In this document: piece after piece, positions 1 through 64,000 of the stretch | How the letters are laid out: each line of letters begins with the position of its first letter | How positions within the stretch are numbered: the first letter of the stretch is position 1 | IMG/VR virus record: IMGVR_UViG_3300008262_000055 | Length of the DNA stretch: 64,000 nucleotides | Source of the DNA: a virus | Lineage: Duplodnaviria > Caudoviricetes | Direction: 5' to 3' (one strand) | The notes under the pieces: model-generated | The model's input: the letters and a program-made list of their open reading frames with translations, nothing else | Databases searched by the model: none | Told to the model about the DNA's origin: nothing | Program-made: the position numbers and the translations under genes

Positions 1-496
1 TAATGTTTGATTTATGTAAATGCCATATCCAATCTTGGTCTCCGTGGAATTTTCTCATGATGCCGGGATTTTTTTCCATGTCTGTCCAAATATCCGAAAA
101 GCATCCTGACTGCCAACGCATTACAGCACTGCCTAGTTTTTGATAATCGGGTCGAAATACTCTTCCTACATCTCTGAGACCTAGGAATTTTCCAGGTAGA
201 TATTCTATTAGCTGTGTAAAGTTTTTTACTATAACAGTATCTAGATCTAAAAAAAGATTAGTGTCGCCAATAGGAAAATGATCAACTTTGAACACATATG
301 GTTTCCACCACCAACCTGAGATAGTAGAAATGGGCAAGATTCTAGTTTCTATTCTAGTATCTATTCCTTCAATATTGTCTGTAAAACAAACGAATCTATG
401 TGGCACATGTAGATGCCTTTGTACCATGTTGTACAGTTTGTTTACATATTCTGGACCATATTTGGTTCCGTGTTTTAGACAAACGACATTTAACAT
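1..496 (-). CDS. Glycosyltransferase (GT-A-like), runs off the left edge of the window
   Basis: Not in ORF track; manual translation from ATG at 496: MLNVVCLKHGTKYGPEYVNKLYNMVQRHL...FVCFTD...GWWWKP...LFLDLDTVIV...HGDQDWI, with a DxD motif typical of phage GT-A proteins. Confidence 0.8.
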   Translation of the reverse strand, partial: MLNVVCLKHGTKYGPEYVNKLYNMVQRHLHVPHRFVCFTDNIEGIDTRIETRILPISTISGWWWKPYVFKVDHFPIGDTNLFLDLDTVIVKNFTQLIEYLPGKFLGLRDVGRVFRPDYQKLGSAVMRWQSGCFSDIWTDMEKNPGIMRKFHGDQDWIWHLHKSNI

Positions 497-687
497 TACC
501 AGTGTCTTATCACATTTGCTATAATAAACAGGCAGGTGATAATATGAATTATTACCCAGAACGTTTTAAGAAATAATGCTATCCTTGCTTCTTTAACAGT
601 AAGGATAGGAACATCCGGACGATCATCGTCGGTATGTCCCATTAGGTGCCCGGTTGCCCGAGCCCATATTTTTTCTAGACTGTTCAT
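496..687 (-). CDS. Small hypothetical membrane protein
   Basis: 63 aa with one hydrophobic C-terminal segment; overlaps flanking genes at start/stop. Confidence 0.7.
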   Translation of the reverse strand: MNSLEKIWARATGHLMGHTDDDRPDVPILTVKEARIALFLKTFWVIIHIITCLFIIANVIRHW

Positions 688-1232
688 TCTCTTATAACAG
701 GATTATCGCCTTCGTAGGTAGCCGAGTTACCTGCGTGTTCAAATACTTCTACTGATTTGATACGCACTGATGGATTCAGTGGATAACGATGATTGCCGTT
801 CTTTAGCAACCAATCCATCTTATCGTAGCACATTTTGGCAAACAGTTCGCAGCCAACACCTTCTACAATACGTAAGTCGCAAACACCACTGCGTCGGAAC
901 GGTTCAGTTTGTACACGTTCTGGATTGCCGTCGTGTTCTGGATTTGAACTCCAACCAGCCATTTCTTTGAATCTATCTAGCAATGGGTCGTCTTGTGCAA
1001 TTACAGTAGTGTGGTCAAACATATGATCTGCCCACGCTTTGAAATCTTTTAGACCACCGAAGTCCATGCCCCAATTCTTTTCATCTAGCGTGTCGCATTC
1101 GAACACAAGTTTGATGCCAATTGAGTAACCGTGTAGCAGTGAGCAATGACTGTGTGTTGCTCTCCACTGTCTAAAACAGCATGACAGCCCTCTGTCGTTG
1201 CCGTATGTTTTTGTTGAAAGATATTTTGCCAT
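684..1232 (-). CDS. queD: 6-carboxy-5,6,7,8-tetrahydropterin synthase / 6-pyruvoyl-tetrahydropterin synthase
   Basis: HCSLLHGYS, MDFGGLK, FDHTT and VEVFEH motifs of the QueD/PTPS family; AGGAG RBS upstream. Confidence 0.9.
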   Translation of the reverse strand: MAKYLSTKTYGNDRGLSCCFRQWRATHSHCSLLHGYSIGIKLVFECDTLDEKNWGMDFGGLKDFKAWADHMFDHTTVIAQDDPLLDRFKEMAGWSSNPEHDGNPERVQTEPFRRSGVCDLRIVEGVGCELFAKMCYDKMDWLLKNGNHRYPLNPSVRIKSVEVFEHAGNSATYEGDNPVIRE

Positions 1233-1327
1233 CTCTAGTCTCCTTTTGTATGAGCAAGTTTGACGACATGCAGAATTTATAAAGCGGGATGAATGGCGTA
1301 GAAGGCCGCTATTGACTTAGTTTACTA

Positions 1328-1918
1328 TCATTGACGCAATAGGTCAATACTTTTAAAAGAAACATTTTCCAAATACCAACTTTCTGGAACAGTCCAATTT
1401 TTCTCATTGTAAACTATGAAATACTTATCAGGACAGTAACGAAACACTTTAGAAATCTGATGTATCCAATATCTAGGATCTATAGCTCTGTGAGTTTTAG
1501 GATTATAATTATCAGTGCCTTTGTAAAGATTGTTTATATTTTTATCGTTACTCCAAAGATCAAACCCTATCATAGAAACCGTGTTTGATAATTGTGCTGC
1601 TAATAATACCGCATAAGGTCCGCTGCCCCAATGAAAAGGATCGTCTGCTCTTTGATCACCTTTGTAGGGAAGATTGGGAACTGTTTTAACACAATTTTGA
1701 GTTTTAAATTCTTTGATCCAATCGGGTCTAGTATAGACATACGCTGGACAATTAGTATGTGACAGTGCCTCACGAACCATTCTTCGATCAACACAAATGA
1801 GATGATCTACTACATAGTCTCTGACTATGGCATTACAACCTATTTTAATATCGCTGGGGATTTTGTTAAGATCTATTTTGGAACGACTTTCACCGTTGCC
1901 TATTGCTAGAGATAACAT
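1328..1918 (-). CDS. Conserved phage protein, DUF115/MptE-like or glycosyltransferase-like fold
   Basis: GNGESR...GCNAIVRD...DHLICVD, WGSGPYA and IGFD motifs. Confidence 0.55.
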   Translation of the reverse strand: MLSLAIGNGESRSKIDLNKIPSDIKIGCNAIVRDYVVDHLICVDRRMVREALSHTNCPAYVYTRPDWIKEFKTQNCVKTVPNLPYKGDQRADDPFHWGSGPYAVLLAAQLSNTVSMIGFDLWSNDKNINNLYKGTDNYNPKTHRAIDPRYWIHQISKVFRYCPDKYFIVYNEKNWTVPESWYLENVSFKSIDLLRQ

Positions 1919-3357
1919 TAACTAATGATACCAAACGGTCTCCAAGTGCCAGGACTTCCAGCACGTACACAAACCCAACCCACAGGTGAATTAAGTTTTG
2001 GGTCAGTGTTCCAGACTATATCACCAGAAGTATAATTACCAGTTTGTGGTACGTCATCACCATAGGTGTGTAAATGATTGTTAAATCTTACAGCACCATT
2101 TACGTGTAAGTCTACAGCAGGATCTGGACTATTAACTCCTATGGATATTTTACCATGTACATGTACTTGTGTAGGAGGAGTATTCTTATTACCAAGAGTA
2201 ATTTGACCGTTGTTATGTATAGTTACTCTTGACGTATTGTCGGTGACCAATGATAGATCGTGGTACCCGTGAGTACCAAATACTGCTTTACCATCAACAA
2301 AGTCGTGCTTGAGTTCTATATTATTACCAAATACTGAAAGTTTACCATTAGCTTCGCCTAGCCCTACAGTTAATCTTTCCGCTGATGAGTTTAGAAAAAC
2401 AAAGTTAGATAGATTGGAATCTCCCATTACGGTAAGATCTTTTAGTATGCCAACTTCTCTTAAACGACTTTTTGTTATACTAGGACCTAATTCTTTTTCG
2501 CTAATCACAACAGTGTTATTGATTAGAAAACTTTTACCCGGTTGAAGATCTATATTTTCTGTTGAAAATATACTGTCGTCTCCTTTGAGAACAAACTGTT
2601 TAGTTGGACCCATGCCGGTCCAAGCTAGACCCTTGCCAAATATGGGATTGTCTGGTGCGTGTTTAAATTCTAGGCTAGATGTTCTTTCTAGGCGTAGGTC
2701 TGATTTTATTTCAGAAACTTCAATCCTTTTAGCTTTGATAGTGCCAGTGATTTCAGCACTTTCTGCTCGGATAGTTTTTTCTACAGTCAGTGTATCTAAT
2801 ACCTTAGCTATAGAAATAGTGTCAACAAATATACCTTCGTCTTTGATTGTAATTTTAATAGAACCGGTACTTTGATCTCTAATACCTGTGCTGGCAAAAT
2901 TACGTACAGTGCCGGGACCTAATAGATCCTGCGATATGGCTTGTTTAGGAATACGTTTTAAGAAATCTGCGTAGTTAACTTCTACGTTAGCACGTAGTAC
3001 ACCTGAAACTGTAAGATCTTTTAGTACAGTTATTTCATTAGCAATTAAACTTTCTTCAACAAATACTCGACCTTTTAAAGCAGGAATAGTAGCACTAGGT
3101 GCTTCTATGGTTCCGTTTTTAACTAATAAAGTGGGTTCAGCAGCTGAATCTTGAATACCTGTACTAGCAAAACTTTTAATTTTTCCGCCAGCAATTTGGT
3201 CTCCGGATATGCTATTATACGGAATTGCTTTAACAATATCTCCAATTTTATCTGTAACATCTTTGATATCAAAGGGCGTAGCGGCCTTTGTAGATTCAAT
3301 GTTTTTCAGCGTTTGCCCTAGAGATTCTAATACTTGATCGATTTGATTTTGTTTCAT
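1918..3357 (-). CDS. Putative virion structural / tail-associated protein
   Basis: Beta-rich repeats; C-terminal GDIVWNTDP...GWVCVRAGSPGTWRPFG motif; start moved to MKQNQ (3357), 8 nt after TATAAATA. Confidence 0.6.
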   Translation of the reverse strand: MKQNQIDQVLESLGQTLKNIESTKAATPFDIKDVTDKIGDIVKAIPYNSISGDQIAGGKIKSFASTGIQDSAAEPTLLVKNGTIEAPSATIPALKGRVFVEESLIANEITVLKDLTVSGVLRANVEVNYADFLKRIPKQAISQDLLGPGTVRNFASTGIRDQSTGSIKITIKDEGIFVDTISIAKVLDTLTVEKTIRAESAEITGTIKAKRIEVSEIKSDLRLERTSSLEFKHAPDNPIFGKGLAWTGMGPTKQFVLKGDDSIFSTENIDLQPGKSFLINNTVVISEKELGPSITKSRLREVGILKDLTVMGDSNLSNFVFLNSSAERLTVGLGEANGKLSVFGNNIELKHDFVDGKAVFGTHGYHDLSLVTDNTSRVTIHNNGQITLGNKNTPPTQVHVHGKISIGVNSPDPAVDLHVNGAVRFNNHLHTYGDDVPQTGNYTSGDIVWNTDPKLNSPVGWVCVRAGSPGTWRPFGIIS

Positions 3358-3365
3358 GATATCAA

Positions 3366-3373
3366 TATTTATA
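3366..3373 (-). promoter_or_regulatory. T4-type late promoter
   Basis: Exact TATAAATA 8 nt upstream of the ATG at 3357. Confidence 0.65.
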
Positions 3374-3413
3374 CTGTAGCAGTAACAATAAATACTAAGC
3401 AAAGGGATAGATA

Positions 3414-6400
3414 ATGCCGTTAACCAATACTTTTAACCCGTCTACAGCCGTCAATACCGGCACAGACACAATTACAATAAATGCTCACGGATACTTAGAT
3501 CGCCAGGGGGTGCTGTATCATTCTGGTGGCGGCACAGCTATTGGCGGTTTAGTTAATAGCTACAAATATTACGTTATCGTTGTAACCCTAGACTCTATTA
3601 AACTGGCACTCACAGAAGAAGATGCTATTACCAGTACAGCAGTAGATCTGCTGAGTGTGGGCACAGGTACGACGCATTCTTTTGAATCTACTAATATCTA
3701 TCCTAACAGTGCAGCCTATTACGATTTCTTTAGAAAAGTAAGATTATTAGGTAACGGTACTCCGTCGGGCGGATATAAACTTGAAGCAGATTCCGTGCGA
3801 GACAGTTTAACTATCGTTGCTGGCGACAACATAGTCTTTGAAAACGCCAGCGAGCAACAAGATACATTTACTATTTCTGGTTCTGAATATGATTTTGATA
3901 TCCCTGTTGGAACTACTGAACTTAGGTTATATGGTAGAGTTGGTCCCGTAATTACTGATGATCAAAGCATTAGATTTTCTGTAGATCGAGGCATCAACAT
4001 TACACGTATCAGTGACACAGAATTAAGATTTGAAGGTCTAGGAGTTACTGAAACAGATACACTACATTCTGTAACTGAACGGGGTGCGTTAACTTCTAAC
4101 ACCATTTACGTTAATAATTTAGAAGTTGGTATTATACAAAGTATTCCAGGTGAAGACGGCGTAACAAATTTTACATCTACCGGAACAACCGGAGTCGCTA
4201 TTAACTTAACAGGCGACGGAACTCTAGACAGTCCGGGAGAAATAGATTTATCATCTACTACTGAAACTAGCAAAACTGTACAGATTAATTTTACCTTGCC
4301 GGTATCAGGAACACTAACATATTCTGCCAGTTATAAAGCTGAATCTGCTTTAACTACTGGCTCTGTTATTTTACAAAGAGAAACCCCAGGAAGTCCTGGA
4401 ACTTGGGTAACTATAGATTCAGCTTCTGGAACTACAGCCAGATACGCTTATACAATACAGAACATTTACGCTGAGCCAAATGCTACTGGAACAAACTTTA
4501 GAATAATAACAACCTGGACAGGATTGACTACAGGATATATAGACTTTCCTATCAATTTACAGTTTGAGATATCCCCAATTTATATCAATGAGATGATCCG
4601 CACCGATACTGGTGCTGGTGAACTATATCTAGGTCGCATTGACGGTGAAGTCTACCTACGAGGTGACATCAATATTAGAGATAGGATCAACACTGACGGA
4701 TTGTATATCTATCAGAATGTCATTCAAGGAACTAACTCTAATGATGATATTATAATAGATCCGGCAGGTACTGGCGGTGTTGAGTTAAGAACACAGACTC
4801 TTAACACTGATCAAACCACATTTAATTTAATTGACAATATTGCTACGACAGTAAATGTATTTGGATCAGCAACTGCTATCAATATGGGTGCTAACACTGG
4901 CACTATCACTATAGAAAATCCTACCTTAGTAGGCACAGTAGCAACACAGAATCTTTATGACACTACTGCCACTACCGTTAACGCATTTGGGGATGCTACT
5001 GTTATCAACATGGGTGACAATTCAGGAACGATCACAGTTCGTAATCCTACATTAGTTGGCGTTGAAACCACACAGAATGTTTATAATACAGTAGCCACAA
5101 CAGTTAATGCATTCGGAGCAGCCGCTACATTAAACATTGGTGAGAACAGCGGAACCGTAACCCTGCGTAATCCTACATTGGTTGGTACTCAGACAACCCA
5201 AAATGTTTACGATACCGTGGCTACAACGGTTAATGCTTTCGGTGCTGCCACTACAATAGATGTGGGTGCCACTACTGGTACAATTACTATTAACAATCCT
5301 ACATTAGTAGGAACACAAACTACACAGAATGTCTATGACACTGTAGCAACTACTGTCAACGCATTCGGTGCTGCCACTACAATAGACATAGGTGCTGCTA
5401 CTGGAACGATTACAATCAATAATCCTACACTAGTGGGGACACAGACTACACAAAATGTTTATAATTCGGTAGCAACTACTGTAAACTTTGCCGGAGCCGC
5501 TACACTTGTTGAAATTGGTGCTGCTACAGGAGACACTAATGTTAATAATAATCTTGTTGTTGATTTAGATTTACAGGTTAAAGGTGGCGACATTACCACC
5601 AACCAAACTACATTTAACTTACTCAATACTACTGCTACAACTATAAATGCGTTTGGTGCGGCTACAACAGCCAACATAGCTACCGCCGGCACAACAATTG
5701 AAATAGGTGCTGCTACTGGAACAACAAATATTAATAATAATCTTGTTGTTGACTTAGATCTTGAAGTTAAAGGCGGCGATCTAACCACAAATCAAACCTC
5801 GTTTAATTTATTAAATGCAACAGCAACCACAGTCAATGCCTTTGGTGCTGCGACTACGATCAGCATAGGGTCGGCAACTGGCACTACCACAGTAAACAAT
5901 AGTCTAACAGTAACCGGTGACTTGATAGTAAATGGCACTACAACAACATTAAACACCACAACATTAGATGTTGAAGATTTAAATATCACTATAGCCAACG
6001 GTGCTGTTACAGCCGCTGCTGCCAACGGTGCGGGATTAACAGTTGAAGGACCAACTACGCCGGCAACATTGACTTATGCGTCTGCTGATGATAGTTGGAA
6101 CGTTAACAAACTACTAAAAGGTACATCGTCTAGTTTCACAGGCGATCTACAAGTGGATGGAAATCTTACATTTGGTAGCGATGATACAGATAGCATTACA
6201 GCTAACGCCTTTTTTGTTAACGGTACACAATTAAAATCTGGCAAAGCTAATACTAATACTCTATCGTTGTCTGCGTATGATGTTGATGGTACAGCTTATA
6301 CGAATTTAATAACACTCACAGCCAGCAATACTCCTACTCTTGCTTTGACTTCGATTGGCGTAGGTACTATTAATAATATAAACATAGGTACTACTACACG

Positions 6401-6962
6401 AGCTACTGCTAACTTTACAACATTAGATGCTAATTCAACTGTCGGATTAAGTCCGGCAAATGCTACTGTGACTATTAGTCCGACAGGAACAGGTACAGTA
6501 ACTATCAATCCGGCAACAACTGGCACTATTGATAACACAAGTATTGGTGTTACTACAGCAGCATCCGGCCGCTTTACTACTTTAACAGCATCAGCGTTAA
6601 CAACACTGCAACAAACCACCGAAGTTCTAAACACTAAGACCGGAGCCACTGGTACTGTAGTACATGATATCTCAACTGGTTCTATATGGTATCACTCTAG
6701 CTTGTCAGCCAATTTCACCGCTAACTTTACTAATGTTCCTACTACTAATAATAGATCTATCACAGTGGCACTGATACTAGATCAAGGTGCTACAGCTCGT
6801 ATACCAAACGCAGTACAAGTTGATGGAGCGGCTCAGACTATTCAATGGTCCGGTGGAGCTCCACCCTCAGGAACAAATAATTACACCGATATCGTAAATT
6901 TCACGCTGATCAGAGTTTCAAGTGCATGGACGGTATTGGGCAGTTTAAGCACCTATAACTAA
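3414..6962 (+). CDS. Tail fibre-like protein with Thr-rich 42-aa repeats
   Basis: 1182 aa, rich in Thr/Gly/Asn/Ala, internal repeats, C-terminal beta domain seen in phage fibres. Confidence 0.75.
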   Translation: MPLTNTFNPSTAVNTGTDTITINAHGYLDRQGVLYHSGGGTAIGGLVNSYKYYVIVVTLDSIKLALTEEDAITSTAVDLLSVGTGTTHSFESTNIYPNSAAYYDFFRKVRLLGNGTPSGGYKLEADSVRDSLTIVAGDNIVFENASEQQDTFTISGSEYDFDIPVGTTELRLYGRVGPVITDDQSIRFSVDRGINITRISDTELRFEGLGVTETDTLHSVTERGALTSNTIYVNNLEVGIIQSIPGEDGVTNFTSTGTTGVAINLTGDGTLDSPGEIDLSSTTETSKTVQINFTLPVSGTLTYSASYKAESALTTGSVILQRETPGSPGTWVTIDSASGTTARYAYTIQNIYAEPNATGTNFRIITTWTGLTTGYIDFPINLQFEISPIYINEMIRTDTGAGELYLGRIDGEVYLRGDINIRDRINTDGLYIYQNVIQGTNSNDDIIIDPAGTGGVELRTQTLNTDQTTFNLIDNIATTVNVFGSATAINMGANTGTITIENPTLVGTVATQNLYDTTATTVNAFGDATVINMGDNSGTITVRNPTLVGVETTQNVYNTVATTVNAFGAAATLNIGENSGTVTLRNPTLVGTQTTQNVYDTVATTVNAFGAATTIDVGATTGTITINNPTLVGTQTTQNVYDTVATTVNAFGAATTIDIGAATGTITINNPTLVGTQTTQNVYNSVATTVNFAGAATLVEIGAATGDTNVNNNLVVDLDLQVKGGDITTNQTTFNLLNTTATTINAFGAATTANIATAGTTIEIGAATGTTNINNNLVVDLDLEVKGGDLTTNQTSFNLLNATATTVNAFGAATTISIGSATGTTTVNNSLTVTGDLIVNGTTTTLNTTTLDVEDLNITIANGAVTAAAANGAGLTVEGPTTPATLTYASADDSWNVNKLLKGTSSSFTGDLQVDGNLTFGSDDTDSITANAFFVNGTQLKSGKANTNTLSLSAYDVDGTAYTNLITLTASNTPTLALTSIGVGTINNINIGTTTRATANFTTLDANSTVGLSPANATVTISPTGTGTVTINPATTGTIDNTSIGVTTAASGRFTTLTASALTTLQQTTEVLNTKTGATGTVVHDISTGSIWYHSSLSANFTANFTNVPTTNNRSITVALILDQGATARIPNAVQVDGAAQTIQWSGGAPPSGTNNYTDIVNFTLIRVSSAWTVLGSLSTYN
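4807..5925 (+). repeat. Coding tandem repeat, ~8 units, core period 126 nt (42 aa)
   Basis: Unit TQTTQNVYDTVATTVNAFGAATTIDxGAxTGTITINNPTLVG; GCxTTCGGxGC at 5109, 5235 and 5361. Confidence 0.9.
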
Positions 6963-9502
6963 TGCCAAGAGTCACATCTATTACACAGCGACAGCTCACT
7001 ACTATATCACTGGGTTCGCTTCAACTACTTAACACAGGCACGGGTTTCAACGGTTTGGTTGAAACCATGGTACTACAACCAGATGGTAAGATCTTGGTAG
7101 GTGGTTTTTTCACCCAATACAATGGAGTCACACAGACTCGTTTTGCAAGATTGAACTCAAATGGCTCACTTGATACTGGTTATTCCACAGGTACGCTTTT
7201 TAATATCGCAGTCCGGACTATAGCACTACAATCCGATGGCAAGGTCTTAGTAGGCGGAGAGTTCACTACATTTCAAGGATCTACTCAGACTCGCATTGCG
7301 AGATTGACCTCAACTGGATTTCTTGACACTTTCACTATTGGCACGGGTTTCGACGCCTATGTCAGTGACATAGCACTACAATCAGATGGAAAGATCTTAG
7401 TAGGTGGCGATTTTACCACATACAATGGAGCCACACAGACTCGTATTGCGAGATTAAACACAGATGGCACACGTGACACTGGCTTCACAATTGGCACGGG
7501 TTTTAACGGCTTAGTCTATGATATAGCACTACAACCGGATGGCAAGATCTTAGTGGTTGGCCAATTTACCGCATACGATGGAGTCACACAGAATTATATC
7601 ACAAGATTGAATTCGAATGGCACACGCGATACTGGTTTTTCCACAGGTTCTGGATTTGTTGGTAGCAATGCCCGCATAATAATAGTCCAACCAGATGGAA
7701 AAATCTTAGTAGGTGGGTTTTTTATCCAATACAATGGAGTCACACAGAATCGCATCACAAGATTAAATAGTGATGGCACACGTGACACTGGTTTTGTCCA
7801 AGGCACAGGTTTCAACGGCTCAGTCAGTGCTATAGCACTACAATCAGATGGAAAAATCTTAGTAGGCGGTAGCTTCACTTCATACGATGGAGTCACACAG
7901 AATTATATCACAAGATTGAATTCGAATGGCACACGCGATACTAGTTTTGTCACAGGCACAGGTTTTAACAACACTACACCTGCCATTGTAGTCCAAACAG
8001 ATGGCAATATCTTAGTAGGCGGAGAATTCACCACATACAATGGAGCAACGGTGAATGCTATCGTAAGACTATCTCCGTTAGGCCAACTTCTAAACGTGCT
8101 AGTGCCTACTTATTCTCAGAGTGCGAGCAGCAACAACACAAACGAAGGCAGTGCTTTGACTATAACAATTAATACTATTAATGTTAGTGACGGTACAGTA
8201 TTGCGTTGGCGTGTACTAGATAGGCCAGAAGATTTTGCTGTTAATACAGATGTGTTTACAATCACCGCCAATAGCGGTACGTTTTCTGTTACACCTACCG
8301 CAGATGAATCAACAGAAGGTTCAGAAACATTTAGAGTACAAGTGGAAAAACTGGCAGGCACTGTTATATTGACTACGAGTAATTTAACTATCAATGATAC
8401 CAGCATCGATTCTGGAGCGGTGGCATTTCAACAAGGAGCTGACGGTGTGGCAGTATATCAATTAACTTCAACAATTGATACCAAGTATTCTGGAACTCCG
8501 ACAATCGGTGGTGAGGCGACAACTGTTGCATTTAGTCCTGTTGGAAGTAAGTTGGCCATAGGCAGCACAGCCTCACCATACATACAGGTTTATTCAACAG
8601 ATCCAGGTACGCTAACTATTGGTTCCAAATATTCCGATCCTGCTGTAGCACCAGCAGACGGCACAGGAATTAACCCATCCGTAGGAGCAATTGCATTTCA
8701 CCCGAATAATAATGCTATAGCAATGGTTCGATTTGGCGGTATAGATGTTTGGGCATGGGATCCGGTTACTGGATTTGGCACCAAGTATGCGTATCCGAGT
8801 CAATCATTATTCACAGGATCAAATAATACAGTAACCGGAGTACAATGGAGTCCTTCGGGTAATGATATAGCTATCTCGCATCTAGGAGCACCTTTTATAT
8901 CAGTTTATCCTTGGAGTGCCGCTTCGGGATTTGGTACCAAGTATGCGGCCCCTGCTCATCCTGCGTTTAAAGTTAGCTCTGCTTATAATGTTGTATGGCA
9001 CCCCAGCGGCAATGCCATAGCCTTTAGTCACTTCGGTGGCACCGACGTAGATTCGGAGTTTGTACAAGTGTGGTCTTGGATCTCAGGTACGGGATTCGGT
9101 ACACGGTATACACCACCCACAGGTGTACCTGGGAATCAGCACGGTGCGGTAGGGTATAGTGTGGCATGGAGTCCTGCTGGCACAGAAATAGTACTAGGAA
9201 CGGGTGGGTTTGGTGATGGTAGTGTGGTCCCCCGTATACATGCTTGGCCATGGACCAACGCTTCAGGATTTGGTACCAAGTATGCCAATCCTGCAACACC
9301 TTTAGGCAATACCAACCCCGGCGGCATACATTTCACAAAAGATCTAGTAAACCCAACGTTGATTATTGGACTACAAAATATTTCACCGTGGGTCGCAACG
9401 TATGCGTGGTCAACAAGTGGATTTGGAGTTAAGTTAGCTGATCCTGCGACACCTCTAGTTACATATCCAGGCACTCGCAATTCTAGCATAGCCGTAAAAT
9501 AA
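6962..9502 (+). CDS. Putative receptor-binding protein: delta-60 (DUF5122-like) propeller, Calx-beta-like domain and second beta-propeller
   Basis: Seven LQxDGKILVGGxFTxYNG...RLNxxGxxDTxF repeats, an Ig-like segment, then repeated GFGTKYAxP blades. Confidence 0.75.
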   Translation: MPRVTSITQRQLTTISLGSLQLLNTGTGFNGLVETMVLQPDGKILVGGFFTQYNGVTQTRFARLNSNGSLDTGYSTGTLFNIAVRTIALQSDGKVLVGGEFTTFQGSTQTRIARLTSTGFLDTFTIGTGFDAYVSDIALQSDGKILVGGDFTTYNGATQTRIARLNTDGTRDTGFTIGTGFNGLVYDIALQPDGKILVVGQFTAYDGVTQNYITRLNSNGTRDTGFSTGSGFVGSNARIIIVQPDGKILVGGFFIQYNGVTQNRITRLNSDGTRDTGFVQGTGFNGSVSAIALQSDGKILVGGSFTSYDGVTQNYITRLNSNGTRDTSFVTGTGFNNTTPAIVVQTDGNILVGGEFTTYNGATVNAIVRLSPLGQLLNVLVPTYSQSASSNNTNEGSALTITINTINVSDGTVLRWRVLDRPEDFAVNTDVFTITANSGTFSVTPTADESTEGSETFRVQVEKLAGTVILTTSNLTINDTSIDSGAVAFQQGADGVAVYQLTSTIDTKYSGTPTIGGEATTVAFSPVGSKLAIGSTASPYIQVYSTDPGTLTIGSKYSDPAVAPADGTGINPSVGAIAFHPNNNAIAMVRFGGIDVWAWDPVTGFGTKYAYPSQSLFTGSNNTVTGVQWSPSGNDIAISHLGAPFISVYPWSAASGFGTKYAAPAHPAFKVSSAYNVVWHPSGNAIAFSHFGGTDVDSEFVQVWSWISGTGFGTRYTPPTGVPGNQHGAVGYSVAWSPAGTEIVLGTGGFGDGSVVPRIHAWPWTNASGFGTKYANPATPLGNTNPGGIHFTKDLVNPTLIIGLQNISPWVATYAWSTSGFGVKLADPATPLVTYPGTRNSSIAVK
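7050..8090 (+). repeat. Delta-60 coding repeats (7 units, ~54 aa)
   Basis: Recurrent ctacaa-c-gatgg-aa-atcttagtaggc at roughly 160-nt spacing. Confidence 0.85.
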
Positions 9503-9526
9503 TAAGAAACTAGCTACGAAAATTAA

Positions 9527-10702
9527 TTAAGCTACTTTTAGAAGGATTGTATCTTCGTTGATACGTCCGTTAAGTTTGATATCCACAGCTTTGATATCTT
9601 CCAAGAACTTACGCAACTGTACCTTGCCCGCAGCCTTAAACTCTTTGATCTGCTCTTCGGGTTTACGTAGTGTCTTTTGAACACTTCGATTCTCATCAAA
9701 CCCTGTCAAGGTCGTACCTTTAACACCTAGCTCGTTAAACTCATTGGTAACATACTTGCCAAGTTTACGAGTTTTTGTATTAAAGATCCAAAGTTCTTTA
9801 GCACCAATGATATCTACAGGATTAATAGACACAAGTTTGAGCTTGTCGTCCTGTTTGAGATATTTCATTTTAGCTACAACTTTGGCTTTATCGGTAGGTT
9901 TCTTAGAACGTGGCTTGCGATTTACCTTAGCTTCCTGCATTAACATATCGCAGGCACCGAGGATATCATGATAAAACGCTGTTATCTTTTTAATCTGTGC
10001 TTTACTCAAATGGCTATAACCTTCTTTGAGTTGTTCACATTTACCTTCTTGTAGCTCTACATATTCATTATATTGTCTTTGATAAACATCTTTGATAACA
10101 CGAGCGTGTGCGGCCTTGACCTGCTTGCCTCTAAGCAGATTAAGAACTTTAAATGCTTTTGGATCAAAGGCTTCTGGATCTTCGCTGAAAGATTCCACAG
10201 CATCTTCTAACTCTTCAGACATCTTGTAAGATGTTTCACGCAAACGATCCTGGATAGTAACCTGCGGAACAACTGGCTTTTCTTCTACTGGTTCTTCTGG
10301 TTCATAATCATTTTTGCCTGCTTGGATAATTTCAGTAATCTGTTCTCCTAACCAAGAAGCAATGTTTTTACCATTATTAAAATCAGCACGTTGGACGGGC
10401 ATACCTTTAAGTAGGTTCGCGGCAATAGCACCCATAGTACCATTACAACGCCAGTCTTTGGTTTCTTTAAAGGCTTTGATTTGATCTTTGGTATACCCTG
10501 CCTGTGACATCCAATTAATCACTTTGGGTTTTAGATCTTTGCTGCCGGTTTCGATGCGATACCAATCCATACTAGTACGGAAATGCTTATAGAACTGCTC
10601 AGTGCTCCAAGATTCGTGTCCGTCCCATTTAGGGCTTAGGTCGCGACCTTTATTAGCTCTAGCTTCAGTCAAATGTTTAGATTTGCTTTTGGTAACAGCC
10701 AT
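9527..10702 (-). CDS. Conserved hypothetical phage protein
   Basis: 391 aa, GGAG RBS, preceded by a consensus sigma70 promoter. Confidence 0.8.
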   Translation of the reverse strand: MAVTKSKSKHLTEARANKGRDLSPKWDGHESWSTEQFYKHFRTSMDWYRIETGSKDLKPKVINWMSQAGYTKDQIKAFKETKDWRCNGTMGAIAANLLKGMPVQRADFNNGKNIASWLGEQITEIIQAGKNDYEPEEPVEEKPVVPQVTIQDRLRETSYKMSEELEDAVESFSEDPEAFDPKAFKVLNLLRGKQVKAAHARVIKDVYQRQYNEYVELQEGKCEQLKEGYSHLSKAQIKKITAFYHDILGACDMLMQEAKVNRKPRSKKPTDKAKVVAKMKYLKQDDKLKLVSINPVDIIGAKELWIFNTKTRKLGKYVTNEFNELGVKGTTLTGFDENRSVQKTLRKPEEQIKEFKAAGKVQLRKFLEDIKAVDIKLNGRINEDTILLKVA

Positions 10703-10730
10703 CGAATGCTCCTTATCAGTTAATGCAATT

Positions 10731-10759
10731 ATTATACTACCAAATTAAGTCAGTGTCAA
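10731..10759 (-). promoter_or_regulatory. sigma70-type promoter
   Basis: TTGACA-17 nt-TATAAT. Confidence 0.85.
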
Positions 10760-10936
10760 CCGCTCAATCTCTTCTATATCACCGTCTTCGGTTTCTTTAT
10801 ATATGACAGCAATTGGATAATCGCTCAAAAGAGTTTGGGCAATAGCCTTGGCCTCTTTAAGGCTCTTAGTAGTTTCGATCAATTCTTGATGGCCGATATC
10901 GTCTTCGGACCAGACCTCGTAGAGTTCCCAGGTCAT
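10745..10936 (-). CDS. Hypothetical protein
   Basis: 63 aa acidic ORF with AGGAG RBS. Confidence 0.65.
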   Translation of the reverse strand: MTWELYEVWSEDDIGHQELIETTKSLKEAKAIAQTLLSDYPIAVIYKETEDGDIEEIERLTLT

Positions 10937-10961
10937 TTTATTTTACTTTTCTCCTATTTGG

Positions 10962-11513
10962 TTAAACAAATTTCTTCCAATCTCCGTCGGGAGCTACTGC
11001 CCAACCAAGACGTTGGAGATCATTCCGGATCTCGTCGGTTATACAGCCTTCTGGCACATATCCTCTTACACCTTCAGCGTCGCCATTGCCTAACCCGTCG
11101 CCTATTCCTGAGCAGTACCAATCTATATAGTCGCCTTGTTGTCGCATATCTGCTACAATACCCCCGGCAGATCTCCAGGAAGCTGACCAATAATCTTTGT
11201 CCGGATCTTGTCTAAGGATTGGAATGACTGCTATTTTTATAAAATCATTATTACACATTGCCGCATATAAGTTTTGGGCATAGGATTCTCTGTCGCGGAC
11301 TTTTTCTAGTATCCAATCTGTGGTTACTAGATCGTATTCCATATTGTTTACACAGGCATTAGGATCATCAAATTTATGATCGTGATGGTCGATTATTTTT
11401 TCAAAGTAATCAAGATATGCTTCGCTAGGAGTTTCACCTTTTTCGGCTAGGCGTTTTTCATACCCTGTTTTTTGAAAAGTAAAACGATCAGGGCTTTTTG
11501 ATACTTTAGTCAT
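10962..11513 (-). CDS. Hypothetical protein
   Basis: Start moved to MTKVSK, overlapping the upstream stop. Confidence 0.75.
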   Translation of the reverse strand: MTKVSKSPDRFTFQKTGYEKRLAEKGETPSEAYLDYFEKIIDHHDHKFDDPNACVNNMEYDLVTTDWILEKVRDRESYAQNLYAAMCNNDFIKIAVIPILRQDPDKDYWSASWRSAGGIVADMRQQGDYIDWYCSGIGDGLGNGDAEGVRGYVPEGCITDEIRNDLQRLGWAVAPDGDWKKFV

Positions 11514-12487
11514 TGATCGGGATCTACAGCGATTCCTCGCCATTCTTTAATTTTTAGTTCATCAGTTTCGGGAACATCTTCATGCCAGTTACCAATCCAT
11601 CGAGATCCAGTCCACTTAGCTTGATATGAATAGCTGTTCTTTCCAGGAGTTTTAATTTCGTAAAGACCTTCTTTTGCTGGCTTAATTTTTTTAGGAAACC
11701 ATGGGGTCATCTCATACTCGATACTGTCCATGTCTTTATACATTTCCCATTTGCCATCTTTTTGTGATCCGGCAACATAAAAACCAAAGTCTGAACTCTT
11801 ACCGCTGGTGCTACCGCCATTGTTATCAATGTCTTCGCCGTCATATGTAACCATGCTGACAATTTCATTACCGTCAATTTCATCGTAGCTAATACATATC
11901 TTTGAACTATCAAACGGTTGATTTAATTCAAACTCGCCTTCAAAGAAGGTTCCTTTTTCATTACTAACACCAACAAATACAACAGTACCTGGTTGTTTAC
12001 TATCGATCCAAACTTCGTCTCCGCCACCTATTTCGGGGCTTCCGTCGCTGTATCCGTCAATGTCTTCTAAACTAGATTCGTAAACTACGTTACTGTTTTC
12101 GTCGCAAATTTGCAGAGTGCCAGCGTTACGATCGACACCGTTTACGTGTCCCATATCGTCACACTCATACCAACTGCCAGGGGGGAATGGCCACATATCT
12201 TCTGGTATCTCATGTTCTTCAGCATAGTCACTGTTCCAAGCAAAGTCACTTACACTAAGACGTCTGTGTTTGAAGTAATCGTAAATTTCTCGACTAACTG
12301 TTCCCATAACATACTCTCCACCGTAGCCCCACATTTGTAAAGAATATGTACACGGTGTGAATTTTAAAACATCAATAAGTTTTTGATGTTCTGCTAGTCG
12401 CTGTGCTTCTAATTCTTCTTTAGTTGGTTCAGGAGCCTCGCCAGGAGCGAATGGCCAAGAGCCTTTGGTGTTAGTTGTCATACACAA
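11510..12487 (-). CDS. Hypothetical acidic protein
   Basis: 325 aa ORF in tightly packed minus-strand run. Confidence 0.75.
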   Translation of the reverse strand: MCMTTNTKGSWPFAPGEAPEPTKEELEAQRLAEHQKLIDVLKFTPCTYSLQMWGYGGEYVMGTVSREIYDYFKHRRLSVSDFAWNSDYAEEHEIPEDMWPFPPGSWYECDDMGHVNGVDRNAGTLQICDENSNVVYESSLEDIDGYSDGSPEIGGGDEVWIDSKQPGTVVFVGVSNEKGTFFEGEFELNQPFDSSKICISYDEIDGNEIVSMVTYDGEDIDNNGGSTSGKSSDFGFYVAGSQKDGKWEMYKDMDSIEYEMTPWFPKKIKPAKEGLYEIKTPGKNSYSYQAKWTGSRWIGNWHEDVPETDELKIKEWRGIAVDPDQ

Positions 12488-12867
12488 TCCCCTTCTTGAG
12501 CTGCCTTAACTGTTTGAGATCTTTCTTTAGAACTATTTTTATCTTTACGAAATTGATCAACATCCTTGATCGCATTTTTTAAAGTTTCAGAATAATTATA
12601 TGCGGTTTGCTGGTTCATTGTCAATACCGTTTGATGTTCAAGATACCCTTTAGTCAACAAAGTCCAAATCTGTTTAAAACGATTCATAGACCACCAAGGT
12701 GATTTTACAGTAGCATATATGGTCACGGTGATACCAATGTCTTCTGCTTCTACCCAAAGATTGTGCGAGTGGTCGTCACTGCCGCAGTCGCAAACAATGT
12801 GATATGTCTTAGCATCACCCCAATCGCTCTTTTTTAAAATGCCTTCTGCTGGTGTCTGTAATTTCAT
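12478..12867 (-). CDS. Hypothetical protein (CxC...H motif)
   Basis: 129 aa, CDCGSDDHSH. Confidence 0.7.
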   Translation of the reverse strand: MKLQTPAEGILKKSDWGDAKTYHIVCDCGSDDHSHNLWVEAEDIGITVTIYATVKSPWWSMNRFKQIWTLLTKGYLEHQTVLTMNQQTAYNYSETLKNAIKDVDQFRKDKNSSKERSQTVKAAQEGDCV

Positions 12868-13079
12868 TGTAAATTTGGTCCTTGTAATTTTTGAACCCCA
12901 AACCGATTTTCGTAGATAGAGTCAACCATTTTAAGATAATCTTGTTCAGATAACGAAGTCCTATAAATGCTTAATGCCTGAACAGCCATAACAGCGGCAA
13001 TTTCTAAAGGTTTATAATCTTCAAACATTACTTCGTTAAAGGCCATATACTTATAGTACAATTCGTCTTTAGGATCCAT
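12864..13079 (-). CDS. Hypothetical protein
   Basis: 71 aa, overlapping start/stop. Confidence 0.65.
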   Translation of the reverse strand: MDPKDELYYKYMAFNEVMFEDYKPLEIAAVMAVQALSIYRTSLSEQDYLKMVDSIYENRFGVQKLQGPNLQ

Positions 13080-13248
13080 TCTGTATCTTTTCCTTTTTTA
13101 GTTGATGTCTAAATTCTCTCTTAAGCCACCACTTGAAGTTGTTAAAATATTCTTCATGAGTGTATCTAGGTATGTCGGATTGGAAATGTTCTTCGCAATT
13201 TTCATACCACAGTTCTCTAACCCAAGTTCTGAATCTAGAATTTTTCAT
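13069..13248 (-). CDS. Hypothetical protein (59 aa)
   Basis: Not in ORF track; MKNSRFRTWVRELWYENCEEH...WWLKREF fills the gap exactly. Confidence 0.65.
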   Translation of the reverse strand: MKNSRFRTWVRELWYENCEEHFQSDIPRYTHEEYFNNFKWWLKREFRHQLKKEKIQNGS

Positions 13249-13249
13249 A

Positions 13250-14074
13250 TTATGTCCAAAGTGATTGACGGACTTTGATTAATCGAATCATCATCTCTTC
13301 ATCTTCTTTATCGTATGCTTCTTCAATTTCTCGGCTCTTGTCAAGAGCTGTACGACACATTTCTGCCAGTTCTGGAGTTTTATCTTCCATGTCTAGAAGA
13401 TGATACCCCTGTTCTCTACGTAGATCGCAGTAGGCTGTCCATCCGCCAGCATCATGTGGGTCTGGACGTTTTGGATAGACTTCTTTCCACCAGGTGTAAA
13501 GTTCAATAATTTCTTTAGCAGCATTGGCTTGGTAAGTTGGTTCAGCTTCGTGCTTTTTATCATCGTCTAGGAATTCTTCGTTAGTCAGTGTTGCCGCCCA
13601 GCGTAGATATTCTAAGCCAGCTTCTGGGCAACGCCAAGTACGCCAACGCAGCCAACCGCTTCGCCACCACGGAACATTAAACTTAGTTCTAGACTCGTCG
13701 CTCCAAATACAGTGATGCCAGGCTTGTTCTATTTCAACAAAATCAACCAACTCATTGAATAGGCAAGGCAAAAAGCGGTTCCCCACGTCGCACCACTGAC
13801 CCGGTTTAATATCCCGGGGATGAGCGGTAAGACGATGAGAATGAGAAACCCAACGGTTGTTAACGTAATATCGAACATCATTGATCCTTTCTGGTATCCA
13901 GCACCAGACATTTTGGATTTTATCTAATCCTTCTTCAGCGATCCACCAACGGATCGGGTATTCGGCCTTAGCGGCCTTTTCCCACTCTGCCCATTCTTTA
14001 CCTGTGCCGCACTTTAGTTTAGTAGTGCCACGTATCCAATCGGCAAATGGAGTACAGGTCCAATAATTTCTCAT
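13250..14074 (-). CDS. Conserved hypothetical phage protein (Trp-rich)
   Basis: 274 aa, AAGGA RBS, promoter upstream. Confidence 0.8.
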   Translation of the reverse strand: MRNYWTCTPFADWIRGTTKLKCGTGKEWAEWEKAAKAEYPIRWWIAEEGLDKIQNVWCWIPERINDVRYYVNNRWVSHSHRLTAHPRDIKPGQWCDVGNRFLPCLFNELVDFVEIEQAWHHCIWSDESRTKFNVPWWRSGWLRWRTWRCPEAGLEYLRWAATLTNEEFLDDDKKHEAEPTYQANAAKEIIELYTWWKEVYPKRPDPHDAGGWTAYCDLRREQGYHLLDMEDKTPELAEMCRTALDKSREIEEAYDKEDEEMMIRLIKVRQSLWT

Positions 14075-14110
14075 ATAATTCCTTTTCAGACTTAGTAGTC
14101 GAACACTTTA

Positions 14111-14139
14111 ATTATACAATATTTTAAAAAACCTGTCAA
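14111..14139 (-). promoter_or_regulatory. sigma70-type promoter
   Basis: TTGACA-17 nt-TATAAT. Confidence 0.85.
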
Positions 14140-14146
14140 GATACTG

Positions 14147-14500
14147 TTATTTTATTAGATGTTGGGCAAGGACCATACAGCTTATCCAAGCCCAAATGGT
14201 GTTGAATCCCACAAGGGTTGGCAGTAGTTTCTTTTCACTGGCCCAAATAAGTGTTAGACTTGTTGCTAGTGTAAAGAAATATAACCACCAAATACTAATG
14301 CCAAATATCAAACCAGGAATAATGATACACGCCTTAGCCGCCCAACTAGCAAACTCTACAGTATTGTAGTCAGTCCAATACGTCTTTGTAAACCACATGC
14401 CGTAGCATTCCTTCATTTTATCAAATCCAATGTGTTGATAAACTGCCCCACATAATACTAAAAATGCCAAACATCCTGATAATATTTGTATTTCGTTCAT
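14147..14500 (-). CDS. Hypothetical membrane protein
   Basis: 117 aa with 3-4 hydrophobic segments. Confidence 0.7.
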   Translation of the reverse strand: MNEIQILSGCLAFLVLCGAVYQHIGFDKMKECYGMWFTKTYWTDYNTVEFASWAAKACIIIPGLIFGISIWWLYFFTLATSLTLIWASEKKLLPTLVGFNTIWAWISCMVLAQHLIK

Positions 14501-14880
14501 ATTTTCCTTTGGTAGCCTGATAGATTCAACATGATGCTATACTGCTCGTAGGCTTTTTTAACAGCTGCATTTGTTTGCCTATGGTATGCTTCTTCCCGCT
14601 CTTTATCCATGAGTGTTTGAAACATGTCGATTGGTTTGTCGTGATGTGCGACATAGTTGAAAAACTTACGTTCCATTTCAACTAAGGTGCGTAGTCTACC
14701 TTCTGGAATTTCTACAGTAAACACACGTTCAGTTTCGTATTCGACTACATCGTTTCGAACAAGATCGGCACGTTCTGGATCTGTAAAGAATTTCGGAGGA
14801 TAGTATCGTGCCCTGCGTTTTTGATCGTTTAGGACACGGACCTCATAGTTTTCGCAGAACTGATTCAGTTCTTTGTTCAT
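14497..14880 (-). CDS. Hypothetical protein
   Basis: 127 aa, ATGA overlaps. Confidence 0.7.
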   Translation of the reverse strand: MNKELNQFCENYEVRVLNDQKRRARYYPPKFFTDPERADLVRNDVVEYETERVFTVEIPEGRLRTLVEMERKFFNYVAHHDKPIDMFQTLMDKEREEAYHRQTNAAVKKAYEQYSIMLNLSGYQRKI

Positions 14881-15569
14881 TTACGTTCGCCAAATAGTTG
14901 TAATAGGCTCAAGAAGATATTGATAAAATCTAAGTAAAGACTTAGAGCACCCATTACTTCTGCTCGACCGTCGTTATCATAGCTGACCATTTCACGAATT
15001 TTTTGTGTATCATAAGCAGTCAACCCTAAGAATATAATCACAGCCAACGCACTGATGACCATTTGGAAAACTGTGCTGCCTATGAAAATATTAATGATAC
15101 TAGCAATGATGATCGCAATTAATCCGATAAACATAAATTGACCAATGCTATCAAGATTCTTTTTAGTAAAATACCCGTAACCGCTCATAACACCAAACAA
15201 TACTGCCGCAGCCATAAATGCTGACACAATACTGCCCATGTTATATACTACAAAAATTGTAGCAAAACTTAAACCCATTAATGCGGCAAACCCATGTAAG
15301 AATAATTGTAAAGCATTCTTACTGAGATTTTCCATAGCAAAACTAACTGCTAGAATAGCAACTAGTGGTGCGAAAATTACCACCCATTTCATAGCACCAG
15401 TAAAGAAGAATGCCATTAGATCAGCCGAGTTACCGACTAAGAAGCTGACGATCATACTAGTTAAAACTGCCAATCCCATATGTCCGTAGACTCGTCCCAT
15501 GGCCGAATTAATTGCCGATGCTGAACGATATACTGATGTTGCGTACATGTTTTTCTCCATTAAGTCCAT
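14877..15569 (-). CDS. Bax inhibitor-1 / YccA family membrane protein
   Basis: About 7 TM segments; VYGHM, AYDTQKI and ALSLYLDFINIFLSLLQLFG motifs. Confidence 0.9.
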   Translation of the reverse strand: MDLMEKNMYATSVYRSASAINSAMGRVYGHMGLAVLTSMIVSFLVGNSADLMAFFFTGAMKWVVIFAPLVAILAVSFAMENLSKNALQLFLHGFAALMGLSFATIFVVYNMGSIVSAFMAAAVLFGVMSGYGYFTKKNLDSIGQFMFIGLIAIIIASIINIFIGSTVFQMVISALAVIIFLGLTAYDTQKIREMVSYDNDGRAEVMGALSLYLDFINIFLSLLQLFGERK

Positions 15570-16129
15570 AAATCAAAATTTATTATACATCGAGGACCCT
15601 GTTTAGGAATCCCACCACCGTGTAGTATTTCTCCGTCGAATAATACCACACGACCTTTTTTTGGTTCCACTGACTGAACAATAATATTGTTCTTATCAAA
15701 GAATACTGTAGGTCCGTCGGCATCATTGACATAATAAATGACTACGGTATGCTTGCCGGGATAATCGACATGTGGTGCGTAGTGTTTTAACTCAGTGTCA
15801 TACGGTACAGTGATATAAATCCTTGCTACCATTATGTCCTTGAGAGTTAAATTATTTTTGGCACAGGCCGCTTGGGCAATCATACCAAAGTTATCTAAAT
15901 GTTCAGAAACTCTAGTATTAGATTTTAAAATGTGTACAAATGACAGCGGAGGGTGTGTTAGTTCTTTCTCCTCAGCAGTTGATTCGTACTTACATCTAAA
16001 GTCAACGGTTGGATGAACAAACTCCTCTCCGTTGACTCCTAATGTAATCAGCTCATAATAATCTTGAAGATACTCAGGAATCAAATCATCCCAAACTTTG
16101 ATCATTAGGTATCCTTTAGTATTTTCCAC
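15560..16129 (-). CDS. 2OG-Fe(II) oxygenase
   Basis: PHVD...IYYVND...PKKGRVVLFDG...H...R facial triad pattern. Confidence 0.85.
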   Translation of the reverse strand: MENTKGYLMIKVWDDLIPEYLQDYYELITLGVNGEEFVHPTVDFRCKYESTAEEKELTHPPLSFVHILKSNTRVSEHLDNFGMIAQAACAKNNLTLKDIMVARIYITVPYDTELKHYAPHVDYPGKHTVVIYYVNDADGPTVFFDKNNIIVQSVEPKKGRVVLFDGEILHGGGIPKQGPRCIINFDLWT

Positions 16130-16572
16130 ATTTTTTCTTTTTCAATCAATTCTTTTTCTAACTCTCGATATTGATTGCCAAGTTCTCTAAGAGATTCCCA
16201 CTTATCTTCGAGCTTGTGATTATGATGTAGAATATTCAATCTTTCTTCAAGTTTAGCCAGCACTTCAGATAGACTACTATCCCCAATTTTAATATCAGTG
16301 CCCTTTTCCATTTGTATACCGTCGGTATTAATCTTAATGGTACTTGGTGAGGTAAACGTGCTGCCACTAATAGTGTAATTACCAGAAGTGTAACATGTAC
16401 TGCCAGTTGTACCGCCCCATGATATTACACATGGCGATGTAATTGACGATCCGTATGAAGAATATACCGACGGATCAATATTAAAGGTATAACAGTCGGT
16501 GCCCGACGATACTGATATGTTTGAATCTGGATCAAACTCTAGATCTAGTTGATTGGGATCTTGATCGCTCAT
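16105..16572 (-). CDS. Hypothetical protein (Ser/Thr/Gly-rich N-terminus, coiled-coil C-terminus)
   Basis: 155 aa ORF. Confidence 0.7.
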   Translation of the reverse strand: MSDQDPNQLDLEFDPDSNISVSSGTDCYTFNIDPSVYSSYGSSITSPCVISWGGTTGSTCYTSGNYTISGSTFTSPSTIKINTDGIQMEKGTDIKIGDSSLSEVLAKLEERLNILHHNHKLEDKWESLRELGNQYRELEKELIEKEKMWKILKDT

Positions 16573-16769
16573 TATGCGTTGGCTTTAGCTTCTTTACGAG
16601 CATTTTTTTCTGCTGTAATTTCATTCCTTCTAACTTTAACTACCTTAGCTAATTCTGCTAGAGCTTTTCTGGCACGGGTACCTGCCGCAGAATTACCGCC
16701 GGTGAACTTAGCATCTTCTGCTAGAAACGTTTCAAATTGTGCTTTCAATTGTTCTACTGTGTTTGACAT
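16572..16769 (-). CDS. Histone H1-like (Hc1-like) small basic protein
   Basis: KF..GNSAAGTRARKAL.EL...RRNEI motif. Confidence 0.75.
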   Translation of the reverse strand: MSNTVEQLKAQFETFLAEDAKFTGGNSAAGTRARKALAELAKVVKVRRNEITAEKNARKEAKANA

Positions 16770-16812
16770 AATAATTTCCTTTTGTTAGTAGTATTCTACT
16801 TATAATAGAATC

Positions 16813-16922
16813 TGGTGTGGTCGGTAGGATTCGAACCTACAAAGACGGCGGCTATGCCTATGTCCCATTCCCAAGTGCGTTTCGCAACGGACCGGAGGTC
16901 TGCCAATTCCACTTACGACCAC
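16813..16922 (-). ncRNA. 110-nt tRNA-like RNA lacking a canonical anticodon loop
   Basis: Perfect acceptor GTGGTCG/CGACCAC, A73, encoded CCA, T-arm GTAGG-TTCGAAT-CCTAC, Leu-type D-loop GGAATTGGCAGA; ~55-nt central region instead of anticodon plus variable arms. Confidence 0.8.
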
Positions 16923-16928
16923 ATTAAT

Positions 16929-16957
16929 ATTATATACTCAACTTTAATAAAGATCAA
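16929..16957 (-). promoter_or_regulatory. sigma70-type promoter of the tRNA-like RNA
   Basis: TTGATC-17 nt-TATAAT, 6 nt before G1. Confidence 0.75.
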
Positions 16958-16984
16958 CTTTTAACTGAGTAAATATTACGCTTT

Positions 16985-17968
16985 ATGAACGACTTTCAAT
17001 CCATTCCATTCGAAGAAATAATACAATTTGGCCAAAGGACAATGTTGGATCGTCCTCTTTTTAATGTTAGCTGGATATTGGGACGTTTCTGTAATTACTC
17101 TTGTTCTTACTGTTGGCCCTATGCTCATTCAGATAAAGTAGACTTTAAGGATCTAGGACTTTATCAAAAAACCATTGATGAAATCAAAAGACAAGCTAGA
17201 CAAAACGGTTTCAATGAATTCCATTGGAGCTTTAGCGGAGGTGAACCAACAGCATATAAACATCTAGCTGATTTGGTTAAACACTTAGACGAAACTGAAA
17301 GCACCTACCAAAGTATTCACATGACTACCAATTTGAGCCCAGGTAGTAAGTGGTGGAACATTTGGGCAAGAAATACAGAAATGCTACAACGGCGTAGCAT
17401 CACAGCCAGCTATCACTCGGAGTTTGCCAAAGAGCAAGAGTTTGGCGACAAGTGTTTACAGCTAACTTATGATTTAGTACATGTTACAGTTAATCAGGTA
17501 ATGGTTCCTGATAAATTTTATGAGCTGTATGACCGCTGCGAACGATTCTATAAAAGAGGAATCAATGTAACATTAAAACCACAGAGCGATCCAACTGCTA
17601 GTTCTGTAGTATCAGGTTACACAGATGACATGATAAAATTAATGCGGGAAGGTTTTCCGCAAACAGCTAATGATGAACCAGTTTATCAAGTAGCTTTATA
17701 TGATCGTAATAGGACCGAGTATCTGTTAGATCAAGCAGAAAGGTTTAATGCTTTTAATTTTAATAAATTTGAAAATTGGAAATGTAATAGTGGTTACCAA
17801 AGTGTAGTAATTCGGGGAAATGAAGTGAAACGTGCTTACAGTTGTCATGATCCTAGTCTAGGAACACTAACTGATGGGTTTGATTTATTCCAAGAACCTA
17901 AAATATGTTCTACACCTAGTTGTGTAAGTTCGGCTGATAGTAAAATACCAAAGGTTAAAATTGTTTAA
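16985..17968 (+). CDS. Radical SAM protein
   Basis: CNYSCSYC, SFSGGEP, C-terminal Cys cluster. Confidence 0.9.
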   Translation: MNDFQSIPFEEIIQFGQRTMLDRPLFNVSWILGRFCNYSCSYCWPYAHSDKVDFKDLGLYQKTIDEIKRQARQNGFNEFHWSFSGGEPTAYKHLADLVKHLDETESTYQSIHMTTNLSPGSKWWNIWARNTEMLQRRSITASYHSEFAKEQEFGDKCLQLTYDLVHVTVNQVMVPDKFYELYDRCERFYKRGINVTLKPQSDPTASSVVSGYTDDMIKLMREGFPQTANDEPVYQVALYDRNRTEYLLDQAERFNAFNFNKFENWKCNSGYQSVVIRGNEVKRAYSCHDPSLGTLTDGFDLFQEPKICSTPSCVSSADSKIPKVKIV

Positions 17969-19034
17969 ATTTTCGCAATTAAAATCTATTCATCTTGAAA
18001 TAACTAATCGCTGTCAGGCCAGCTGTCCCATGTGTGCGAGAAATATTCGCGGTGGTATTGAAAATCCTAATCTTGTCTATACTGACTGGACTTTGTCTGA
18101 TTACAAAGCTATAATGACGCAAGAAGTAATTAATCAAGTAGAGGACATCTACTTTTGTGGAAATTACGGTGATCCAGTTATTAACAATGAACTTCCTGCT
18201 TTCTGTGAATACACTAAAAACTTAAATCCTAACATTAGAATAAGAATACACACCAACGGCAGCATCAGAAACACTCTATGGTGGCGTAAACTAGCAGATA
18301 AACTGCCAGACGATCACGCTGTGATATTTGGCATTGATGGTGTAGACGATAAAACACAAGAGATATATCGTATAGGCACTGACTACAATAAGATCATTGA
18401 CAATGCTACAGCTTTTATACAGTCTGGTGGCAATGCCGAATGGGTCTTTATACGCTTTCAACACAATCAAGATCAAGTTGAACAGGCTAGGACATTGGCT
18501 CAGAGTCTAGGGTTTAAAAAATTTACTGTGAAAAACACTTCTAGATTTGTTATGACTCCTTATCTCGATGTCCAAGATAAAAATGGAACGGCTGTTTATC
18601 AAATTAGACCACCGTCAGACATGCCTCTGACATTTATAGACAAAAAAACATTATCAATGTATAAGGACGTAGTAGAAACATCAGTTATAGAATGTAAAGT
18701 ATTAAAAGATAAAGAAATATACATTGACGCACATAAGAATTTATATCCTTGCTGTTGGTTAGCCACTGTACCGTATGCTTACGAGACAGATGATATAACA
18801 GGAAAAATTAAAAAAGAAATGAAACAACAGGATCTAGAAATACTAGATACAATTGGCACTATCAACACATTAGAAAAATCTATAAAAGACATAATCGACT
18901 CGGACGGATATCAAACTGTTTGGAACAATCGCTGGCATAATGACAAATTAATCATGTGTGCTAGAACCTGTGGTGTATCGGAACAAGCAGTATTTTCACA
19001 ACCTAAAGATCAAATAATAAATGAAACCCATTAA
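17961..19034 (+). CDS. Radical SAM protein with twitch/SPASM-like C-terminus
   Basis: CQASCPMC, GNYGDP, YPCCW...CARTC. Confidence 0.9.
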   Translation: MFKFSQLKSIHLEITNRCQASCPMCARNIRGGIENPNLVYTDWTLSDYKAIMTQEVINQVEDIYFCGNYGDPVINNELPAFCEYTKNLNPNIRIRIHTNGSIRNTLWWRKLADKLPDDHAVIFGIDGVDDKTQEIYRIGTDYNKIIDNATAFIQSGGNAEWVFIRFQHNQDQVEQARTLAQSLGFKKFTVKNTSRFVMTPYLDVQDKNGTAVYQIRPPSDMPLTFIDKKTLSMYKDVVETSVIECKVLKDKEIYIDAHKNLYPCCWLATVPYAYETDDITGKIKKEMKQQDLEILDTIGTINTLEKSIKDIIDSDGYQTVWNNRWHNDKLIMCARTCGVSEQAVFSQPKDQIINETH

Positions 19035-20055
19035 GATAGTTTCTACTCAAGATTCGGATTATTTAGAAGTACGTTGGAACCCTAACAATGTATGTAACTT
19101 CTCTTGTCGTTATTGTTTTCCCGGCTCCAACGAAGGTGATCACAAATCACCCAAGGATCTAGATCTTATCATCGATAACTTCAATCATTTTTTAAAACAA
19201 TATAGAGAAAAATTAGGTAAAACCAAAGTACATTTAAAGATTGCCGGCGGAGAACCTACACTCTGGAAAGACCTTGCGGTGTTTATTGATCGCATTAAAC
19301 AACAGAATGATGTTTACATTACACTGATATCCAACGGATCTCGAACCCTGCGGTGGTGGAAACAGTATGGGCATCTCATAGACAATGTTACACTCAGTTA
19401 TCATGTGGCACAGGCTAACTTAGAACATCACATAGAAGTAGCAGATACTATGTTTGAACTAGGTAAAAAAACCACTGTAATGGTATTAATGGATCCCGAT
19501 CATTGGGATAAAGCTGTAAGTGATATTGAATATATGAAAAGTTACAGCAGACACAAGTGGTTTATACAAACAGCTGAAGTCATAGAACCTGATCATATGT
19601 CATTAAACAAGATAAAAATCATCACAGGACAGGAACGTCGATATGATCAGGAACAAAAACGTTATATGAAATGGGGCTTAAAAAGATTACCCGGCTTAGG
19701 TTGGTTTATTAAGAATTGGAAAATCTTTGTAAACAATATAAAAATATGGGAAAGTAAAGCAACATTAGAAGATGGTAAAACTATTAATGCTAGACCACAA
19801 ACTTATATCAATAATAACTGGAATAATTTTAAAGGTTGGCAATGTAATTTAGGCATTGAAGGAGTTTACATACATTGGGATGGTACTATTATAGGATCCT
19901 GCTGGCAAAAGCTCTACGGTTTAGATTACAGTTTTAATATTCTTTCTGAAGATTTTGTTGAAAAGTTTAATCCAGAGTTTAAACCAGTGATCTGCGGAAT
20001 CAATAATTGTTTCTGCCAGCCAGAAACTCATATATCAAAATTTAAACTTAGTTAA
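19021..20055 (+). CDS. Radical SAM protein
   Basis: CNFSCRYC, AGGEPT, C-terminal C...C...CFC. Confidence 0.9.
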   Translation: MKPIKIVSTQDSDYLEVRWNPNNVCNFSCRYCFPGSNEGDHKSPKDLDLIIDNFNHFLKQYREKLGKTKVHLKIAGGEPTLWKDLAVFIDRIKQQNDVYITLISNGSRTLRWWKQYGHLIDNVTLSYHVAQANLEHHIEVADTMFELGKKTTVMVLMDPDHWDKAVSDIEYMKSYSRHKWFIQTAEVIEPDHMSLNKIKIITGQERRYDQEQKRYMKWGLKRLPGLGWFIKNWKIFVNNIKIWESKATLEDGKTINARPQTYINNNWNNFKGWQCNLGIEGVYIHWDGTIIGSCWQKLYGLDYSFNILSEDFVEKFNPEFKPVICGINNCFCQPETHISKFKLS

Positions 20056-20943
20056 CGGTATATCCGCAGCACAAGTACACCAGTCTCTTGTACATGAGAT
20101 TGGCTCTAATGGAACAGCAAATGTTCCTGTATAGATATTTCCTAGGCTACCACCTACACGACAAGTGGCACGATGTACTTCTCCGTCCCAGTTAATCATT
20201 AGACTTTCAATGCCCGCATGACATTTCCAATCTTTGAAATTGTTTATTTTCTTTTTGATGATATCGTTAGCGTGTAGATAAACTTTTTCTCCGCTATCTT
20301 CAGTTATTACTGTGTTAGGTTTGACCGTGGCATCTTTTGATAGTATCCATTCGAGGTCTTTACCGTCGTATCTCATGTCATCGAAAACATTGTGGTCACC
20401 TTCTGTCCAACGTATTCTACGAACAGCATACTTAATTCCTGCTTTGTCTAAAAATTCAACTGCTTCTCTAACATCACTCATATGATTATGATGTGCCATA
20501 ACATTAACAAAAAAGTCTAGATTAGTATCTGCGAACTTTAACTCGTGGATAGTACCTAATACCCTTTTCCAATCGTACTCAAAGTGTAAACTTATTACCA
20601 TATGATTAAAAAATATTGAATTATCTATGTACCATCTAGCAGTTCTAGTGCCGTTAGTTGTTACATTGACCCAGAAAATATCTTTACGCTTCATATAATC
20701 GAATAGATCTTCTATATCTGGATGTACACAAGGCTCCCCTCCGGTTAAACTAATACGTAAAGGTTTACCTAATTCGCAGAGTCGGTCTACAGTTTGTTCT
20801 AAAATATTGATATCAGTATGTGGACTGTAATGATCGTGAATGCTTTCCGGACAGTATGAGCAGTCGTAATTACAACGCTTGCCAATATTCCACTCAACTT
20901 TAATTTGATCTTGATGCGGCCATGAGGAGGTCACATTATACAT
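20035..20943 (-). CDS. Radical SAM protein
   Basis: CNYDCSYC, LTGGEP, CHAG...RATC...CTRDWCTC; start moved to MYNVTS. Confidence 0.9.
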   Translation of the reverse strand: MYNVTSSWPHQDQIKVEWNIGKRCNYDCSYCPESIHDHYSPHTDINILEQTVDRLCELGKPLRISLTGGEPCVHPDIEDLFDYMKRKDIFWVNVTTNGTRTARWYIDNSIFFNHMVISLHFEYDWKRVLGTIHELKFADTNLDFFVNVMAHHNHMSDVREAVEFLDKAGIKYAVRRIRWTEGDHNVFDDMRYDGKDLEWILSKDATVKPNTVITEDSGEKVYLHANDIIKKKINNFKDWKCHAGIESLMINWDGEVHRATCRVGGSLGNIYTGTFAVPLEPISCTRDWCTCAADIPLTKFKF

Positions 20944-22204
20944 ATGATTTAAATTCCGGTGTAATGTCTTCAAACTTCCATGTGTCTCTTGATTTATCCA
21001 GTCTATGATTGAATTCAACACAGTCGTTCCATTTATCATGTTGATCACGTGCTTGTAGATAGTTGATGTTGTCTTTTATCTGACCTAACGTATATTCTAA
21101 AAGCTGCGGATGTTCTTTAACTAATTTAAAGTCCTTGACTCGTAGACTCAATGCTTCTAATTTTTGTATCGCTAACTGTTTTAATTCTTTAGGTAACACC
21201 TGTGCTGATAATACTTTAGGATATTCTACCCTATGGGTATGAAATACTATGCCTAGATCATTTAAGAAGTATTCGCATATTTTATCTAAGGTCAAAATAT
21301 TGCTTACTTGTACAGTAACGGCACCTACTATACGACTTATATTAGATATAGTCTGTATCTGTTTGATGTTGTGTACCAGCTCGGCCCACGAAGCATTGCC
21401 CCTTATGTATTCATAGGTGCTGCCAACGCCGTCAATGCTAACATTTACTGCTACAGATTTAAATTTGGGCCAATACTCCCAGACAGTGCGATTGCTTTTA
21501 CCTAACATACTTAGATTAGTAGCATACTTGATTTCAATTTGATGCCCGTAAGGAGCCAGCATGTCTAATATGCGATAGTGCTGGGGATCCATTAACGGCT
21601 CTCCACCAGCAAACTCTACCCGGCGAAAGTGCGGTAGATTCTTTTCTAGACTAGCCCACCATTGTTCATTATCTTGAAACTTATCTAAGAAAGGTTTTTC
21701 TTTGAGATTATGTTCTTTTACAATATGAAACATAATATTATTTTCTTTTTCGTAGAATTCTTCTACTTGATCCCAATCGTTCCAACTGGTGCTATCCATA
21801 GGATGACACATACGACATTTAAGATTACACAAATTATTCAGCTTTAACTCCATAGTAGGAATTTCAAAAGGCATTTCAAACTCTTTGTTAATCTTGTGAT
21901 TAGCATTAGGATACAATTTAATACGTGCTTCGGGTATTTTACCGTTAATGTGTCGTTGTCTAAGACTTTCTACACCCTGATCCTCCAGACTGAAACAGGG
22001 TTCGCATTCTGGTGGACGAACACCGCCAAGCACCTGCTTGCGTATTCGTTTCATATTATCGTTATTCCAGATCTCTTCTAAAGTTTGTTCTTGTATCTGA
22101 CCAATAGGATGACTGCGACAACATACACATACTGCCCCATCTTCTCGTGTAGCAAGTCCTGTAAAAGGATGCATACAAAATGTTGAAGGATTACTGTTGT
22201 TCAA
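20936..22204 (-). CDS. Radical SAM protein with N-terminal SPASM/twitch-like domain
   Basis: N-terminal CMHPF...VCC...CEPC; CNLKCRMC; FAGGEP. Confidence 0.9.
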   Translation of the reverse strand: MNNSNPSTFCMHPFTGLATREDGAVCVCCRSHPIGQIQEQTLEEIWNNDNMKRIRKQVLGGVRPPECEPCFSLEDQGVESLRQRHINGKIPEARIKLYPNANHKINKEFEMPFEIPTMELKLNNLCNLKCRMCHPMDSTSWNDWDQVEEFYEKENNIMFHIVKEHNLKEKPFLDKFQDNEQWWASLEKNLPHFRRVEFAGGEPLMDPQHYRILDMLAPYGHQIEIKYATNLSMLGKSNRTVWEYWPKFKSVAVNVSIDGVGSTYEYIRGNASWAELVHNIKQIQTISNISRIVGAVTVQVSNILTLDKICEYFLNDLGIVFHTHRVEYPKVLSAQVLPKELKQLAIQKLEALSLRVKDFKLVKEHPQLLEYTLGQIKDNINYLQARDQHDKWNDCVEFNHRLDKSRDTWKFEDITPEFKSYV

Positions 22205-22922
22205 TTGCCCATGCCCTTTCTTTACACCAAAAACATTCTCCGCAAATAGGTACTTTTTGGCCTGGTTTATAATTTTTATAGTCTAACTTTTTAAATGTAC
22301 CCTCGCAGCTACGAGTAATATCAAATAATTTTTGTAAACCTAGATCTTTATACTGTTTTATTATCCAAGACTTTTCAATGAATCTGAACGGATGGACAGC
22401 AGTACGTCCCATATGGGTCATTAGTTTTAGGTGCTGGTTGTCTTCTGTTTCCTCTATATCTCTAGTAGGCATGCCTTGAAAATCTACATCACGTGGATTC
22501 CTGGTTACAGCATTATAATAGGCATTGACATTTTCTCTATGACAGATATATTCAGCATAGGCACGTTGTTCAATATTATCTCCACTGACTATTTTACCAT
22601 ACTCGTCGACCATTGTTGGGCCTTGATCACCCCACTCTAATTCAGGTGCGATAAAATTTGTATGTTTTTTAAAACCTATATGATGGAATTCTTGGAATAA
22701 AAATCTGTAAACCATCTGAGCATCGTGTTGTTGCCACGGCTTAGTTTTCCAGCAACGTATGTGATTAATGATATGTACATTAAACGGATAAAGATCGTTT
22801 TTTCTAACATAATCGCAGAGAATGTATGCCAGCAAAGCACTGTCGGCACCGCCACTGACACTTATAGCTATTTTATTCCAACTAGGGTCGAATGGAATAG
22901 TTAGTCCGTCTTGATTAATCAT
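22191..22922 (-). CDS. QueC-like PP-loop ATPase
   Basis: SVSGGADS PP-loop; TRSC...CGECFWC zinc site. Confidence 0.75.
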   Translation of the reverse strand: MINQDGLTIPFDPSWNKIAISVSGGADSALLAYILCDYVRKNDLYPFNVHIINHIRCWKTKPWQQHDAQMVYRFLFQEFHHIGFKKHTNFIAPELEWGDQGPTMVDEYGKIVSGDNIEQRAYAEYICHRENVNAYYNAVTRNPRDVDFQGMPTRDIEETEDNQHLKLMTHMGRTAVHPFRFIEKSWIIKQYKDLGLQKLFDITRSCEGTFKKLDYKNYKPGQKVPICGECFWCKERAWAIEQQ

Positions 22923-23763
22923 TGTTTTCCAAATATCTAATTAATGGGCTAACTCCTACCGGCTCACCTTGTCTTAGAGCTAGGTGAATACTGTTAGTAG
23001 GTGTTAGGTCGAAATCTTTACAAACTTTGTAGTATCTATCTCCGTGTGTGTTCCAGAGGTAATCATTTGGCAATTTGCGTATGAAATGTAACCCTATCAT
23101 TGCCAACGCTCTATTGTTCATATTAAAATCATTCATGATAGTAATAGAATCTTGTTTAAATTTTTTGGTCCATCTAAGACCTATTCTATTCCATCCTAAT
23201 CCTAACCCTTTAGAGAGGCTAATTGCCACAGATACCACACTAGGGTGATTAAGATTGAAACTAACAGAGCGGCAACACGTGATCCACGCTCCGTCGATAT
23301 GTACTGGGATATTTTTTTCCAAACATTCATTTAAGATGTCCTCCATGTTTTTGTGGGGTTGACCAACACTAGGAAAAGGCATAGCTATAATTAGTGGGAG
23401 TCCTGGGATTAGAGATCCTACATCTTTAACAAACGCTAACCCCAATCGGTCGTGGTACCTATAGTCTCCACTTACAACTTGTAGAGGTCCGTCCATATAA
23501 AGACTATCTATAAACTGTGTACAACCTATGACTATGTCTTTTCGTTCAAATGATTCTAGCCCCTGGATAGAATTTAATTTAGAAGACATTAACCACTGTT
23601 CGGTTTCTATTTTAAATTGATCATATACTGAGTCAGAAATGTCTTTATCTATGCGTCCATTTAGTACATCTGCGATTAGTTCTTCTATACGGTTATCGGA
23701 TAACGGTGAAGGTCTATCCACTTCTAGATATTGAGCAGAATAAATTGGTGCTATGCGAATCAT
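22915..23763 (-). CDS. PLP-dependent transferase-like protein
   Basis: HIDGAW and SLSKG.GLG..RIG motifs; start moved to MIRIAP at 23763. Confidence 0.65.
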   Translation of the reverse strand: MIRIAPIYSAQYLEVDRPSPLSDNRIEELIADVLNGRIDKDISDSVYDQFKIETEQWLMSSKLNSIQGLESFERKDIVIGCTQFIDSLYMDGPLQVVSGDYRYHDRLGLAFVKDVGSLIPGLPLIIAMPFPSVGQPHKNMEDILNECLEKNIPVHIDGAWITCCRSVSFNLNHPSVVSVAISLSKGLGLGWNRIGLRWTKKFKQDSITIMNDFNMNNRALAMIGLHFIRKLPNDYLWNTHGDRYYKVCKDFDLTPTNSIHLALRQGEPVGVSPLIRYLENND

Positions 23764-23790
23764 GAAATATTTAACCCTAAAATAGTAGCA

Positions 23791-23798
23791 TATAAATA
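23791..23798 (+). promoter_or_regulatory. T4-type late promoter, one of a divergent pair
   Basis: TATAAATA-TTTC-ATG; mirrored TAAATA-TTTC-ATG on the minus strand at 23761-23773. Confidence 0.65.
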
Positions 23799-23802
23799 TT
23801 TC

Positions 23803-25230
23803 ATGGTAGAAAAAAATAAAGTATTTTGGATCCAATCAACAGATACACAGTTAGGTCAATGGCAAAAACAAATTAAAGAAGTCACAGGATCTGACAGTTT
23901 TTGTGTGTTGCCATGGATACATCTAGCAACTAGACCCAATGGCGACATGAGGATATGTTGTGTAGCCAACGCATCCGGAGCCGAAAGTGGTGATTATACC
24001 GTGGGGCTCGTAAAAACAGAAAATGGTGAGCCTGCTAATTTTGGTAAAGACTTGCCCATCGATGCTTTTAATAATGACTACATGAAATCGGTACGCAAAA
24101 CAATGTTAGCAGGTGAAGTTCCTGCTAGCTGTTTAAAGTGTTATGAAGAAGAACAGCAGGGTATTGCTAGTAAACGTATATGGGAAACTGGTACTTGGTA
24201 TCTAAACGAAAAACTAGATATAGAAGAACTAATTAAAGAAACGCAAGAAGACGGATCTGTGCCTTATAAACTAAGATATCTAGATCTTAGACTTGGTCAT
24301 ACTTGTAATTTAAAATGTATTATGTGTAGTCCTCATGACAGCAGTCAATGGGTACCTGAACATAAAAAAGTTTATCCAATATTTCAAAGCCCGTTAATTA
24401 AGAAACAAATGGACTGGAGTCCTAGCCAGTTTAATAATTACTGGCATGAGAATCCTCAATTTTGGGAACAGGTATTTGATCAAATACCTAACATTCGCCA
24501 ATTGTATTTTGCCGGTGGCGAGCCTTTATTGATAAAAGAACATAGAAGATTATTAGAAGAAATTATTGATAGAGGTTATGCTGACCAAATCAGTCTACGA
24601 TATAACACCAACGGACTATTGATTAATGAAGAAATAATTTCAGTCTGGCAGAAATTTAAAAAAGTTAAAGTTGGTTTTAGTCTCGACGGCATGGAGCAAC
24701 GTGGACATTATATAAGATATCCTTTAGATTGGAATACCATAGAACAAAGTCTTAAATTATTAGATTCGGCTCCAGATAATATTCAAACTAATATTGCCTT
24801 TGCGGCACAGATTCTTAATATAAAACACGTTCCTGAGTTTATTAAATGGAAAGTAAAAAGTAATTTTAAAAAAATAAACTTTGATAAAAATGCCGCAGGG
24901 CAGACAATGGGTGGCGGATTAATGGGAGTTCATTTATTATGGATCCCTACGTGGCTAAGTCTTAGAGTATTGCCTGCTGCTGATAAAAAAGAAATTAGAA
25001 AATTGTTTACTGAACTTCAAACCTGGTTATGGGACAATTATACACACGATACAGAATTTTGGGAAACAAATCCTTACGGATGGAAACGGTGGGAGGGTAT
25101 ACTAGATTGGATGGATGCCGAGGATCATACTAATTTACTTCCAGACTTCCGTGAATATATTACTACTATGGATCGTCAGCGAGGTACTGATTTTAAAAAT
25201 ACATTTCCTGAACTAGCACATTTATTATGA
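23803..25230 (+). CDS. Radical SAM protein with N-terminal SPASM/twitch-like domain
   Basis: CVLPW...ICC...CLKC; CNLKCIMC; FAGGEP; start moved to MVEKNK. Confidence 0.9.
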   Translation: MVEKNKVFWIQSTDTQLGQWQKQIKEVTGSDSFCVLPWIHLATRPNGDMRICCVANASGAESGDYTVGLVKTENGEPANFGKDLPIDAFNNDYMKSVRKTMLAGEVPASCLKCYEEEQQGIASKRIWETGTWYLNEKLDIEELIKETQEDGSVPYKLRYLDLRLGHTCNLKCIMCSPHDSSQWVPEHKKVYPIFQSPLIKKQMDWSPSQFNNYWHENPQFWEQVFDQIPNIRQLYFAGGEPLLIKEHRRLLEEIIDRGYADQISLRYNTNGLLINEEIISVWQKFKKVKVGFSLDGMEQRGHYIRYPLDWNTIEQSLKLLDSAPDNIQTNIAFAAQILNIKHVPEFIKWKVKSNFKKINFDKNAAGQTMGGGLMGVHLLWIPTWLSLRVLPAADKKEIRKLFTELQTWLWDNYTHDTEFWETNPYGWKRWEGILDWMDAEDHTNLLPDFREYITTMDRQRGTDFKNTFPELAHLL

Positions 25231-25895
25231 TTTTTTTAACTCCGTACTCTGTAGACCAAACGCTCATCAAAGATGCTGTAGCTTCTATAGGATCGTTTGA
25301 TCATAAACAAACATTAAATGTGCCGTCAGGAGATTTTTTCTATGACGGCTGGTCATTAAAAGAAGAATTTATTAACACTCCATGGCAGAAAATTTTAGAT
25401 AGCATAAAAGAACCCATTGGGGAAGCACGTATTATTACACTAGAATCTGGTACAAATTACTATAGTCATTCGGATATTGATGATCGGTGGCATCTTTCAC
25501 TGGATGGTAATCAATCATTTCTAATCGATCTAGAAGATAAAACAATGTTTGAGACAGTCCAAGATGGTCAGTGGTATTTTATGAATGCTGGAAAACTCCA
25601 TACAGCGGCTAATTTTGGTCAAGTACCTAGACGACAGCTAGTCGTTAGGAATCTCTTAAAACGAAATATACTTGTAGATCCTGTTACAATAGAAATAACC
25701 AAAGCAGAGGAAACATTTGATTACAGATATCAGTTTGATCACAGAATAAGTCCATGGTTAAATACAGCTAATAAGCATGGTTACATTTCTAATTTTAGTT
25801 ACAATTTAGACAAAGTAATTTTATCAATAGAAAAAACAAAATTAGATGAGCTGTTAGTGTTATTAGAAAATTTATTTAGGGCGAAAATAATATGA
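25227..25895 (+). CDS. Aspartyl/asparaginyl beta-hydroxylase-like 2OG-Fe(II) oxygenase
   Basis: HSDID.RWHL...LHTAANFG...R. Confidence 0.75.
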   Translation: MIFLTPYSVDQTLIKDAVASIGSFDHKQTLNVPSGDFFYDGWSLKEEFINTPWQKILDSIKEPIGEARIITLESGTNYYSHSDIDDRWHLSLDGNQSFLIDLEDKTMFETVQDGQWYFMNAGKLHTAANFGQVPRRQLVVRNLLKRNILVDPVTIEITKAEETFDYRYQFDHRISPWLNTANKHGYISNFSYNLDKVILSIEKTKLDELLVLLENLFRAKII

Positions 25896-26470
25896 AATTT
25901 GTAGGAAACACCGCAGATATAATTGATTGGGATGAATTGTACACTACCATCAATGCTAGTAAAACAGACACATGGGTTAGAAAAATAACCTGGGATATGG
26001 AGCTTCCGGAGAACATATCGGAAACATATAAGAGAGATCAGTACAGAATTTTTTATCCTCTAATAAAAGTTGGATATGATAAGATGGAACATATACGGTG
26101 GCGGGTTTTCCAGCCTGGAATAGATTATGCTCAAAGTATCGATGATCAATTAGCCGAATTTGTAGGATGTAGACCATTTCTTAGTTGGATAAGTTGTATG
26201 GAACCAGGATGTATGGTTCCAATGCATATGGATACTTATAGATTAGATAAAATGAGAGAGTTTTATGACAACAAAGAAAAAGTAGTTAGATGTACAGCTC
26301 ATTTTCCTGATCCGTCTTTTGGTCATGTGTTTCTTTGTGAAGATACTTATTGCCATAATGAAGCAAAAGGTAATGTTTACATGTGGGATGATCCAGCTGC
26401 GTTACATGCCGGATGTAACTTTGGTATACACAAAAAGTATCTTTATAATTTTTTAGGTTTTAGATTGTAA
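25892..26470 (+). CDS. 2OG-Fe(II)/cupin oxygenase-like
   Basis: PGCMVPMHMD...LHAGCN. Confidence 0.75.
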   Translation: MKFVGNTADIIDWDELYTTINASKTDTWVRKITWDMELPENISETYKRDQYRIFYPLIKVGYDKMEHIRWRVFQPGIDYAQSIDDQLAEFVGCRPFLSWISCMEPGCMVPMHMDTYRLDKMREFYDNKEKVVRCTAHFPDPSFGHVFLCEDTYCHNEAKGNVYMWDDPAALHAGCNFGIHKKYLYNFLGFRL

Positions 26471-27096
26471 TGATTGTATATACTCCAATAGACATTTCTA
26501 TTAAAATTCCTAACAATGATATCTTAAAAGAATATTTTTTCAATAATTATATGACTAATCTAAAAGAAACATTTGGATATACGTCATTGTTATGTGCTTT
26601 AATTAGTAGGAATTCTGTAATTGATTGGAGAGACGCTACTCAAGTATTTGCTGACCACGCTGGGGATACGTTATATTATGCCCCTGGAACAAAGGAAATT
26701 TTTCCCGAACTTGTAGAGTTTATACACAGCTTGCCTTATAAAGAAATTATCGGAGCAGTATTAAATTTACATACTGAATACCTGCCGCCTCATCAAGATG
26801 AATTTATTAATTTAAATGTTAATGGTCCTGAGCGATATAATGTATTACTAACACCCCATTATGAACAAGAGTCTTTTTTTATTTGTAAAGAAAAAGACAG
26901 CGAAAAAATTTATCCTAAAATTTTAAAAGATTATCCTGTGTACGCATTCAGCAATAATAAAGTATATCATGGAGCAGATAAAGTACTAGACCAAAGAATT
27001 ATTTTAATCTGTGCTGGAATTTTAGATGAAGAAAAACACAACAACTTAATAAAAGCAAGTTCGGAAAAATTTAAAGACTATGTTATACGAGTTTGA
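26470..27096 (+). CDS. 2OG-Fe(II)/cupin oxygenase-like
   Basis: LPPHQD...YHGAD...R. Confidence 0.7.
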   Translation: MIVYTPIDISIKIPNNDILKEYFFNNYMTNLKETFGYTSLLCALISRNSVIDWRDATQVFADHAGDTLYYAPGTKEIFPELVEFIHSLPYKEIIGAVLNLHTEYLPPHQDEFINLNVNGPERYNVLLTPHYEQESFFICKEKDSEKIYPKILKDYPVYAFSNNKVYHGADKVLDQRIILICAGILDEEKHNNLIKASSEKFKDYVIRV

Positions 27097-27613
27097 TTGG
27101 AATACTGTTCTTAAAAACTTGCCTTTACAAGGAGGTGAGTCAAAAACCCCATCGGCTGATTTTTATAGAAACTTAGATGGAAGATTTGATTCGATAATAA
27201 ATCAATGGAAACAGGCAGGATACGATCAATGTGATAGTGTTGAGTGGATAAACTATTATCCTGATTCACACTATGATAGTAATGTAGCAGAAAAATTTAG
27301 TATATGGTCAAATTCTAAATGTGCTAGAAATTGGATCAGTAGGATGCGTCCTGGAAAAATGGCACCATTCCATCAAGACATAGACGATAATTTAGAAGAA
27401 TATCTTGCTATGGGAGAACTGGTCAGATTCAGTGTGTTTATTAGTCAACCTAGTCCTGGCGGATTATTTCTGCTTAAAGATCAAGTCTATCACAATGAAC
27501 CTCAAGGAAAGGTTATTATGTGGGATGATTATTTAGACTGGCATGCGGGTGTTAATTGCGGACTCACAGATAAATTCATGTTCCATTATTTAGGTGTTAA
27601 AAATGAAAAATAA
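27080..27613 (+). CDS. 2OG-Fe(II)/cupin oxygenase-like (paralog of 25892)
   Basis: PGKMAPFHQD...WHAGVNCG. Confidence 0.75.
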   Translation: MLYEFDWNTVLKNLPLQGGESKTPSADFYRNLDGRFDSIINQWKQAGYDQCDSVEWINYYPDSHYDSNVAEKFSIWSNSKCARNWISRMRPGKMAPFHQDIDDNLEEYLAMGELVRFSVFISQPSPGGLFLLKDQVYHNEPQGKVIMWDDYLDWHAGVNCGLTDKFMFHYLGVKNEK

Positions 27614-28169
27614 TTATTGCGTAGATTTAAAATTACCAGTACCACATCCGTTAAAAGATCCTACTGTATTAAATCAAACTGGATATGCTCCAGAAATATT
27701 CTTTGCAGATCCATCAAACGTTAATGAAGAATTTACTGCTTGGTTAGATCAACACGATCTAGTAATGACATATCCACCTTTGGTTTTTTATACTCCACCG
27801 AGGAGAGAATGCGGATTTCATATTGATGGTGATATTATCTGTGATCGTGCTGTAATGAATTGGATAGTACAAGGTTCTGGTAGTTTAATGCACTGGTATA
27901 CACTAGCACCTGATGCTAAAATTACCGATCAAGAAATTACCCAAGCAGGTACTCCTTATACTAGATATACAGAGGATCATGTTGTACATTTACACAGTCA
28001 AGAAGTTAAATGGCCTAGTCTAGTACAGACTGGGCTTCCTCATAAAGTTACTAATTATGGCGACGAATCTAGATGGTGCCTTAGTTGCGATATTAGTCTA
28101 AAATCTAATCCTGAAGCAGGCCTGACTATGGAACAAGCCAAAGAGATTTTTAAACAATGGATCATCTAA
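27603..28169 (+). CDS. 2OG-Fe(II)/cupin oxygenase-like
   Basis: GFHIDGD...PHKVTN...RWCLS. Confidence 0.7.
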   Translation: MKNNYCVDLKLPVPHPLKDPTVLNQTGYAPEIFFADPSNVNEEFTAWLDQHDLVMTYPPLVFYTPPRRECGFHIDGDIICDRAVMNWIVQGSGSLMHWYTLAPDAKITDQEITQAGTPYTRYTEDHVVHLHSQEVKWPSLVQTGLPHKVTNYGDESRWCLSCDISLKSNPEAGLTMEQAKEIFKQWII

Positions 28170-28807
28170 CTCAAGCACAACAAATTTTAAGATCAGGAAT
28201 TCCTTGGTTAGAATTAGACATACCATTCGATGTTGATGTATGGAAACAACAGGCATTAGAAGCTGAAAACTACTATCAAGAATATAGAGAGTCTAATAGT
28301 AAAAATTGGAGTAGCTGTTGCCTACACGGATTAGCCGTTGATAAAACTTATACTGCCGAGCAGTATGGTCACAGCGAATATCAGGCACCTTATCAATATA
28401 CCGAGCTGGCTTATCGATGCCCTATAATTACAGATTTTTGGAAGAACAAATTTCCTGCTGAACGATATACTAGAATAAGATTTATGAAAGTCGGAGCAGG
28501 CGGTATGATCAATTGGCATAATGACGGATCTATACCGGAAGACATTGATCCGTTGATGTCGATATTACCGATTAACCTAGCAATTATTCATCCTAAATCT
28601 TGCGATATGGAAATACAAGGACACGGTATCGTTCCTTGGAAAGAAGGAAAAATAATGATGTTAAACATTAGTAAAAATCATGCTGTATTCAATCGAAGCA
28701 GCAAAGATAGGATACACATGATAGCTAATATAATAGTAGGCAATCGAGTTGAAGAATTTTGCGATATGCTAATAAGATGTTATAATAAACAATATGGTAG
28801 AATTTAA
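28157..28807 (+). CDS. Aspartyl/asparaginyl beta-hydroxylase-like oxygenase
   Basis: RIRFM...GGMINWHND...HAVFNRS...RIHMI. Confidence 0.8.
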   Translation: MDHLTQAQQILRSGIPWLELDIPFDVDVWKQQALEAENYYQEYRESNSKNWSSCCLHGLAVDKTYTAEQYGHSEYQAPYQYTELAYRCPIITDFWKNKFPAERYTRIRFMKVGAGGMINWHNDGSIPEDIDPLMSILPINLAIIHPKSCDMEIQGHGIVPWKEGKIMMLNISKNHAVFNRSSKDRIHMIANIIVGNRVEEFCDMLIRCYNKQYGRI

Positions 28808-30158
28808 TACGCCGGCAGGCTCTCCTGACATAGTTTTTATTTTTCTTGATAGGACTGGAAAAAGTTCTAGTGATTGGTCACGAGAAATAATAAAAAATCT
28901 CAGTGACTATGTTTTGGTAAACATACAAAATCACGGGTTCAATGTTATACAGGGATTAGACGAAGACAGTCTCTTACAACACGCTTCAGAAAAATACAGT
29001 CATGCTGTAGTGTTAAGCACAGGTACAGAATTTATCAACGGTGACGAATTTTTTCACGAAACAGAAAAATTAGTTTATGGAGACAAAGACTTTTTTATAA
29101 TGGGACATTTAGCTGACAGGGACGACGGCTATTATGAACTACACGAACAATGTTATATAATTGATCTTCAGAAATTAAAAAGATTAGGTTTTCCTAAGAT
29201 GGGAGATTTTTCTTATTATGACAAACATACTCAAATAGCACCCATTCGCAGCGAAGATAATGTACACGACGATTATACTCCGCTGTGGATTAAACCAGGT
29301 GATACTGATAAAACTTATAAACATAAATGGCACGGCTGGAATATTATTTGGGTAGCACTTAAAAACAATTTACCTCTTTTAGTTTTTCCTAAAGAATTTA
29401 GAAATAACAAAAAATTTTATTACCCTAATTACGAAACAAGTTTTATACCAGCCAGTTCTTACTTGTACGGGAAACAAAGTATAGCTAGCCAAACATTGTT
29501 TTATCCTCATAACACTGAAGAAATGTATGAGATAAATTTTAATGGTCCAATAAGACAACTGGTCATCCAAGCTAGTGGGTTACAATGGATTGATTATCTA
29601 ACAAAATACGGGTACGATGAAAACACTGTAGTCCGATTTGTAGATTATAATTTGTTTGCTGTTGAAACTATGATGGCGATTGTGAAAAGATGGAATGGTT
29701 TAAATTATGATCAATTCATTACTGCTGTAGTTGGCGGTCGTGCTGCTCTAGTAGGTAAAGAAGCACGAGACTGGTTAGCAACTTCTGTTAAACTTGAAGA
29801 TGTTAAGATAGATCCTGCTGTATGGAACGATATTAAATCGAAAGTAAAGTTTGATTTTAAACATGAAGACCTAGTTCTTAATATAGGACTACCAATAAAT
29901 TCGTGGCTTGACAATGTGCCTAAAACACTAATTCATCTCAGCCATATTTTTAGCTACGATCCGGCTGCGGCATTTGTGCCTTTAAAACATAGATTATATA
30001 ACGAAAACCTATTGTTAAAAAAGATTAGAGAATACAATCCCAACGCTCATATTTTAATGGGTAGATCTTGCGAAGGATTCACAAATCAAACAATGGGTTC
30101 AATTGATCTTAAATCTTTAAAAACTCCAACTTGGCATGCCAACGGTGAATGGTTATGA
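28794..30158 (+). CDS. Hypothetical protein in the tailoring cluster
   Basis: 454 aa intact ORF; no family recognised with confidence. Confidence 0.7.
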   Translation: MVEFNTPAGSPDIVFIFLDRTGKSSSDWSREIIKNLSDYVLVNIQNHGFNVIQGLDEDSLLQHASEKYSHAVVLSTGTEFINGDEFFHETEKLVYGDKDFFIMGHLADRDDGYYELHEQCYIIDLQKLKRLGFPKMGDFSYYDKHTQIAPIRSEDNVHDDYTPLWIKPGDTDKTYKHKWHGWNIIWVALKNNLPLLVFPKEFRNNKKFYYPNYETSFIPASSYLYGKQSIASQTLFYPHNTEEMYEINFNGPIRQLVIQASGLQWIDYLTKYGYDENTVVRFVDYNLFAVETMMAIVKRWNGLNYDQFITAVVGGRAALVGKEARDWLATSVKLEDVKIDPAVWNDIKSKVKFDFKHEDLVLNIGLPINSWLDNVPKTLIHLSHIFSYDPAAAFVPLKHRLYNENLLLKKIREYNPNAHILMGRSCEGFTNQTMGSIDLKSLKTPTWHANGEWL

Positions 30159-30766
30159 CATTTAAACGAATAGCAGTCACTGGCCATACTAGTGGTATAG
30201 GAAAAGGCCTATATGATTATTTTTTATCAAAAGGCTGCTCTGTAAAAGGATTTAGTTTAGATAATGGTTTTGATATCTCAATCAGAGAGAACATTGACAG
30301 GATCGTAGAGTTAACTAGAGATTGCGATTTATTTTTTAACAATGCGTATCATCATTATCAGCAAGTTGAAATTGCTAGACTTTGGCAACAACAGCATTGG
30401 AGTGATCACCATTTTATTGTTAATATAAGTTCTATGGCAGCAGAACCCTTAGCTAACATTCCAGAAGAGTTTCCGTGGCTTGAAGAATACGGTAAAGAAA
30501 AATACGCTCTTAATAAGATAAGTTGGGATATAAATCACAGCGGAAGTAAGTGTAAAAGCATTATTGTTATGCCAGGTATTGTACAGACTAACTTTTATAA
30601 TCCCTATGACACGGAAGAAAATAACGGTTTAGAATTGTATAATAAAGTCACAGAAACAAACAGTATTATTACTGTTGATGATCTAGTAAAAACAGTTGAA
30701 CTTATTTTACAAAGCATTAACGGTAGAAATTTTATATCAAGCATCACAGTATTAAATGGTTATTAA
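30149..30766 (+). CDS. Short-chain dehydrogenase/reductase
   Basis: VTGHTSGIG, FFNNA, NISS, Y...K. Confidence 0.85.
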   Translation: MVMTFKRIAVTGHTSGIGKGLYDYFLSKGCSVKGFSLDNGFDISIRENIDRIVELTRDCDLFFNNAYHHYQQVEIARLWQQQHWSDHHFIVNISSMAAEPLANIPEEFPWLEEYGKEKYALNKISWDINHSGSKCKSIIVMPGIVQTNFYNPYDTEENNGLELYNKVTETNSIITVDDLVKTVELILQSINGRNFISSITVLNGY

Positions 30767-31187
30767 AACAGACATTAACACTTGGATTGAAAAACTGACA
30801 GCCAAGCAAATCATGCTTGGAGGATTGTCAGTTTGTCCCTATGCTAAAAATGCTGAATATGAAGTTGTTGAAACTGACGGCAGCAATATAGAACCACCGC
30901 CATGGGATTTTGAGCTATTGATTTATGTATTACCAGAAAGTTGGACTCAAGATGAGTTATTTCAGTTAGCTAATGAATACGGAAAAATTTTTCCTTCATT
31001 GGTGTTCCTACCAGATCATAAGGATAGGTATACAGAAATTAACGGAGTACAGACTAACAACGGCAAACATAATCTTTTATTGTGCCAGTGGAGAGATAAT
31101 TTAGTTTCTGCTAGAAAGAAGTTAGCATCTACTAACTATTACGATTTTTGGAACCAAGAATATTTGGAAGAGATTTTAAAAGCATGA
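30756..31187 (+). CDS. Hypothetical protein (CPYAK motif)
   Basis: 143 aa. Confidence 0.7.
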   Translation: MVIKTDINTWIEKLTAKQIMLGGLSVCPYAKNAEYEVVETDGSNIEPPPWDFELLIYVLPESWTQDELFQLANEYGKIFPSLVFLPDHKDRYTEINGVQTNNGKHNLLLCQWRDNLVSARKKLASTNYYDFWNQEYLEEILKA

Positions 31188-32224
31188 TATGGACTAATTG
31201 GGATCCTCTTAAAGAAGTTATTGTAGGGAATTGTCCTAGGGGTGCCTACAGCAATAAATTAGCTCAAATATTCAGTGAAACTAGAGAAGATCTAGATAAT
31301 TTAGCTGATTACTTAACCAAGCTAGGTGTACGTGTACATCGTCCAACAGTAACTAACATGGACAAACATATAGATCTAGGTTATTTTAAAATTGATAATC
31401 CCACAGCACCTATTGTTCCACGAGACCAGTATTTGGTATACGGCGAGACTGTATATCAAACATACACTAGTATGCCGGATCGTTACTTAGACAGTAAAAA
31501 CTATAATCATATTTTTAAAGAATTATTTGAGCGTGGACACAATTGGCTTAGTATGCCTCCACCTAAATTAGAAACACTTGTAGACAAGTGGTGGGCCAAT
31601 GGCGAATATGTTTATCATGAGCAGTTAAAAGATCAAGTGCTGTGGCATACTGCTACAATGTTTAAGTGTGGAGATAAACTAATCACTAACACCAAGGGTC
31701 CAGGCAATAGTTTAGGCTTAGAGTGGATGAAACGTAATCTGCCAGCAAATACCATAGTAGATGTAGGTAACACACACCAACAAGGATTTGGACATATAGA
31801 TCACGGCTGGTTTATGACCAACGACGATCTAGTATTCTGTGTAAACAAATCGTGGGTACCAGAACCGTTACTCAACAAGCAGATCATAGAACTAGAAGAC
31901 CATTTTGAAAAGTTTGATGACAGTAAATTTATTGCTGATTATTCTGCTACTGACGGTAAGTTTAGCGATGCGTGGATTGACAAGTGGCTAACCCAATGGA
32001 AGGGTTATGCTCAGGAAGTATTCTTCGACAGCAATGTACTAGTTATCGATAGCCAGAATGTATTGTTTAGCAATTACCAGCCTGGCATTTTTAAAGTTAT
32101 GGAACGTTATGGCATTAACTGTCATGTAGTTCCACAACGCCACGGATTATTCTGGGAAGCGGGTATCCATTGCCTAACTTTAGATTTAGTCAGAGATGGC
32201 GAATGTAGATCTATAGTAACTTAA
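31184..32224 (+). CDS. Amidinotransferase (glycine/inosamine-phosphate amidinotransferase family)
   Basis: WDPLKEVIVG, PRD, HIDH and GIHCLT catalytic Asp/His/Cys motifs. Confidence 0.85.
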   Translation: MIWTNWDPLKEVIVGNCPRGAYSNKLAQIFSETREDLDNLADYLTKLGVRVHRPTVTNMDKHIDLGYFKIDNPTAPIVPRDQYLVYGETVYQTYTSMPDRYLDSKNYNHIFKELFERGHNWLSMPPPKLETLVDKWWANGEYVYHEQLKDQVLWHTATMFKCGDKLITNTKGPGNSLGLEWMKRNLPANTIVDVGNTHQQGFGHIDHGWFMTNDDLVFCVNKSWVPEPLLNKQIIELEDHFEKFDDSKFIADYSATDGKFSDAWIDKWLTQWKGYAQEVFFDSNVLVIDSQNVLFSNYQPGIFKVMERYGINCHVVPQRHGLFWEAGIHCLTLDLVRDGECRSIVT

Positions 32225-33376
32225 CGCTATTGTTAATTTAAATTCTAATTCATCAAAATAATCCTGTGTAGCATTTACAGGAATTACGATCAATAACCCA
32301 GACCCGCCCTCATTCCACATACCTGCACTGATACCATATTGATAAAGAAATTTTTCAAATATTTCTTCTAACGGTTTATCATTCAATAATTGTAGATTAA
32401 ACACTAACCCGTGATGATTAAAGTTTTTAATTAACTTTTGATCTTTCAATCGATGAAATACTTTTTTAGCTGTGTCTAATATTTGGGGATATCGATCAAA
32501 TAATTGTTCCTCTTCGATAATATCCAAATAGGCAATAGTAGAATAAATTCCACTGAGACTAAAACTATAACTAAAACCGTGTGTAAAAACTTGACCTTTA
32601 ATTTTAGAGAATATCTTTTCGTTAATAAGAGTAGCACTGAGGGGGAAATAGCCAGATGTAAATGCCTTGCCAACGGTGAATATGTCAGGCTCTACAATTC
32701 CAGACCAGCCAAAGAAAGTACCAGTCTTCCCACCGCACATGGCGATGTCATCGACAATAAGAACTATGTTTTTATCGGTACATATCTTGCGTAGGCTGTT
32801 CCAGAAATCTTGACCCGGGTCATATAATCCATTTTGCCAACTTGCTGTTTCTATAATTACAGCACAAAGGTCATCAGTGATATTGTCTAAATTATAGTCG
32901 CTGACAACACAACGAGGATCTTTACCAAAGAAGCCTGTCATGTAAGTTGCGTCACTGACACTTGAACTTAGATATGTACTACCGTGATAACTTTTCTTAA
33001 ATCCTAAAAACTTATCGCGACCGTTGTATAGTTGTGCTAATCTCAAAGCACCTTCGACGGCATCACTACCGCTTAAAGCAAATACACTTCTATATCCTTG
33101 GCTTAGATCATATAGTCGTTGGCTTAGTTCAAGGACGGCAGAATTAGTTGTATAAAATTCGCCCGAACAAAAAGGAAGATCTTTCATCTGTTGTTCAACA
33201 CGATCAATGATATCTTTCCTTTTGAACCCCAACGGAAAACACCCGCAGTTGCCAAGACTTAGATCTAACAGTTGATTACCGCTTTCTATAAATCCGTAAT
33301 CTGTATATTCTGAAATCTCTCTTACAGAAACATTTTCGTTGGTAACATACGGAAAAATTAATTTGTTTATAGACAT
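32186..33376 (-). CDS. Class III PLP aminotransferase
   Basis: SGSDAVEGA, SYHGST, LIVDD...GGKTG, PDIFTVGKA. Confidence 0.9.
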   Translation of the reverse strand: MSINKLIFPYVTNENVSVREISEYTDYGFIESGNQLLDLSLGNCGCFPLGFKRKDIIDRVEQQMKDLPFCSGEFYTTNSAVLELSQRLYDLSQGYRSVFALSGSDAVEGALRLAQLYNGRDKFLGFKKSYHGSTYLSSSVSDATYMTGFFGKDPRCVVSDYNLDNITDDLCAVIIETASWQNGLYDPGQDFWNSLRKICTDKNIVLIVDDIAMCGGKTGTFFGWSGIVEPDIFTVGKAFTSGYFPLSATLINEKIFSKIKGQVFTHGFSYSFSLSGIYSTIAYLDIIEEEQLFDRYPQILDTAKKVFHRLKDQKLIKNFNHHGLVFNLQLLNDKPLEEIFEKFLYQYGISAGMWNEGGSGLLIVIPVNATQDYFDELEFKLTIALSYYRSTFAISD

Positions 33377-33960
33377 ATAGTTAAAGATACTCGTTTAGAA
33401 CTTAGATTTTCTACTCCGTGTATTGTAGTGACATCTAATTCATGCCATGTTTTTTGAGGTATTATTTCAGACTCAACAATATCTAATCTTGTATATGGAA
33501 TAACAACCTGCGGAGTAATTTTTAAATCTTTATATTCATCCTTTGGTTTATAAAATGTAGTACTAGCTGCCCCACCAGTTTCTAACAAATAGTTTACTGC
33601 CTTTGATCTAGATTCGTCAATGTGGGGAGGGACCAAAGACCCGTTTGACATTACTTGAATAAATGCTATACACTCAAACGGAATGTTAGTTTTTAACCAA
33701 TCTTTAACTAGATCACTAATCTCAATAAAATCGTAATCTGCTAAATTTGGAAATATTTTTTTCCCCTCGGAATACCGATATCCAATATTGGTGATTGGAT
33801 CGTAATCAATATTCCCTATAATACTTAAAGTTTTTAGATTTGTATTAATTAACAGTTCGTCATTTTGGTGACAGTTGGCATTTTTAGATATTGTATCGAA
33901 TATATCTTGCTCTATTTCAAAAGGTAGAGGTGGAAGATTTAGATAATTAATATAGCTCAT
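33367..33960 (-). CDS. 2OG-Fe(II)/cupin oxygenase-like
   Basis: VPPHIDE...WHELD...HGV...R; TATAAATA 6 nt upstream of ATG. Confidence 0.7.
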   Translation of the reverse strand: MSYINYLNLPPLPFEIEQDIFDTISKNANCHQNDELLINTNLKTLSIIGNIDYDPITNIGYRYSEGKKIFPNLADYDFIEISDLVKDWLKTNIPFECIAFIQVMSNGSLVPPHIDESRSKAVNYLLETGGAASTTFYKPKDEYKDLKITPQVVIPYTRLDIVESEIIPQKTWHELDVTTIHGVENLSSKRVSLTICL

Positions 33961-33966
33961 GAGTGA

Positions 33967-33974
33967 TATTTATA
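33967..33974 (-). promoter_or_regulatory. T4-type late promoter
   Basis: Exact TATAAATA 6 nt upstream of the ATG at 33960. Confidence 0.65.
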
Positions 33975-33984
33975 AGGTGATAAA

Positions 33985-35595
33985 ATGAAGATAGTTGTTG
34001 TTGGCGGAGGCAGTTCGGGATGGATGACAGCCAGTTGGTTGAACAAGTTTGTTCCAAACAGCAAAATTACTCTTGTTGAAAGTCCAGCAGTTCCAAGGAT
34101 AGGTGTCGGTGAATCGGTAACCGTACACTTAACGGAATTTATCAGAGTATTGGGAATTGACGAGCATCATTTTATGTTTCATACGGGTAGTGTTTACAAG
34201 TACGGAAATAACTTTATAAATTGGTTAGAAGGCAAAGGCGAAAACGAATTATTTACTTTTGCCTTTAACAAGAATAAAAGTCATCTTTATTCATCACCTT
34301 ACAAAGGCGTTTCTTGGGACGATCATAGAGATGTGCGAGTTGAGGAAACTAGATTAACTGACTATTGGTTAGAATTGTTTAAACAGGGAAAAACTGATAG
34401 AAACTTTAGTAAGAATTTTACATCATGGACATCATTCACTGAAGATCTAAAAGCACCGTTCGTTGACGGAATATCTTATTTGCCAAAAAATGATCTTGCC
34501 TGGGCTTATCATATTAACACTGAAAAATTTGCAGACTACTTAAAAGAGTTTGTTGCTGGCCCCGGTGGTGTAGAACATAAGATTGCACATATAAAACAAA
34601 TTATTAAATCTGGCCAGACTATAGAAAAAATTCTGTTTGATGACAACACGGAAATAACAGCAGACCTTTATGTTGATTGTTCTGGTTTTCATAGAGTATT
34701 GGTTAAAGAATTTGACAACGTTCAGTGGAAGTGGTATGAAAACAATGTAGCAGACAGTGCCTATGTTTGCCAGTTAGATTATATCGATCCAGAAAAAGAA
34801 ATGGTAAATTATACCAAGTCAATAGCTATGAACAAGGGTTGGTGTTTTGATATCAGTTTATTTCATAGGCGAGGCACAGGATATATTTTTAGCAATGATT
34901 TTATTAGCGATGATGAGGTGTTAGCCGAGTATCGTAGTAAGATACTAACTAAGCCCAAGTTTGAACCTAGAAAAATCAAGTGGGATAAAAAACGTATGTT
35001 GAACCCCGGGTTTGGTAATGTATGTGCTATAGGTATGACCATAGGATTTGTTGAGCCAATGGAGGCTAACATGTTAGGAGTAATATCTAATTCAGCATGG
35101 GAACTTACTCACGTTTTAGAGGATCATAATTTTGATACAAGAAATATAGACTGGTCACGCTACAATACTAAAATAGGACATACCTTTGATGATGTGGCAG
35201 ATTTTATTTTAGTACATTATACACTCAGTCCAAGAACTGATAATGAATACTGGGAGGAAATGCGTAGTATTGGTCGTAGATTAAAACATGAAGAACTGTT
35301 ATTAGACAAATATAATGATTATAAAAATACCATAGACGGTGCTTCTCAGAGCCTATGCTTCTTTCCAGATTACATGTGGATTGAACTAGCAGCTACTTGG
35401 AATATAGATCTAAGTAAATGGCCGTCTAAAAAAATCAGCGATGACGAACTTCGCATGGCAGAGTTACATTTTGATTATCTGAGAAATCATTTAAATCTAG
35501 CTTCTAAAAAATTCCCACAATATTATCATTATCTCAAAGACAATATTTTTAAAGGTATGACTCCGCAAGAGTGGATGGACGCAGCTAAAATCTAA
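33985..35595 (+). CDS. Flavin-dependent tryptophan halogenase-like protein (PrnA family)
   Basis: VVGGGSSGW, IGVGES, conserved K in GSVYKYG, VDCSGF, GFVEPMEA. Confidence 0.85.
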   Translation: MKIVVVGGGSSGWMTASWLNKFVPNSKITLVESPAVPRIGVGESVTVHLTEFIRVLGIDEHHFMFHTGSVYKYGNNFINWLEGKGENELFTFAFNKNKSHLYSSPYKGVSWDDHRDVRVEETRLTDYWLELFKQGKTDRNFSKNFTSWTSFTEDLKAPFVDGISYLPKNDLAWAYHINTEKFADYLKEFVAGPGGVEHKIAHIKQIIKSGQTIEKILFDDNTEITADLYVDCSGFHRVLVKEFDNVQWKWYENNVADSAYVCQLDYIDPEKEMVNYTKSIAMNKGWCFDISLFHRRGTGYIFSNDFISDDEVLAEYRSKILTKPKFEPRKIKWDKKRMLNPGFGNVCAIGMTIGFVEPMEANMLGVISNSAWELTHVLEDHNFDTRNIDWSRYNTKIGHTFDDVADFILVHYTLSPRTDNEYWEEMRSIGRRLKHEELLLDKYNDYKNTIDGASQSLCFFPDYMWIELAATWNIDLSKWPSKKISDDELRMAELHFDYLRNHLNLASKKFPQYYHYLKDNIFKGMTPQEWMDAAKI

Positions 35596-36662
35596 TGTTT
35601 TACGATACTATAAAAATATTACAGATAGAAAACAGCAGTCTATGCAATGCTGCCTGTCCGCAATGTGTACGAGAATGGAAAAATGGCGATTACAGTTTTT
35701 TTAAACAAACATTTATTCCAACTGATTTTTTTAAAAATCGTATACCACAATACATCTATGACGGATTAGAAAGAATAAATTTTAGTGGCTCTGTTGGTGA
35801 TCCTTGTATGGCACCAAATTTAATTGATGTAGTCAATGTAATACGTGAAAAGAATCCTAATATTGAAATACAAATTACAACTAACGGCGGTATGCGTACT
35901 CCTAATTGGTGGCAGAATTTAGCTAAATCTTTAGGCAAAACAAAACACTATGTTATATTTGGAATAGATGGATTAGAAGATACAAATCATATCTATAGGG
36001 TCAAAGTTAAATGGCGTAACTTAATGGATAACATTGATGCTTTTATCCAAGCAGGCGGTGTAGCCGATTGGCAATTTATACCGTTCAAACATAATCAACA
36101 TCAAATTACTGCTGCTAGAATGATATCTCAAACTATGGGATTTAGAAACTTTTTTCTTTTAGCTAGTAATAGATTTATGACTGAAGAATTGTTTGAAAAA
36201 AAATCTTTTGGTAGCGATGGTAAACAATTGATTCCGCCAATGAAAGAATATCAATTTAACATGTTTCAAGATGATGACAGACCAACTAGCGATATTGAAT
36301 GGGCAACACAGGCTGAAAAAAATTGTATTAAATGCCAAGCACAGGAAGACCGAGAAATATTTATTGATGTAGAAACGCACCTATTTCCTTGTTGTATGAC
36401 AGCCGGTGCTAGGTTAACTATGGATGCTAAAGATCAAGATGGTTTTGAAAAATTATGGTTAAGATGGGGCGGAGATAATATTAAATTAGATGTTAACAAT
36501 TGGGATATGATTGTTAATGGAAGATTTTTTTCTACTATACAAAAAAGCTGGAATAAGAAATTTTCCGAAGGTAGACTAATTCCATGTTCGGCATCATGTT
36601 CAGTGGGTAACTCAAATTATGTCGGTGTTCAGACTGTACAGTTTTTTGTAAATCCTAGGTAA
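35595..36662 (+). CDS. Radical SAM protein (paralog of 17961)
   Basis: CNAACPQC, GSVGDP, FPCC...CSASC. Confidence 0.9.
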   Translation: MFYDTIKILQIENSSLCNAACPQCVREWKNGDYSFFKQTFIPTDFFKNRIPQYIYDGLERINFSGSVGDPCMAPNLIDVVNVIREKNPNIEIQITTNGGMRTPNWWQNLAKSLGKTKHYVIFGIDGLEDTNHIYRVKVKWRNLMDNIDAFIQAGGVADWQFIPFKHNQHQITAARMISQTMGFRNFFLLASNRFMTEELFEKKSFGSDGKQLIPPMKEYQFNMFQDDDRPTSDIEWATQAEKNCIKCQAQEDREIFIDVETHLFPCCMTAGARLTMDAKDQDGFEKLWLRWGGDNIKLDVNNWDMIVNGRFFSTIQKSWNKKFSEGRLIPCSASCSVGNSNYVGVQTVQFFVNPR

Positions 36663-37292
36663 AGGATCATTAGGCCATTTAATATAGTTTAAAAAACTGT
36701 GCTGATTTACTAACGCCATATCAACCCTATTGTTGTTAACAACTTTATCTATAAAATCAGATCTTTCTTGATTTAATATTGGCCTGTATAAATCTATTTC
36801 AATAGGTTGTTCGCAGTAATCACTGGCTGTATAAAATGCGAATGCTTTTAGTTTTCCGTTAGTGTCTATAAAATGATAACATGGATACATGGTAACTTTA
36901 TAGACATTTTCTGTTTTTATATCTCGACATATAGTTTCTAATTGATTTTGCCAATCGACACAAATGCTATCTAGTGTTCCTTTAGAATTAATAAATGTTT
37001 CACAACAAACATCATTCCATTCTAGATATATCTTACGCCCTTTAAAATCAATATCTCGCAATCTAACACACCAGTTATATTTTTGAAATTGTGTTAGATA
37101 TCTAACTTCTCTATTAAAACAATCGGATATTAGATTTTCTTCTACTGGATACTCTCGATAGCTGTTATTATTAAAATTCATACAGAGTTCTGATCGTTCT
37201 CTGTTTACTAAAGGTTCGTAAATTGCTCCGGGTCTAGTTCTATACCCGTCTTTATCTATACCATAGTAATGAAACCAATCAGTATGACTCAA
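36612..37292 (-). CDS. Kinase-like protein (paralog of 38103)
   Basis: FNREVRYL...KVTMYPCYHFID; similar to 38103..38789. Confidence 0.5.
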   Translation of the reverse strand: MSHTDWFHYYGIDKDGYRTRPGAIYEPLVNRERSELCMNFNNNSYREYPVEENLISDCFNREVRYLTQFQKYNWCVRLRDIDFKGRKIYLEWNDVCCETFINSKGTLDSICVDWQNQLETICRDIKTENVYKVTMYPCYHFIDTNGKLKAFAFYTASDYCEQPIEIDLYRPILNQERSDFIDKVVNNNRVDMALVNQHSFLNYIKWPNDPLPRIYKKLYSLNTDII

Positions 37293-38079
37293 GATGATCT
37301 ATACCTAACTGCTTACGGAACGCTTCTGTGAACTTGCCATCAATACGTAAAGAATATGATTGCTCCATTATCTTTTCACCGCCATGCCAGTCAACATCAT
37401 TCCACCATGCTGCTCGAGTATTAAGATATGTTTTGTTTTTATTTTCTGGATCCCACAAATACATTGCCTTCTTTGTATTAGGACGGACATGTATAAACTC
37501 ATTGCGATGGGGTTTGACTACATCAATGCCATTTTTAGCATCCAAGTCTCTATGTTCAAATGGAATACCGTCAGCTTCACAGTGGAAGAATATCACACGC
37601 CCTATATGTTCAAATACTGTGCCTTGTAATTGCTCAACCCATTTGACTACATTAGGGAAATAAGCGGCTTCTTCTGTTAACTTACGTGGTGCTGTCCTAT
37701 CATCCCAACTACCCTCTTCCCATAGGAAATAGTAAATGTAAGGATCATAGGCACCCATGGCCATTTTAAGATAGCGTGTAAATTTGTTACGTTGTTTATA
37801 ATTGTTAAAATCTTTAAACAAATCAATGCCACCCAGATAGATGGGATCATCTTTAGGCAACGACATAAATTCGTCCATGGCTTGATATATAGGTTTCCAA
37901 TGTAGCCTGTAACTCATATTATCAAAATTAAAACCGGGCTTCATCCAAGTGCCTTCTTTGGCAAACTCTCGTGCTTCGGCAAACCCTCTTAATATTTCGG
38001 GCTGTAGTTTCTCAAACTGGTCCATATTTAAGTATGGCTCCATATCAAAATACGCTTGTTCGTTTATACCTTTGATCAT
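37279..38079 (-). CDS. 2OG-Fe(II)/cupin oxygenase-like
   Basis: EHRD...WHGG...SLRIDG. Confidence 0.6.
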   Translation of the reverse strand: MIKGINEQAYFDMEPYLNMDQFEKLQPEILRGFAEAREFAKEGTWMKPGFNFDNMSYRLHWKPIYQAMDEFMSLPKDDPIYLGGIDLFKDFNNYKQRNKFTRYLKMAMGAYDPYIYYFLWEEGSWDDRTAPRKLTEEAAYFPNVVKWVEQLQGTVFEHIGRVIFFHCEADGIPFEHRDLDAKNGIDVVKPHRNEFIHVRPNTKKAMYLWDPENKNKTYLNTRAAWWNDVDWHGGEKIMEQSYSLRIDGKFTEAFRKQLGIDHLESY

Positions 38080-38102
38080 TGTTTTTTATGATAATTAAAT
38101 AT

Positions 38103-38789
38103 ATGAATTACGAATACTACTATAACAATGTTCCTGGAGTTGGATTATGCAGGAACAATCTTATTTACACTAGCTTAATAAGCCAAGATAAAAAAACTTT
38201 TGTTATGTGGTTCCATAATGATAGCGAATATCACAAAGGACAAAACGAAGTTGTTGATCCTATATTAATGAATGCCAAATGGAACAGAGAAGTTAAGTAT
38301 CTTATTGAAATGGCTTGGAAATATAGAGAAATGGTTCCTAAGATCAAAGAAATAGATCATATCAATCAAAAAATCTATTTTGAAATTGACGGTGCTGATT
38401 TTTGGAATCGTGCGGGGTGTATGACTGAAAACTATGATACAGTATTGCCCGATTGGCAAGATCAGATGTTGCGAATATTAACAGCCCATAGAAGTTTAGG
38501 ACTGTACAAATTTTCTATGCATCCTAGTAGCTATTTTATAGTTGACGGGCAGTTAAAAAGTATAAACTATTTTTTCTGTTATCATGAAAGCGAAGGGCCT
38601 ATATCTATCAATGATCATCTAAGTCACATTCATTCTAACCGACAAGAAGAAATGCGTAAGCATACAGATAGACTAGGTATAAGTTGGGATAAACCACAGT
38701 CGTTGTCTTTGTTACAAGACCTGTGTTGGGAAAGTTTTAGAACAAACTATCCTGAAGATTTTATTGAGAAAGCAAAATGTATAAAATAA
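38103..38789 (+). CDS. Kinase-like protein
   Basis: WNREVKYL...VPKI...YKFSMHPSSYFIV.G.LKSINYF; start moved to MNYEYY. Confidence 0.5.
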   Translation: MNYEYYYNNVPGVGLCRNNLIYTSLISQDKKTFVMWFHNDSEYHKGQNEVVDPILMNAKWNREVKYLIEMAWKYREMVPKIKEIDHINQKIYFEIDGADFWNRAGCMTENYDTVLPDWQDQMLRILTAHRSLGLYKFSMHPSSYFIVDGQLKSINYFFCYHESEGPISINDHLSHIHSNRQEEMRKHTDRLGISWDKPQSLSLLQDLCWESFRTNYPEDFIEKAKCIK

Positions 38790-39337
38790 TACCTTGGTCG
38801 TCCGAATTAGATCTTTTAGATTTTTATATCGAAGCAGAACGTAGAGGATTTGTAAATAACTCTTCAGAACAGATGTTAGTAGGTAGTTTACGCAAAGAAA
38901 CTCTTTGGCAAGTTTGGATTCTTTACTATAACGATAAAGCTATAGGTTCTGTGGCAGCACATAGCTTTCCCGAAATGGGAGAAAACTGTTTTAGGATAGC
39001 AGCTAGGACCTGTGTCTTTACTGATATGTTACCCTTACAATCATTACGTACGGTAAACCAAATAACTACGCATCAACATGCTACAGCACAATTTTTAATT
39101 CCTACTTGTATACAATGGGCACCAAAAGGAAGTAGGTTATTCATTACCAGCAATGAAAGTGAAGTAGGAACTCAACGCCTAGTTCATAGAATATTTGGAC
39201 CAGCTATGGAAAAATCTGGGCAAATGAAGCATGTTAAGAATTTAGAGTACCGGGGCCACAAACAAACTGTATGGGAATTATTTCCTAATAAATTTTACAA
39301 TGAACTGGACAAATATCCAAGATGGCAGATACTTTAA
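38777..39337 (+). CDS. GNAT-like acyltransferase
   Basis: ILYY...IGSVAAH...RIAART pattern. Confidence 0.5.
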   Translation: MYKIIPWSSELDLLDFYIEAERRGFVNNSSEQMLVGSLRKETLWQVWILYYNDKAIGSVAAHSFPEMGENCFRIAARTCVFTDMLPLQSLRTVNQITTHQHATAQFLIPTCIQWAPKGSRLFITSNESEVGTQRLVHRIFGPAMEKSGQMKHVKNLEYRGHKQTVWELFPNKFYNELDKYPRWQIL

Positions 39338-40404
39338 GTTTATGTGAATATTGTTATAGACATGTGTTCGCTTACAAGTTTAAGCGAGATGGACAAATCT
39401 GGATGGGTAAAAAATGTCCAGAGCATGGATATAGCGAATATGTTATAGAACGAGATGCAGATTTTTATGAATCGTTAGAATTTGATCCCTATGGGTATGA
39501 TGTGCCTAGTGGCATTATGATTGAAGTAACTGATCGTTGTAATTTAAAATGTCCGCATTGTTATCACGAACCCGAAAATGCTACCACAGACAAACCGCTA
39601 GGTTTAGTCCTACAACAAATTGAAAGTTGGCCAGACGATGCTGGCAGTGTTATATTAGCAGGAGCAGAGCCTACACTACGTAAAGACCTACCCGAGTTAA
39701 TAAGAAATATTAAACACGTACAACAGCGTCTAGGAAGAACTCACCAAGATATTACAATATTAACTAATGGTGTTAAGCTCGCCGATAAGCAATGGACTGA
39801 AGAAATCGCCAAGGCTGGATGTCGTGCTGTGATGATAGGACTTAACCATCATTCGTACCAAGGCGATACTGTACACCAAAAACAATTACAAGGTATTGAG
39901 AATTGTAAGGCTGCTGGCATTGTTGTTTACTACGTAGGGTATACATTAGAAAATTTAGATCACATTCCAGAAGTACTAGAAGAAATACAAAAGCTAGGAG
40001 ATAGTGCCTTACAGTATCGTGTACGTGCTGGCAGCGACATTGGTCGCAACCCAGATGAGCCGCGTTATTATCTAAGTGACCACGTTAAGGCAATTAAAGC
40101 CTATGCCGATAGTAAAGGGTGGACTTGGGAAAAGATTCCTGCGGATGATAACTTGTATCATTATATGGTTAAGATTAACGGCATTGTACATAGACTAATA
40201 CAGTGGAGTGATCCCAAAACTATTGACATGGAAGAATTGCGTTGCGGACCGTGGTGCGATTTTGTACCAGGTAAACCTATTACAAACTTCCTACATCAGA
40301 TTATGCTACGAGATGCTGCTGTTAATAAGGGTATGTCTCTCTGGGACACAGTTCCAAAGCGATATCAATTCCGTAGCAGAGAACAGATGCGTCAAGATCC
40401 TTGA
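39322..40404 (+). CDS. Radical SAM protein, MJ0619/Tes-like N-terminus
   Basis: SLCEYC...KKCPEHG, then IEVTDRCNLKCPHCY and GAEPT. Confidence 0.8.
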   Translation: MADTLSLCEYCYRHVFAYKFKRDGQIWMGKKCPEHGYSEYVIERDADFYESLEFDPYGYDVPSGIMIEVTDRCNLKCPHCYHEPENATTDKPLGLVLQQIESWPDDAGSVILAGAEPTLRKDLPELIRNIKHVQQRLGRTHQDITILTNGVKLADKQWTEEIAKAGCRAVMIGLNHHSYQGDTVHQKQLQGIENCKAAGIVVYYVGYTLENLDHIPEVLEEIQKLGDSALQYRVRAGSDIGRNPDEPRYYLSDHVKAIKAYADSKGWTWEKIPADDNLYHYMVKINGIVHRLIQWSDPKTIDMEELRCGPWCDFVPGKPITNFLHQIMLRDAAVNKGMSLWDTVPKRYQFRSREQMRQDP

Positions 40405-41117
40405 TTTAGAAGTTTCTTGATATTGTGTAAATTTTTGTAAGTTAACACAGCATCGGACATAGAATTTACACTATCCAATATCTGTTGACACCATACGTCT
40501 TTTAACGGACAGACTTCAACCTTAACAAAAAATACACTAGTGTCTTGGTCAATGGACATTGTGGTCTGTGTTTCTACTCTAAAAAATAAATCATCAATAG
40601 ATTGCGGTGTCTTGTTTATTTTTCTATCAGGGTGATTACTAAGATCGCTATTATTAGTTATTGTCCATACCCATCTTTTCATACTAGCCTGCTGGCACAT
40701 AGTTTCTGCTATTTTAGGACTAGCCTTGATCAATGTTTCACCGTCAGCTACAGGTTTATGTATTTCACCTAACTCCATACCTAGTCTTTCATAAGGTATC
40801 CAACTGCTAGGGAAACAAAAACATATAGCTGATAATTTACCTTTATACATGATAGCAATATCTTCTTCTACCTGCATAGCTAGGTCAACTATATTAGATG
40901 ATGGTTCTAGTTCTAACTTTTCAGCAACAGTTCTTATTAAATTAGTTTCAGCACATTCTTTAGTATGTCCCCATAGGTCATTACCATAGGGTTGAACTAA
41001 CTCTTTAACCTTAGCTTTCATGTAAGCGGTGTTGGGTTCTTTATTGAACACAGGGCCTGTATTCTTTATCATATAAGGCCCTGTAGTATAAGGTGTTTTT
41101 ACAAAATCAATCAGCAT
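40392..41117 (-). CDS. DUF3445 / heme-dependent oxidative N-demethylase alpha-like
   Basis: QVEEDIAI...CFCFPSSW...IHKPV...RWVWTI...RVETQT. Confidence 0.8.
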   Translation of the reverse strand: MLIDFVKTPYTTGPYMIKNTGPVFNKEPNTAYMKAKVKELVQPYGNDLWGHTKECAETNLIRTVAEKLELEPSSNIVDLAMQVEEDIAIMYKGKLSAICFCFPSSWIPYERLGMELGEIHKPVADGETLIKASPKIAETMCQQASMKRWVWTITNNSDLSNHPDRKINKTPQSIDDLFFRVETQTTMSIDQDTSVFFVKVEVCPLKDVWCQQILDSVNSMSDAVLTYKNLHNIKKLLNQGS

Positions 41118-41466
41118 GTCTAGTAATATAATTCACTCGCATTTTTTTAGGTTGGAAGTATTCTTGTACTACCATCTTAGCAGTTTCGATATCAAAAGTC
41201 TTACAACTGAAAACGTCAAAATAAGCAGTTCCATCTAGTTCCATAAAGTGAGCACAAATGTTAGATGTTGTGATTAACTGCATTAGACTGTATCCTTGTT
41301 TAGGATCTCCTGGCAGCAGGTGTTCAATTATAGGTTCACCGTGTGCTGTCATATCTATTCTATTCACAAGATCAGTAATAAACTTATGTATGTTTTCGCG
41401 GCTTGAAATTTTGTCGATGTCACAGCCGCTACAGTCTAACATCAAATGATAACCCCAATAGCTCAT
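41107..41466 (-). CDS. speD: S-adenosylmethionine decarboxylase proenzyme
   Basis: GYHLMLDCSGC, LITTSNICAH (S pyruvoyl site), DVFSCK. Confidence 0.85.
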   Translation of the reverse strand: MSYWGYHLMLDCSGCDIDKISSRENIHKFITDLVNRIDMTAHGEPIIEHLLPGDPKQGYSLMQLITTSNICAHFMELDGTAYFDVFSCKTFDIETAKMVVQEYFQPKKMRVNYITRHAD

Positions 41467-42152
41467 GCTATCTCCTTTAGTATTAATTCTGCTAATTTTT
41501 TATGTGCTTCTTGATCATAATGTAGATAGGGTAGTTGTTTAAATTTTTTCTCTACACACCAGGTTAAGTATGATCCGTGACTTTCAAAATCAAACACATT
41601 GTCAGTGTCATTGAATTCGCTAGTAACTAACGGTAAGTGTAAAAAATCTGTAGCGTACATGGTACAGATATTATCAACAACAAACATTAAATCATTGAAA
41701 TTGTTATAAGGTCTTAGTATACTGTTTATAAACAAATCATTAATTGGATGTTTCATCCCTTCTCTTTTAATACGACCTTCCCACTGTAGACCAACTTGTA
41801 TAAAATTATCTTTATCGCGGCCTATAAAATTTCCTTCGTCGGGATAATAAAATTCTGTTCTATCTGTACAGGTATAACCAAACAAAACTAGACTATTTGG
41901 ATGCTCTTGTACAGCTTGAATTAGTAATCGTAAACTACGGGCATTGCTACCGCCACTCATGGCATAGTTATAACAAGGAACTCTTAACTTATCAGCTACA
42001 ATTTGTGGAAAAGCCAAACGTTTGCCAGGAGCGTCTGCTTCCTCGATAGTAACTTTACCACTGATATAATCAGCTAAAGGTACCTCATCTGACAACTCGC
42101 AACCAGCTACGTGACTGTCTCCAAACGCCAATACTGATTGAAAATGTTTCAT
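41463..42152 (-). CDS. SGNH/GDSL hydrolase-like
   Basis: FGDSHVAG, NYAMSGGSN, terminal H. Confidence 0.7.
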   Translation of the reverse strand: MKHFQSVLAFGDSHVAGCELSDEVPLADYISGKVTIEEADAPGKRLAFPQIVADKLRVPCYNYAMSGGSNARSLRLLIQAVQEHPNSLVLFGYTCTDRTEFYYPDEGNFIGRDKDNFIQVGLQWEGRIKREGMKHPINDLFINSILRPYNNFNDLMFVVDNICTMYATDFLHLPLVTSEFNDTDNVFDFESHGSYLTWCVEKKFKQLPYLHYDQEAHKKLAELILKEIA

Positions 42153-42180
42153 GGTATTTTCCTACGCTTAAATATATGCT

Positions 42181-43788
42181 ATGTTTAATGTGATATTATT
42201 TACCGATGCCCCTTACCCTCATCATAAGATTCGTGGCTATGGTGTACACAGAATAGCCAACCATATAAGAGAAAATGGATACACTTGTCTAGTAGTAGAC
42301 TTTAGTTCAGCATTGACATTTGATCAATATAAAGAAATAATAGACTTGGCTGTGGGACCAGATACATTAATGGTGGGTTTTAGTACCACATGGTTGCCTT
42401 ATCGTTGGCCCGAACTGCCTGGAGAGTTTACGAACCAAATCCCTGGACATTACATAGGTGACGATCTAGAAATGTCGCATGCCAAAGAAGAACAACACGA
42501 TTGGCGTAAAGAAAACCTTGTGGTAAAATTTGGAAAAAATGAAATTGATGAATGGTTATTATATCCAAAAACTATCAATCCAAAATTAAAAATTGTATTA
42601 GGGGGTGCCAAAGCAGACTTTTACATGGACCTACAAAACGTTGACCATGTAATATTTGGCATCGCAGAAACTATGACTATAGATCTATTGGATAGACTCA
42701 GTGGTAAATCTAAAAGAATATTTGGCAAGTATATAGATCATGATCGTAAGGCTCACGCACCTACATGGGATTTTCGTGAGTCAAAAACACAATATACAGA
42801 TTTTGATTTTATACAACCGCAGGAAACACTTAATTTAGAAATAGGGCGGGGGTGCCGATTTAAATGTGCTTTTTGTAATTTTCCTCTCATTGGACAAAAA
42901 AATGTCAACGATTATTTAAAGTATCCTTCTATTATACGTGACGAGTTATTAGAAAACTATGAACGTTGGGGTACTACAAAATATTTTATCGTTGATGATA
43001 CTTTTAATGATAGCACTGAAAAATTAGAAATGTTAACTAAGATTGTTAGTGACTTACCGTTTAAAATAAAGTTCTGGTGCTATACTAGAGTCGATTTATT
43101 AGCGGCCAATCCAGAACAAATAGTTTTACTAAAAGAATTAGGAATAGCAGAAGCATTCTTTGGTCTTGAAACATTCAACGATAAAAGTTCAAAGACTATC
43201 GGCAAGGGTATGCCTAGTAGTCGAAGAAAAGATACCTTATACAAAGCTAAAGAAATATGGGGTGATCGTGTATGGATAGAAGGCGGATTTATGATCGGCC
43301 TGCCTCATGAAACACAGGCTTCCTGGAGACAGACTGTTGATTGGTTAAAGAGTAAGGATTGTCCGTTGGATATTTCTACAGTATATCCTCTTAATATAGT
43401 TAAAAAATCTGATAGAAACAAATGGTTTCCTACTAGTTGGTTTGACGAAAACTACGAGCAGTTTGGATACGAATTTCCGCACCCGGGAATAGAAGGAATA
43501 CTGGCTTGGGAAAAAAATGATGGCACAGACATTACATCATTTCGACAAGCAGAACAAATGTCTTATGAAACTACTCAAGAGTTACTACCTTATCAAAAAA
43601 TAAGAAGGGGTGATTTTTACGTTAGTAGCTTTGATCATCCTGTGTTAAAAGATAGAGAAGAAACTTTAAATCTTACACAAGATCAATATCTCCAAAGAAT
43701 ACAGAATATAGATTTTGAAGATTTATTTTTTAACTCTGTACAGCAAGATTATTTTAAAAAACTAATAGATAAATTAAAAAATGTTTGA
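42181..43788 (+). CDS. Cobalamin-dependent (class B) radical SAM enzyme
   Basis: N-terminal B12-binding-like domain (G..RIA.H.R...VGFSTT...LGG); GRGCRFKCAFC; DDTFND. Confidence 0.85.
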   Translation: MFNVILFTDAPYPHHKIRGYGVHRIANHIRENGYTCLVVDFSSALTFDQYKEIIDLAVGPDTLMVGFSTTWLPYRWPELPGEFTNQIPGHYIGDDLEMSHAKEEQHDWRKENLVVKFGKNEIDEWLLYPKTINPKLKIVLGGAKADFYMDLQNVDHVIFGIAETMTIDLLDRLSGKSKRIFGKYIDHDRKAHAPTWDFRESKTQYTDFDFIQPQETLNLEIGRGCRFKCAFCNFPLIGQKNVNDYLKYPSIIRDELLENYERWGTTKYFIVDDTFNDSTEKLEMLTKIVSDLPFKIKFWCYTRVDLLAANPEQIVLLKELGIAEAFFGLETFNDKSSKTIGKGMPSSRRKDTLYKAKEIWGDRVWIEGGFMIGLPHETQASWRQTVDWLKSKDCPLDISTVYPLNIVKKSDRNKWFPTSWFDENYEQFGYEFPHPGIEGILAWEKNDGTDITSFRQAEQMSYETTQELLPYQKIRRGDFYVSSFDHPVLKDREETLNLTQDQYLQRIQNIDFEDLFFNSVQQDYFKKLIDKLKNV

Positions 43789-45400
43789 TGTAATTTTATT
43801 CACTGATACACCAGAATACGCTTCTAAGACCAGAGGATATGGATGTCACCGATTAGCCAGTCACTTACGTGAAAGAGGATATTCTTGCCTAGTTATAGAT
43901 TTTAGTTCAGCTCTTAACTACAAATATTATATAGAAATTTTAGACATGGCGATTGGAGAAAATACTTTAGCAATAGGATTTTCAACCACATGGTTACCTT
44001 ATAAACTTCCAGGTATGAGTGCTCAAGTAGTTGATCCTGGAAGATCATACATAGATGAAGGTGAAAGAATTTTTAGACACCAAGATCGAGATTCTTTAGT
44101 CCAATCATTTATTTTGAATAGGGCCGATCCGTGGTTAGAATTTATTAAAGCAAAAAATCCCAAGACAAAAATTATTTTAGGTGGAACTAAGGTAGACATG
44201 TATCTTGATCAACCGTATATCGATCATGTTATAATTGGCTACAGCGAAACTATGATGATCGATTTGTTAGATAGCTTATCAAAAAAGACTAGGAGAATTT
44301 TTAATAAAATTATTGATCATGATCAAAAAGCTAAAGATCCAGTTTGGGATTTTAGAGAAAGTAAGACACTGTATACAGATCTTGATTTTATTAAACCCAA
44401 TGAAACTCTTGCTCTTGAAATAGGACGTGGTTGTCGTTTTAAATGTACATTTTGTTCGTATCCTATGATAGGACAAAAAAACACAGTTGATTATTTAAAA
44501 CGTGAGGAAGTCTTAAAAGAAGAACTTATTGAAAATTATGAGAAATGGGGTGTAACACAGTATTACATCATTGACGATACATTTAATGATAGTCAAGAAA
44601 AATTAGATATGTTAAAACGTATTTTAGATTCTTTATCTTTTAAAATACAATTTTGGTGTTATCTTAGATTAGATTTATTAGCTACTCATTTAGATCATAT
44701 TCCGTTGTTGTTAGATCTAGGATTAGAACAGTGTTATATAGGAATAGAAACATTTCATCCTAAGGCATCGAAGACTATTGGTAAAGGCATGAGTGCTGAA
44801 CGAAGAAAAGAAACTTTATATAAATGTAAAGAAGTCTGGGGTGATAACGTTCATATTCAAGCAGGATTTATGATTGGTTTGCCACATGAACCAGCATCAT
44901 CGATTAAAGAAACAGCCGACTGGTTGAGAGCACCAGACTGTCCTATTGACGAGGCTTGGATGTTTCCCCTTAGTATAGCCGGCGATCATGAATCAACAAA
45001 ATATATGTATAAAAGTGATATGGATAAAAATTATCAAAATTACGGATACTATTTTAAAGATCCAAACTTATTTTGGGTGTGGAGTAAAGATGATGATACT
45101 GACATTCCAAATTTAGAAGCCGCAGATGCTATCGCTGCTAAAGTTAATTTAGATGATTCAAACAAGTTATGGAAGGGAGATTTTTACAAATCTACACTCG
45201 GCCATCCTATATTAGGAAATAGAAAACTAACAATGACAATGACTGACGACGAGTATAAAAATTTAGTAGGGTCAGTTGATAGATACGAATTATATATTAA
45301 AACTGTTACAGAAGATTATATAAAACCGTTAATACAAAAATTAAAATCTAAACAACGAAGTCGACGAATTATATCTCGTTATCAACAGTCAAAAAAATAG
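43781..45400 (+). CDS. Cobalamin-dependent (class B) radical SAM enzyme, tandem paralog
   Basis: Same architecture; GRGCRFKCTFC; DDTFND. Confidence 0.85.
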   Translation: MFDVILFTDTPEYASKTRGYGCHRLASHLRERGYSCLVIDFSSALNYKYYIEILDMAIGENTLAIGFSTTWLPYKLPGMSAQVVDPGRSYIDEGERIFRHQDRDSLVQSFILNRADPWLEFIKAKNPKTKIILGGTKVDMYLDQPYIDHVIIGYSETMMIDLLDSLSKKTRRIFNKIIDHDQKAKDPVWDFRESKTLYTDLDFIKPNETLALEIGRGCRFKCTFCSYPMIGQKNTVDYLKREEVLKEELIENYEKWGVTQYYIIDDTFNDSQEKLDMLKRILDSLSFKIQFWCYLRLDLLATHLDHIPLLLDLGLEQCYIGIETFHPKASKTIGKGMSAERRKETLYKCKEVWGDNVHIQAGFMIGLPHEPASSIKETADWLRAPDCPIDEAWMFPLSIAGDHESTKYMYKSDMDKNYQNYGYYFKDPNLFWVWSKDDDTDIPNLEAADAIAAKVNLDDSNKLWKGDFYKSTLGHPILGNRKLTMTMTDDEYKNLVGSVDRYELYIKTVTEDYIKPLIQKLKSKQRSRRIISRYQQSKK

Positions 45401-45421
45401 GGCACCGAAGTGCCCTATTTT
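45394..45421. terminator. Bidirectional intrinsic terminator
   Basis: AAAATAGGGCAC-CGAA-GTGCCCTATTTT between convergent genes; C(UUCG)G loop on the minus strand. Confidence 0.9.
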
Positions 45422-45424
45422 ATG

Positions 45425-46030
45425 CTACATAGTAGGACCGTTCCCGTTCCTAAAACCTACGCTGCCACCTTCTGCTTCGATACGCTTGATTACATCTTCG
45501 AATAAGATAGGAGCAAAGTCTGGAGTTTGTTCTACACAGACGCAGTGATATCTAGGATCAATTTCATCGCTGTATAAAACTTCACCTGTTCTAGCATCAA
45601 CACCACGGGCTTTCTTTACACGATTTGCGTGTAAGTGTCCGTGTATGTTAACACCAAAACGTCCTAAACTTTCTGCGTGTACAGGAATATGGCTCAATAT
45701 CATTCCGTTCATAACATGGTATGCTCGTAATTCTCTAAAGTACAACCTGTACTCATCATCACGGAAGATATCATGGTTACCACGGATCAATACTTTGTCC
45801 CCGTTTAAGCGACCCAATGTTGCCATAGCCTTACGGTTAATAACAACGTCACCTAAATGATAGACTTTGTCTGTGGGCTTGACTCTTTCGTTCCAAGCCT
45901 TGATCATAGCCTCGTCCATCTCCGCAGGATCGTCCCACGGCCTTAACTTTGTAACTCCATCACTTCTGGTAAAGCGGCATACGCCAGCGTGACCGAAGTG
46001 CGTATCGCTAACTAAAAATACGCTTGGCAT
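45425..46030 (-). CDS. Calcineurin-like metallophosphoesterase
   Basis: SDTHFGH, HLGD, GNHD, SH, HGHLH. Confidence 0.9.
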   Translation of the reverse strand: MPSVFLVSDTHFGHAGVCRFTRSDGVTKLRPWDDPAEMDEAMIKAWNERVKPTDKVYHLGDVVINRKAMATLGRLNGDKVLIRGNHDIFRDDEYRLYFRELRAYHVMNGMILSHIPVHAESLGRFGVNIHGHLHANRVKKARGVDARTGEVLYSDEIDPRYHCVCVEQTPDFAPILFEDVIKRIEAEGGSVGFRNGNGPTM

Positions 46031-46042
46031 AGTGCTCTCCTT

Positions 46043-46450
46043 TCATTCTATTGCTCTACGAAAAATTAATTCTTGCTTTGAAAAAGCTTCTACTTCCCAC
46101 GGCCTATTCAAATATTTGGTTCTGCGATTGTAACACTTGCCTTTCCAGTAGTTCACTCCGTTTACGGTTTTAAGCATACCCTTTGCCATCTGCTTAACAT
46201 GAACCATTTCGTGGGCTAGTGTTACTCCCATCCTTTCAAATGACTGCGGTTTGATCACAACCATTATACCATCAGCTACTGGAATATAACATGTTTGACC
46301 TTCGTTGTCATCTATGATATCTTTGTTGCTGACTCTAACAACTAAAACCTTGCGACTGTTTTTAAGTCTTAACTGAGAAATCATAGAAGGCAATATAACC
46401 TCTATAAATTTCTTAGTTCTTTTATTGCGAGCTTCAACAACAAATTCCAT
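46043..46450 (-). CDS. Putative zinc metallopeptidase-like protein
   Basis: LAHEMVHVKQ...PWEVEA; start moved to MEFVVE. Confidence 0.7.
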   Translation of the reverse strand: MEFVVEARNKRTKKFIEVILPSMISQLRLKNSRKVLVVRVSNKDIIDDNEGQTCYIPVADGIMVVIKPQSFERMGVTLAHEMVHVKQMAKGMLKTVNGVNYWKGKCYNRRTKYLNRPWEVEAFSKQELIFRRAIE

Positions 46451-46451
46451 G

Positions 46452-47015
46452 TTAGATGTCGCCTTCGCGTTCTCTATGTGCCCTACGCTCTGCGGCAAGA
46501 ACAAAAACTTTTTCGTTATCGTTGTTCCATTCTACAGTCTTAGGGAGAATGATCCCAAACTCGGTTGTTTGACCGTTAATAGTATGGGGCTCATTCTCAT
46601 CGTAGGTCCAACCCAAGGCCTTCATCATACGATGCTTAACCAGTAAGTTAGGACTACGGAAAGCTTCAGTATCACGGAAACCTAGCATAACACCTATCTC
46701 ACAAACAGCACCGCTACGGCAAACACCTGCGTGGCAATGAACAACAACGTTCATTCGATTTTCAAATGCGTGTTGTAGAAGTCGAACAAGCTCGTTGGCC
46801 TGGTCCTGGCTACACCGCATTGCTTCATCGAGAGCAAAGTCCTTTTCTTCAATATCCAAAAACTGAAACTGATGAACTTCTTTGAACTGATGCTTAGGAG
46901 TAGGAAAATCTCCAGGGGGATCACAGATTTGGATCAGCATGGAATTGATGCCCGCATCGATGTGAAAACCTTTTCGAATATCGCTGAGCGATACGTTTTG
47001 AATCCACGGGTTCAT
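46452..47015 (-). CDS. Cys-based (tyrosine/dual-specificity) phosphatase-like
   Basis: VHCHAGVCRS (CX5R) motif. Confidence 0.85.
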   Translation of the reverse strand: MNPWIQNVSLSDIRKGFHIDAGINSMLIQICDPPGDFPTPKHQFKEVHQFQFLDIEEKDFALDEAMRCSQDQANELVRLLQHAFENRMNVVVHCHAGVCRSGAVCEIGVMLGFRDTEAFRSPNLLVKHRMMKALGWTYDENEPHTINGQTTEFGIILPKTVEWNNDNEKVFVLAAERRAHREREGDI

Positions 47016-47024
47016 AAAACTCCT

Positions 47025-47243
47025 TTACAAACGATAAGTGATACGACCTTTGGTTAGATCGTAGGCACTGACTTCTAACTTTACACGATCGCCTAAAATA
47101 ATTTTAATCTTATGTTGCTTGAGTTTGCCACCTGTGTAGCAAGTGATGATATTGTTCATTTCATCAATTTTTACTCTATACATACTGCCAGGCAGAACTT
47201 CATCTACTGTGCCTGTTAATTCAATTAAATCATTTTTTGACAT
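47025..47243 (-). CDS. infA: Translation initiation factor IF-1
   Basis: 72 aa S1 fold: GTVDEVLPG...GK.K...[19 protein letters not shown]. Confidence 0.92.
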
Positions 47244-47454
47244 ATCTTCTTTTGTACCATGTATATTTTTCTCCGTTTGGTAGAATTCCGTTGCTTACAG
47301 AATCTGCTCCAAATGTTCCTACTATTACCATACCACCGCCATTTATGGTAACTGGTATGCCTAGTTCTGTTGCTCTAGCCAATGCTAGAGATAGATCTTT
47401 TACTTCTTCCTCACAGCCTCTACCCGCTGTGTCTTTCCATTCTACTTTGTACAT
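47230..47454 (-). CDS. Conserved hypothetical phage protein
   Basis: Start moved to MYKVEW, 7 nt after a TATAAT box. Confidence 0.7.
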
Positions 47455-47461
47455 ACTTAAA

Positions 47462-47490
47462 ATTATAGCACCGTTTGGTGCTATTGTCAA
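47462..47490 (-). promoter_or_regulatory. sigma70-type promoter with overlapping palindrome
   Basis: TTGACA-17 nt-TATAAT; TAGCACC-4 nt-GGTGCTA within it. Confidence 0.8.
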
Positions 47491-48062
47491 TCTATATATT
47501 CAATATCGGCTGCTAATATAAAACGATATTTATTGCTTTGGACGATGCCTGGTCTATGCCATTTATCACTAGGATAAATTAACCAATTGGATTCTGTAGG
47601 GCGGACAAAATATTTTTCGTCGTGTGATATTCCAAATGGTGCCATCTCAGTACCTGCGTAGTCTCTGTCTTTGACATCTTCAGGAATATGTAGATACCAA
47701 ACGCCGCTCATCATCTTAGCATTAGGGTTTTGTGGATGCCAGTGATTGTGCCATAGCTTTTCACGATCTTCGGCACCCTCAAGATTTGTCATGAAACTCC
47801 AGGCCATCATGTTTGAAACTTTTACTTCTCGACCTAGATACATGAATACTGAAAACAGAAAACTCATCCTATACTTTAACCAAATAGGTTCAGGCCTAGC
47901 AAACAAGTTTTCTTTGGTTTGATACTTGGGACTATTAGTAAAGTAATCGCCATTAGCAATGATATTTCTAACTACATCGCAGGTCTGTATGTTGTCATCT
48001 TTAGATATAACAGAACTGAAATCGTATTTTCGAAATATATTGTTTTGATCAATTACTTTCAT
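47487..48062 (-). CDS. 2OG-Fe(II) oxygenase-like
   Basis: WHNHWH...SGVWYL...IYPS..WHRP...RFILAAD. Confidence 0.75.
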   Translation of the reverse strand: MKVIDQNNIFRKYDFSSVISKDDNIQTCDVVRNIIANGDYFTNSPKYQTKENLFARPEPIWLKYRMSFLFSVFMYLGREVKVSNMMAWSFMTNLEGAEDREKLWHNHWHPQNPNAKMMSGVWYLHIPEDVKDRDYAGTEMAPFGISHDEKYFVRPTESNWLIYPSDKWHRPGIVQSNKYRFILAADIEYID

Positions 48063-48065
48063 ATG

Positions 48066-48103
48066 AAAAACTCCTGCGTAAGTCTATAACTCATTGGCAG
48101 GAG
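48066..48103 (-). terminator. Terminator-like hairpin after tRNA-Gly that also covers the downstream RBS
   Basis: CTCCTGC/GCAGGAG stem, inner TGAGT/ACTTA stem, then TTTTT. Confidence 0.6.
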
Positions 48104-48111
48104 CCGTGTTA

Positions 48112-48185
48112 TGGAGCGGGGTAAGAGAATCGAACTCTCCGCTTTAGCTTGGAAGGCTAAGGTATTACCACTATACGAACCCCGC
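48112..48185 (-). tRNA. tRNA-Gly(TCC)
   Basis: Cloverleaf, loop CT-TCC-AA, encoded CCA. Confidence 0.95.
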
Positions 48186-48238
48186 ATTTAATACGTTACA
48201 CACTACTTATCCTATTATACACCGTGTGTAAGGGTGAC

Positions 48239-48312
48239 TGGTTGCGGGACCTGGAATCGAACCAGGGACTGGAGCTTATGAGACTCCTGAGATGCCGCTT
48301 CTCCATCCCGCG
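48239..48312 (-). tRNA. tRNA-Met(CAT), initiator-type
   Basis: C1:A72 mismatch, A11:U24, loop CT-CAT-AA, CCA. Confidence 0.9.
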
Positions 48313-48528
48313 ATTGTTAGTGTCTAGCTACTCCCACCACAGGAGCCCCAGACTGAGCTGTTACTCTGTCCATAACATTTCTTCTTCTGGGATGGCGTTA
48401 GACCACACCCTAGGCTGTTTTCGGTATCCCCATAACCGGGGACCGTAAGGTCGAGTCCTAGTGTACCCCCTGGTCTCTCGTTACAGGGACGCTTTTTCAT
48501 TAACGTAGAAAAAGTAAGACGGGGTCTG
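48313..48528 (-). ncRNA. Candidate structured ncRNA upstream of tRNA-fMet
   Basis: GC-rich non-coding stretch with multiple helices (CCCTG/CAGGG, CTAGG/CCTAG, GACC/GGTC, TCCCC/GGGGA, CCCAGA/TCTGGG, GCTCC/GGAGT). Confidence 0.55.
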
Positions 48529-49107
48529 TTAGATCAAACCTTCTGCTTGAAGTGTTGCCACAACTTCATCAGTTAAAGGAATCTCAGTCTTGATGTTTAA
48601 CTCAAGGATTTCGTCGTTGAGCTTTTGCTTCTGCTTCTTGAGATTCAAGATCTCAACTTTGATTCCATCTAGTTGTTCTTGGTAAAACACAGATGTTGTT
48701 ACAGTGTCATCACGACCGTAAAGGCTCGCCCGGCTTTCTTCCTTGCGATTGCGGATTTTTTCTAGTTTTCCCGAGATGACTAATTCGTCAATTCGAGTGT
48801 CATTAGAAACAAACTCCTGTAATTGAGCAGTTCTTTTTTCTATAAATGCCGCTTTAGTAAGACTTAGATCAATGCCGCTTTGGGCATTGGCTGCTCCTAC
48901 TAACCCTCTGATATTGTATAGAGCCAACAACAGTTTCTGTCTACGATTATCGTTGGCAAACAATAGGGCATTTGCTTCGCTGATAAATTTTTCAGCGTTC
49001 TGGAATTCGTTGATTTCAATACGAGATTCCAGTTTGATATTTTTTATTGCCTCAGTGATGGCATTTTGGATAGCGTTAGCTTTTCTTAGTGTAATGTTCA
49101 TTCCCAT
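48529..49107 (-). CDS. Conserved hypothetical coiled-coil protein
   Basis: 192 aa, MNITLRKAN... Confidence 0.8.
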   Translation of the reverse strand: MGMNITLRKANAIQNAITEAIKNIKLESRIEINEFQNAEKFISEANALLFANDNRRQKLLLALYNIRGLVGAANAQSGIDLSLTKAAFIEKRTAQLQEFVSNDTRIDELVISGKLEKIRNRKEESRASLYGRDDTVTTSVFYQEQLDGIKVEILNLKKQKQKLNDEILELNIKTEIPLTDEVVATLQAEGLI

Positions 49108-49325
49108 TTTCCTTTATCTTTACGTGGCAATTTTTTTAGATAATCTTCTTTAGTATAGAGACCTTCTTCAATCTCTTTTAACGCAGTTACAATTGGTCCA
49201 TTATCGGTTTTAATTTTAGGTGTTGATCCGTTTTTAAGTTCTCTAGCTCGTTGACTCGCTCCGAGAACAAGATCAAACAATCCACCAAATCTTAGTGCTG
49301 CCTTTTGAGAAGTGATTCTTGCCAT
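49098..49325 (-). CDS. rpoZ: RNA polymerase omega subunit-like protein
   Basis: MARIT...FDLVLGASQRAREL..G..P...P.VTALKEIEEG matches the RpoZ pattern. Confidence 0.8.
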   Translation of the reverse strand: MARITSQKAALRFGGLFDLVLGASQRARELKNGSTPKIKTDNGPIVTALKEIEEGLYTKEDYLKKLPRKDKGKWE

Positions 49326-49329
49326 TTGC

Positions 49330-49605
49330 TATCCTTATGTTATAATGACGGGTCAACGAAAGGTCAAGTAATAGACCGGACAATAGACAACGAAAGGGTT
49401 GTAATCTTTCTATGGCAATGTACAAAGTACAATACACAGAGGTCTATACATTTCCGATTAACAAATGACATTCTATTAGGGATCGGATCACATAAACACG
49501 GTCCAATTTCAAGTTGGATTGTAAGTTGGATTAGGCTTGGAGCCTAAGCCTGTGTCTATCCTCATCTACCCTTCGCATCACCGGTTGTGTATTGCTACAC
49601 AACAA
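49330..49605 (-). ncRNA. Candidate structured 5' leader / ncRNA
   Basis: ~280 nt between a promoter and the rpoZ-like gene; helices GTTGTGTA-GCAA-TACACAAC, TTAGGCT/AGCCTAA, CCGAT/ATCGG, ATAGACC/GGTCTAT, ACAAC/GTTGT. Confidence 0.5.
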
Positions 49606-49609
49606 AACA

Positions 49610-49638
49610 ATTATAGCATCATACTCTGTTAGAGTCAA
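49610..49638 (-). promoter_or_regulatory. sigma70-type promoter (extended -10)
   Basis: TTGACT-17 nt-TATAAT with TGn. Confidence 0.85.
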
Positions 49639-49653
49639 TGCTTTTTGGTAAAA

Positions 49654-49824
49654 TTAGTTTTTATCTTCGTCGAAACTTTTCAATAGATCAGCTTCATAGA
49701 TCGCTAATTCTTCACGAAATTGTTCTTCAGATAAACCATGCCACCCAATACACTTACCAGTAGGCGAACGGCCGCAACCACACTTACCAAATTCTTCGTT
49801 TTCAGGAACCGCTTTGATCTGCAT
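49654..49824 (-). CDS. Small CDGSH-like Cys/His protein (56 aa)
   Basis: Not in ORF track; CGCGRSPTGKCIGWH; AAGGA RBS. Confidence 0.65.
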   Translation of the reverse strand: MQIKAVPENEEFGKCGCGRSPTGKCIGWHGLSEEQFREELAIYEADLLKSFDEDKN

Positions 49825-49987
49825 CTTTATCTTCCTTATCTAAATCGTAATATTCATCTTTCATGATTGCTTCATCAAATTTTTCAGCATCAGTTTTTTT
49901 CTTTTTGCCAAATATAGCTTCAAATCTATTGTCAAATTCTTTTTGACTAACACTAAACGGTCTGGGTCTAGAACCTTTTCCTGCCAT
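49802..49987 (-). CDS. Small conserved phage protein
   Basis: MAGKGSRPRPFSV...; GGAGG RBS. Confidence 0.75.
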   Translation of the reverse strand: MAGKGSRPRPFSVSQKEFDNRFEAIFGKKKKTDAEKFDEAIMKDEYYDLDKEDKDADQSGS

Positions 49988-49988
49988 G

Positions 49989-50162
49989 TTATTCCTCCTT
50001 GGCGTCTCTTTTGCCTTTGGATATTCTAGGCTGGATTAATGATGCTAGCTCGGATTGTATTGCACTACGCTTAAATTCTCCACGCTTATGTGGATCAACA
50101 ATCGTTGCTAGAAATCTTTTGTTTTGCTTAGACATTCTAAAGTTTGCCGTGGGTTTTAACAT
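49989..50162 (-). CDS. Small basic hypothetical protein (57 aa)
   Basis: Not in ORF track; MLKPTANFRMSKQNKRFLAT...; AAGGA RBS. Confidence 0.65.
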   Translation of the reverse strand: MLKPTANFRMSKQNKRFLATIVDPHKRGEFKRSAIQSELASLIQPRISKGKRDAKEE

Positions 50163-50184
50163 TTATTTTTCCTTTTAATAAACT

Positions 50185-50276
50185 TGGTGGAAGGTGAGGG
50201 ATTCGAACCCTCGGGGCACCTTACGGCACCCCGCAGTTTAGCAAACTGCTGATTTAAGCCTCTCATCCAACCTTCC
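50185..50276 (-). tRNA. tRNA-Ser(GCT)
   Basis: Loop TT-GCT-AA, long variable arm, CCA. Confidence 0.95.
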
Positions 50277-50280
50277 ATAA

Positions 50281-50426
50281 CCATTAGTTAGTAGCACAGT
50301 TTACTATCCTCTTTGCTACCTATTGTTGGTCTGTTACACAGAACCAGTTACTAGTATCATAGGCTTCCCGCTTCAGACAAGGTTAGATCTGATCATGATC
50401 CGACGAGCTATGCTACTAACTAATGG
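50281..50426 (-). ncRNA. Candidate stem-closed ncRNA in a tRNA spacer
   Basis: 16-bp perfect terminal inverted repeat (50281-50296 / 50411-50426) with internal hairpins. Confidence 0.6.
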
Positions 50427-50507
50427 TGCCCCAGGAGAGACTCGAACTCTCACGCCTTGCGACATTGGCTTCTAAGACCAACGTGTCTACCATTCCACCA
50501 CCGGGGC
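50424..50507 (-). tRNA. tRNA-Leu(TAG)
   Basis: Loop CT-TAG-AA, long variable arm, CCA. Confidence 0.95.
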
Positions 50508-50517
50508 ATAATGTATT

Positions 50518-50546
50518 ATTATGTATTCTTTTTCTCTTTGTGTCAA
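50518..50546 (-). promoter_or_regulatory. Internal sigma70-type promoter
   Basis: TTGACA-17 nt-CATAAT. Confidence 0.7.
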
Positions 50547-50554
50547 CTATATTC

Positions 50555-50631
50555 TGGTACCCTTGAGAGGACTTGAACCTCCAAAACCTACGACCTCAAC
50601 GTAGTGCCTATACCAATTCGGCTACAAGGGC
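50555..50631 (-). tRNA. tRNA-Leu(GAG), short variable loop
   Basis: Loop TT-GAG-GT; variable region GTTTT only; CCA. Confidence 0.85.
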
Positions 50632-50632
50632 C

Positions 50633-50707
50633 TGGCCCGGCTGGAGGGAATCGAACCCCCATTTAGAGTTTAGAAGACTCCTGTCCTCTCCATTGAACGA
50701 CAGCCGG
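50633..50707 (-). tRNA. tRNA-Arg(TCT)
   Basis: Loop CT-TCT-AA, CCA. Confidence 0.93.
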
Positions 50708-50708
50708 A

Positions 50709-50858
50709 TTAACTTGGGATCATATGAGGAACATAAGGCACTGCCCTAGGGCCATGCCTTTGCTGTAACAGCATCCTTGCTTCTTCAGCAGAGTTAGCAC
50801 CAACACGATCTTTAAACTCTTTTCCGTCTACCCTAATAGTTGCTTCGTAAAGTTTCAT
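50709..50858 (-). CDS. Small hypothetical protein (49 aa)
   Basis: Start moved to MKLYEATIRV (track ORF reads through tRNA-Leu); AAGGA RBS. Confidence 0.7.
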   Translation of the reverse strand: MKLYEATIRVDGKEFKDRVGANSAEEARMLLQQRHGPRAVPYVPHMIPS

Positions 50859-50869
50859 TTTTATATCCT

Positions 50870-50953
50870 TGGTGCCCGGGGCCGGACTCGAACCGGCATG
50901 CCTTTCGACGGGAGATTTTAAGTCTCCTGTGTATACCATTTCACCACCCGGGC
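50870..50953 (-). tRNA. tRNA-Leu(TAA)
   Basis: Loop CT-TAA-AA, long variable arm, CCA. Confidence 0.95.
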
Positions 50954-50962
50954 AATGATCTA

Positions 50963-50991
50963 ATTATATGACATTAACACATGTATGTCAA
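50963..50991 (-). promoter_or_regulatory. Internal sigma70-type promoter
   Basis: TTGACA-17 nt-TATAAT. Confidence 0.85.
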
Positions 50992-51000
50992 CTGAAATTT

Positions 51001-51076
51001 TGGTGCTACCTCCAGGAATCGAACCTGGTTCAACGGTTCTTCAGACCGCCGCTATGACCACATCAGCTAAAGTAGC
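51001..51076 (-). tRNA. tRNA-Phe(GAA)
   Basis: Loop CT-GAA-GA (G37), CCA. Confidence 0.92.
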
Positions 51077-51484
51077 TTAGTCTACAGTAGTGTCAACTAC
51101 CTCTACACTAACATCTTCGGAATAGTATCCATTGCTGGAACCATACCATCGAACTGTTACACTACCTTTTCGTGTACGAAAACGATAGAATGTCCATGTG
51201 TATGATTCATCGTATTCATTTAGTGGCCCAGCTTCATAGTTAGAAACTTCTTCAGCTTCTACTAATGGTGCTCCAACTAGGTCTTCAAGATCCCCACAGA
51301 TGTCTTCTATGTAAACACTTTCGCAACAGTTTTGGTGATGTTGGAATCGTACATAGTTTGTCTTTGACAGATACAGAGTTAGTGTTTCGTCATCTGCTTC
51401 TGCTTTGTACAATGTTCGTCCTAGCAGTTCATCAAACTCTTGAACAGAACCTTTTAGTGTGTTTAATGTTTTTATTTTTTCCAT
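51077..51484 (-). CDS. Conserved hypothetical phage protein
   Basis: HHQNCCESVYIEDICGDL...YTWTFY...RWYGSSNGYYSE. Confidence 0.8.
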   Translation of the reverse strand: MEKIKTLNTLKGSVQEFDELLGRTLYKAEADDETLTLYLSKTNYVRFQHHQNCCESVYIEDICGDLEDLVGAPLVEAEEVSNYEAGPLNEYDESYTWTFYRFRTRKGSVTVRWYGSSNGYYSEDVSVEVVDTTVD

Positions 51485-51494
51485 AACAATTCCT

Positions 51495-51568
51495 TGGGGT
51501 GAAAGCGGGAATCGAACCCTGCCTTACTGTTTCACAGACAGCCGTGCAGCCACTACACTACTAACACC
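51495..51568 (-). tRNA. tRNA-His(GTG)
   Basis: G-1:C73, loop CT-GTG-AA; two acceptor mismatches and a bulged T-stem. Confidence 0.85.
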
Positions 51569-51574
51569 ATTGAT

Positions 51575-51649
51575 TGGCACCGCCGCCACGAGTTGAACGT
51601 GAACTTAAACCTTCGCAAAGTTTCGTGATATCCCTTTCACTACAGCGGT
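51575..51649 (-). tRNA. tRNA-Arg(GCG)
   Basis: Acceptor ACCGCTG/CGGCGGT, loop TT-GCG-AA, CCA. Confidence 0.85.
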
Positions 51650-51808
51650 ATCTTTTTCTAGAGCATCTTTACGCATCTTAAATGTACGATGTTCATTAGG
51701 TCGATGTACTATGAGATATTCTACTCCATCTATAACTTCGACCTTACGGACGTTGTCACAGACAAAACGCTCTCCATTCATACGATTTTTAAAAGTCATT
51801 GATTTCAT
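51605..51808 (-). CDS. Small hypothetical protein whose 3' end overlaps tRNA-Arg(GCG)
   Basis: Start moved to MKSMTFKNR with AAGGAG RBS; stop lies 45 nt inside the tRNA. Confidence 0.7.
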   Translation of the reverse strand: MKSMTFKNRMNGERFVCDNVRKVEVIDGVEYLIVHRPNEHRTFKMRKDALEKDTAVVKGISRNFAKV

Positions 51809-51824
51809 GACATTCTCCTTAAAG

Positions 51825-51902
51825 TGGCCGGCCCGGAGAGATTCGAACTCCCGACTTCCTGTTTCGAAGACAGGCACTCTAGTCCAGCTGAGTTACGGAC
51901 CG
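51825..51902 (-). tRNA. tRNA-Arg(TCG)
   Basis: Loop CT-TCG-AA, CCA. Confidence 0.93.
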
Positions 51903-51909
51903 ATATATT

Positions 51910-51983
51910 TGGTGCTCTCAAGAGGTAACGCTCCTCTGTTTCTACATTACCAATGTAGTGTAATGCTTTTATACTATAAGAGC
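51910..51983 (-). tRNA. tRNA-Thr(GGT)
   Basis: Loop TT-GGT-AA; atypical T-loop AGCGTTA; CCA. Confidence 0.85.
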
Positions 51984-51984
51984 A

Positions 51985-52058
51985 TGGCAGAGGGTAAAGG
52001 AATCGAACCTTTAATAACGGAATCAAAATCCGTGGTTATACCATTTAACTAACCCCCA
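51985..52058 (-). tRNA. tRNA-Gln(TTG)
   Basis: Loop TT-TTG-AT, CCA. Confidence 0.93.
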
Positions 52059-52068
52059 ACAAAATGAA

Positions 52069-52290
52069 TTTGTAAGCCTACGCCGCTTTTATCGTAGATT
52101 TATTCAGGACTTACCGGCCGCCTAGCCTGACCTCGAGCACGATGGATATCACTTGGGTTTCCACCAGCGTAGTCTCCGTTACAGACCCCTGCAGTTCCCC
52201 GCAGGGTGGGAGTTGAACCCATTTGCCTTTTGCGTCTAAGTACCTTCGAAGAATACTTTGAACGTGTTTCCACTTGCTGACACTTACAAA
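52069..52290 (-). ncRNA. Candidate Y-RNA/YrlA-like permuted tRNA mimic
   Basis: Terminal stem TTTGTAAG/CTTACAAA; inside, in order, T-arm TGGG-TTCAACT-CCCA, GGAA-capped 8-bp acceptor-like stem, D-arm-like GTCT-GTAACGG-AGAC. Confidence 0.6.
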
Positions 52291-52293
52291 ACT

Positions 52294-52368
52294 TGGTGGT
52301 AAAGGTGAGATTCGAACTCACACCGGGCACCGTATGAAGGTGTTGCACAACCATTATGCTACTTTACC
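52294..52368 (-). tRNA. tRNA with CAT anticodon (elongator Met or Ile2)
   Basis: G1-C72, loop TT-CAT-AC, CCA. Confidence 0.88.
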
Positions 52369-52369
52369 A

Positions 52370-52449
52370 TATAGAAACACACTCAAGTCCGCGGCTCGGA
52401 AGGCACTATACCCGCGATGGCTTATAGCCAGGCCTAGTGTGCTTTTATA
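52370..52449 (-). ncRNA. Candidate three-way-junction RNA in a tRNA spacer
   Basis: 14-nt closing stem (one mismatch, one G-U) enclosing TGGCT/AGCCA and CGCGG/CCGCG helices. Confidence 0.5.
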
Positions 52450-52524
52450 TGGTAGGGGCACCGGGACTCGAACCCGGATAGATCGGTTAAAAGCCGACTA
52501 TTCTAGCCTTTGAATTATACCCCC
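52450..52524 (-). tRNA. tRNA-Lys(TTT)
   Basis: Loop CT-TTT-AA, CCA. Confidence 0.95.
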
Positions 52525-52527
52525 GTA

Positions 52528-52602
52528 TGGTCCACGCTCTGAGAATCGAACTCAGTTCCTCCGGTTAAGAGCCGGTTACTTCGCCACTAAAGTTTAGCGT
52601 GG
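52528..52602 (-). tRNA. tRNA-Lys(CTT)
   Basis: Loop CT-CTT-AA, CCA. Confidence 0.92.
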
Positions 52603-52664
52603 TTGGTCGTAATTAAATTTGATTTAATGTGCCAACCAAGACCATTACGGGGTCAAAGTTGACA

Positions 52665-52688
52665 CTAACGTTTACCTGAACGTTTCAT
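52665..52688 (-). CDS. Micro-ORF MKRSGKR (putative leader peptide)
   Basis: AGGAG 6 nt before ATG AAA CGT TCA GGT AAA CGT TAG; followed by a hairpin and the tRNA-Lys pair. Confidence 0.5.
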   Translation of the reverse strand: MKRSGKR

Positions 52689-52784
52689 GTCATTCTCCTA
52701 TTTTAAATTATGATCAATAAAAATTATTAAAACTATAACCATGAGTAAAACTGCGACCGCCCCATTTTGTTTTCTCCTTATAAT

Positions 52785-52858
52785 TGGTTCCCAGAACAAG
52801 AATCGAACTTGTAATGACCGGTTATCAGCCGATTGTTATACCATTTAACTATCCGGGA
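52785..52858 (-). tRNA. tRNA-Ile(GAT)
   Basis: Loop CT-GAT-AA, CCA. Confidence 0.93.
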
Positions 52859-52869
52859 ATAAAACTGTC

Positions 52870-52877
52870 TATAAATA
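52870..52877 (+). promoter_or_regulatory. T4-type late promoter
   Basis: TATAAATA 5 nt before the ATG at 52883. Confidence 0.65.
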
Positions 52878-52882
52878 TCCGT

Positions 52883-53566
52883 ATGTTTAATACTGAAGCT
52901 CACATTAACGAACAATATAAAAATCAAACATTACTGTGGCATAGAGGCGACAGTGAAGAAAAGTTTGGATATAATAAATTAGACAAACGAATACAGTGGT
53001 GTCTAACTGAACATATCAATTATAAATTTAATTCTTATGGTTTTAGATCTGATGAATTTACTAATATTGATAACCTTGTATCATTAGGTTGTAGTTTTAC
53101 TTTAGGAACTGGTATTCCTTACGAATCTACATGGTCCTATATTATTAGTAAAAAATTAAATCTAGCAAATTTTAATTTAGCCATAGACAGTACTAGTGCC
53201 GACTGTTGTTTTAGAATGGCATACAATTGGATATCGCAATTAAAACCTAAGATTGTACTTTATCAAAGTCCTGATCCGTCAAGACTTGAATGGTTCGATG
53301 GTGAAAGTCGTAAACCTCACAATATGTCAGCTTCTTCTCATAACCATTCAAATTTTTATAAAGAATGGATTGTTGATGAAAAAAACCTAAAATTTAATCA
53401 TTTAAAAAATTTACACGCTATACAACACCTAGCCGAATCAGCGGGTGCTAAATTTGTCCATTTGTCTTTATCTAATATAGCTAGATTAGACTATGCTAGA
53501 GATGCAGGACATTACGGTCCTAACACCAATCGAGCTGTAGCTGAAAATATTTTACGCTCACTTTAA
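52883..53566 (+). CDS. SGNH-hydrolase-like protein, antisense within the tRNA array
   Basis: YKFNSYGFRS...LGCSFTLG...NLAI...HYG; start moved to MFNTEA. Confidence 0.75.
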   Translation: MFNTEAHINEQYKNQTLLWHRGDSEEKFGYNKLDKRIQWCLTEHINYKFNSYGFRSDEFTNIDNLVSLGCSFTLGTGIPYESTWSYIISKKLNLANFNLAIDSTSADCCFRMAYNWISQLKPKIVLYQSPDPSRLEWFDGESRKPHNMSASSHNHSNFYKEWIVDEKNLKFNHLKNLHAIQHLAESAGAKFVHLSLSNIARLDYARDAGHYGPNTNRAVAENILRSL

Positions 53567-53567
53567 T

Positions 53568-53657
53568 TGGTGGAAGCGGTGAGATTCGAACTCACGGACC
53601 CTTTCGGATCGTCTGTTTTCAAGACAGGTGCAATAAACCGGACTCTGCCACACTTCC
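53568..53657 (-). tRNA. tRNA-Ser(TGA)
   Basis: Loop CT-TGA-AA, long variable arm, CCA. Confidence 0.95.
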
Positions 53658-53663
53658 ATAACT

Positions 53664-53740
53664 TGGTACCCCTGGTCTGATTCGAACAGACAGCCAACTC
53701 CTTTTGAGAGAATCCGCACTACCAATTAGCGTACAGGGGC
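53664..53740 (-). tRNA. tRNA-Leu(CAA), short variable loop
   Basis: Loop CT-CAA-AA; variable region TGGCT only; CCA. Confidence 0.85.
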
Positions 53741-53745
53741 ATTAC

Positions 53746-53823
53746 TGGAGTGAGGAGTCGGATTCGAACCGACGGTTTTAGAGTTTTGCAGACTCTTGCA
53801 TTGGGCCTCTCTGCCATCCTCAC
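53746..53823 (-). tRNA. tRNA-Cys(GCA)
   Basis: Loop CT-GCA-AA, U73, CCA. Confidence 0.93.
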
Positions 53824-53831
53824 ATTGTCAT

Positions 53832-53923
53832 TGGTGCCTCCGGCGGGAGTCGAACCCACATTGGCCAATTATCTGTTGCACACGGGATATAAATCCGCTG
53901 TTTTACCATTAAACTACAGAGGC
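53832..53923 (-). tRNA. tRNA-Ile(TAT) with ~22-nt extra arm
   Basis: Loop TT-TAT-AT; extra region GTGCAACAGATAATTGGCCAAT; CCA. Confidence 0.8.
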
Positions 53924-53932
53924 ATAAAAACT

Positions 53933-54006
53933 TGGCTACCCACCAGGGACTCGAACCCCGACGAACAGTTTTGGAGACTGTCATGCTGCCATTACATCAG
54001 TGAGTA
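53933..54006 (-). tRNA. tRNA-Trp(CCA)
   Basis: Loop CT-CCA-AA, G73, CCA. Confidence 0.93.
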
Positions 54007-54011
54007 ATTCT

Positions 54012-54045
54012 TGGAGCGGGTAGCGAGAATCGAACTCGCGAATAA
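54012..54045 (-). pseudogene. 3' half of a tRNA (Gly-like: T-arm, acceptor strand, U73-CCA)
   Basis: TTATTC-GCGAG-TTCGATT-CTCGC-TACCCGC-T-CCA with no 5' half. Confidence 0.8.
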
Positions 54046-54118
54046 GTACACGGTACGAGAATCGAACTCGTCTTTCCGCCTTGAAAGGGCAGCGTCCTTA
54101 CCGATAGACGAACCGTGC
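54046..54118 (-). tRNA. tRNA-Glu(TTC), CCA truncated to C
   Basis: Loop CT-TTC-AA; fused directly to the tRNA remnant. Confidence 0.85.
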
Positions 54119-54124
54119 GTTGTT

Positions 54125-54198
54125 TGGTACCTCGTGACAGAATCGAACTGCCGTATCCGCCGTGTAAAAGCGGAGTTCTACCATTAAACTAACGAGGC
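54125..54198 (-). tRNA. tRNA-Val(TAC)
   Basis: Loop TT-TAC-AC, CCA. Confidence 0.93.
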
Positions 54199-54203
54199 AA
54201 TAT

Positions 54204-54282
54204 TGGTCCGAGTGGCAAGATTCGAACTTGCGACATCCTGCTCCCAAAGCAGGCGGAATGAACCAGGCTATCCTACACTCGG
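54204..54282 (-). tRNA. tRNA-Pro(TGG)
   Basis: Loop TT-TGG-GA, CCA. Confidence 0.93.
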
Positions 54283-54289
54283 AAAAACT

Positions 54290-54364
54290 TGGTGGAGGTA
54301 CGGGGATTCGAACCCCGGATTCAAGCGTGCAAGGCTAGTGTGTTCCCAACTATACCATACCCCC
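54290..54364 (-). tRNA. tRNA-Ala(TGC)
   Basis: G3:U70, loop CT-TGC-AC, CCA. Confidence 0.95.
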
Positions 54365-54368
54365 TGGA

Positions 54369-54782
54369 TTATTTGCCAGGGCGTCTTAGCACTCCTGGGC
54401 TGTCGATATCAATAAAATCTACGTTACCATTATTGAGATCCATCTCATCTGACGGACTAGATTCTATTGATACAGATATTTGAAATTCGCTTAATAATTG
54501 TTGTAGTTCAACAAATGCTGGTAATTTGGTCAACTTTAATTGAAAGTCTTTTGATTGAAGAGAACTTTCGTGATATCGTTGTATAAAACCACTCTTACCG
54601 TCATCTGCCCAGCGTACCTTTTCGTAGGGCAACATAGTGCCTTCGATTATAGGATCTGAAAATACATAGGCTAATTCCATGAATTTATCATGACCTAAGA
54701 TATGATAATTGTAATTCATAAATTCGTCAAAATTAGGAAAATCCATTTCAACGCTGGTAAAAGTAACTTTAGTTAACACCAT
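54369..54782 (-). CDS. Hypothetical protein inside the tRNA array
   Basis: 137 aa, GGAG RBS, TAAATA upstream. Confidence 0.65.
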   Translation of the reverse strand: MVLTKVTFTSVEMDFPNFDEFMNYNYHILGHDKFMELAYVFSDPIIEGTMLPYEKVRWADDGKSGFIQRYHESSLQSKDFQLKLTKLPAFVELQQLLSEFQISVSIESSPSDEMDLNNGNVDFIDIDSPGVLRRPGK

Positions 54783-54813
54783 AAAAAACTCTCCGATATA
54801 TGGTATTTATGTA

Positions 54814-54888
54814 TGGCTCCAGAGGCAGGGATCGAACCTACGACCAATTGATTAACAGTCAACTGCACTACCGCTGTGCTACTCTGGA
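54814..54888 (-). tRNA. tRNA-Asn(GTT)
   Basis: Loop CT-GTT-AA, G73, CCA. Confidence 0.95.
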
Positions 54889-54893
54889 ATATT

Positions 54894-54967
54894 TGGTGCC
54901 CCATGAGAGAATCGAACTCCCAGCCACGGATTACAAAACCGTTGTTTTACCATTAAACTAATAGGGC
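54894..54967 (-). tRNA. tRNA-Thr(TGT)
   Basis: Loop TT-TGT-AA, CCA. Confidence 0.93.
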
Positions 54968-54991
54968 GTAAAACTATATATCATTTATCAT

Positions 54992-55066
54992 TGGCGGTCC
55001 CAGGGGGTAACGATCCCCCTCTTCTGGCGTGACAAGCCAGTGTGCGTCCATGAACACCTTGAGACC
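54992..55066 (-). tRNA. tRNA-Asp(GTC)
   Basis: Loop TT-GTC-AC, G73; atypical T-loop ATCGTTA; CCA. Confidence 0.9.
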
Positions 55067-55071
55067 TAATT

Positions 55072-55160
55072 TGGTGGAAGTGGTAGGATTCGAACCTACA
55101 GCGTTTCTTATGTGGCGGATTTACAGTCCGTTGCCTTCAACCAATTCAGCACACACTTCC
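55072..55160 (-). tRNA. tRNA-Tyr(GTA)
   Basis: Loop CT-GTA-AA, long variable arm, CCA. Confidence 0.93.
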
Positions 55161-55165
55161 CTAAC

Positions 55166-55241
55166 TGGTATCGCGGACGGGAATCGAACCCGCCTAGGCA
55201 GCGTGAAAGGCTGCTGACCTAACCCAGAAGTCCACCGCGAT
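55166..55241 (-). tRNA. tRNA-Glu(TTC), second copy
   Basis: Loop CT-TTC-AC, CCA; sequence distinct from the 54046 copy. Confidence 0.92.
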
Positions 55242-55252
55242 GTAAAATTTAA

Positions 55253-55490
55253 ACACTCTCCGCTATGCTTTTAGACGCCGTCGCAGGGCGAATGAAGAGT
55301 GTGTATTAAAGCATTCTAATAACGCCTGTTACGCAGTACTACGCTATGAGTGTAGCCGTCCCTATAGAATGCTTTAATACGCTACCATTATACTCTCTAC
55401 GTTGTCGCCATAGATTTCATCCGGTAGGCCGCCCGTTCACTCCATGTTTTAAGTGCGGAGCCAGGACCTCGTTTCCTGTATATTCACACT
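55253..55490 (-). ncRNA. Candidate structured RNAs at the head of the tRNA array
   Basis: ACACTCT/AGAGTGT-closed unit (55253-55302), 16-bp perfect IR unit (55303-55380), multi-hairpin unit (55381-55490). Confidence 0.5.
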
Positions 55491-55498
55491 TTGTACTA

Positions 55499-55663
55499 TT
55501 AGTTTACACTAAACGTCGGCTGTTTGGCTAACGCTTCGTGGTACACTCTAGCACGTTCAAACTTATCTTGAATAAGTTTTTGAAGTTGCTCTTTTGTAAG
55601 AACTGCTTCATAAGCCTGTTCAACAATCCGTTCATTTAATTTTGCGTAATCTATCTGTTCCAT
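55499..55663 (-). CDS. Small hypothetical protein (54 aa), first gene past the attenuator
   Basis: Not in ORF track; MEQIDYAKLNERIVEQAYE...; AAGGA RBS. Confidence 0.7.
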   Translation of the reverse strand: MEQIDYAKLNERIVEQAYEAVLTKEQLQKLIQDKFERARVYHEALAKQPTFSVN

Positions 55664-55675
55664 TTTTCCTTTTAA

Positions 55676-55711
55676 TAAACAAAAACCCCAGGGTTTTTAA
55701 TCCTGGGGTCC
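55676..55711 (-). terminator. Intrinsic terminator of the putative attenuator
   Basis: ACCCCAGG-9 nt-CCTGGGGT followed by TTTTGTTTATT. Confidence 0.85.
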
Positions 55712-55737
55712 TTTTGAAGTTTGAGTTTACTTTTTTG

Positions 55738-55881
55738 TTAACTCATGATCTCCATGGACCCCGGGTGTAGCTCTGGTGTGCGATCATATGATAGACTATT
55801 AATCGCAAACCAAGCAGAGGGCATTACGCCTCCTAACTGGGCTATCGATTTACATTGTCTATGTAATGATGTCGTTTTCAT
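55738..55881 (-). CDS. Putative attenuator leader peptide, 47 aa, containing all 20 amino acids
   Basis: Not in ORF track; MKTTSLHRQCKSIAQLGGVMPSAWFAINSLSYDRTPELHPGSMEIMS; 37 different codons; 3' end complementary to the terminator 5' arm. Confidence 0.75.
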   Translation of the reverse strand: MKTTSLHRQCKSIAQLGGVMPSAWFAINSLSYDRTPELHPGSMEIMS

Positions 55882-55929
55882 TTGCTTTCTTTATCCTTTG
55901 TTAACACGCTATTTCTAACGCATGTCTTA

Positions 55930-55958
55930 ATTGTACATTTATTTAGTCTCGCTGTCAA
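55930..55958 (-). promoter_or_regulatory. sigma70-type promoter P2 of the leader/tRNA array
   Basis: TTGACA-17 nt-TACAAT; TAAATA in the spacer. Confidence 0.85.
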
Positions 55959-56011
55959 CCACTATTTTTGTTTTGGCAAAAAAGTTTTTCTGCGTTCCTA
56001 ACCATGTCCTT

Positions 56012-56040
56012 ATTATATTGTCTGTTTATTTATATGTCAA
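56012..56040 (-). promoter_or_regulatory. sigma70-type promoter P1 with embedded T4 late motif
   Basis: TTGACA-17 nt-TATAAT; TATAAATA at 56027-56034. Confidence 0.9.
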
Positions 56041-56069
56041 TGATTTTTTTGTAAACTAATGTGGCATTT

Positions 56070-56312
56070 TTACAACATTTGATCAGTCTGTACTAGTAAG
56101 TGCTTACCAACTTCAAACAATCCCACACCGCCGACAAGATCGAGACAGCTAGCATGTATTTGGGCGTCTCCGTCTCTTCTTAATGAACACGCAACAAATT
56201 CTGTTATCTCGCCTTCGTCGATTTGCCGTTGTATTTCTGCTAACACTTCTAGCATTGATTCTTTGCGTTCTTCATCTTTTTTCTGTTTTGGATCTAATGA
56301 CACAACGTTCAT
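56070..56312 (-). CDS. Hypothetical protein
   Basis: 80 aa. Confidence 0.7.
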   Translation of the reverse strand: MNVVSLDPKQKKDEERKESMLEVLAEIQRQIDEGEITEFVACSLRRDGDAQIHASCLDLVGGVGLFEVGKHLLVQTDQML

Positions 56313-56319
56313 ACGGGCC

Positions 56320-56895
56320 TCATTCTAAAATGTGATCTGCTACTTTGAGTTCAACTGCTTCGTCTGCGGTCAGATATACGTCACTGGCAGGCAAAAGTTT
56401 TTTCTTGATAACACTAGGTGCTAACCCGGTGGCTTCTTTCAAAACTGCTACCATTCGTTCGTTACAGAGATCGTTTTCTTTCATAGATGCTTTGAGATCA
56501 TGATATTTGCCTTCGGTATTTTCTGTGAACTGATGGCACATGAAACTGGTATTCTTAGCAGCGTACCGCTGACCTTTGTCGCCTGCTGAGAAAATAAGGA
56601 ATGCGGCACTCATTACAGCACCAATACCGATACAGCGGATGACATGTGGACTGGCTTGCATAACATCGATTAATCCAAATGCTTGATATAAGTCTCCGCC
56701 CGTACTGTTAATGTAGATCGTGAGAATCTTTTCTTTAGACGTATCTAAATTTTCGTAAACTAACCATTTTACCACAGGGCCTACGGAATCTTCGTTGATT
56801 TCCCCGTTGATAAAATGTGTGTGATTTTCAAGTAGTTTGAGATCAATCCGATCTTCGGCTATGAAATCTTCCAGTTTTTTCACACGATGCTCCAT
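56320..56895 (-). CDS. clpP: ClpP-like protease proteolytic subunit
   Basis: IYINSTGG, catalytic S in AVMSAA, H in FMCHQ. Confidence 0.85.
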   Translation of the reverse strand: MEHRVKKLEDFIAEDRIDLKLLENHTHFINGEINEDSVGPVVKWLVYENLDTSKEKILTIYINSTGGDLYQAFGLIDVMQASPHVIRCIGIGAVMSAAFLIFSAGDKGQRYAAKNTSFMCHQFTENTEGKYHDLKASMKENDLCNERMVAVLKEATGLAPSVIKKKLLPASDVYLTADEAVELKVADHILE

Positions 56896-56937
56896 AATTT
56901 ACTCTTACTTATCCTTTAAAAGTAATTATAGCATCTG

Positions 56938-57213
56938 TTAATGGTTTTGCCAACAGTCATCTTTGTCGTTCCAGTGTCGATTATCGTATATTTGGAATTC
57001 CATGTTAAAGCCTACTAGTCCAACGCCAATGTGTATTCCAGCGTGACTTTGTTTTGCAGTTACTCGCAGGAAAAGGTCGATGATATCAGACCCTTTATAA
57101 ATCTGCGTTTCCCAAAACTTATATTGGGTAAATGGTACTATTCCGTGCCAGCATTTGATATTTCGAAATCTATCGCTGCCGGGGATGCGTAAATTGAAAT
57201 GTAAATTTATCAT
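56938..57213 (-). CDS. Hypothetical protein
   Basis: Start moved to MINLHF (ATGA overlap). Confidence 0.65.
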   Translation of the reverse strand: MINLHFNLRIPGSDRFRNIKCWHGIVPFTQYKFWETQIYKGSDIIDLFLRVTAKQSHAGIHIGVGLVGFNMEFQIYDNRHWNDKDDCWQNH

Positions 57214-57398
57214 TCTGGTAAGGGAGTAAATCGTGATAAGAAACTTTCTTGATAACAACTAAACTCTTTAGTAATATCTTGTTCGTTGGTTTCTAAAATA
57301 TAATGTACCCATGTGTGACCTTCAAGCTCAACAACATGTAGTACATGGTATACTTTACCATTTGACCCTGCCCATCTAGATCCATTCTTAACTTCCAT
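57210..57398 (-). CDS. Hypothetical protein
   Basis: 62 aa, AGGAG RBS. Confidence 0.7.
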   Translation of the reverse strand: MEVKNGSRWAGSNGKVYHVLHVVELEGHTWVHYILETNEQDITKEFSCYQESFLSRFTPLPE

Positions 57399-57408
57399 AA
57401 CGATCTCC

Positions 57409-57813
57409 TTATGTTTTGAAAACTTCCGTAGCCTCCGTGTCTACGTTCTCTACCATGTGTAGCATAAATCTGTAGGCGTCCCAGGCCTTCTTGACACTGT
57501 CGTTGTTGCTTGACGAAGTAGGAAAGATGTCTACCCATACAGAACTTTCTGGTTGCATATGACGGTGAAGACCCTGCTTACGAGGTTGTATCAACCGGTT
57601 AGTGTCCCAAAGTTGGTGAGCAACATCAACACATTTTTCTAAGTCAAACCCTAAAAGATATCTAGGTTCTGAACCGTACATATAGATCACATTCTCGATC
57701 TGTTCACGAGAGTGTATACTTGTAGCTGTGATAATAAATGCCACATCATCGATGCCGACATCACCGGAAACAATGTCACGTACACAGCGGCCTAGGCTAA
57801 ATCCAATTTTCAT
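57409..57813 (-). CDS. Conserved hypothetical phage protein
   Basis: MKIGFSLGRCVRDIV... Confidence 0.75.
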   Translation of the reverse strand: MKIGFSLGRCVRDIVSGDVGIDDVAFIITATSIHSREQIENVIYMYGSEPRYLLGFDLEKCVDVAHQLWDTNRLIQPRKQGLHRHMQPESSVWVDIFPTSSSNNDSVKKAWDAYRFMLHMVENVDTEATEVFKT

Positions 57814-57983
57814 TTTTTATCTTCTTTAAGGTAATTCCACACATTCCACTTGTCATGATGAATATAGGATCCTGCTACCATTAGCATATTATATGCATGA
57901 TCAGCATTACAAGGACTAACTACTTGTCGTCCTTCGTAAAGGTCTTGTAGTTTTGCTTCAAGCTCTTTTATTCGTTCATTCAT
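57810..57983 (-). CDS. Hypothetical protein (MNERIKE-type N-terminus)
   Basis: ATGA overlap with the upstream micro-ORF. Confidence 0.6.
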   Translation of the reverse strand: MNERIKELEAKLQDLYEGRQVVSPCNADHAYNMLMVAGSYIHHDKWNVWNYLKEDKK

Positions 57984-58087
57984 TCTTGGCACCTAACAAC
58001 ATGTGAGAACAGGGTCTTGCCGTTTTTTTGGGTATAGGTAAACCGCAAAAAGCATCGTGGGCATGTGACCTTCATGGTATGTGTCAT
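57980..58087 (-). CDS. Small zinc-finger-like protein (35 aa)
   Basis: Not in ORF track; CPRC...H...C; ATGA overlaps on both sides. Confidence 0.55.
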   Translation of the reverse strand: MTHTMKVTCPRCFLRFTYTQKNGKTLFSHVVRCQE

Positions 58088-58305
58088 AGTTTCTCTCCGC
58101 AATGTGGACACTTCTTTGCCGCGGCGTTACGCATTTCTTTCAGCGTCTTATTTAATTTACGTGCATCAGCAGTAATCCTGCGTATGGCTTTACGATCTCG
58201 TTCGTTTTTGGCTTTATCTAGTTCTTCTTTAAGATGCAACTTCATCTTGGTCAAACGACCTTCAAAAATTTCAATAAAGCCTGTTATGCCGGTTGACTCA
58301 CTCAT
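58084..58305 (-). CDS. Hypothetical coiled-coil protein with C-terminal CPHC
   Basis: 73 aa. Confidence 0.7.
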   Translation of the reverse strand: MSESTGITGFIEIFEGRLTKMKLHLKEELDKAKNERDRKAIRRITADARKLNKTLKEMRNAAAKKCPHCGEKL

Positions 58306-58309
58306 GCCA

Positions 58310-58591
58310 TTACCTTTTCTTTTTTGCTAATTCTTGTTCGCATTGAGCAATCGAGGCGTCAAGCATAGCAGTTGTGATTTCTTTGGGATTCATTCCAAAA
58401 TGTAGTTTGATCATGTCTACTCCTTGCCCGCGACTAATCATGTCACGCAACATGGGATTCAATGCTATACAACACTCTCTCACAATCAACTCGGCGAACT
58501 TTTCTGGGTCAAACCCTGTCAACTTCATTGCGGCTTTGTTAATTTCATCGTAGCCAGCGACTTTGGCTAGGGTCTTAATTCGTTCGTTCAT
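58310..58591 (-). CDS. Hypothetical protein (MNERI...EKFAELIVREC family)
   Basis: 93 aa. Confidence 0.7.
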   Translation of the reverse strand: MNERIKTLAKVAGYDEINKAAMKLTGFDPEKFAELIVRECCIALNPMLRDMISRGQGVDMIKLHFGMNPKEITTAMLDASIAQCEQELAKKKR

Positions 58592-58809
58592 CGTTCAGCC
58601 CAGCCTTGCTCACCACCCTGCTCATCGTAAGCACAGGGTCTAAAGAATGGAGTGGATCCCATCATTCTATCAAACACTAGTCCTGTCAGTGTCAGTGAAT
58701 CAATGGCACCACGATGCCGTTCAATTCTTACAGTACCCGCAATCTCAGTGCCATAGAAAAAGTTGTCTGTGGCACCACCCTGAATTTGTTGTTCAAAATA
58801 TTGTTTCAT
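58588..58809 (-). CDS. Hypothetical protein
   Basis: 73 aa, ATGA overlaps. Confidence 0.6.
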   Translation of the reverse strand: MKQYFEQQIQGGATDNFFYGTEIAGTVRIERHRGAIDSLTLTGLVFDRMMGSTPFFRPCAYDEQGGEQGWAER

Positions 58810-59081
58810 TCTTCAACTCCGAAATGTTTCTTACTCTTGTCAATTAATTTATGAAAATGCCAAATTTTACTTGTATGACATTTAATCACATCAGCTTTCA
58901 CAGCAGTGGATTTGAATTCTTCTACCAATTTAATTTCTTCTTCCACAATACTGACAAATTCCCGCACAATCAACTCGGCGAACTTTTGTGTATCAAAGTG
59001 TAACTGCCCGTCTACTAGAGCACCATCTACACGATGCGTCCAGCATTGTTTTTCTAATTCACGAATTAGTTGTTCGTTCAT
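58806..59081 (-). CDS. Hypothetical protein (MNE...KFAELIVRE family)
   Basis: 91 aa, paralog of 58310. Confidence 0.7.
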   Translation of the reverse strand: MNEQLIRELEKQCWTHRVDGALVDGQLHFDTQKFAELIVREFVSIVEEEIKLVEEFKSTAVKADVIKCHTSKIWHFHKLIDKSKKHFGVEE

Positions 59082-59536
59082 TTTTTTCTCAATTCATATT
59101 GTAGATGATGACGCAGATACTTGATCATTCCGTAGAGTTCTTTGCTGTTTTCAGGACAAAGTTTGGCCCGCCATTCGCTTTTGATCGATACTTGTTTTTT
59201 CTGAAGTACGCGAGTTTTAAAGGCAGTACCGGGTTTAGTTATAGTGATTGGGTAATCCTTAAGAGTTTCCCAATACATTCTATTACCTTTCATTGGCTTA
59301 CCAAATTTACAGACATAACCGTCAGGGGTAGTAATTGTCCAAGAATCCTTGTCATTCTTCGTCCACGAATAACCTTCAATTACATTTTGAATTTCTAGTT
59401 TCTCACTAGCTTCTTTTTGTAACGCAATCAGTCTATTGCTGATTCTCTGCATATCGTGAGGAGTTAGACCCATCAATTGGGCTTGTACTAGAATACGTTC
59501 TTGTTTATCGGTAAGTTGTGCTCTTTGTCGAGGCAT
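59078..59536 (-). CDS. Hypothetical protein
   Basis: 152 aa downstream of a sigma70 promoter. Confidence 0.7.
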   Translation of the reverse strand: MPRQRAQLTDKQERILVQAQLMGLTPHDMQRISNRLIALQKEASEKLEIQNVIEGYSWTKNDKDSWTITTPDGYVCKFGKPMKGNRMYWETLKDYPITITKPGTAFKTRVLQKKQVSIKSEWRAKLCPENSKELYGMIKYLRHHLQYELRKK

Positions 59537-59568
59537 AACAGACTTTCTATACTCGTTGATGATATTTT

Positions 59569-59597
59569 ATTATAACAGAAACTTGCTAGAAAGTCAA
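59569..59597 (-). promoter_or_regulatory. sigma70-type promoter
   Basis: TTGACT-17 nt-TATAAT. Confidence 0.8.
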
Positions 59598-59603
59598 AAG
59601 TGA

Positions 59604-59795
59604 CTAAGACCATTTTAAGCCAAACAATACCAAAGTGTTGTCATCAAAATACTGCACGGTCATTCCTTGGAATACGCAGGCATTCTTTTTACACCATTGT
59701 TTTAATTCTTCTTCGTGTTCGGCCCAAAATTTGTAATCGGATAGAAAAATAATCCTATTCTTCTTTTCAACAATGAATGTGCTGTTCAACTCCAC
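59604..59795 (-). CDS. Small protein, WC...FxLxW family
   Basis: WCKKN...LFGLKWS. Confidence 0.7.
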   Translation of the reverse strand: MELNSTFIVEKKNRIIFLSDYKFWAEHEEELKQWCKKNACVFQGMTVQYFDDNTLVLFGLKWS

Positions 59796-60046
59796 CTCAT
59801 AGCAAACATACTAGCATCCTGTTCGTTTTGGAAATACCAAGCACGGCAATTGGATTCTCGTATATCTCTAAATTTGTTTTGGCAATGTTCCATACACCAA
59901 GTAAGTTTGTCGTTGAAGTCATCATCACTGTCTAAACGAACAACATGATACGAATGTAAGATTGACATTAGTTTGTCATCTTCTAATAATACAGCACCTA
60001 CAGTTTTGTGGGCCATATTGATAAAGGATTTTGGATCGTTGCTCAA
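59786..60046 (-). CDS. Small protein, WC...FxLxW family
   Basis: WCMEH...YFQNEQDASMFAMRWS. Confidence 0.75.
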   Translation of the reverse strand: MSNDPKSFINMAHKTVGAVLLEDDKLMSILHSYHVVRLDSDDDFNDKLTWCMEHCQNKFRDIRESNCRAWYFQNEQDASMFAMRWS

Positions 60047-60444
60047 TTACCGTACCTTAGCAACCACTCTGTTAGGGCAGGACCCATCAACTTTGCTCTT
60101 ATTTGATATTGGTATCCGTAACTCATGGGATCTGCTATTCGATACCACGTAGGTGTATCAGCAGCGTTCTTCATAACCCATTGACCAGCATCGCTCTTTT
60201 CCCATTCGTATAACGGTTGAGCAGCATACAGATCTGGATCCTCAACATCACCCATTGAAAATGAATGGACTATTATTTCACGACATTCTTCCACACGATC
60301 TCCTACGATGTTGTACTTATAGTAAGGAGGTCTGTGAGTGTACGGAGAGTGATGTTGGAAATAGCTGTCAGCGAGTTTTTGGTTTATCTGTTTAGTATGA
60401 TCAGGAGCATTTGGCCACATAATGCTTTCTTTAAGACGTCCCAT
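60043..60444 (-). CDS. Conserved hypothetical phage protein
   Basis: FSMGDVEDPDLYAAQPLYEW... Confidence 0.75.
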   Translation of the reverse strand: MGRLKESIMWPNAPDHTKQINQKLADSYFQHHSPYTHRPPYYKYNIVGDRVEECREIIVHSFSMGDVEDPDLYAAQPLYEWEKSDAGQWVMKNAADTPTWYRIADPMSYGYQYQIRAKLMGPALTEWLLRYGN

Positions 60445-60445
60445 T

Positions 60446-60676
60446 TTATAGCCACTTCAATCCAAACATTACAGCATCTGTTTCACGAGCAAAATGGTAC
60501 ATAAGAAAATCTCGCTCGTGATCTACATGCCAAGGACGATCTTCGTCTACCTGATCTCTAAATCTAGCATGAACTCCAACATTAGTCAACAACCAAACAT
60601 TTATTGGACTTTCGTCAATCCATTGATTGCGATACGGGGGATGATTTAATTTAACACTAGCTGAAATCATAGCCAT
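60446..60676 (-). CDS. Small protein, WC...FxLxW family
   Basis: WLLTNVG...FARETDAVMFGLKWL. Confidence 0.7.
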   Translation of the reverse strand: MAMISASVKLNHPPYRNQWIDESPINVWLLTNVGVHARFRDQVDEDRPWHVDHERDFLMYHFARETDAVMFGLKWL

Positions 60677-60927
60677 TTTAAAGTAAAATTGATAGCATCG
60701 CCTTCATTTTCAAATACAAAGGTACTTCCCCTGTGTTCAAAATGATGTTTAATATGTTCTTCACACCACATAAGAATATTAATAGAATGCTTTCTACTAA
60801 AAAATCTAGTCAAGGTAACTTTCTTCCATCCGCAGGCTTGGACCAGCATATTGGAAAGAATATCAAAGTCTATTTCACTCTGCATCTGTGTGGCTAGTTC
60901 TTGGGTTATTTCTTCTTCTAAGTTCAT
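60667..60927 (-). CDS. Small protein, WC...FxLxW family
   Basis: WCEEH...FVFENEGDAINFTLKWL. Confidence 0.75.
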   Translation of the reverse strand: MNLEEEITQELATQMQSEIDFDILSNMLVQACGWKKVTLTRFFSRKHSINILMWCEEHIKHHFEHRGSTFVFENEGDAINFTLKWL

Positions 60928-61310
60928 AGTCTACTTTTCAAATCTTTTTCAAATACACCCCACCCTAAACGAGTCTTTGGTGCGTTCTTTTTAGATTGTA
61001 TACATAGATATCCCTCGTCGTCAACAGTAACTTTCCAATGATAATATTTTTCATTGTAGAGATAATCTTTTAACTGTGCTAGTAAGACCCCAGGCATTTT
61101 TAAATCTAAATTTACTTGAGCAATAGGACTTGTCTTGCCTCTAAGTATGTCTTGTAATTTTAATTTTTCAAGAGTATCTTGATTGAGAGGAGCCCACGAT
61201 ACTCTATCATACAGAGAGTACCCATCACAACAGCTCAATGCTTGATCTCGTATTTTGTTAAAGTCGTATTCGCGGATCATGACTTTACGTCTAAGTGTTC
61301 TTATCGCCAT
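60924..61310 (-). CDS. Hypothetical protein
   Basis: 128 aa. Confidence 0.7.
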   Translation of the reverse strand: MAIRTLRRKVMIREYDFNKIRDQALSCCDGYSLYDRVSWAPLNQDTLEKLKLQDILRGKTSPIAQVNLDLKMPGVLLAQLKDYLYNEKYYHWKVTVDDEGYLCIQSKKNAPKTRLGWGVFEKDLKSRL

Positions 61311-61696
61311 TTTAATACAAACACCATTCTATCTACTTCGTTGCGGAACCAAAACTTGCGATTGTTCATGTACCAACGCTGTGCTGGTATTGGTGCCGGC
61401 CCCGAGTCCCATATCTTATCCCCAGGAGCACCAAATGTTTCGTGACACCATTGTTCCATTTCTAACCAGGAACCACCCACGGGCTCAACACAATAGTACC
61501 TAGCACCGTAGACTGTGCCTTCTGTGAGCTTAAGATCTTCCACAGGGCGAGCATGAAGATCTTCCCACAGTCGTTGAAAAGCCTGAGCAGAATATAGACT
61601 CTTGCCCATGTTTCGGCCAGCGGTAAAAATTTTTAACTCTTTGCCTTTGTGCTGTGTCATTTTATCTAAAAGGTCTAGTTGCCACGGTTGTATCAT
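61301..61696 (-). CDS. Small protein, WC...FxLxW family
   Basis: WCHETFG...FWFRNEVDRMVFVLKWR. Confidence 0.75.
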   Translation of the reverse strand: MIQPWQLDLLDKMTQHKGKELKIFTAGRNMGKSLYSAQAFQRLWEDLHARPVEDLKLTEGTVYGARYYCVEPVGGSWLEMEQWCHETFGAPGDKIWDSGPAPIPAQRWYMNNRKFWFRNEVDRMVFVLKWR

Positions 61697-61956
61697 TTCA
61701 ATCTATTTCCTTCTGCGGTGCCCCAACGAAGCATAAACATTGAAGCATCTCTTTCATTTTCAAATTGGAAATACAGTGCGTGATAACTTTCACATCGCCA
61801 TATACTCACACAGTTTTCTTCGCACCATGCTTTCATCTTAGGCAATATTTCGTATCCAACGGTATCAAAGTTTATACGATGACTAAAGGTGGCACGAGCT
61901 CTTGTCGCCAAGATCTCGTTCACACTACCAACCTTTAAACCTGTTCCTATTGCCAT
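61693..61956 (-). CDS. Small protein, WC...FxLxW family
   Basis: WCEENC...FQFENERDASMFMLRWG. Confidence 0.75.
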   Translation of the reverse strand: MAIGTGLKVGSVNEILATRARATFSHRINFDTVGYEILPKMKAWCEENCVSIWRCESYHALYFQFENERDASMFMLRWGTAEGNRLK

Positions 61957-62162
61957 ATTAAACTGAACATCAATGCGTCTTTGGGATCACGAAAGAAGAA
62001 ATGTGTATGTCCAAACATACTGTCAATACTCCATTTAGCGTTTTCGGGATCTTTTGTAAATGCGTAGTAACCACCCGGGCCTAGTTTTGTTTCACACCAC
62101 GTGAGCATGGCTCTTTGTTCATGAAATCGATCCTTGCCAAAACTAAATCTAATTAACTCCAT
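61947..62162 (-). CDS. Small protein, WC...FxLxW family
   Basis: WCETKLG...FFFRDPKDALMFSLIWQ; start moved to MELIRF. Confidence 0.7.
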   Translation of the reverse strand: MELIRFSFGKDRFHEQRAMLTWCETKLGPGGYYAFTKDPENAKWSIDSMFGHTHFFFRDPKDALMFSLIWQ

Positions 62163-62479
62163 GTACGATGATCCTCGGCTACCCATTCGTTGCCATCGTA
62201 TTCAGTTACATGCCAAGAAACATCACCCGGTATTTCTACAATTTTTAAATTAGCATGAACACCGTTAGCACTTATACCCAGTTCTTTGACAACTTTGATA
62301 AGGTAAGGATCGTCACGAGGAATATCTCGGTCATGGAAATCTTTTTCAACGAGTCCAGCTAATTTCATGTACTCGTTCATAGCACGATCACTCAGACCAA
62401 AGCCACCATAACAGGTATTAATTACAACATGTCGTACCCCAGTCTTTAGATCTTCTAAAAACTTTTGTGCGTCAGACAT
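62153..62479 (-). CDS. Conserved hypothetical phage protein
   Basis: VVINTCYGGFGLS...RDDPYLI...LKIVEIP...EYDGNEWV. Confidence 0.8.
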   Translation of the reverse strand: MSDAQKFLEDLKTGVRHVVINTCYGGFGLSDRAMNEYMKLAGLVEKDFHDRDIPRDDPYLIKVVKELGISANGVHANLKIVEIPGDVSWHVTEYDGNEWVAEDHRTWS

Positions 62480-63093
62480 TACTTTCCTTTCTTTTTCTTC
62501 TTGATTTTTTTAATAGATTCTTCTACAGGACCAGGTTCGGCATCTGAGAAATCATATTCAGGACGAAGGCTATCTAGTTCTTCTCGAATTTTGTGTTCTT
62601 CGATAGCAAAACGTAGAGCTTCTTCAACTAGTTGATTAAAGGTGATGTCGCGATCATGTGCCAGCTTCATGTACTGTAGCAGTTCATCATCTAAGAACTC
62701 AACTTGCATTTGAACACGAGTATCGTATTCTTCTTCTGCGACAATAGCAATAGCCTTTTGAATAAAATCGTCGTCAACATCGAGATCAACATAATCAACA
62801 TCATCCCAGGCTTGATTGCCTAAAATATTTCGGCCTTCAGCTTCAAGATCATGCTCTGCTTTGTAGTCGGGATTAATCAATCGATAGGCACGATTATTAC
62901 GATAGTCATAGGCACTGACTTCATAGACTTCTTGTGTATTAGTATCAAAGATGATACTGACAGAGTGTCCATCTTGATGGCCATTCCACGAATCTAATCT
63001 GTAAGCATTAGGACCATAACAATTCCACATATATTGACTACCCTCAGTGATTTTGTAGTCAATAATTTCCATAAACTCTTTAACAGTAATCAT
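62479..63093 (-). CDS. Conserved hypothetical phage protein
   Basis: 204 aa; C-terminal AHDRDITFNQLVEEAL (ribbon-helix-helix-like). Confidence 0.75.
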   Translation of the reverse strand: MITVKEFMEIIDYKITEGSQYMWNCYGPNAYRLDSWNGHQDGHSVSIIFDTNTQEVYEVSAYDYRNNRAYRLINPDYKAEHDLEAEGRNILGNQAWDDVDYVDLDVDDDFIQKAIAIVAEEEYDTRVQMQVEFLDDELLQYMKLAHDRDITFNQLVEEALRFAIEEHKIREELDSLRPEYDFSDAEPGPVEESIKKIKKKKKGK

Positions 63094-63257
63094 AATACGA
63101 ATGTTCCGATCATAGAAGTAAGAATAAAAATACCAGACGCAAATCCAATGATGCTCATATAGAAATCACGCTCGTCATTTTTCGAAGAATACAGTTGTGC
63201 CAAAACACCTGACGAAAAGATTGAAGCAACGCCCAAAATTAGTTGTAATGTAGTCAT
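63090..63257 (-). CDS. Small two-TM membrane protein (55 aa)
   Basis: Not in ORF track; AAAGGAG RBS; TTGACG-17 nt-TATACT promoter upstream. Confidence 0.65.
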   Translation of the reverse strand: MTTLQLILGVASIFSSGVLAQLYSSKNDERDFYMSIIGFASGIFILTSMIGTFVL

Positions 63258-63315
63258 GACACTCCTTTCATGTTTATACAGTATAGCATGAAAGCTAACT
63301 TACGTCAACTATATT

Positions 63316-63615
63316 TTAGGTATTCTCGCCAATTGTAAATTTAGATTCTTCACCAACACCCAAAATACAGGCAACTTCAGGATTCATTTTGAGTAGAGTC
63401 CAGCTGCCTGTACGCTCATTCACCCAGAGCGAATACATAGAATCATCATCAACGTGCCTTCCGGCCCAAGATACTTTTTCTTTAAAATTGGATGAAAGAC
63501 TTTCGATTAGTTTTTGAGTTTTATCGCAAACAATAGGGTAATCGTATCTAAATTGGGCGTTGGCTATAGAGCTAGTAAAGCTGAATAGAAACGCCACTAC
63601 TACTAGGTGTTTCAT
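63316..63615 (-). CDS. Hypothetical secreted protein
   Basis: N-terminal signal-like segment; two Cys. Confidence 0.7.
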   Translation of the reverse strand: MKHLVVVAFLFSFTSSIANAQFRYDYPIVCDKTQKLIESLSSNFKEKVSWAGRHVDDDSMYSLWVNERTGSWTLLKMNPEVACILGVGEESKFTIGENT

Positions 63616-63762
63616 AGTGGCTTCCTTTAAAACTTTATTTAACGAATAACTTGTATTATTGTTTTGTCAATGCCCATTTGTCCTTTCCGGACAAATCTCT
63701 GTAACCCTTAATACCAAAATAACAAACACCAAATACAACTAAAAATGCCAATATAATTTTAA

Positions 63763-63972
63763 TCATTCTGCTCTCCTTGCTTTCTTGTAATCAAACCAAC
63801 CAATAACATCTTTAGCATCCTTGTCTTTTACCACTTTCATAAGATGGTCACTCATGATACGTTTGAGATATGGGTAGACAGGACTTGATGAAACTTTGCT
63901 ATCCCAGGCACGGGTATCAAACCCGTTGGCATAATAGATACGTTCGTAGTCTTTTTCCATGGATGTTTTCAT
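63763..63972 (-). CDS. Hypothetical protein (may extend beyond the window)
   Basis: 69 aa ORF at the window edge. Confidence 0.55.
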   Translation of the reverse strand: MKTSMEKDYERIYYANGFDTRAWDSKVSSSPVYPYLKRIMSDHLMKVVKDKDAKDVIGWFDYKKARRAE

Positions 63973-64000
63973 TTCTGGGGTGGCCCATACTCCAAAGTTT

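Follow-up and report, generated by a model that had tools for sequence, protein, structure and literature searches.

A lysine-codon micro-ORF and mutually exclusive helices before the tandem tRNA-Lys genes of freshwater phages: a probable ribosome-gated switch of tRNA maturation

The window analyzed here is a stretch of 64,000 nucleotides from a virus of the Caudoviricetes (IMGVR_UViG_3300008262_000055). It belongs to a large freshwater phage and carries an array of 31 tRNA genes on the minus strand, along with genes for omega, ClpP, and IF-1. The DNA runs containing the window sequence are lake or freshwater samples. All parts of the element described below, the Lys switch, lie at about 52699-52521 on the minus strand, and the coordinates of its parts refer to that strand. 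It ends in two tandem genes, tRNA-Lys(CUU) (52528-52602) and tRNA-Lys(UUU) (52450-52524). The array is headed by a 47-codon leader with codons for all 20 amino acids (55738-55881, minus strand), followed by a terminator-like hairpin near 55676-55712, which would form an upper tier of control. Between tRNA-Ile and the Lys switch lies a second micro-ORF of ten codons led by a Shine-Dalgarno sequence (52733-52765, minus strand), possibly a gene remnant; in contig L009, a similar micro-ORF start is followed by a consensus sigma-70 promoter. A 260-aa ORF without a Pfam match (52784-53566, plus strand) is inserted antisense in the array, and its true start is probably located after the listed TTG. 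Downstream, tRNA-Lys(UUU) is followed by a hairpin spacer (52369-52449, minus strand) with an ACACA/TGTGT-type closing stem, found in many relatives with varying interiors. At 52070-52276, the depth of RNA-library contigs from relatives is far above that of the neighboring bins in four of four runs (up to ~28,000 summed depth), which hints at an abundant spacer RNA, contig depth being a poor measure. A tRNA with anticodon GGU (Thr; 51913-51983, minus strand) has mismatched arms and was found by Rfam but not by ARAGORN.

The Lys switch is present in at least 210 distinct copies on freshwater phage contigs, each followed by a tRNA-Lys; this lower bound comes from scans that included viral contigs and metagenomes. 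The viral-contig scan used hairpin A (see below) alone as query, was blind to the ORF and gave at least 120 matches; among the matches listed, 97 distinct copies with upstream sequence were scored. The metagenome scan fixed neither frame nor loop and gave 103 distinct matches followed by a tRNA, which was tRNA-Lys in all 103 cases. Two tRNA genes lie 3' of the switch in 200 of the 210 copies and one in the other 10. A covariance-model search of 52603-52700 against the structured RNA families of Rfam, such as the T-box, the lysine riboswitch, and leader RNAs, returned no match at the gathering score or at E-values up to 10, and in the cultured phages searched, matches were confined to the tRNA body and the switch element was absent. 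GTDB genomes contain four real copies, on MAG contigs that are probably binned phage (L268, L271, L272, and L276); the other seven GTDB matches were chance hits, six of them out of frame. Among the RNA-library contigs of relatives, X16 bridges the leader and tRNA-Lys(CUU) and X17 covers tRNA-Lys(UUU); these contigs define neither ends nor strand, possibly derive from DNA, and are not taken as evidence for the switch. Conservation is higher for the ORF (83%) and the switch (76%) than for the body of tRNA-Lys(CUU) (64%), and the contexts upstream of the switch vary between copies. A promoter-like site lies directly upstream in about one quarter of the copies, while no sigma-70 promoter adjoining the ORF was found on the minus strand of the window. 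An upstream ORF terminates near the ATG in about half of the copies.

The switch begins with the Shine-Dalgarno sequence AGGAG (52695-52699), followed by a micro-ORF encoding MKRSGKR from the ATG at 52688 to the TAG at 52665. Both had been pointed out in a preceding sequence-only reading of this DNA and are present as described. Each of the 116 copies scored has an SD-like word 5' of the ATG. In the window ORF, codons 2 and 6 are AAA and codons 3 and 7 are CGT, and the family follows the pattern M-K-x(1-4)-K-x-TAG with a length of 6-9 codons. Among the matches listed from the ORF-blind scan, the frame from ATG to TAG is intact in 97 of 97 copies, codon 2 is Lys in all of them (94 AAA, 3 AAG), and codon -2 before TAG is invariably AAA and never AAG. 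The ORF is thus conserved with both Lys codons, a check that the sequence-only reading had named for its proposal. Length changes occur in triplets only, with 103 of 103 copies in frame in the metagenome scan, where the frame was left free.

The same reading had proposed a joint Lys/Arg sensor. Because both Lys codons are invariant whereas Arg varies, only the lysine half of that proposal stands. Arg3 is found in 92 and a final Arg codon in 70 of the 97 copies listed from the ORF-blind scan, and variants such as MKASAKQ, MKHAKP, and MKLGKP are devoid of Arg, as are some peptides from the metagenome scan. The last codon often follows pairing with the middle of the ORF, and no micro-ORF recurs upstream of Arg tRNAs. 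A recurring micro-ORF is found before Lys tRNAs only (186 matches over 201 tRNA-Lys(CUU) genes), none recurring in front of the other tRNA types in these loci. Lys micro-ORFs are rare before unrelated viral Lys tRNAs (2/128 vs. 2/693). The AAA codon is read by tRNA-Lys(UUU) only. On this codon pattern, the codon read by the putative sensor is lysine, specifically AAA, and the ORF is presumably translated.

The stop codon overlaps hairpin A (52629-52665; segments 2:3), the proposed ON state, whose first base is the G of TAG. Its outer stem pairs 52665-52657 with 52637-52629 and its inner stem pairs 52654-52651 with 52643-52640 around a loop of 7 nt; the folding energy is -18.6 kcal/mol (z -3.1 to -3.6). 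The nine outer pairs are formed in 93-100% of the copies, including an A-U/U-A swap. Helix B1 (52600-52638; segments 3:4), the proposed OFF state, pairs 52638-52632 with 52606-52600, that is, leader positions -4 to -1 and nucleotides 1-3 of tRNA-Lys(CUU), and encloses the AU stem C (52628-52622 : 52618-52612). Hairpin A and B1 compete for 52637-52632. Both folds, with the shared bases and the AU stem, were already part of the sequence-only reading, and compensatory changes across the copies now bear them out. Over 200 copies, B1 pairs at -4 in 86%, at -3 to -1 in 98-99%, and at -3 to +1 in 98-100%. An A/T swap in segment 3 is matched at tRNA position -1 in 197 of 200 copies, and the swap extends to segment 2, which makes the covariation three-way. 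On a tree of short tRNA bodies, this A/T covariation is seen in 13/13 and 12/13 independent pairs, counts that overstate the independent events because of the relatedness of the copies and because recombination may move the module as a block. tRNA-Lys(CUU) starts with CC, as B1 requires, in 197 of 200 family copies vs. 4 of 92 unrelated viral tRNA-Lys(CUU) genes, and the switch may explain this start, which is odd for this tRNA. In every copy, segment 4 continues into the body of the tRNA. No terminator-like site or U-tract was found on the minus strand, in agreement with what had been remarked before. In six contigs (L093, L102, L307, L340, L349, and L366), stem C is duplicated, adding ~32 nt between segment 3 and the tRNA, with B1 and B2 kept. 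The ACCA at 52606 could be taken for the end of a tRNA-like remnant, a reading that was discarded: about half of the copies have CCAT instead, and these bases take part in B1.

A further helix, B2, was not among the features of the sequence-only reading. It is formed by a guide strand (52639-52652) comprising the inner stem and loop of hairpin A, which is antisense to the junction of the two Lys tRNAs (52521-52533), namely the last 6 nt of tRNA-Lys(CUU) including CCA, a 3-nt spacer, and the first 4 nt of tRNA-Lys(UUU). The pairing 52652-52639 : 52533-52521 has 12.4 expected pairs in the window and amounts to ~12-18 bp in all 66 distinct guide/target pairs of a first set. For 131 distinct pairs, the energy with the own target is -26.4 kcal/mol vs. 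-22.0 kcal/mol for permuted targets, a value reached in 0 of 10000 permutations. The covariation includes matched insertions and deletions as well as matched changes in the acceptor stem of tRNA-Lys(UUU), and G-U pairs and bulges at the junction differ between copies. In ten variants without an intact tRNA-Lys(CUU), the guide pairs across the 5' end of tRNA-Lys(UUU) in all ten. A stall on AAA that released only tRNA-Lys(CUU), no reader of AAA, would be a puzzle, which is solved by B2 reaching tRNA-Lys(UUU). On these pairing data, B2 rather than B1 is the main putative masking helix, and tRNA-Lys(UUU), not tRNA-Lys(CUU), is indispensable as its target. In contig L025 (near 3190-3160, minus strand), all that seems to be left of tRNA-Lys(CUU) is an acceptor-stem minihelix, located between B1 and the tRNA-Lys(UUU) junction, which suggests that the role of tRNA-Lys(CUU) is partly structural.

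Helix H0 (52660-52692; segments 1:2), which had also been missed, pairs the start region 52692-52687 with 52665-52660 in the 5' strand of hairpin A and includes an inner hairpin of an ORF palindrome. It emerged from minimum free energy folding and comparison of the copies, with 5-6 contiguous pairs in 162 of 209 copies vs. 35 of 675 control gene starts, and is predicted to hide the AUG when the ribosome is absent. A candidate pseudoknot of the ON state would pair 52608-52613 with the loop of hairpin A (52649-52644). It has 4-7 bp in 107 of 108 distinct pairs, yet own pairs average 4.58 bp vs. 4.40 bp for cross pairs (2 of 10000 permutations), so the effect is small and the pseudoknot tentative.

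Forty copies were folded with a ribosome footprint, using transcripts that end at tRNA nucleotide +10. Hairpin A forms in 90% of the copies when Lys2 is in the A site and in 98% when the Lys codon at -2 is, but in 0% one codon later or at the stop. Ribosome-free short transcripts form it in 45% of the copies, and in the window they fold as H0 plus B1. When the second AAA occupies the A site, the first base of hairpin A is P-site +12, at the edge of the mRNA channel of the ribosome, which measures 11 nt (PMC7282821). The switching contrast is sharp for footprint edges from +11 to +13, and with the ribosome stalled on Lys, both acceptor stems cost 3.6-6.8 kcal/mol less. At full-length equilibrium (ViennaRNA), however, the masked state is preferred in every ribosome state, under a stall by +2.8 kcal/mol in the window and by a mean of +5.7 to +6.7 kcal/mol. 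The ON state therefore needs co-transcriptional trapping, tertiary folding of the tRNAs, or the tentative pseudoknot, and this computed preference for the masked fold is the main gap in the model.

Judged by comparison of the copies, selection acts on the ORF, on its two Lys codons, on the AAA-NNN-TAG spacing to hairpin A, and on the exclusive helices H0, A, B1, and B2. We interpret the element as a ribosome-gated tRNA-maturation switch, with a probability of about 0.7; its output is most likely tRNA maturation. When no ribosome is present (H0 formed), or when the ribosome reads through to the last codon or the stop (hairpin A melted), B1 and then B2 would form. On pre-tRNA-Lys(CUU) they would occupy the leader, the 5' end, and CCA, and on pre-tRNA-Lys(UUU) the 5' strand of the acceptor stem, blocking RNase P and 3' trimming, and the masked precursor would be held or degraded. 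A paired leader is known to block RNase P in vivo and in vitro in a synthetic switch (PMC7897497). When charged, intact tRNA-Lys(UUU) is scarce, the ribosome would wait on AAA and cover segment 1, leaving segment 2 just outside the mRNA channel. Hairpin A would then form, both cloverleaves would fold, and both tRNAs would be processed. The result would be a lysine-specific feedback loop within an array whose transcription is gated separately, and each precursor would possibly be re-tested by repeated initiation. The A/B switch on the Lys tRNAs put forward in the sequence-only reading is therefore retained in outline, supported by ORF conservation, triplet-only lengths, three-way covariation, and ribosome-state folding, and revised in its main helix and its target.

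Scarcity of tRNA-Lys(UUU) may arise from lysine shortage, from the phage's own heavy AAA demand (826 AAA vs. 262 AAG codons), or from host anticodon nucleases such as AriB, which would destroy it. The earlier reading had named tRNA-Lys as a target of PARIS; AriB of PARIS indeed cuts Lys(UUU), and it also cuts Thr(UGU) and Asn(GUU) (PMC12409363). Among copies of the family tRNA-Lys(UUU), 0 of 97 carry the E. coli AriB site, but among control viral tRNA-Lys(UUU) genes only 2 of 35 do. Since the site is commonly absent from viral tRNA-Lys(UUU), its absence is not diagnostic, and avoidance of the site as a family-specific trait was rejected. A link of the switch to anticodon-nuclease defenses is plausible on the codon identity.

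The main rival to tRNA maturation by masking keeps the same Lys sensor but treats the OFF duplex as a destruction signal that is cut by an RNase III-like enzyme or exposed to decay. We regard it as unlikely. The 12-18 bp of B2 could stack with B1, and B2 spans both tRNA ends, so that one cut would destroy both tRNAs. A typical RNase III substrate, however, comprises two helical turns, and B2 alone is shorter than that. The variable G-U pairs and bulges at the junction also count against this reading, and masking suffices alone in the synthetic case (PMC7897497). If the helices were instead a ribosome-independent aid for folding or processing, for example for ordered release or storage of the tandem Lys tRNAs, the ORF would be a constitutive opener or encode a basic peptide. 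The peptide is indeed basic, the masked state dominates at equilibrium in all ribosome states, and the upstream ORF ending near the ATG in about half of the copies would permit translational coupling. We nevertheless consider this improbable: only the two Lys codons are fixed while other residues and lengths vary, the AAA at -2 is never replaced by AAG, its distance to hairpin A equals the channel length of the ribosome, and read-through favors the OFF state rather than opening.

A Lys sensor that acts on transcription of the array, by pausing or by Rho- or phage-factor-dependent termination, as at 55.7 kb, would fit the classical 1:2/2:3/3:4 layout and the promoter-like site upstream of about one quarter of the copies. 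It is less probable still, as the strand lacks a U-tract or terminator and B2 forms ~140 nt downstream and is built from tRNA ends. The tRNAs further downstream are unrelated to Lys and vary between phages (Met, Gln, Thr, Arg, His, and Phe in the window), so that Lys-specific termination would silence the wrong set. That the element is a chance or relic sequence kept by descent is hardly credible. The phages that carry the copies are indeed all freshwater phages of a single related group, but the element is more conserved than the adjoining tRNA, its upstream contexts are varied, and the compensatory changes and the conserved frame already contradict such a relic.

If the ribosome-gated maturation switch is correct, folding and processing of tRNAs would be a third output of ribosome-stalling control, after termination and RBS masking, and phage tRNAs would be released singly and conditionally rather than supplied constitutively. 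The question why phages carry tRNAs, for codon supply or as replacements for cut host tRNAs, would become testable via what flips the switch. A compact, codon-programmable tRNA switch could also be of use in synthetic biology.

The leader-peptide attenuators trpL, hisL, pheL, and thrL combine a short ORF containing cognate codons with alternative helices. The Lys switch resembles them in its invariant cognate codons (97 of 97 copies among the matches listed), in its four segments pairing as 1:2, 2:3, and 3:4, and in computed folds that exclude each other according to ribosome position, with a stall giving the ON fold and read-through or lack of translation the OFF fold. It differs in that segment 4 is a pre-tRNA end and no 3:4 terminator with a U-tract was found on the minus strand. 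Moreover, an additional antisense helix covers the next tRNA, the ORF has just 6-9 codons, and the switch would regulate the same tRNA that it senses to be scarce. In ermC/ermCL and cat, stalling of a ribosome on a micro-ORF rearranges the helices further downstream, and no termination is involved, as proposed here. The Lys switch, however, masks no RBS of a protein gene, tRNA genes being located downstream, and its signal would be codon (tRNA) supply instead of a drug or nascent peptide. In the dnaX frameshift, a hairpin 11-12 nt from P-site +1, with a Lys codon in the A site, slows A-site tRNA binding (PMC7282821). Codon and spacing are the same here, without a slippery heptamer or an extended frame, and by analogy hairpin A may sharpen the pause as the dnaX stem-loop does. 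As far as the available text of two papers on phage T5 and PARIS/AriB goes (PMC11464382, PMC12409363), T5 likewise has a tRNA-Lys(UUU) without the E. coli AriB site, which serves it as a counter-defense against PARIS/AriB, and that text describes no control of T5 tRNA maturation.

We found no natural precedent for a leader-peptide switch that targets the ends of tRNAs in a literature search that left subscription journals largely uncovered. An unrelated 619-kb phage contig (L194:8493-8660, plus strand) encodes a ten-codon Lys leader ending in K-x-TAG, the G of which starts a hairpin with the same spacing as in the window; a competing helix covers the tRNA-Lys(CUU) leader. No relatives of this analogue were found in a search, and an apparent one (L267) was a chance match. 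This single, differently built example suggests that such a switch arose more than once. In the literature found, control of tRNA maturation by masking exists solely as an engineered device and is apparently undescribed in nature. In that device, the synthetic RNase P riboswitch (Ender et al., 2021; PMC7897497), the 5' leader of a pre-tRNA is either left single-stranded or covered by a sequestor helix, much as B1 pairs leader positions -1 to -4, and this controls maturation. The engineered switch depends on a theophylline aptamer and acts on the leader only, whereas the Lys switch is natural, is proposed to be driven by the ribosome, and reaches beyond the leader into two tRNAs, at their acceptor stems and CCA. 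On balance, we lean toward viewing it as a natural class of ribosome-operated riboswitch that uses tRNA maturation as its platform and would unmask the Lys tRNAs when AAA decoding fails.

Follow-up and report, generated by a model that had tools for sequence, protein, structure and literature searches.

A conserved leader ORF holding all 20 amino acids forms a candidate translation-read attenuator ahead of the tRNA array of uncultured giant phages

Transcription into the tRNA module of a family of uncultured giant phages is probably modulated by a translation-read attenuator, whose short leader ORF appears to have been selected to sample the whole decoding set. The element lies on the minus strand of a 64,000-nucleotide stretch of DNA (the window) from an uncultured giant phage of lake water, and an attenuator at this place had been predicted from the letters of the window alone. 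Three observations support that interpretation: relatives of the leader retain all 20 amino acids, the arms of the RNA switch covary, and the leader is found only where a tRNA array follows. Our in silico analysis establishes the anatomy of the element, selection for completeness, covariation, the exclusivity of the two folds and the linkage to the tRNA array.

The features of the locus are collected in Table 1, and those named in the original prediction are where it had put them. The promoter TTGACA-17-TACAAT at 55958-55930 matches the consensus at 11/12 positions and is the downstream member of a tandem pair, an arrangement found in relatives too. Between the two promoters lies a 16-codon mini-ORF (55955..56005), whose TGA overlaps the –35 box of P2 and whose equivalent is fused in frame to the leader in some relatives. 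The leader transcript would open with a hairpin whose stem letters vary in the alignment of relatives while the pairing is retained; AAGGA (55898-55894) comes after this hairpin, ahead of the leader ORF. The ORF at 55881-55738 does comprise 47 codons and uses 37 different sense codons, 32 of which already occur by codon 37, and the claim that codons 1–37 hold all 20 amino acids is correct, the set being completed exactly at codon 37 (Glu). Within these codons, Leu, Arg, Ser and Ile are each encoded from both of their codon boxes, and Met occurs internally. An intrinsic terminator with a GC-rich stem of 8–10 bp and a U-tract follows (55711-55681), and behind it come the 54-aa ORF of the original prediction, a spacer and 30–31 tRNA genes. 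Searches of Rfam, Pfam and PHROGs gave no match to the leader, those of Pfam, PHROG and Atlas none to the 54-aa ORF, and no Rfam family, T-box or other, was matched in 55242-56000 at E up to 1.

Table 1. Features of the leader locus and the tRNA array, in window coordinates
Feature	Position	Strand	Remarks
Promoter P1, TTGACA-17-TATAAT, 12/12	56012..56040	-	upstream member of tandem pair
Mini-ORF, 16 codons, putative	55955..56005	-	starts 6 nt after P1 –10 box, leaderless-type
Leader promoter P2, TTGACA-17-TACAAT, 11/12	55930..55958	-	
5'-terminal hairpin of leader transcript	55903..55926	-	–7.8 kcal/mol, z –3.2
Leader ORF, 47 codons	55881-55738	-	TAA at 55740-55738
Putative sensing zone of leader ORF, codons 1–37	55771..55881	-	all 20 amino acids
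Hairpin H1 inside ORF (TGG...CCA, codons 24–36)	55774..55812	-	–14.0 kcal/mol, z –3.8
Leader ORF tail, codons 38–47 and TAA	55738..55770	-	embedded in antiterminator helix
Antiterminator 5' arm CCCGGGGTCC	55756..55765 (core 55762-55756)	-	from pairing and covariation
Antiterminator inner helices and apical hairpin, stop codon near apex	55712..55755	-	from folding
Shared arm GGACCCCAGG	55702..55711	-	partner is antiterminator arm or terminator 3' arm
Terminator 3' arm CCTGGGGT and U-tract (55685-55681)	55679..55693	-	hairpin –16.7 kcal/mol
54-aa ORF, first gene behind terminator	55499..55663	-	own AAAGGA ribosome-binding site
Structured spacer, 257 nt, small ORF to first tRNA	55242..55498	-	holds decayed promoter copy
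tRNA array, 30 (ARAGORN) to 31 (Rfam) genes, same strand	48112..55241	-	20 amino acids, 28 distinct anticodons

Among 50,697 phage records neither near nor distant searches with the window DNA gave a match, the leader and 54-aa ORF proteins gave none either, and no cultured carrier was found. Relatives came from IMG/VR. A neighbouring ClpP-like gene (PF00574) served as anchor and led to 46 loci, the longest of their contigs measuring 364 kb; the leader is present at every one of these loci that has a tRNA array behind ClpP and at none without one. A search with the terminator motif gave at least 120 further loci; the terminator being the search pattern here, its conservation is by ascertainment. 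Among the matches listed, 123/140 terminator sites have a same-strand tRNA 170–1006 nt downstream. The remaining 17 include 16 that are cut by contig ends; the other one (L054) was rejected as a member, having 2.5 kb downstream without a tRNA and an unrelated ORF. In prokaryote genomes 13/14 matches to the same motif are without leader or tRNAs, and these unrelated terminators provide a negative control. Our main sample consists of the 95 distinct tRNA-linked leaders from the IMG/VR matches listed, with a mean pairwise identity of ∼38%, and an independent sample came from 1.84 billion cluster representatives searched with a profile (161 hits, 145 of them short). The family counts more than 100 relatives and more than 150 clusters at 50% identity, all uncultured. 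One member is on a contig that was binned with a Polynucleobacter MAG, a weak hint as to the host. A sigma-70 promoter of 9–12/12 lies within 110 nt of the leader ATG in 95/95 members and reaches 11–12/12 in 89. Generally 44–52 nt separate the –10 box from the ATG, which is preceded by AAGGA; the leaderless type is the exception, ∼20/95 relatives having no 5' UTR and an ATG 6–10 nt after the –10 box.

Taken alone, the window leader is only mildly unusual. Under the phage's own composition the chance of finding 20/20 amino acids is ∼0.03 for 47 residues, ∼0.003 for the 37 codons in question and ∼0.0015 for 35, and 2.3–2.5% of the other ATG-ORFs of 42–52 aa in the examined DNA are complete. One 25-aa ORF with 19 residue types (46751-46828) was discarded as a chance product, since it falls within a phosphatase gene, in another frame. 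The significance of the leader comes from retention in its relatives: 88/95 distinct leaders (93%) contain all 20 amino acids within 35–50 residues, two of them within 35, so that, as had been foreseen, homologues keep completeness despite their low peptide identity. Independent draws from the pooled composition of the family would give 3.2/95 complete leaders, and shuffling within alignment columns gives 17.7/95 (maximum 31 in 2000). Simulated evolution along an estimated tree, with column-specific profiles and a complete ancestor, and matched to the observed nearest-neighbour identity, gives 18.8 ± 7.3 of 95 (maximum 42 in 300); with the rate set eight times too low, 88 was still never reached. 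The tree simulation was preferred to a pair-exchange (chimera) test of co-adaptation, in which most nearest-neighbour pairs were uninformative (Fisher's combination p = 0.996).

It should be noted that completeness is strong and not absolute. In the sample from the profile search 102/145 leaders (70%) are complete and 38 more hold 19 residues, with Cys most often missing; incompleteness thus runs from 7% (terminator sample) to 30% (profile sample) and concerns one or two residues, mostly Cys. The behaviour of rare residues is nevertheless telling. Cys occurs in 1.06 copies on average, spread over 21 alignment columns of which none exceeds 16%, and it is absent from 2% of leaders versus 33% expected under independent columns. 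Tyr, His, Phe and Lys behave in the same way and are rarely lost, and Cys, Tyr, His and Phe shift position among homologues. Because single-copy residues relocate between columns yet stay present, the alignment argues that completeness is kept by selection. In one relative, L073, Glu and Tyr are missing from leader and array alike, while its sister L063 has both in the leader only, in a comparison for which few arrays are complete.

The selection seems to reach beyond amino acids. Of 86 members, 77 have codons from both Leu boxes upstream of the arm, 71 from both Arg boxes, 84 from both Ser boxes and 75 from both Ile boxes (ATA plus ATY), versus 54.5, 36.3, 65.5 and 49.5 when synonymous codons are re-dealt across the family. 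A stricter null, in which codons are shuffled within column and amino acid, gives 67.4 for Leu, 76.0 for Ser and 68.1 for Ile, and all three are exceeded; the Arg boxes do not exceed this within-column null, as these occupy two conserved positions. Met is encoded internally in 85/86 members, and all 24 decoding classes (the 20 amino acids, a second box each for Leu, Arg, Ser and Ile, and elongator Met) are found in 57/86. Codons 1–37 of the window leader sample 24/28 of the anticodons of its array. Since starvation sensing needs one codon per residue and both boxes are kept, codon content favours individual tRNA species, rather than amino acids, as the quantity that would be sampled.

The RNA downstream of the sensing codons has two competing folds. 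That antiterminator and terminator exclude each other through the shared arm GGACCCCAGG, a central point of the original prediction, is borne out in silico. CCCGGGGTCC (55765-55756) pairs with GGACCCCAGG (55711-55702) at 9/10 positions, and the extended helix, with TAA near its apex, is the minimum-energy fold (–27.3 kcal/mol, z –6.3) as against –16.7 kcal/mol for the terminator taken apart; the whole window leader folds with z –5.7, and its minimum-energy fold is again the antiterminator, not the terminator. Across the family RGGGTCC/GGACCCY is paired in 97% of cells. The GGGGTCC/GGACCCC complementarity is kept with a compensatory change from G-C to A-U: one pair covaries (G-C 50, A-U 34, G-U 4), more than in any of 500 shuffles or any slid control, and covariation is limited to this one outer pair. 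In 86/86 members with a located arm the antiterminator beats the terminator (mean –23.8 versus –13.8 kcal/mol), and its fold includes the outer helix in all 86/86. The antiterminator interior is better than interior-shuffled controls in 84/86 (median z –3.7), though its sequences differ. RNAalifold returned no consensus structure on the codon alignment and only the terminator when given a MAFFT alignment of the 3' part, since that alignment puts inner helices of unequal length out of register; these helices were assessed by per-sequence folds instead. Free RNA adopts the antiterminator in 88/95 members, therefore loss of translation, for example by start-codon knockout, should raise read-through.

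The effect of a ribosome was modelled by masking –15 to +12 around the A-site codon and folding the transcript up to the terminator stem, so that the position of the switch boundary depends on the assumed footprint. At each position up to stop-12 the antiterminator wins in ∼90% of members, and overall it is the favoured fold up to about stop-11; the terminator wins in 93–100% from stop-10 to stop-2 and in 88% at stop-1. When the ribosome occupies the stop codon, the mask ends just short of the arm, and the model relies there on steric exclusion. In the window the computed switch point lies between codons 37 and 38, and the amino acid set is complete at codon 37; over the family the set is complete at or before the switch point in 39% of members and within one codon of it in 70%. 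The last sensed codons of the window leader (Asp33-Glu37) are at the edge of the footprint of a stalled ribosome. The full set stands upstream of the arm in 70/81 members versus 15.9 ± 3.5 with residue order shuffled, a difference that is partly forced and not fully independent, as the GC-rich tail could hardly encode rare residues. Hairpin H1, considered as a possible pause or structural element, was set aside: 64–94% of its cells pair across the family, with no compensatory changes, which speaks weakly for a function.

Coding constraint divides the ORF in the same two parts. The frame is open in all homologues, with indels that are multiples of three, and among nearest-neighbour pairs pN/pS is 0.44 in codons 2–37 and 1.22, with lower pS, in the last ten codons. 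The GGGGTCC stretch is read as Pro-Gly-Ser or Arg-Val-Arg depending on the relative; because relatives read it in two frames, it is conserved as nucleotides. On sequence grounds, the leader ORF is presumably translated in vivo. Peptide motifs are also conserved (AKQxGFMPxYW, DRTPE, Trp24), and Trp24 and DRTPE may leave room for a role at the peptide level. Codon choice differs strongly from that of phage genes (GAG 92% in leaders versus 19%), with T-ending codons avoided in four-fold boxes and preferred in two-fold boxes; this bias is real but confounded by RNA-structure constraints. Metatranscriptome contigs from four studies include pieces that cover 55681-55903 and the DNA downstream; 55971-56400 is covered by none of them. 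At 55681, the last position of the U-tract, several pieces stop, and so does homology to relatives; contigs cannot show transcript ends or levels, and these show only that leader-like RNA or DNA occurs in RNA libraries.

The switch had been proposed to gate the whole tRNA array. The array does lie on the same strand behind the terminator, and no minus-strand promoter of 9/12 or better was found between 55676 and 55241 in the window; because the stretch from the terminator to the first tRNA is without a promoter-like site, the first tRNA block there would depend on read-through. The notion of a sole gate does not stand. Consensus promoters are located inside the array at 50991 and 50546, and 26/95 relatives (27%) have a promoter of 11–12/12 ∼35 nt before the first tRNA, a site that is decayed in the window. 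Because of these other promoters, the internal ones and those before the first tRNA in 26/95 relatives, the switch can only modulate tRNA output.

In the mechanism that we propose, the strong sigma-70 promoter would start a transcript that begins with the ORF of ∼47 codons. If no ribosome is on it, or if a ribosome is held in codons 1 to ∼37, GGGGTCC and the helices behind it would pair with GGACCCC once this is made, the antiterminator so formed would block the terminator, and RNA polymerase would run into the small ORF, the spacer and the tRNA array. A ribosome at codons 38–47 or on the stop codon would cover the 5' half of the helix, GGACCCCAGG would then pair with CCTGGGGT, and transcription would end at the U-tract. 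Shortage of any one charged tRNA would raise read-through, because the permissive zone holds every amino acid, the second boxes of Leu, Ser and Ile, and elongator Met, and this feedback would top up the tRNA supply. From the folding model we infer that stalling changes read-through, and the benefit to the phage would be tRNA homeostasis. More tentatively, the leader may perform surveillance of each isoacceptor, in which the 24 sampled classes would detect the loss of any host tRNA, including cleavage by an anticodon nuclease, and make the tRNA set an inducible counter-defence; we hold this to be possible and rather doubtful.

The same attenuator might respond to global translation capacity, not to single tRNAs, with ribosome availability, initiation, transcription-translation coupling or ribosome-targeting toxins as its signal and the varied composition representing an average message. 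With read-through favoured in free RNA, the element would come on whenever translation is lost, and the whiB7 uORF answers many ribosome inhibitors as well as starvation (PMC10274678). Also, with each residue present once or twice and no runs, sensitivity to a single shortage is expected to be weak. An average message, however, does not need all 20 residues, which leaves the selection for completeness unexplained; nor does a global rate explain why Cys, Tyr, His and Phe relocate as single copies, why Leu, Ser and Ile keep both of their boxes, or why the whole set is placed upstream of the arm. We consider such a signal unlikely. Another reading keeps the switch and changes its target, which would be the small ORF and/or the structured RNA behind the terminator, or else the terminated leader RNA would act in trans. 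A homologous ORF of 50–65 aa does follow the terminator after ∼20 nt in 69/95 relatives, the consensus promoter before the first tRNA in 26/95 would make tRNA transcription partly independent, and a terminated trpL RNA that acts as an sRNA gives a published precedent (PMC7968998). The small ORF is, however, missing in 26/95 members, 6 of which also carry the pre-tRNA promoter, and downstream of the terminator nothing but the tRNA array is shared by every member with enough sequence. With the leader absent from relatives that have no array at the locus, and with an all-20 leader holding both codon boxes fitting tRNA output best, a different target seems quite improbable to us.

Still another explanation would be an ordinary small phage protein followed by a plain terminator, with the composition and the alternative helix as by-products. 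It would suit the motifs AKQxGFMPxYW and DRTPE, the pN/pS below 1 and the label of hypothetical protein that gene callers give to the leader ORF. It is hard to reconcile with completeness far above every null, the tree-aware one included, with a tail that is read in two frames at pN/pS 1.22 and thus constrained as RNA, and with a stop codon that always lies inside a helix competing and covarying with the terminator; the protein also has no family or fold match. We give this explanation very little credence, and the translation-read attenuator is the reading that we retain.

Current work regards phage tRNAs either as constitutive aids to codon usage or as decoys that counter tRNA-cleaving defences. 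Our literature search found no publication on leader or attenuator control of phage tRNA genes or on such a leader, and a 2026 survey of phage tRNA genes makes no mention of promoters, leaders or terminators. In the leader attenuators of enterobacteria one to three cognate amino acids come in runs, the RNA has four segments, and untranslated RNA terminates through 1:2 pairing. Like trpL, hisL, leuL, thrL, pheL and the multivalent ilv leader, the phage element has a promoter-proximal short ORF and folds that share one arm, and ribosome position would choose the fold, as modelled here. The phage leader differs in that each residue occurs about once, the segments are three, untranslated RNA is predicted to read through and the output is tRNAs, not enzymes. 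The his/trp-type geometry assigned to it in the original prediction is right as to leader ORF, antiterminator and terminator, with the correction that this three-segment switch has no trp-style 1:2 pre-emptor. Of the usual attributes of attenuators it shows a 5' short ORF with initiation signals, an intrinsic terminator, an arm-sharing antiterminator and the placement of regulatory codons; cognate enrichment is absent, since the leader has no codon run and holds each amino acid about one to three times. T-box riboswitches bind one specific uncharged tRNA directly, without an ORF. Like them, the phage element would report the state of tRNA and control read-through of a terminator, which in T-box systems stands ahead of genes for tRNA charging or amino acid supply; unlike them, it would read all tRNAs indirectly, via ribosome speed.

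The closest published system is the whiB7 (wblC) uORF attenuator of mycobacteria and other Actinobacteria, where a long mixed uORF likewise precedes an intrinsic terminator, efficient translation leads to termination, and stalling leads to an antiterminator and read-through (PMC10274678), as proposed here for the phage. Which starvations are sensed there is decided by the amino acids that the uORF contains; the uORF of M. smegmatis holds 19/20 amino acids, and removing an amino acid from the whiB7 uORF abolishes the response to its starvation (PMC10274678). The two have no sequence relationship, and their outputs are different: the whiB7 uORF controls a transcription factor that serves drug resistance and alanine supply, and the phage leader would control tRNA genes. 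While the whiB7 uORF is Ala-enriched, differs from species to species and, in M. tuberculosis, is without several residues (PMC10274678), the phage leader appears to have its completeness and both boxes of several amino acids kept by selection. Ala makes up 5.4% of the composition of the phage leader family, which, as a phage element with tRNA genes downstream, falls outside the whiB7 group.

When host tRNAs are destroyed during infection, phage tRNAs stand in for them and rescue phages from tRNA-cleaving defences such as PARIS (PMC11464382) and retron effectors (PMC11555353). Since they do so, a counter-defence role of the leader, linking it to PrrC and PARIS as the original prediction suggested, is plausible by analogy; the PARIS and retron papers deal with the tRNAs and not with any sensor that would induce them (PMC11464382, PMC11555353).

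The finding bears on how phage tRNA arrays are regulated and on why large phages carry near-complete tRNA sets. The leader would be the first attenuator defined by coverage rather than by enrichment, and the first leader-peptide control proposed for tRNA genes. If our reading holds, it offers a compact natural sensor of decoding competence. And should the more tentative surveillance of single isoacceptors prove true, giant phages would have a means of their own to monitor the translation apparatus of the host.

Translation of the leader appears to begin in more than one way within the family. About 20 of the 95 leaders have neither a 5' UTR nor a Shine-Dalgarno sequence, their ATG lying only 6–10 nt from the -10 box, and judged by sequence these would be leaderless mRNAs; the remaining leaders have a UTR of ∼45 nt in which a 5' hairpin covaries, and the predicted switch is kept with both initiation modes. 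Codon choice in the leaders is also distinct from that of phage genes. The Glu codon GAG reaches 92% in the leader family versus 19% in phage genes, and in four-fold boxes T-ending codons are shunned (GCT 3% versus 42%, CCT 4% versus 42%), while in two-fold boxes they are favoured (TAT 94%, CAT 90%, GAT 89%). Codons that are read slowly may have been chosen here, or the bias may stem from a constraint imposed by RNA structure.

The leader promoter is not the only one at this locus. In the window, 82 nt 5' of it, we found a second promoter matching the consensus at every position, and a 16-codon ORF starts just 6 nt past its -10 box, with a stop codon that overlaps the -35 box of the next promoter. 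In some relatives this ORF and the leader form one in-frame fusion, which gives versions of 62–80 residues. A perfect sigma-70 promoter is also found ∼35 nt 5' of the first tRNA in about a quarter of relatives (for example, the loci L003, L005 and L158), where it sits inside a CACACTCTC/GAGAGTGTG inverted repeat. The window keeps this repeat, with a promoter that has decayed to a poor -35 box and a TTAAAT -10 box.

Features of the window and of related loci
Feature	Location	Strand	Remarks
Second promoter and 16-codon ORF	56040-55955	-	12/12 consensus promoter
∼54-residue ORF	55499-55663	-	directly 3' of terminator
Inverted repeat with decayed promoter	55245-55310	-	ahead of first tRNA
IF-1 homologue (translation initiation factor)	47025-47243	-	PF01176, 64 bits
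Dual-specificity/tyrosine-phosphatase-like protein	46452-47015	-	HCxxGxxRS motif; weak Pfam matches
Calcineurin-like metallophosphoesterase	45425-46030	-	
Tryptophan-halogenase-like protein	33985-35595	+	PHROG 2928, E 2e-92
Radical-SAM-like protein	23731-25230	+	
Radical-SAM-like protein	20936-22204	-	
Leaders with 6–10 nt between -10 box and ATG	L003-L005, L023, L050, L063, L064, others		

The first protein made from read-through transcripts is the ∼54-residue helical ORF, conserved in 69 of the 95 relatives. Its homologues share the motif LT.EQ..KLI.DK.ERA, and searches of Pfam, PHROG and Atlas returned no match.

As to the host, one true family member, a 48-residue leader with all 20 amino acids that ends at position ∼5890 of a 6.2-kb contig (L177), is binned in a Polynucleobacter MAG, which is a weak host hint or a binning artefact.

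Just past the tRNA array lies the phage gene for an IF-1 homologue, adjoined by the phosphatase-like and calcineurin-like metallophosphoesterase genes. Because of this IF-1 gene, the tRNA-array locus looks like a translation module.
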